Below, one piece after another: positions 1-17,014 of a stretch of DNA of 17,014 nucleotides. Where the stretch lies: positions 1 through 17,014 of the forward strand of contig JAWOHE010000075.1 of NCBI GenBank assembly GCA_046485285.1. The letters run 5' to 3'. The DNA is from a bacterium (GTDB lineage Bacteria; Hydrothermota; Tepidihabitantia; Tepidihabitantales; Tepidihabitantaceae). Under the pieces are notes generated by a model, which worked only from the letters and a program-made list of their open reading frames with translations, was not told where the DNA came from and did no database searches. The number at the start of each line of letters is the position of its first letter. Within the stretch, counting starts at the first letter, position 1. Both the position numbers and the translations under genes were made by a program.

Positions 1-1150
1 CCACGACCCGGATCCGGATGCCCCAGACCGTCCCGACCGCGGTCCCGGACACCGCCGGGTCCAGCTCCAGCCGGTCGCCGACGACCTCGTAGGTCACCTC
101 GACCGGCGTCTGGGTCGCGTAGAGCGTGAACACCCCGGGCTCGGTCAGCGGCACGCGGTCCGACCGCGACGTCAGGAACTCGTATCGCTTCCCCCGGAAA
201 TACACGTACGCGGTGACGTCGCCGATCGTCGAGAGAATCCCGGTCTGGCGCACCGTCAGCGAATCCCCGACCCGGAACGTCGGCAGCTCCTCGGTCGTGT
301 AGAACCGCTGCATCCCGTAGTTCAGCGTGTCGGGCCGGAGCAGCATCCGAAGCGTCGTGTCGGCCATCCCGACCCGCTTCGCCACCAGCCCCATGTAGAC
401 CACGTAAGGCGCGTCGTTCGGGTTCGGCGCGTAGAACCGCGACCCGCCCGACCACTTCCACGGCGACCAGGACCCGCCCGACTTCCGGAGCACCGCGCCG
501 TCGATGCTCGCGCCCTCGAAGGTCTTCACGACCTCCCGCGAAATCGGCGAAAAGACCTGCTCGAAGAACGGCAGGGCCAGCGTCTCGCCCGGCTGGGTCT
601 CGATCAGCGAATCACGCAGGTACTTCGTGTAGCTGAACGCACGGTACCTCAGGAGGCCCGGGATGGACTCCACCACCGTCACGGTCGCGGTCGTCTCGTA
701 CGCCCAGGTCGTCTCCGCGCCGGCCACGGACACCAGCGTGTCCACCGACGCGATGAACGACGGCGCGAACCGGCGGCCGGACGACGAAAACTCGCGCTGG
801 AAACCGTCGTGGCGGAACCTCTGCTTGAACGGGTTCTCGGTCACCTCCCTCCGCAGCCGCGTCGCGGTCGTCCCCGGCATCACGGTATCGCACGCGCGCA
901 GGGAGTCATCGTCGAACGCGGCGGTGAACAGCGACCGATTCGCCTCCACCCAGCCGTTTATCGCGGCCGAATCCTCGGCCGACGGCTCCCAGAACCCCTC
1001 CGGCGGCATCCGCCCGCACCCGGCCACCAGGGCCAGTGCGAGCGCGAAGCCTGCCCACCTGCCCGCGCGATGCGCGCAGGCGGGCCTGGCGAGCGAAGGC
1101 GCGCCTCTCTGGGCCCGCCTCCGGCCTGCCTCGCATACACTCTGCATCAT
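1..1150 (-). CDS. Putative lipoprotein, hypothetical (3' end beyond the window edge, at least 383 codons)
   Basis: Manual translation gives a stop-free minus frame from ATG 1150 (or ATG 1147) to the edge: MMQSVCEAGRRRAQRGAPSLARPACAHRAGRWAGFALALALVAG-C-GRMPPEGFWEPS...VWGIRIRVV. SD AAGGAGG at 1160-1154. Hydrophobic stretch followed by lipobox LVAG/C (Cys45, codon 1018-1016). Confidence 0.85.
   Translation of the reverse strand, partial: MMQSVCEAGRRRAQRGAPSLARPACAHRAGRWAGFALALALVAGCGRMPPEGFWEPSAEDSAAINGWVEANRSLFTAAFDDDSLRACDTVMPGTTATRLRREVTENPFKQRFRHDGFQREFSSSGRRFAPSFIASVDTLVSVAGAETTWAYETTATVTVVESIPGLLRYRAFSYTKYLRDSLIETQPGETLALPFFEQVFSPISREVVKTFEGASIDGAVLRKSGGSWSPWKWSGGSRFYAPNPNDAPYVVYMGLVAKRVGMADTTLRMLLRPDTLNYGMQRFYTTEELPTFRVGDSLTVRQTGILSTIGDVTAYVYFRGKRYEFLTSRSDRVPLTEPGVFTLYATQTPVEVTYEVVGDRLELDPAVSGTAVGTVWGIRIRVV
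1058..1084 (+). repeat. Family A palindromic element, 27 nt (copy 1), in frame within the lipoprotein signal-peptide n-region
   Basis: cctgcccgcgcgatgcgcgcaggcggg. Reads PACAHRAGR (codons 23-31) on the minus strand. Confidence 0.9.
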
Positions 1151-1303
1151 CAGCCTCCTTATGTGCCCTGCCGACAACGGACCCCGGACTCGGGTCTCCG
1201 GTCCCCGACGCGGCAGGAACCTCAGTCAAACCGGCAACTCTACCTCCGCACCCCGCCCCGGCCCGGGCCCTCCGAGGAACCGGGGTGCATTCAGCCTGCA
1301 CAG

Positions 1304-1331
1304 AATCTATGCGCAATATTCTCGGTGTCAA
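1304..1331 (-). promoter_or_regulatory. Sigma70-type promoter for the lipoprotein gene
   Basis: Minus strand TTGACA (1331-1326), 16-nt spacer, TAGATT (1309-1304). Confidence 0.6.
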
Positions 1332-1407
1332 GACGGTGATTGCCGGCCCGGACGCGAGCCGGGCATCGGCGGTCGGAAGCGGTCATCCCCCGCCCGGCGG
1401 CCCGGTA

Positions 1408-1435
1408 TTGACAACGCCGACTTCGGTCCTATCAT
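1408..1435 (+). promoter_or_regulatory. Sigma70-type promoter for the GNAT gene
   Basis: TTGACA (1408-1413), 16-nt spacer, TATCAT (1430-1435), 31 nt upstream of ATG 1467. Confidence 0.65.
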
Positions 1436-1466
1436 CCACCAGACCCGGCAACGAAACAAAACAGCG

Positions 1467-2420
1467 ATGAACGGGAAAGCGAGACTCGAGGTTCGGACGC
1501 TGGCGCCGGAACACTGGCGCCCGGTTGCCCGGCTCACGACGTCGATTTCGCGGGAACTCCGGGCCGAGGCACCCCGCCCGCTCAAAACCCAGCTCGCAAT
1601 ACTCTCCTCGCCTTGGCTGAAAGAGGAAGACGAGGCGCTGGTGCTCACCGAAACCGGCCGCGTGATCGGTTACGGTTGGGCCCGCGACCTCCCTTGGCGG
1701 GGGCGAACCGAATACGTCCACACCGGGCTCTTTCTCGCTCCCGAGGCGCGCTCGCCCGACCGCTACCGACTCCTCACCGACCGCCTCCTCGAGTCCGCCC
1801 GTCGCATCGCGCGGGAACGAGGTCGCCTCGAGGCGTGGATGCACTACCGGAGCATCGACACGGTCCATCCCCCGATTGTCCGGGCCATCGGCTTCCGCGA
1901 CACGCCGGTCGTGATGCTCGGTTTCAGCCACGACCTGACCCGGATACCGGACCTCCCGCCCCCGCCCGGGCTCGACTTCCGGCCTGCGCGCTTTCCCGAG
2001 GAACTCCCACTCATCCGGGAGTTGGCCCGCCGAAGTTTCACAAACCCCGAGACCGAAGGTGAGGCCGTGGAGCAGGACTTCTGGGACCTGTGGGCCGCGG
2101 ACTTCACCGCCGACCCCGAACTTCTCATCGTCGCCGATGCTGGCGGCGGCCCGGTCGGGTACTTGGCAGTCGCGCTTGCCGAGACACCCTCCTTCGCTGC
2201 GGAAATCGCCGAGACCGCGGTCGCTCCGGAGTGGCGCCGGCGCGGCATCGCCTCGCACCTCGCATCCCGTGCGCTCCGACACTGCCGCAAACGCCGCCTG
2301 CGTCGGGTCGTCCTGTCCGAGCTCAGCGCATCGCCCGCCGCCGCGATGCTCTGGCGCCTCGGCTTCAGACCTGACGCCGTCCGCACATACTACTTCTACA
2401 CCCGGCCGCTCGACATCTAG
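1467..2420 (+). CDS. GNAT family N-acetyltransferase (probably two GNAT domains, 317 aa)
   Basis: The C-terminal domain has the acetyl-CoA motif AVAPEWRRRGIASHL and LWRLGF. The N-terminal half has GRVIGYG...RAIGF. Start moved from 663 to ATG 1467, because the upstream part is antisense to the lipoprotein and spans two promoters. Confidence 0.8.
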   Translation: MNGKARLEVRTLAPEHWRPVARLTTSISRELRAEAPRPLKTQLAILSSPWLKEEDEALVLTETGRVIGYGWARDLPWRGRTEYVHTGLFLAPEARSPDRYRLLTDRLLESARRIARERGRLEAWMHYRSIDTVHPPIVRAIGFRDTPVVMLGFSHDLTRIPDLPPPPGLDFRPARFPEELPLIRELARRSFTNPETEGEAVEQDFWDLWAADFTADPELLIVADAGGGPVGYLAVALAETPSFAAEIAETAVAPEWRRRGIASHLASRALRHCRKRRLRRVVLSELSASPAAAMLWRLGFRPDAVRTYYFYTRPLDI

Positions 2421-2567
2421 CCGAGACCCGCCCTCCTCACCCTTCCTGGGCGCGGCCGGAGAAGCACCAAGACACGAAGACAGAGAATCCCTGTATCGCC
2501 CCCCCAAACCCTGTTCTTCTTCATGTATTTGTATCGAGTCCGCTCCTACCCGGAAGGCGCCCATGCC

Positions 2568-2595
2568 TTGACTCCCCGGGCGCCTGCCCTACAAT
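2568..2595 (+). promoter_or_regulatory. Sigma70-type promoter, near-leaderless, for the peptidase-efp-accC cluster
   Basis: TTGACT (2568-2573), 16-nt spacer, TACAAT (2590-2595). ATG follows 9 nt later with no SD. Confidence 0.7.
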
Positions 2596-2604
2596 CGAGT
2601 CGCC

Positions 2605-3687
2605 ATGAACAATCGCATACCGGCCTTGCGCCGATTGCTGGTCGGTGAAAATCTCGATGGCATCATCATCACCGATCTGGCCAACATCCGCTGGCTCTCC
2701 GGCTTCACCGGCTCCAACGCATTCGTTACCGTCACACGCTGGGGGGGCTGGTTGTACACCGATTTCCGGTACAAGGAGCAGTCCCGCCGGCAGGTGAGCG
2801 GATGTCGGGTTGCCGTGATCGAGCGCGGGCTGGTCGATAGCCTGCCTCTCGGGCCTCTGCGCGGGCTCAGGCGGGTCGGGGTCGAGAAACACCATTTACC
2901 TCTCTATGCGTTCGAGGCCATCCGGCGCCAGGTCCGGCCAATCGGGGCGAAGCTCGTGCCGGTCCGCAACCTAGTGCTGGAACTGCGCCGGGCCAAGGAC
3001 CCGGACGAGGTAAGGCTCATCGCCGCGGCCCAGCGCCACACTGACCGGGTGTTCCGGGAGGTGCTGGCGCTTGTCGCTCCCGGCGTCACGGAGCTGAGAC
3101 TGGCATCGGAAATCATCTGCCGCTTCAGCAGGGTCGGCGAGAGCGCTTTCCCGCCCATCGTCGCCTCCGGCCCGAACGGGGCAAAGCCGCACGCCGAACC
3201 CTCCGCCCGCAGGCTCCGGCCGGGCGACGCCGTCACCTTCGACATCGGCTGCCGTTACCGGGGCTACTGCTCGGATATGACCCGGACCGTCTTTGTTGGA
3301 CGTCCGCACCCGGACCTGCTCCAGGTCTACCACATCGTCCGCGAGGCCCAGCGCCGCGCCCTTGCCGAGGTCCGGCCCGGCGCCGCCTGCGCCGACGTCG
3401 ACCGCGCGGCCCGGGACTACATTGCCGACGCGGGCTACGGACCGCAGTTCGGCCACGGCCTCGGCCACGGCGTCGGCCTCGCGGTCCACGAACTCCCATC
3501 GGCCCACGCGCGTAGCCGACACGTGCTCGCGCCGGGCGATGTCCTGACGGTCGAGCCGGGCATCTACCTCCCCGGCCTCGGCGGCGTCCGCATCGAGGAT
3601 ATGGTCGCGGTGACCCGGACCGGCCGCCGCAACCTGACCCGCAGCCCCAAGGACGTGGTTCGCATCCAACCCCGTCACAAATCATGA
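2605..3687 (+). CDS. Xaa-Pro peptidase / aminopeptidase P family (M24B)
   Basis: Motifs NIRWLSGFTGS, TDFRY, GAKPH, FDIGCRYRGYCSDMTRT, HGLGHGVGLAVHE, TVEPGIY and GGVRIED. Usual position upstream of efp. Confidence 0.95.
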   Translation: MNNRIPALRRLLVGENLDGIIITDLANIRWLSGFTGSNAFVTVTRWGGWLYTDFRYKEQSRRQVSGCRVAVIERGLVDSLPLGPLRGLRRVGVEKHHLPLYAFEAIRRQVRPIGAKLVPVRNLVLELRRAKDPDEVRLIAAAQRHTDRVFREVLALVAPGVTELRLASEIICRFSRVGESAFPPIVASGPNGAKPHAEPSARRLRPGDAVTFDIGCRYRGYCSDMTRTVFVGRPHPDLLQVYHIVREAQRRALAEVRPGAACADVDRAARDYIADAGYGPQFGHGLGHGVGLAVHELPSAHARSRHVLAPGDVLTVEPGIYLPGLGGVRIEDMVAVTRTGRRNLTRSPKDVVRIQPRHKS

Positions 3688-3710
3688 ACTGTGAACCATA
3701 AACTAGCCAT

Positions 3711-4268
3711 ATGATCACCCCCAACGAGTTCCGCGCCGGCTCGCTCATCAGGTACCGGGACGGCATCTACGAAGTCCTCTCCTACCAGCGAAGCCGCACC
3801 GCCCAGCGCCGGGCGCGCGTTCAGGCGCGCATCCGCAACATCGACACCGGCGCCCAGATCGATGAGAGCTTCGAGTCGGAGCTCAAACTCGAGGAGGCCG
3901 ACCTCGAGCGCCGGAAGAGCCAGTTTATGTACGCCGACGACGTCGGCTACCACTTCATGGACCTCGTGACCTACGACCAGTTCGCCCTGCCCGTCGATGT
4001 GATTGGCGACAAGAAGTACTACCTGACCGACAACTGCGAAGTCGAGGTTGTGTACATCGACGGCGCGCCCAGGACCTTCCAGGTGCCGATATTCGTCGTC
4101 CTCGAGATCACCGAGACCGTGCCCGACTACAAGGGCGACACGGCCAGCGGCGGCGGCAAGCCGGCCACGACAGCCACCGGGCTCGTCGTCACGGTCCCCT
4201 TCTTTGTCAAGGTTGGCGACCGGATAAAGGTGGATACGCGCGAGAACAGCTACGTCGAGCGGGCATGA
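3711..4268 (+). CDS. efp: Translation elongation factor P (non-canonical tip loop)
   Basis: 185 aa. Motifs FMDLVTYDQ and KGDTASGGGKPATTATGLVVTVPFFVKVGDRIKVDTRENSYVERA. Confidence 0.95.
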   Translation: MITPNEFRAGSLIRYRDGIYEVLSYQRSRTAQRRARVQARIRNIDTGAQIDESFESELKLEEADLERRKSQFMYADDVGYHFMDLVTYDQFALPVDVIGDKKYYLTDNCEVEVVYIDGAPRTFQVPIFVVLEITETVPDYKGDTASGGGKPATTATGLVVTVPFFVKVGDRIKVDTRENSYVERA

Positions 4269-4277
4269 GCGGGGACC

Positions 4278-4304
4278 CCTGCCCGCGCGTTGCGCGCAGG
4301 CGGG
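4278..4304 (+). repeat. Family A palindromic element, 27 nt (copy 2), intergenic between efp and accC
   Basis: cctgcccgcgcgttgcgcgcaggcggg. Confidence 0.9.
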
Positions 4305-4368
4305 AGCGATCGGCGCTTCGCTTCCCGTCTCCCACCCCCCCCCGTTCTCCACGGCCGGAGTCTGAACG

Positions 4369-5703
4369 ATGAAGAAGGTGCTTGTCGCGAACCGGGGTGA
4401 GGTGGCGGTCCGGGTCGTCCGCGCCTGCCGCGACCTCGGCCTCGGGTCGGTGGTGACTTTTTCCGAGCCGGACCGGGACTCCCTGCCGGTGCTCATCGCC
4501 GACGAGGCGGTCTGCATCGGCCCCGCGCCGGCCGCGGACAGTTACCTGAACGTCTCCCGGGTGCTGTCCGCCGCGGAAATCAGCAACTGCGATGCCCTCC
4601 ACCCCGGCTACGGTTTCCTCTCCGAGTCGCCGGAGTTCGTCGAGGCGACCGAATCCTGCGGCCTGACCTGGGTCGGCCCCGGCGCGGAGACAATGCGCCT
4701 GCTCGGGGACAAGGTGAAGGCCCGGCGGACCGCGGCCGGGGCCGGGGTGCCGGTCCTGCCCGGCTCCGACGGCGAGGTGCGGGACTTCAAGGATGCCGCG
4801 CAGTTCGGCGCCGAGCTCGGCTACCCCCTGCTCATCAAGGCCGCGGCCGGCGGCGGCGGCAAGGGGATGCGGGTCGTCCGGAAGGCGCGCGACCTCGAAA
4901 GCGGGTTCAGGATGTGCCAGGCCGAGGCGAAGGCGGCGTTCGGCGATGGCCGGGTCTACGTCGAGCAGTACCTGTCCTCCGCCCACCACGTCGAGGTCCA
5001 GGTCCTCGCCGACCGGCACGACACCGTCATCCACCTCGGCGAGCGCGACTGCTCGGCCCAGCGCCGGCACCAGAAACTGCTCGAGGAATCGCCCTCGCCG
5101 ATCGTCGGTCCGGAGCTCCGCGAGAGGCTCGGCGGCTGGGCGGTCGCGGTCGCCCGCGCGGCCGGCTACGTCGGCGCGGGTACCGTCGAGTTCATCGTCG
5201 ACGCCGACGGCAACCCGTACTTCCTCGAGATGAACACCCGGCTCCAGGTCGAGCACGCGGTCACCGAGGAGGTCACCGACGTCGACATCGTCCGCCGCCA
5301 GCTCCAGATTGCCGCGGGCGAGACGCTCGACCTGCCCGCCGACGCCGGGGTCCCGCGCGGGCACGCGGTCGAGTGCCGCATCTACGCCGAGGACCCGGAC
5401 GCGGATTTCGAGCCGTCGCCCGGGCTCGTCACCGAGCTCAGGATGCCTGGCGGCCCTGGCATACGGGTCGAATCGTGTCTGATGCCGGGCTGGCGCATCC
5501 CGCCCCAGTACGACCCGCTGGTCGCGAAGATCATCGCTCGCGGCCGCGACCGGGCGCAGGCAATCACCCGGATGGACCGCGCGCTGGCCGAGACTGTCAT
5601 CGGCGGCGTCGCGACGACGGTCGGCTTCCACCGCCGCCTGCTCAAGAGCGGCCGGTTCCTGCGCGGCCAGCTCACGACCGCGATGCTCGACGAGGTCGGC
5701 TAG
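4369..5703 (+). CDS. accC: Biotin carboxylase subunit (acetyl-CoA carboxylase type)
   Basis: Motifs KKVLVANRGEVAVR, HPGYGFLSE, GGGGKGMR, ERDCSAQRRHQKLLEESP and FLEMNTRLQVEH. Stand-alone BC domain of 444 aa. Confidence 0.93.
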   Translation: MKKVLVANRGEVAVRVVRACRDLGLGSVVTFSEPDRDSLPVLIADEAVCIGPAPAADSYLNVSRVLSAAEISNCDALHPGYGFLSESPEFVEATESCGLTWVGPGAETMRLLGDKVKARRTAAGAGVPVLPGSDGEVRDFKDAAQFGAELGYPLLIKAAAGGGGKGMRVVRKARDLESGFRMCQAEAKAAFGDGRVYVEQYLSSAHHVEVQVLADRHDTVIHLGERDCSAQRRHQKLLEESPSPIVGPELRERLGGWAVAVARAAGYVGAGTVEFIVDADGNPYFLEMNTRLQVEHAVTEEVTDVDIVRRQLQIAAGETLDLPADAGVPRGHAVECRIYAEDPDADFEPSPGLVTELRMPGGPGIRVESCLMPGWRIPPQYDPLVAKIIARGRDRAQAITRMDRALAETVIGGVATTVGFHRRLLKSGRFLRGQLTTAMLDEVG

Positions 5704-5712
5704 CCCGGCATC

Positions 5713-5741
5713 TTGACATCCCGGCTCCCGGCGAATAGCAT
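5713..5741 (+). promoter_or_regulatory. Sigma70-type promoter for the TPR gene cluster
   Basis: TTGACA (5713-5718), 17-nt spacer, TAGCAT (5736-5741). The track's TTG start at 5713 is the -35 box. Confidence 0.65.
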
Positions 5742-5772
5742 TCCCCGAAGTGATGAGACTGGCGGCTCGGCC

Positions 5773-7683
5773 GTGAAGGACCGGCGACGGGAGTCGGGAA
5801 ACGGGTCCCCGGTGCCGCCCGCCTGCGCGAAACGCGCGGGTAGGCCGTTCGAGGCCGCGCTCGCCCGGGTCGATGCGATGGTCGCGCGCGCGGCCCGGCA
5901 GTTCCCTGAAGCCCTGCCCGCCTTCCACCCGGCCCGCCTGCGCGATTTCGCGGCCCTGGACCGGACCGAGGAAAACCCCGACATCGCCGCCTGGAGCGAC
6001 CTCGGCGGACCAGCCCGGCGCTGCGCGCCGGGCGGACAATCCGGAAACCTGCCGGAATCCTCCCTCTCTCCGCGCCGAGGGCGCGGCTTCCCGGCGGCTC
6101 TGGCCGCCGGGGCGACCGAGCCCGGCGCCGACGCTGACGCCGCCCGCCTCTTCTCCGCCGGCCGGGACCACGCCCTGGCCCTGCTCGCCGCCGAGGACCT
6201 CGGCGACGCCCTCCTGAGCGCGGACGAGCGCGAGCGGCTCATCATCCGGGCGGCCGGCGTCGCGCCCGCGGACTGCGCCGACCTGTTCGCCGAGCTCGCG
6301 CCCGGACCCGCGCTCGCGCCCGGCACTCTCGCCGGCGACCCGGCCGGGCTGGTGAGCGCGGTCCGGGCCATCGGCCGGCACTACCGGCCCGGCCCGGCGC
6401 TGGCCTGGGGAATGCTGGCACTCGCCAACTGCCGGGCTCCGGAGCAGTTGCGCGCGGCGGCCGGGAAGCTGGACCGTGCCGCCGGGCTGGTGACGTCCGC
6501 GTCCGCGGTCGCCCAGGCCTTCGAACGCGCCGCGGCCGCGTTCGACGCGCGCCGGGCGGTCGGGGTCCGCCGCCCCTCGACCGGCCTGTCCGCGCGTTTC
6601 GCGCAGGCGGGCGGCCAGGACCCCTGCCTCGAGACCGGGCTCGGCCTGCTCACAGCGGTCCGCGACCGGCTCTGGGAGCTTAAGCCCGACCGGGTCTCGA
6701 CCCCGTTCCTCCTGCCCCAGGTCCTCGACTGCTTCCTCGGCCCGGAGGCCGGGGTCGGCAACTCGCTCGGCCTGGCCCTGCTCGACGCGCTCGTCCTCGA
6801 CCGGCTCGGCTTCGAGTGCGGCTTCCTCGCCGACGGCGGCACGACCAGGCTCGAGGTCGGGCTCGAGGACCGCAAGGTCCACTGGCAGACGACCCGGCCC
6901 GGCCCGCTCGGCTTCATCGCCCCGGCCGGCGCGCGCCGGCTGTCGCTCGAGGAGCTGTTCGGCCTCGCCTGGTCGAGCCTCGCCGCCGCGCACTTCCTGA
7001 ACGGCAGGGTCGAGCCCGCGATCGCGAACTACGAGCGCGTCCTCGCGGTCCTGCCCGGGTCCGCCGACGCGCACCTGAACATCGGCAACTGCTGGCTCCG
7101 CCGCCGGATGCCGGACAAGGCGGCCGCGAGCTTCGAGCGGGCGGCCGAACTCCGCCACGACTTCGCCGAGGCGCTCTGCGGGCTCGGCAACGCCTTCTCG
7201 ATGCTCGAGCGCTGGCCGTGCGCCATCGCCGCCTATCGCCGGGCGGTCGCGGCCCGGCCCGACTACGTCGAGGCCTGGAACAACCTCGGCTTCGCCTACC
7301 AGCACCACGGCGACCCGGGGCAGGCCGTCGCCGCCTACCGCCGGGCGGTCGAGGCCCGGCCCGATTACGTCCAGGCGCACTTCAACCTCGGCAACGTCGC
7401 GCTCGAGCTCGAGCGCTGGGAGGACGCGGTCGGGCACTACCGCGAAGCGGCCAGGCTCCAGCCCTCGCTCGCCCAGGCCTGGTACAACATGGGCCAGGCG
7501 CTGTACCGCGCGGGCGAGCTCGACGGGGCCATCGCCGCCTATCGCCGGGCGGTCGAGGCGAACCCGAAGCACTTCGGCGCCTGGCACAACCTCGGCATCG
7601 CCTGGCGCGACAAGGGCGAGACCGATAAGGCGGTCGAGGCGATCGAGCGCGCGGTCGCCATCAACCCGAACCTGATGAGATGA
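5773..7683 (+). CDS. Tetratricopeptide repeat protein with a degenerate transglutaminase-like (SirB1-type) central region
   Basis: Seven consecutive 34-aa TPRs at the C-terminus (e.g. VEAWNNLGFAYQHHGDPGQAVAAYRRAVEARPDY). Central LLPQVLD...GNSLGLALL...RLG. Start uncertain: GTG 5773 (first in-frame start after the promoter) or ATG 5878. Confidence 0.85.
   Translation: MKDRRRESGNGSPVPPACAKRAGRPFEAALARVDAMVARAARQFPEALPAFHPARLRDFAALDRTEENPDIAAWSDLGGPARRCAPGGQSGNLPESSLSPRRGRGFPAALAAGATEPGADADAARLFSAGRDHALALLAAEDLGDALLSADERERLIIRAAGVAPADCADLFAELAPGPALAPGTLAGDPAGLVSAVRAIGRHYRPGPALAWGMLALANCRAPEQLRAAAGKLDRAAGLVTSASAVAQAFERAAAAFDARRAVGVRRPSTGLSARFAQAGGQDPCLETGLGLLTAVRDRLWELKPDRVSTPFLLPQVLDCFLGPEAGVGNSLGLALLDALVLDRLGFECGFLADGGTTRLEVGLEDRKVHWQTTRPGPLGFIAPAGARRLSLEELFGLAWSSLAAAHFLNGRVEPAIANYERVLAVLPGSADAHLNIGNCWLRRRMPDKAAASFERAAELRHDFAEALCGLGNAFSMLERWPCAIAAYRRAVAARPDYVEAWNNLGFAYQHHGDPGQAVAAYRRAVEARPDYVQAHFNLGNVALELERWEDAVGHYREAARLQPSLAQAWYNMGQALYRAGELDGAIAAYRRAVEANPKHFGAWHNLGIAWRDKGETDKAVEAIERAVAINPNLMR
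5818..5844 (-). repeat. Family A palindromic element, 27 nt (copy 3, inverted)
   Basis: Reverse complement is cctacccgcgcgtttcgcgcaggcggg. Reads PACAKRAGR in the TPR frame if the gene starts at 5773. Confidence 0.88.
6013..6112 (+). mobile_element. Family B 100-nt multi-hairpin MITE-like element (copy 1), in frame in the TPR gene
   Basis: 89/100 identical, ungapped, to the reverse complement of 10774-10873. Four stem-loops, termini CCCGGCG...CGCCGGG. Encodes ARRCAPGGQSGNLPESSLSPRRGRGFPAALAAG. Confidence 0.8.
6585..6611 (+). repeat. Family A palindromic element, 27 nt (copy 4), in frame in the TPR gene
   Basis: cctgtccgcgcgtttcgcgcaggcggg. Peptide LSARFAQAG. Confidence 0.9.
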
Positions 7684-7729
7684 CCCTGAACCTCGAACCT
7701 TCCCCGGCCCGCGGGAGCCGGGTCTAGCG

Positions 7730-8395
7730 ATGCCGCCCCGCCTCCGCCTCGACGCCGAGCGCTCGCTCGAAATCTCGCTCGCCCGGCTCTCGCCCCGCAT
7801 CGGCTGCGGCCTGATGCTCGGCGGCCTGCCCGGGCTCGGCGGCCCGGAGCCGCTGCTCAACATAATGGAGAACTATGGCTACGGCCGCCTCGCCGCGGAC
7901 AAGCCCGGCCGCAAGGTAGTCGAGAACAGCTCCCTGCTCAAGACCTTCCACGAGAACGCCTTCATCCAGAAACTGCCCATCCGCCGCAACTTCCAGCAGG
8001 TCTACGGCCAGCGCGATGTCCTGCTCGCCCTCGACGAGCGCGAGAAGCGGGCCTGGTTCGTCGGCGACCCCCAGAACCGCCTCGTCCTCGCCAACTACCA
8101 CCGCGACTCGCTCGCGCTCGGGCTCAAGCCCCACGGCGTCGCACTCGTCGGCTCGATGGTCCGGCTCTCGGCCGTCGGCTGGCAAAACCTCGCCGAGCTC
8201 CTCGACGACAGGTTCCTCGACGCCCACCCCGAAGTCCAACGGGTGGAGGTGCTGACCGTGATTACCGGCGTCCGCTGGCGCCCGCCCTGCCTCGGCATCG
8301 GCGCGTCGTTCCTCAATTTCCAGGAACTCGAGAAGGTCAGCCGGGCGGCCGCGGCCGTCCTCCGCGGCGAGGCCGGCGGCGAAATCCCGGGCTGA
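7730..8395 (+). CDS. Hypothetical protein (221 aa)
   Basis: Protein-like composition, GC-rich third codon positions, fills the gap between co-oriented genes. No family recognised. Confidence 0.75.
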   Translation: MPPRLRLDAERSLEISLARLSPRIGCGLMLGGLPGLGGPEPLLNIMENYGYGRLAADKPGRKVVENSSLLKTFHENAFIQKLPIRRNFQQVYGQRDVLLALDEREKRAWFVGDPQNRLVLANYHRDSLALGLKPHGVALVGSMVRLSAVGWQNLAELLDDRFLDAHPEVQRVEVLTVITGVRWRPPCLGIGASFLNFQELEKVSRAAAAVLRGEAGGEIPG

Positions 8396-8401
8396 CGGCG
8401 A

Positions 8402-8508
8402 GACGAAGGAACCGGGGGACAAAGGGATGAAGGGAGGAAGGGGCAAAACCTCCCCTTCCGCTTCCTCCCCTTCCTGTTCTCGCCCTTCCGCTCCTCCCCC
8501 TTCCGCCT
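8402..8508. repeat. Purine-rich 8-mer tandem (GAnnAAGG) followed by a complementary pyrimidine-rich tract
   Basis: GACGAAGG AACCGGGG GACAAAGG GATGAAGG GAGGAAGG (8402-8441), then CCTTCC-rich units at 8449-8508. Confidence 0.65.
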
Positions 8509-10283
8509 GCGGCTTCCCGGCGGCCCGGGCCCGGGCCGCCGGGCTTCTCGTGCCGTTGTGCCTGGGTTTCACCCTCGCCGCGCCTGCGACCATCGCCATT
8601 GACGAGCTCAGGCCCGGGATGACCGGCTTCGGCCTCAGCGTCTTCGCCCCCGGCGGCCGGGTCGACACCTTCGCGGTCGAGCTCGTCGACGTGATGCGCA
8701 ACGTCGCGCCCCAAAGCGACCTCATCCTCGTCCGCTGTTCCGGCCAGGGCCTGGAGCATTCCGGCATCGTCGCCGGGATGTCGGGCAGTCCCGTCTACTT
8801 CGAGGGCCGCCTCGCCGGCGCGCTGGCCTACGGCTGGGGCTTTGCCAAGGACCCGGTCGGCGGCGTCACGCCGATAGCCGAGATGCTGGCGCTCCTCGAC
8901 CTGCCCGACCCGCCCCCGGCCTCCCCCCGCTCTGGCGTGCCCGGCCCGTCGCCCGGCCTGTCCGCGCGTTTCGCGCAGGCGGGCCTGCCCGCGCGTTGCG
9001 CGCAGGCGGGCCCGGCCGGCTCGCTTCCCCGGCTCCGCCTGCCGCTCGGCATTGCCGGCGGCTCGCGCGGCCTGCCCGCGCTCGCGGCCCCGCTCATCGA
9101 GGAGGCCGGCTTCCTGCCGGTCGCGGCCGGCGCGGTGCCGGGAGCCGGTCCCCGGTCGCCGGGCTCCTCGTTTGAGCCCGGTTCCGCGGTCTGCGTCCTG
9201 CTCGCCGACGGCGACTTCACCGCCGCCGCGGTCGGCACCGTAACCTGGGTCGAGGGCGACCGCCTGCTCGCCTTCGGCCACCCGATGTTCCAGGCCGGCC
9301 CGGCCGCGATGCCGATGGCGCCGGCCGAGGTCCACGCGGTCGTCGCCAGCTACGCCAGCTCGATCAAGCTCTTCTCGCCCGGCCCGCCGGTCGGCACGGT
9401 CGTCCAGGACCGGGCAACGGCAATCAGCGGCGTCGTCGGCCCGGCGGCGCCGATGTTCCCGGTCCGGGTGTCGCTCGCGACCCCGGGCCTCGAGCGCGAG
9501 TACCGCTACCGGGTCGCCCGGGTCGGCCCGCTCGTCCCGGTCATCGCCGCGATCGGGGTCGCCGACGTCGTCTACGCGACCGAGGGCGTCCACGAGGAGG
9601 CGACCCTCGAGGCCGACGTCCGGCTCAAGCTCGCCGGCCGCCCGGCGCTCGCGCTCCGCCACGTCTTCACCAGCCGCGCGCCGGCCGCGCTCCTCGCCGG
9701 AACGCTTGCCGACCGGCTCCGGCTCCTGCTCGAGAACCGCTTCGAGCCGGTCGAGGTCGAGAGTATCACCGTCGCGCTCGACCTCCGCCCGGGCCTCCGC
9801 CGGCTGACAATCACCGGCGCCCGGCCGTCGCGGACGACGGTCGCGCCCGGCGAAACGCTCTCGCTCTGGCTGTCACTGCGCGACGACGCGGGCCGGGCCT
9901 CGTCCCGCCGCTTCAGCGTCACCATCCCGCCGACCGCGCCCGCCGGCCGGCTCGCGCTCGCGGTCTCGTCCGCGGACAGCGCCCTGCTCCGCGACCTCTC
10001 CCGCGCCCAGGGCGCGGCCGAGCCGCGCTCGCTCGCCGAGCTCGCCGACCTGCTCGAGAAGACCGGCAACGAGGACGAGCTGGTGATTGCCGGCTACTCG
10101 TCCGCGCCCGGCCTCGCGCTCGGCACCCGCGAACTGCCCGCCGCCCCGCCGACCCTGCTCGGCCTGCTCGGCTCCGGCCGCCGCCTGCGCCTCGCGGCCG
10201 AGAGCCGGCTCTTCGTCGTGCGCGAGCGGCTCGACGGCGTGATTGCCGGCAGCCACGAAGTCCTGCTGGAGGTGAAGCGATGA
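8427..10283 (+). CDS. SpoIVB peptidase S55 domain-containing protein (probably secreted)
   Basis: ELRPGMTGFGLSVF, SGIVAGMSGSPVYFEGRLAGALAYGW, GVTPIAEM, GTVTWVEGDRLLAFGHPMF. Hydrophobic signal-like segment LLVPLCLGFTLAAPA. Start uncertain. Confidence 0.85.
   Translation: MKGGRGKTSPSASSPSCSRPSAPPPSACGFPAARARAAGLLVPLCLGFTLAAPATIAIDELRPGMTGFGLSVFAPGGRVDTFAVELVDVMRNVAPQSDLILVRCSGQGLEHSGIVAGMSGSPVYFEGRLAGALAYGWGFAKDPVGGVTPIAEMLALLDLPDPPPASPRSGVPGPSPGLSARFAQAGLPARCAQAGPAGSLPRLRLPLGIAGGSRGLPALAAPLIEEAGFLPVAAGAVPGAGPRSPGSSFEPGSAVCVLLADGDFTAAAVGTVTWVEGDRLLAFGHPMFQAGPAAMPMAPAEVHAVVASYASSIKLFSPGPPVGTVVQDRATAISGVVGPAAPMFPVRVSLATPGLEREYRYRVARVGPLVPVIAAIGVADVVYATEGVHEEATLEADVRLKLAGRPALALRHVFTSRAPAALLAGTLADRLRLLLENRFEPVEVESITVALDLRPGLRRLTITGARPSRTTVAPGETLSLWLSLRDDAGRASSRRFSVTIPPTAPAGRLALAVSSADSALLRDLSRAQGAAEPRSLAELADLLEKTGNEDELVIAGYSSAPGLALGTRELPAAPPTLLGLLGSGRRLRLAAESRLFVVRERLDGVIAGSHEVLLEVKR
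8509..8543 (+). repeat. Partial family B element (terminal hairpin) containing a perfect 28-bp palindrome
   Basis: gcggcttcccggcggc-ccgggcccgg-gccgccggg matches the family B end gcggcttcccggcggc-tctg-gccgccggg. 8516-8543 is self-complementary. Confidence 0.7.
8957..9010 (+). repeat. Tandem dimer of family A elements (copies 5 and 6), in frame in the S55 gene
   Basis: cctgtccgcgcgtttcgcgcaggcggg + cctgcccgcgcgttgcgcgcaggcggg. Peptide LSARFAQAGLPARCAQAG. Confidence 0.92.
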
Positions 10284-12367
10284 ACCTTGTCCTGCTTTCC
10301 GCGCTCGTCCTCGTCCCCGCCGCCTGGACCTCGACCGGGCTCGACCTGCTCCGCTCCGAGCGGGCTCCCCGGCTCGAGAACGTCCTCGTCGACCACGACG
10401 GCGCGATCCGTCTCTCCGCCGGCCGCGAACTGCTCGCCGAGCTGGACGCCGACGCGGTCTGGCGCCTCGCGGCCGCGCCGGGCGGCGCATGGTATGTCGG
10501 CACCGGCTCCGACGGCCGGCTCTACACGGTCGGCCGGGCCGCCCCGGTGTTCGACTCGGTCGGCGAGGGCGACCTGCTCGCGGTCGCCCCCGACGCGCGG
10601 GCGGGCGTGCTCTTCGGCCTCACGCCCGGCGGCACGGTCCACCGCCTGGCCCCCGGCCGCGCGCCCGAGCAGGTTCTCGCGACCGGCGAGGACTACGTCT
10701 TCGACCTGCTCGCCGCCCCGGGCGGCGAATTCTACGCCGCGACCGGCGCCGCCGGCCGCCTCTACCGCTTCTCCCCCGGCGGCCAGAGCCGCCGGGAAGC
10801 CGCGCCTTCGGCGCGGAGAGAAGGAGAATTCCGGCAGGATTCCGGAACGGACTCCCGGCGCGTGGCGCCGGGCGAGCTCGTCTTCACCGCGCCGCAGGCC
10901 CACATCACCTGCCTTGCCTGGCTCGAACCGGGCCGGGTCCTGCTCGCCGGCACCTCGCCCGACGGCATTGTCTACCGGCTTGATATCCCGCCCGGCCGGG
11001 CCCGCCCCGAAGTCTCGGTCCTCTACGACACGCCCTACGACGAGGTCCGCGCGCTCGCGGTCGCCGGCGCCGGCGAGGATGCGATTGTCTTCGTCGCCGC
11101 CAACGGCTCGGCCGGCGGCACGGCCGGTCCGCCGCCGCCCCGGCCCGGCGGCGGACCTGCCCGCGCCCCGGCAGGCGGGCCGGAACCCGGCGCGGTACTC
11201 TGCGTCCGCCCGAACGGCGTGCGGGACTGGCAGTGGAGCGCGCCGGAATCGGCCGTCTACGACCTCGCGGTCCGGGACGGGGAAGTCCTCGTCGCGACCG
11301 GCCGGGAAGGGCTCATCTACCGGCTCGACCGGCTCGGCCGGGCGGCCCTCTTCGCGCAACTGCCCGCCGCCCGCGTCCTCTGCCTGGTCCCGGACGGTGC
11401 CGGCCTCGTTGCCGGCACTTCGGAACCGGCCGCGGTCTTCCGCCTCCCGGCCGGCCTCGCCGCGTCGGGCAGCGTCGAGTCCGAGGTCCGCGACTGCGCC
11501 GGGCCGGCGACCTTCGGCCGCATCGAACACCGCGCGACGGTCCCCTCCGGCGCCTCGCTCGCGCTCGACACCCGGACCGGCAACTCGGAGCGGCCCGACT
11601 CGACCTGGAGCGAATGGCTGCCTGCCGACGGCACGGTCCGCTCCCGGCCCGCCCGCTTCATCCAGTGGCGCGCGCGGCTGGGTTCCAGCTTCCCCGGCCG
11701 CACCCCGACCCTCGAGCGCGTCACGATTCACTACCGGGTTCCCAACCGGCCGCCCCGGGTAACCGAACTCGCGGTCAGCGAGCCCAGCCCGGCCGAGGCC
11801 GCCCGCGGCGCCGCGAACCCGGTCCGGGAAATCACCTGGACCGCCGCGGACCCTGACGAAGACTCGCTCGCCTTCACCCTGTCCTGCCGGCCGGACGGCC
11901 TCGACCGCTGGCTCGTCCTCGCCGAGGACCTCGGCCAGCCCCGCCACGAGCTCGACACCCGACTCCTGCCCGATGGCTGGTACCGCTTCCGCGTCGAGGC
12001 GACCGACGCGCCGGCCCGGCCCGCGTCCGAGGCCGCCCGGTCCGAGGTCGTCTCGCCGCCCGCGCTGGTTGACAACACCCCGCCCCGCGTGACCGGGCTC
12101 CGGCTCGACGGCCCGCCTGCCGCGGCGCGGGCAGGCGACCGCCTGCTCTTCACCGTCACCGACGCCGCCTCGCCGCTCGCCGCCGCCCGGGTCGCGGTCA
12201 ACGCCGGGCCCTGGCAGCCGGCCCTCCCGCTCGACGGGCTGTTCGACCGGGAAGAGGAGCGGTTCGCGGTCCCGGTCTCGCTCCGGCCGGGCGCGAACCA
12301 CGTCGCGGTCTGGGCCGCGGACGCCCGCGGCAACGCCGCGAGCGCGGCCGTCACCGTCACCCGCTGA
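10280..12367 (+). CDS. Secreted beta-propeller-repeat protein with C-terminal Ig/FN3-like domains (hypothetical)
   Basis: Signal-like N-terminus. Repeated blades (YVGTGSDGRLY, YAATGAAGRLY, LAGTSPDGIVY, LVATGREGLIY). C-terminal DTRLLPDGWYRFRVEATD and VDNTPP. ATGA overlap with the S55 gene. Confidence 0.8.
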   Translation: MNLVLLSALVLVPAAWTSTGLDLLRSERAPRLENVLVDHDGAIRLSAGRELLAELDADAVWRLAAAPGGAWYVGTGSDGRLYTVGRAAPVFDSVGEGDLLAVAPDARAGVLFGLTPGGTVHRLAPGRAPEQVLATGEDYVFDLLAAPGGEFYAATGAAGRLYRFSPGGQSRREAAPSARREGEFRQDSGTDSRRVAPGELVFTAPQAHITCLAWLEPGRVLLAGTSPDGIVYRLDIPPGRARPEVSVLYDTPYDEVRALAVAGAGEDAIVFVAANGSAGGTAGPPPPRPGGGPARAPAGGPEPGAVLCVRPNGVRDWQWSAPESAVYDLAVRDGEVLVATGREGLIYRLDRLGRAALFAQLPAARVLCLVPDGAGLVAGTSEPAAVFRLPAGLAASGSVESEVRDCAGPATFGRIEHRATVPSGASLALDTRTGNSERPDSTWSEWLPADGTVRSRPARFIQWRARLGSSFPGRTPTLERVTIHYRVPNRPPRVTELAVSEPSPAEAARGAANPVREITWTAADPDEDSLAFTLSCRPDGLDRWLVLAEDLGQPRHELDTRLLPDGWYRFRVEATDAPARPASEAARSEVVSPPALVDNTPPRVTGLRLDGPPAAARAGDRLLFTVTDAASPLAAARVAVNAGPWQPALPLDGLFDREEERFAVPVSLRPGANHVAVWAADARGNAASAAVTVTR
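10774..10873 (-). mobile_element. Family B 100-nt element (copy 2, inverted), in frame in the beta-propeller gene
   Basis: Reverse complement aligns ungapped to 6013-6112 with 11 mismatches. Lies between RLYRFS and ELVFTAP, giving PGGQSRREAAPSARREGEFRQDSGTDSRRVAPG. Confidence 0.8.
11156..11179 (+). repeat. Family A palindromic element, 24-nt variant (copy 7), in frame
   Basis: cctgcccgc-gccccg-gcaggcggg. Peptide PARAPAGG. Confidence 0.85.
12112..12135 (-). repeat. Family A palindromic element, 24-nt variant (copy 8, inverted), in frame
   Basis: Reverse complement is cctgcccgc-gccgcg-gcaggcggg. Peptide PPAAARAG. Confidence 0.85.
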
Positions 12368-12370
12368 GCG

Positions 12371-12796
12371 GTGAGCGACCGGACCGGCTGGCGCAGGCTC
12401 GAGCACACCGCCGACCTGCTGGTCGAGTTCCGGGCCGCGGACCGGGCCGGTCTGTTCCGGGTCGCGGTCGACTTCCTCGCGCCGACCCTGCTCGGCCGCC
12501 CGGCCGAGCCGCGCTTACCCCGGCACGTCTCGCTCCGCTCCGCCGACCCGGCCGAGCTCTTCCTCGACTGGCTCCGCGAGCTCGCCTTCCTGCTCTCGAC
12601 CGGCTTCGTCCCGGCCCGCGTCGAAGAGCTCGATCTGTCCGGGGAAGACCGGGCCCTGCGCGCCCGGCTCGTCGGCGAGGAACTCGACCCTGCCCGCGGC
12701 CGCCTGCGCCTGGAAATCAAGGGCCCGACCTACCACGGCTTCGCCTTCGGCCCGGACGCCGGCGGCTTTCGGGCAAAGGTGCTCTTCGACGTCTAG
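12371..12796 (+). CDS. Archease
   Basis: N-terminal LEHTAD, LFLDWLRELAF, EIKGPTYH and terminal VLFDV. 141 aa, GTG start. Confidence 0.92.
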   Translation: MSDRTGWRRLEHTADLLVEFRAADRAGLFRVAVDFLAPTLLGRPAEPRLPRHVSLRSADPAELFLDWLRELAFLLSTGFVPARVEELDLSGEDRALRARLVGEELDPARGRLRLEIKGPTYHGFAFGPDAGGFRAKVLFDV

Positions 12797-12815
12797 GACC
12801 GGCTCAGGCCGGTCC
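12796..12815. terminator. Hairpin at the convergent junction of archease and the desulfurase (possible terminator or stabiliser)
   Basis: ggaccggc-tcag-gccggtcc, an 8-bp perfect stem overlapping both stop codons. No U-tract. Confidence 0.3.
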
Positions 12816-13979
12816 CGGCCGGTTCTTCCATATCGGCGAGATCGCCCGCAGTCGGCTGACGACCCGCTCGAACACCTCGAGCGTGTAGTCAACGTCCTCC
12901 GCGGTCGTCTCGCGCCCGAGCGAGAACCGGAGCGGCGAGTTGCGGAACAGCGGCGGGATATCGATCGCTTCGAGCGTCGGCGACGGTCCGCCCTCGCCCG
13001 CCGAGCAGGCCGACCCCGAGGCGAGCGCGATTCCCTCGAGGTCGAGGCTGAGCAGCAGCGCCTCACCCTCGACGTAGCCGACGCTGAAGTGGGCGGTGTT
13101 GGGCAGGCGCTTCTCCGGGTGGCCGTTCCGCCGGACCTCCGCGACTCGGGCGAGGATGCCCTGCTCGAGCCGGTCGCGGTTCGCCCGCATCCGGGCCGCG
13201 TCCTCGCGCCACTCGGCCGCGGCGAGCTCGCAGGCCCGGCCCAGCCCGACGATGCCCGCGACGTTCTCGGTCCCGGCCCGGAGCCCGCGCTCCTGGTGGC
13301 CGCCGTGAATCAGTGGGTCGATCTCGACCCCGTCCCGGATGTAGAGCGCGCCGACGCCCTTCGGCGCGTGGAGCTTGTGGCCGGAGATGGTCAGCAGGTC
13401 CACCCCCAGCGCCCGGACGTCGACCTCGATCTTGCCCGCGGCCGCGACCGCGTCGGTATGGCAGGCGACCCCGCGCTCGCGGCAGGCCACCGCTATCTCG
13501 CGCACCGGCTCGACCGTCCCGATCTCGTTGTTCGCGAGCATCACCGTGACGAGGACCGTGTCCTTCCGGAGCGCGCGCCGGACGTCATCCGGGTCGACGA
13601 GCCCGTAACCGTCAACCTTGAGCCACGAGACCTCGAAGCCCCGGCCGCCGAGATACTTGACGGACTCGAGCACCGCGCCGTGCTCGATCGGGCTTGCGAC
13701 GATGTGCCGGCCCCGGCCCTCGTGCCGGAACGCGGTGCCGATGACCGCCCAGTTGTCGGCCTCGCTGCCGCCGCCGGTGAAGTAGACCTCACCGGGCTTG
13801 GCGTTGAGGAAGCGCGCGACCTGCTCCCGGGCCTCGGCCAGCCCCTCCGCGCACTCCCGTCCGAAGCTGTGCAGGTTCGACGGGTTGCCGAACAGCTCGG
13901 CCAGGTACGGCCGCATCGCCGCCGCCACCCGGGGGTCGAGCGGCGTCGTCGAGTTATTGTCGAGGTAGACCCGTCTCAC
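12804..13979 (-). CDS. iscS: Cysteine desulfurase (IscS/NifS, group I)
   Basis: VYLDNNSTTP, FGNPSNLH, NNEIGTV, HTDAV, SGHKLHAPKGVGAL (PLP lysine), RAGTEN and SGSACS (catalytic cysteine). Confidence 0.93.
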   Translation of the reverse strand: MRRVYLDNNSTTPLDPRVAAAMRPYLAELFGNPSNLHSFGRECAEGLAEAREQVARFLNAKPGEVYFTGGGSEADNWAVIGTAFRHEGRGRHIVASPIEHGAVLESVKYLGGRGFEVSWLKVDGYGLVDPDDVRRALRKDTVLVTVMLANNEIGTVEPVREIAVACRERGVACHTDAVAAAGKIEVDVRALGVDLLTISGHKLHAPKGVGALYIRDGVEIDPLIHGGHQERGLRAGTENVAGIVGLGRACELAAAEWREDAARMRANRDRLEQGILARVAEVRRNGHPEKRLPNTAHFSVGYVEGEALLLSLDLEGIALASGSACSAGEGGPSPTLEAIDIPPLFRNSPLRFSLGRETTAEDVDYTLEVFERVVSRLRAISPIWKNRPGPA

Positions 13980-14514
13980 TGTCGGTTGCCGCCGGCGTCA
14001 CCGAATCGCCGGCCGAACCGGGCTGCGTCAACGAACCTGCGGCCCTGCGCCCGAAGAGCTCGCGCGCGAGCAGGACCCCGATCCCGACGACGAGCAGGGC
14101 GTCGGCGAGGTTGAAGGTGAACCAGCGGAATCCGAGCTGGGGCAGCCGGAAGTCGATGAAGTCTATCACCCAGCCGACCCGGGCCCGGTCGATGAGATTG
14201 CCCAGCGCGCCGGCGAGAATCATCCCGTAGGCCGCCCCGGCCCAGCGGTCGCGGTTGCGGAGCGCGAACCAGACCACCAGCCCGACGCCGACCAGCGGCA
14301 GGATGAAGTACACGAACCGCGGCCCGTAGCGCCAGCTGAACAGCCCGTGCGGGTTCCGGGCCGGCGAGATGAAGAGGTACTCGCCGAGCAGGCGGACGCT
14401 GGTCCAGTTCTCGGGCGGCCCGGTCATGTGCGCGCCCTGGACGAGGAGCTTGGTGAGCTGGTCGAGGAACAGCCCGAGTATCGCGGCCCAGGCGAAAGTG
14501 TGACGGGGAGTCAA
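13954..14514 (-). CDS. lspA: Lipoprotein signal peptidase (signal peptidase II)
   Basis: LDQLTK, GALGNLIDR, VIDFIDF and FNLAD, plus several transmembrane segments. TTG start, 26-nt overlap with the desulfurase gene. Confidence 0.93.
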   Translation of the reverse strand: MTPRHTFAWAAILGLFLDQLTKLLVQGAHMTGPPENWTSVRLLGEYLFISPARNPHGLFSWRYGPRFVYFILPLVGVGLVVWFALRNRDRWAGAAYGMILAGALGNLIDRARVGWVIDFIDFRLPQLGFRWFTFNLADALLVVGIGVLLARELFGRRAAGSLTQPGSAGDSVTPAATDSETGLPRQ

Positions 14515-14527
14515 GACCTGGCGGCGG

Positions 14528-15472
14528 TCAGACCTTCAGCTCGACGTCCGAGCGGCTGAGCTGTTCGGCGTCGAAGACCTTCATGTGGTAGTGGCCGGCG
14601 AAGCTCCGCGCGTCATCGCTCAGCCGCGGCGAGGCGACCATGATGATGTCCTGCGCGCTGACGTCGTAGGCCTTCGCGTAGAGCTTGATGACCTCCTCGG
14701 AATCGACCGCCTCCTCCGCGCTCGCGAACCCGACGACGATCCGGTGTTCGAGCGGGCCGGATCGCTTCGTCGCCAGCAGGTCGAGCTCGTGCTCGGCGCC
14801 GGACCGGCCGGTCGCCCGCACCGCCTCCTGGACCTCGTAGCCCTCGCGGACAAGGTATTCACGGACCCTGGCCTTCGGGATCCGCTCGACCCGCATCCGG
14901 GCGAGCTGGGACTGGTTCACCGTGTAGCGGTAGAGAACCTCCTCGCGCAGCATCGCCTTGCCGAACGTCCGCCGGCAGGCCCGGCACTGCCACTCCTCGA
15001 CCGGCTGGTCGACCAGCTCCGAGCAGTCGACGCACCGGCGGCGCATCCCGAGGTCGTCGTAGTCGGTGCCGACCAGCACGAGGTCGACCCGGCACTTCGG
15101 GCAGGCGCGGGTCCCGCTCCGGTCGAAGTCCTCCTCCGGCGCCCGCATCCCGCACGCCTTGTGCTCGAGCATCCGGTTCCGGACCAGGTGCCGCGAGCCG
15201 CACTTCGGACAGCGGCTGATGAGCTTGAGTTCCTCGGAATTGCAGACCGGACAGAACTGGACGCAGTCGTGAAACTCCCGCCGCAGGTAGCCGAGCCGGT
15301 GCAGGTCCTCGAGCATCCGGGCCGCGTAGCCGGCGTCGATGCCCAGCCGCCCCTCGACCGCGGGGTAGCTGGCCCAGCCGTCACTGCGCGGGGCGAAGAT
15401 CGGCTCGAGCGTCGCGTTGCCGGCCTCGGTCAGCAACTCGAAAAGTCGCACGACCCTCGGGTCATTCAGCAC
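14528..15472 (-). CDS. Multi-Zn-ribbon (TackOD1-like) protein with a C-terminal Mrr-like restriction-endonuclease-fold domain
   Basis: CPVC, CPKC, HKAC, CPKC, CVDC and CRAC pairs. C-terminal YLVREGYEV...GRSGAEHELDLLA...IIMVASPRLSDDARSFA. Confidence 0.7.
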   Translation of the reverse strand: MLNDPRVVRLFELLTEAGNATLEPIFAPRSDGWASYPAVEGRLGIDAGYAARMLEDLHRLGYLRREFHDCVQFCPVCNSEELKLISRCPKCGSRHLVRNRMLEHKACGMRAPEEDFDRSGTRACPKCRVDLVLVGTDYDDLGMRRRCVDCSELVDQPVEEWQCRACRRTFGKAMLREEVLYRYTVNQSQLARMRVERIPKARVREYLVREGYEVQEAVRATGRSGAEHELDLLATKRSGPLEHRIVVGFASAEEAVDSEEVIKLYAKAYDVSAQDIIMVASPRLSDDARSFAGHYHMKVFDAEQLSRSDVELKV

Positions 15473-15478
15473 GGGGTC

Positions 15479-15506
15479 AGTATAGGCCTCCGGCCCGGAC
15501 CGTCAA
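15479..15506 (-). promoter_or_regulatory. Leaderless sigma70-type promoter for the Zn-ribbon-lspA-desulfurase operon
   Basis: Minus strand TTGACG (15506-15501), 16-nt spacer, TATACT (15484-15479), then 6 nt to GTG 15472. Confidence 0.7.
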
Positions 15507-15520
15507 GTCGCCGGCGCTGA

Positions 15521-15549
15521 TTGCCACTGCCCCGGCCCGCGGCTATAAT
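15521..15549 (+). promoter_or_regulatory. Leaderless sigma70-type promoter for the DUF362 gene
   Basis: TTGCCA (15521-15526), 17-nt spacer, TATAAT (15544-15549), then 8 nt to ATG 15558. No SD. Confidence 0.75.
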
Positions 15550-15557
15550 TCCCTGTT

Positions 15558-16682
15558 ATGACCCCACGCGCCAAGGTCGCCGTCCTCCGAACGCGGCCGG
15601 AGACGGTGCTCGACGACTACCGCCGACTGCTTCGGCTCGCCGAGGCGGACCGCTTCCTCAAGCCCGGCGTCACCACCATCCTCAAGGACAACATCTCCTG
15701 GCACTACCCCGCGCCCGCGGCCAACACCACCCCCTGGCAGCTCGAAGGCACCATCCTCGGGCTCAAGGACCTCGGCTACCACGACCTCTCGGTCGTCCAG
15801 AACAAGACCGTCGTCATCGACACCCACAAAGGTGAGGACCTCAACGGCTACCTCCCCATCTTCAAGCACTACGACCTGCCGGTGCTCTACAACTTCAAGC
15901 CGGAGGATATGACCTGGGTCCCCTGCGAGCCGAAGGCGGAGATGCTCGTGCTCCGCGACATCTACCCGGAGGGCATCCGCATCCCGGACTACTTCTGCGG
16001 CAAGAACATCGTCCACCTCCCGACCGTCAAGTGCCACATCTACACCACCACCACCGGCGCGATGAAGAACGCCTTCGGCGGCCTGCTCGCCACCCACCGC
16101 CACTACACCCACAGCTGGATTCACCAGACGCTGGTGGACCTGCTCAAGATCCAGCGCGAAATCCACCCCGGCATGCTCGCGGTGATGGACGGCACCACCG
16201 CCGGCAACGGCCCCGGCCCGCGGACGATGGACCCGCAGGTCAAGAACGTCATCCTCGCCTCCGGCGACCAGGTCGCGATCGACGCGGTCGCGGCCAAGAT
16301 GATGGGCTTCGACCCCCTCTCCATCGGGTACATCCGGCTCGGCCATGAAAACGGCCTCGGCGTCGGCGACGTCCGGGAAATCGAGATTGTCGGCGACGAC
16401 GTCTCGGGCGAGAACTGGAACTTCGCGGTCGGCCGCAGCTTCCACAAATTCCTCGGCTGGCTCTCCTGGTACGGCCCGACCAGGTTCCTCCAGAAGCTCC
16501 TCTTCCGCACCTGGTTCGTCAACATCCCGATCTTCGTCTCCGAGGCCAACCACGACTTCATCCACTGGCCGCTCAGAGACTCAAAGCTCTACCAGAAATG
16601 GCGCGCCGAGACTCCCTGGGGTCGGCTCTTCGCGCAGTACCAACAGCACGGCCACATGGCCGGCCGCCCGGTCGAACCCTAG
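15558..16682 (+). CDS. DUF362 domain-containing protein
   Basis: ILKDNISWH, NTTPWQLEG, HLPTVKCHIYTTTTGAMKNAFGGLL, VMDGTTAGNGPGP and ILASGDQVAIDAVAAKMMGFDP. Confidence 0.88.
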   Translation: MTPRAKVAVLRTRPETVLDDYRRLLRLAEADRFLKPGVTTILKDNISWHYPAPAANTTPWQLEGTILGLKDLGYHDLSVVQNKTVVIDTHKGEDLNGYLPIFKHYDLPVLYNFKPEDMTWVPCEPKAEMLVLRDIYPEGIRIPDYFCGKNIVHLPTVKCHIYTTTTGAMKNAFGGLLATHRHYTHSWIHQTLVDLLKIQREIHPGMLAVMDGTTAGNGPGPRTMDPQVKNVILASGDQVAIDAVAAKMMGFDPLSIGYIRLGHENGLGVGDVREIEIVGDDVSGENWNFAVGRSFHKFLGWLSWYGPTRFLQKLLFRTWFVNIPIFVSEANHDFIHWPLRDSKLYQKWRAETPWGRLFAQYQQHGHMAGRPVEP

Positions 16683-16691
16683 CCCGGCCCG

Positions 16692-16820
16692 GTCATCCCG
16701 ACCGACCGCCGCACGGCACCTTCCCGTCATCCCGACCGGAGGATCGCAGGCCCGAAGTGGAGAGATTCCTTCCCGCTGGCTGTCACTTCGACCGGAGCGC
16801 AGCGAAGTGGAGGAATCCCT
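16692..16820 (+). repeat. Cluster of REP-like GTCA(T/C)..CGACCG repeats
   Basis: gtcatcccgaccg (16692, truncated), gtcatcccgaccggag...cgaagtggagagattcc (16726), gtcacttcgaccggagcgcagcgaagtggaggaatccc (16782). Confidence 0.75.
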
Positions 16821-16831
16821 CTCCGCTGTAC

Positions 16832-17014
16832 TGCTTCACGCGAAATGGGACAAAACGGGCATTGGATCTAGAGAGTCCTTTGCCTGTTTTGCGGTCCGCT
16901 TCTGCCCGTCCTGAGACGAGCGGTTGAGGGCCAGGTTCGTCTGCCGGCGATGTTCCCGGGCCGCCGCCGTCTTCTGCGCCCTTTCCGCCAGGAGCGCATG
17001 CGGATTACCACGAT
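16832..17014 (-). mobile_element. Probable terminal part of an insertion sequence (IS3/IS481-like transposase C-terminus plus terminal IR)
   Basis: Minus frame 17012-16836 reads RGNPHALLAERAQKTAAAREHRRQTN...LSHFA*, resembling integrase-core transposase tails. The stop lies inside the candidate end TGCTTCACGCGAAATGGGACA (16832-16852). Recognised by eye only. Confidence 0.5.

Follow-up and report, generated by a model that had tools for sequence, protein, structure and literature searches.

Our analysis indicates that a GC-rich unit (about 85% G+C) of only 24 or 27 nt, which we call family A and whose ends are 5'-CCTGCCCGC...GCAGGCGGG-3', is inserted precisely and with no extra bases at many sites of one bacterial genome, as judged from alignments with related sequences. 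From these empty sites and from the distribution of the copies we infer that the element is mobile. The repeat is real and probably a new form of ultra-short mobile repeat, and our literature search found no description of it. We are fairly confident in reading family A as an ultra-short DNA element that is mobile but non-autonomous, and the proposal of an earlier note, that a very short non-autonomous family inserts peptide-coding DNA, is supported by the empty sites seen in same-genus relatives.

The window, that is, the whole 17,014-nt stretch of DNA analysed (contig C8), contains the following copies:

1058..1084, plus strand: 27-mer with loop ATG, in the lipoprotein signal-peptide n-region of the minus-strand gene 2-1177
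4278..4304, plus strand: 27-mer matching the consensus throughout, with loop TTG; intergenic, with efp (3711-4268) before it and accC (4369-5703) after it
5818..5844, minus strand: 27-mer variant CCTACCC..TTT, in the TPR protein gene 5713-7683, residues 36-44, PACAKRAGR
6585..6611, plus strand: 27-mer variant CCTGTCC..TTT, in the TPR protein, residues 291-300, GLSARFAQAG, in frame
8957-8983 and 8984-9010, plus strand: head-to-tail pair of 27-mers, in the S55-like peptidase gene 8427-10283, in frame
11156..11179, plus strand: 24-mer, in the beta-propeller-like protein gene 10280-12367, residues 293-300, PARAPAGG, in frame
12112..12135, minus strand: 24-mer, in the same gene 10280-12367, residues 612-619, PPAAARAG, in frame

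The exact pattern CCTGCCCGC-N6/9-GCAGGCGGG matches the window five times, at 1058, 4278, 8984, 11156 and 12112 (minus strand), and has no match in 200 dinucleotide shuffles of it. Allowing up to three mismatches to the 27-mer consensus adds the copies at 5818 (minus strand), 6585 and 8957, so that six of six 27-mers are recovered with none expected, and the two 24-mers were recovered against an expectation of 0.01. All eight copies reported in the earlier note were found where it had placed them and on the same strands, and the motif is absent from composition-matched shuffles as well as from reversed-pattern controls. Direct reading of the 24- and 27-nt copies finds no stop codon in any of the six frames, in agreement with the claim of lengths that are multiples of three and a stop-free consensus. 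Seven copies lie within ORFs and are counted as coding; the eighth, at 4278, falls in the spacer that follows the efp stop (4268) and precedes the accC start (4369). The earlier reading of six clearly coding copies and a probable seventh holds as far as ORFs go, but that seventh, at 5818 in a non-conserved N-terminal region of the TPR protein, is borderline by codon score (0.19). The peptides quoted before (PACAHRAGR, (G)LSARFAQAG, PARAPAGG and (G)PPAAARAG) were all reproduced, along with PACAKRAGR and (G)LPARCAQAG; (G)LSARFAQAG occurs twice, and PACAHRAGR, from the copy at 1058, stands directly ahead of ...WAGFALALALVAGC. These peptides are unrelated and all six frames are used, in line with the suggestion that conservation acts on DNA. 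Confinement to accessory genes, also proposed earlier, is true of the window, where the Pfam-confirmed M24 peptidase, efp, accC, class-V aminotransferase (iscS-like), lspA and DUF362 genes have no copy, but it does not extend to other genomes, in which IleRS-like, CarB, GyrB and UvrD-like genes are hosts.

Orthologues from same-genus relatives show several of these positions without the element. The tandem pair at 8957 and 8984 corresponds to an 18-residue gap in all three same-genus orthologues, and the copy at 12112 to an exact 24-nt gap in the DNA of relative G004, with no residue there in the four nearest orthologues (52–64% identity) and in 12/16 overall. The copy at 11156 occupies a variable loop; 15 of 16 orthologues lack this segment, and the closest one carries a different insert there. 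The copy at 6585 is matched by a gap in G004 within a variable region. No gap can be aligned at 1058, where the N-terminus of the G004 orthologue differs, or at 5818, and the efp-accC spacers of G004 and G002 are without the element in what is a poor alignment. Seven sites on two other contigs were also aligned to relatives:

C53:20923, C53:27092, C65:12141, C65:17668 and C65:19176: exact gaps of 24 or 27 nt (five sites)
C53:33206 and C65:11238 (two copies): larger gaps that contain the element (two sites)

Among same-genus orthologues, then, gaps measure exactly 24, 27 or 54 nt at several window copies and on further contigs. The comparison that the earlier note had proposed came out clean at 8957 and 8984, 12112, 11156 and 6585, and exact empty sites of this kind identify the copies as insertions.

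A genome-wide count, likewise proposed earlier, gave 61 look-alikes at 53 sites in 2.34 Mb, or about one copy per 40 kb, some of them in head-to-tail arrays of two to three (contigs C8, C65, C93, C94 and C98). Copies with exact arms number 36, compared with none for the reversed pattern, and the four same-genus genomes have 8, 2, 1 and 0. Both orientations and all reading frames are represented. Fifteen sites belong to a multi-copy HTH gene module; outside this module the sites are strongly clustered, with three contigs (75 kb of the 2.34 Mb) holding 18 of 29. Rare variants recur within a contig (6585 and 8957 on C8, 19138 and 33206 on C53, 18690 and 18828 on C59), where the chance of two random positions sharing a contig is 0.014. 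Variants of 25 and 26 nt were found only where at least one flank is non-coding. Coding sites make up 15 of the 29 non-module sites by codon score, a measure that is uncertain near gene ends (C65:19176 may fall in either of two overlapping frames), versus 76% of 2000 random positions. Such a deficit is expected if selection purges many genic insertions. Besides the signal-peptide n-region and variable loops, host positions include a TonB-receptor barrel, a linker after an M28 domain, a GT4 C-terminus and a DinB C-terminal tail.

All 15 HTH modules of the genome carry one to three copies at one fixed position. Their 27-mers mostly have zero to two mismatches and are more uniform than the flanks, which are 86–92% identical. 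Five paralogues of the module in G002 and G004 are without the element and read GACTACCTGCGGG^CCTG(C/T)GGGGCG or ...CCTGCCGGGCG at this point. Targets often resemble the joined ends of the element itself, GCGGG^CCTGC: two of the empty sites, that at C65:19176 and that in the HTH module, contain GCGGGCCTGC, the 10-mer of the joined ends, and others contain GGCCTG or CCTGCC. At the 29 non-module sites the 3' flank begins with CCTG nine times (background 0.6%), and the 5' flank ends with CGG at nine and GGG at eight. Of 50 copies in other phyla, 47 are preceded by a purine (position -1) and 38 are followed by a C (position +1). Apparent duplications vary in size (6 nt and 10 nt at the two clearest sites) and in every case fall on the ends of the element itself, and no consistent duplication was seen in the flanks of AT-rich hosts. 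A DDE-derived MITE, which would have terminal inverted repeats and a target-site duplication of fixed length, was considered and rejected on these grounds.

The 27-mer folds as previously described, with a T.G wobble, a C.A mismatch and a 3-nt loop; we count 11 pairs including the T.G, and energies of -10.5 and -11.8 kcal/mol for the two strands. Compared with shuffles these give z = -1.7 and -2.4, which is modest for a GC-rich sequence. The 24-mer is not convincing as a hairpin, since its fold is no better than that of shuffles (z +0.5 to -0.5) and favours a CCTGCC/GGCAGG stem with the CGGG tail left free.

A total of 34 assemblies from many phyla, CPR bacteria, Omnitrophota and Latescibacterota among them, also contain the 27-mer pattern, in 52 stretches; the records are metagenome-assembled genomes throughout. 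At 35–54% GC the pattern lies in frame within long ORFs, and low-GC CPR bacteria carry its arms in frame in the IleRS-like, CarB, GyrB and UvrD-like genes already mentioned; for CarB and GyrB, the homologues in the PDB show either a gap or a linker that does not align where the element sits. Copies in other phyla are often nested in sister hairpins. The same arms across phyla suggest either that the element has spread horizontally or that it relies on a conserved enzyme. Tentatively, with a probability that we would put just short of even, family A may belong, as one branch, to a superfamily of codon-length hairpin transposons that extends across phyla (24, 27, 30 or 33 nt, with ends CCTGCC(T/C)GC...GC(A/G)GGC(A/G)GG). 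Its members would colonise coding sequence, including essential CPR genes, insert into each other and owe their movement to an enzyme encoded elsewhere that is either conserved or shared horizontally. Loop insertions in bacterial proteins would then have a source that had gone unrecognised.

Based on these comparisons we can propose a rough scheme for the spread of family A. The element would move as a single strand or hairpin on which an enzyme encoded elsewhere acts in trans, our leading guess being an HUH-type or tyrosine-recombinase-type protein; with the 24-mer a poor hairpin and the 27-mer only modestly above shuffles, the hairpin intermediate is an inference. Its preferred target resembles the joined ends GCGGG^CCTGC, of which AT-rich genomes of other phyla keep purine^C only, and new copies tend to arise near, beside or inside old ones, giving the head-to-tail arrays and nested forms. 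In coding sequence the predicted effect is 8–9 extra residues in any of six frames, and coding copies survive thanks to their multiple-of-three length and to landing in tolerated loops, linkers and termini. If this is true, few known DNA elements that appear to be mobile would be as small as family A, and its success would depend on its multiple-of-three length. It would be selfish DNA that spreads through coding sequence, even the IleRS-like, CarB and GyrB genes of reduced genomes, adding 8–9 surface-loop residues, and thereby a concrete mechanism for some short lineage-specific protein insertions in uncultivated bacteria. In metagenome-assembled genomes, inserts of this kind can cause errors in gene calling, protein alignment and strain typing. 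Furthermore, identical arms across phyla would make the enzyme that recognises such a small substrate a testable question, with the GCGGG^CCTGC target as a defined assay.

Our search for a mobiliser found none. The earlier note had pointed to HUH enzymes of the RAYT/IS200 type, and a REP-like element moved by the genome's own Y1 transposase would account for insertion without target-site duplication, for 5' flanks in which the 3' end of the element (...GCGGG) often recurs, as similar cleavage sites on the left and right would predict, and for head-to-tail arrays, which fit insertion 3' of a GCGGG-like site. There is one such gene in the genome (PF01797, G000:C44:28803-29132; 51 bits, or 50.7 bits on the ORF), and its ORF has an internal duplication with a frame change. 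Nevertheless, we regard this explanation as unlikely. Contig C44 has no family A copy, and no superfamily hairpin was found in 16 Y1 loci of about 2–3 kb each, from the eight genomes with hits among nine searched, locus L028 included, so that the proposed link to HUH/RAYT genes is not supported. Y1 genes are present in all four genus relatives, including G003, which has no exact copy, and PF01797 is absent from two of the five other element-bearing genomes searched. The lack of a GTAG foot and of inverted REPIN doublets, together with the duplicated, frame-changed ORF, also counts against it. A tyrosine recombinase of the Xer or integron-integrase type, joining the ends of a folded single strand to a similar target core, would explain why the target equals the joined ends and both borders are core-like after insertion, as well as insertions that frequently lie within or next to sister hairpins and their loops, and a conserved host enzyme would have cross-phylum reach without a linked gene. 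CTX phage and attC would be parallels. However, nothing so far ties a recombinase gene to the element, its arms are presumably unlike dif, and all attC or folded attP sites that we know of are far larger than a 24–27-nt substrate, which leaves this a rather remote prospect.

Spread might instead need no dedicated enzyme at all, if a nascent or invading strand ending in a GCGGGCCTGC-like junction paired with an array or nearby copy, copied one unit and returned by template switching or short-homology recombination. The joined-ends 10-mer in two independent empty sites, GGCCTG or CCTGCC in others, the arrays of two to three units, the strong clustering with same-contig variants and the negative mobiliser search all fit this idea. 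We doubt it all the same, since low-GC flanks match the element only at purine^C (for example ...AAATCAAA^AATCAAAG and ...GAAAAAAA^GCAAATG), so that microhomology cannot explain those insertions, and the identical 12-nt arms across phyla and the spread of one sequence are left unexplained. It is very improbable that family A is not mobile but a selected functional motif, be it a peptide module, a protein-binding palindrome, an uptake sequence or an RNA structure. Such a role might be read into the uniformity of the HTH-module 27-mers relative to their flanks and into xLPARxAQAG, the commonest reading in other phyla (15/52, by longest-ORF assignment), but it is at odds with the use of six frames and both orientations, with orthologues that do without the segment and with positions in unrelated loops, termini and spacers. 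No Rfam match at the gathering score was found in the window and two HTH-module loci, and the copy density is too sparse for an uptake signal.

Family A, as a non-autonomous mobile element, shares features with several known systems. Like Rickettsia palindromic elements (RPE), it would be palindromic selfish DNA; it lies in frame within protein-coding genes, is absent from orthologues and would be tolerated as extra peptide. RPEs, which Ogata and colleagues reportedly described in 2000, are said to be about 100–150 bp long, AT-rich and confined to Rickettsia, in contrast to 24–27 nt, about 85% G+C and many phyla for family A. The small dispersed repeats (SDR) of heterocystous cyanobacteria, reportedly described by Elhai and colleagues as apparently mobile, nesting hairpin repeats of 21–27 nt, differ in sequence and taxa; to our knowledge they have no mobiliser. 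Yeast mitochondria harbour short, GC-rich and palindromic insertions that are mobile, the GC clusters and 'byp' elements, and these can lie within coding sequence of AT-richer genomes. They are organellar, however, and byp lengths are said not to be multiples of three, with the ribosome skipping over the insert, a step that the 3n length of family A makes unnecessary.

IS200/IS605 elements and their palindrome-associated derivatives (PATE) have hairpin ends, no target-site duplication and insertion beside a short match to the cleavage site, features that family A may share. They consist of two distinct end hairpins with a TnpA gene, or use TnpA in trans from full copies, whereas family A is a single 24–27-nt unit with no linked TnpA and, as noted, PF01797 does not accompany it everywhere. 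As for a fixed target, gaps are exactly 24 or 27 nt and the 5' flank is CGG or GGG at 17/29 sites, with only the purine at -1 kept in other phyla. Family A resembles REP/REPIN sequences in being short (20–40 nt), GC-rich, dispersed, non-autonomous, often clustered and without target-site duplication, and may, like them, be an imperfect palindrome. REPs are extragenic, form inverted doublets, have a GTAG foot and flank their own RAYT gene; in family A at least half of the sites are genic (seven of the eight window copies are in ORFs), arrays run head-to-tail, GTAG is absent from the consensus and the Y1 gene is unlinked. PMC3116915 and bioRxiv 10.1101/2021.07.10.451892 served as REP/RAYT background, and a Neisseria REP quoted in the latter shares only the 11-mer GCGCAGGCGGG with family A. 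Finally, PARCELs (palindromic amphipathic repeat coding elements) are, going by the title of PMC2996958, palindromic coding repeats distributed horizontally among diverse microbes; they are tandem intragenic repeats encoding a defined amphipathic module, whereas family A is a dispersed 24–27-nt insert read in any frame.

Family A, the GC-rich element present eight times in the window, is in our view probably an ultra-short non-autonomous mobile element. It is a fixed unit of 24 or 27 nt that occurs as precise in-frame or intergenic insertions, in arrays, at junction-like targets and in local clusters, and the identical unit is found in many phyla, including inside essential genes, with every reading frame used.

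The eight copies that the earlier note had picked out by eye are all real and beyond chance. The genomes used throughout were draft or metagenome-assembled; here the window is the entire contig C8 of a genome of 2,339,643 bases in 102 contigs (G000; 69% G+C). The exact arms CCTGCCCGC and GCAGGCGGG around N6 or N9 matched five times in the window and not once in 200 shuffles, and consensus scans recovered six 27-mers with at most three mismatches (1058, 4278, 5818 on the minus strand, 6585, 8957 and 8984) and two 24-mers (11156, and 12112 on the minus strand). Across genomes, G000 has 36 exact-arm copies, its four genus relatives have 8, 2, 1 and 0, and the reversed pattern was found in none of these genomes; shuffles and reversed-pattern controls together rule out chance or base composition as the explanation. 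Allowing up to four mismatches gave 61 look-alikes at 53 sites in G000, of which nine single sites with three to four mismatches are doubtful, about five of these resembling chance likeness within ordinary genes. Head-to-tail arrays of two to three units lie on C8, C65, C93, C94 and C98. The bare arm 9-mers are also over-represented in G000 (320 occurrences of CCTGCCCGC and 199 of GCAGGCGGG, where the reversed controls have 66 and 76), mostly outside elements, an excess that may come from common codon strings or old decayed copies.

The proposed hairpin held up fairly well for the 27-mer, whose drawn stem was reproduced, and is weak for the 24-mer, which folds no better than shuffles. As ssDNA, the 27-mer forms 11 pairs including a T.G, with one C.A mismatch and a 3-nt loop, at -10.5 to -11.8 kcal/mol and with z-scores of only -1.7 to -2.4 against GC-rich shuffles. 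Rfam returned no matches. The copies at 6585-6611 and 8957-8983 are identical to each other (CCTGTCC...TTT...), a variant seen nowhere else in the genome, which suggests copying of one from the other across 2.4 kb.

Genes of the window, as called with Pfam
2605-3687, plus strand, M24 peptidase
3711-4268, plus strand, efp
4369-5703, plus strand, accC
5713-7683, plus strand, TPR protein
8427-10283, plus strand, S55-like peptidase
10280-12367, plus strand, beta-propeller-like protein
12371-12796, plus strand, archease
12804-13979, minus strand, class-V aminotransferase
13954-14514, minus strand, lspA
14528-15472, minus strand, TackOD1 + Mrr_cat gene
15558-16682, plus strand, DUF362

Copy 4278 is intergenic, in the efp-accC spacer; copy 1058 falls in the signal peptide n-region of a lipoprotein (gene 2-1177, minus strand), where the protein reads ...SLAR-PACAHRAGR-WAGFALALALVAGC; and the remaining six are in frame within the TPR, S55-like and propeller-like genes. 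An overlapping 585-aa ORF (663-2420, plus strand) is probably over-extended, its 5' part overlapping the lipoprotein gene: its GNAT domain is confined to residues 451-568, and the counterpart in the relative G004 has 357 aa, with the alignment starting at residue 234. The gene at 14528-15472 joins TackOD1 and Mrr_cat restriction-endonuclease domains (Pfam E-values 1.8e-37 and 3.9e-08).

Comparison with four same-genus genomes (70-90% DNA identity to G000, with G004 syntenic over the entire window) bore out the idea that orthologues would show empty sites, with precise gaps of 24 nt, 27 nt or 18 residues at several copies. The tandem pair at 8957 and 8984 corresponds to an 18-residue gap in 3/3 orthologues, and copy 12112 to an 8-residue gap, which in G004 DNA is exactly 24 nt. 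When the propeller-like protein was aligned with 16 orthologues from a large protein collection, copy 12112 was absent from 12 overall, including the four closest (52-64% identity), and the segment at 11156 was missing in 15. Copy 6585 also faces a gap in a relative, but within a variable region, and copies 5818 and 1058 gave no clear empty site. Elsewhere, where the flanks on C53 and C65 reach 90% identity to G004, gaps of exactly 24 or 27 nt lie at C53:20923, C53:27092, C65:12141, C65:17668 and C65:19176, and larger gaps enclose the element at C53:33206 and the pair at C65:11238; the empty allele of C53:33206 in the relative G003 retains TCTTGACA. Since each copy is absent from several relatives, gain in the G000 lineage is the parsimonious reading. 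In scans for strain-level relatives, the closest metagenome match to the S55-like protein had 60% identity, and the closest to the 695-aa protein among 5.8 billion proteins had 64%.

Fifteen further sites (18 copies) share a single position in a repeated module. The module copies, 86-92% identical to one another, are on C1, C22, C37, C39, C58, C65, C86, C87, C90, C91, C93-C96 and C101 (for example positions 970-1560 of locus L008, C95:30245-33271), many of them at contig ends. The module consists of about 16 tandem units of 12 nt (TCCCCCTACCGT), with a switch to the complement, a conserved leader richer in AT that we take by eye for a sigma-70-like promoter (TTGAC(C/A)-17-TAACAT), and a small XRE-type HTH gene. 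Many copies of this gene in G000 look truncated, and the G000 copy scored 24.6 bits, under the Pfam cut-off of 27 bits; the G004 paralogue is a 259-aa HTH_31/HTH_3 protein, and full-length paralogues occur in the relative G002 as well. Every G000 module carries one to three units at the caret in GACTACCTGCGGG^CCTGCGGGGCGTCGTTC, and five G002/G004 paralogues read ...GACTACCTGCGGG^CCTGCGGGGCGTCGTTC... or a near variant without the element, so that the module is another empty site. The insertion is probably older than the expansion of the module in the G000 species, and the units, more uniform than their flanks and varying in number, point to continuing turnover or conversion there.

Coding status was scored with codon log-odds trained on 287 long ORFs, for the 29 good sites outside the HTH modules and for 2000 random positions.

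Codon scores at element sites and at random positions
0.2 or more: 15/29 element sites; 76% of random positions
0 to 0.2: 4/29 element sites; 10% of random positions
Below 0: 10/29 element sites; 13% of random positions

Element sites are coding less often than random positions, yet coding sequence is far from closed to the element, as expected if insertion is random and selection then acts. All six frames and both orientations are used in G000. Variants of 25 nt and 26 nt occur only at C49:10613 and C98:23436, where at least one flank has stops and no coding signal. Where a Pfam domain map is available, the inserts sit between domains, beyond them or within a barrel.

Positions of inserts in host proteins elsewhere in G000
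TonB-dependent receptor: barrel
M28 peptidase: linker after the domain
DtxR-like repressor: N-terminus
GT4 glycosyltransferase: C-terminus
DinB: C-terminal tail
Other host proteins: LEA_2, DUF1893, asparagine-synthase-like

The targets often resemble the joined ends of the element itself. The empty sites at C65:19176 (GAGT-GCGGGCCTGC-TGACG) and in the HTH module (CCT-GCGGGCCTGC-GG) both contain GCGGGCCTGC, the 10-mer made by joining the 3' end of the element (..GCGGG) to its 5' end (CCTGC..). At C65:17668 the element entered at GG^CCTG, on the border of a sister hairpin also present in G004, and C53:20923 adjoins C(G/C)CTGCC. That sister hairpin, CCTGTCTGCGTGCGGACCCGCACC(C/G)GCAGGCTGGCAGG, runs on C65 from 17692 onward and in G004 (locus L182) directly after a stop codon, with the 24-mer at its 5' edge in G000 only. 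Among the 29 non-module sites, the 3' flank starts CCTG at nine (background 0.6%), and the 5' flank ends CGG at nine and GGG at eight (backgrounds 5% and 1.9%). Apparent target-site duplications vary in length and always fall on the ends of the element, and hence no independent duplication exists; at locus L030, a candidate with AATCAAA on both sides was rejected because removing 27+7 nt breaks the frame and removing 27 nt keeps it. The 5' flank ...GTCAAG is common to C53:19138, C53:33206 and C49:10613, and its complement CTTGAC resembles a -35 box.

The sites are also clustered: 18 of the 29 fall on C8, C65 and C53, which make up 75 kb of the 2.34-Mb genome, and rare variants recur within one contig, where two random positions would share a contig with a probability of 0.014. 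End-like targets and clustering fit local hopping by an enzyme whose recognition sequence is shared by ends and target, and they are also compatible with template switching between nearby copies; that such switching, free of any enzyme, is what spreads the element strikes us as unlikely all the same. Integration by a tyrosine recombinase at targets of this kind seems to us more improbable still. On the reading we prefer, a trans-acting enzyme would move the element by way of an intermediate that is single-stranded or a hairpin, and the inserts would be translated as part of the host protein.

Our search for that enzyme covered Y1 HUH genes (PF01797), following the earlier suggestion of a RAYT/TnpA link. 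G000 has a single such gene, an HVH-type protein on C44, and Y1 genes occur in 4/4 genus relatives, among them the one that lacks exact copies, as well as in 3/5 other element-bearing genomes. Contig C44 holds no family-A copy, none of the 16 Y1 loci examined has a superfamily hairpin, and with this patchy occurrence the link was not supported; we regard it as doubtful that an HUH (Y1) enzyme moves the element, though one acting in trans may do so. Solo arms, used to seek a full-length IS with the termini of the element, were uninformative, the 9-mers being common in this GC-rich genome. At positions 1462-2204 and 2250-2400 of locus L028 (G000:C44:27303-29910), the Y1 ORF has an internal duplication of about 80 nt with a frame change, which puts ...HYLLAAVRYVERNPVRARLAKRAWD in two overlapping frames, and downstream of the gene come a palindrome of its own, GTAACTCCCCCGGT/ACCCCGGGAGTTAC, and a diverged HTH-module leader.

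We found no description of family A in a search of the main text of articles by sequence and keyword. Keywords led to REPIN, HUH, MITE and PARCEL papers, and sequence words to primers and unrelated sequences, apart from a Neisseria REP that has 11 nt in common with the element (bioRxiv 10.1101/2021.07.10.451892). Family A is like REPs in size and GC-rich palindromy but lacks the traits of REP/REPIN-RAYT systems that we tested (extragenic location, inverted doublets, a GTAG foot and a flanked RAYT). The fixed target-site duplication that defines MITEs is missing too, and the likeness to Rickettsia RPEs lies in in-frame residence. Family A is also like the cyanobacterial SDRs in size and nesting.

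The element extends far beyond its genus. A scan for CCTGCCCGCGCG-NNN-CGCGCAGGCGGG in one genome per species (185,579 species) returned 52 stretches in 34 assemblies, all metagenome-assembled, with titles naming CPR/Patescibacteria lineages, Omnitrophota, Latescibacterota, Nitrospirae, Delta- and Gammaproteobacteria, Syntrophales, Anaerolineales, Planctomycetales, WOR-3 and unclassified bacteria. Two of the 52 are in a high-GC genome matching G004, and the loci around the stretches span 35% to 73% G+C; in low-GC sequence, matches to 24 specified bases have a negligible expectation by chance. The exact 27-mer consensus of the window, with loop TTG, is carried by about a dozen stretches. Position -1 holds a purine for 47 of 50 copies and position +1 a C for 38, and their flanks carry no duplication; many copies are nested in sister hairpins just 5' of the 3' arm (for example CGCCTGCCTG...CAGGCAGGCG and CCTGTCTGCGTG...CGCACAGGCAGG). 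The larger repeats around the 27-mer in these phyla are compound hairpins of 42-228 nt, a length insufficient for a gene, and viral contigs gave no matches to the 27-mer pattern. A mechanical longest-ORF assignment placed the copies in all six frames, with xLPARxAQAG the commonest peptide (15/52). Eight loci chosen from those placed in long ORFs had among their hosts an IleRS-like synthetase (1004-aa frame), CarB, GyrB, a UvrD-like helicase and other helicases, CarB and GyrB being named from PDB matches and the rest by reading of the sequences. Against solved structures, the CarB insert faces an alignment gap and the GyrB insert lies in an unaligned linker separating two matched domains. This distribution might reflect horizontal spread or reliance on a conserved enzyme.

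A looser superfamily pattern, CCTGYCYGC-N3-15-GCRGRCAGG, matched 105 places in a complete 5.4-Mb Latescibacterota genome (G031); three small genomes had 13, 6 and 4 matches, and G000 had none. The superfamily is not ubiquitous, as its hairpins were absent from all 80 metagenome loci around distant relatives of the S55-like gene. The G031 places are mostly 33-nt units of several subtypes; a manual tally of lengths covered the roughly 75 listed places.

Unit lengths in G031, among about 75 listed of 105 places
33 nt: 53 places
30 nt: 8 places
27 nt: 3 places
24 nt: 1 place
31 nt (family-A 27-mer plus four bases): 4 places
Other lengths not a multiple of three: 6 places

A multiple-of-three rule for the superfamily is suggestive, not proven, since the pattern is blind to units above 33 nt and the 33-mers of G031 are probably one lineage. 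Of the six family-A 27-mers in that genome, four sit inside different 33-mers, always at the same point, giving compound repeats of about 60 nt.
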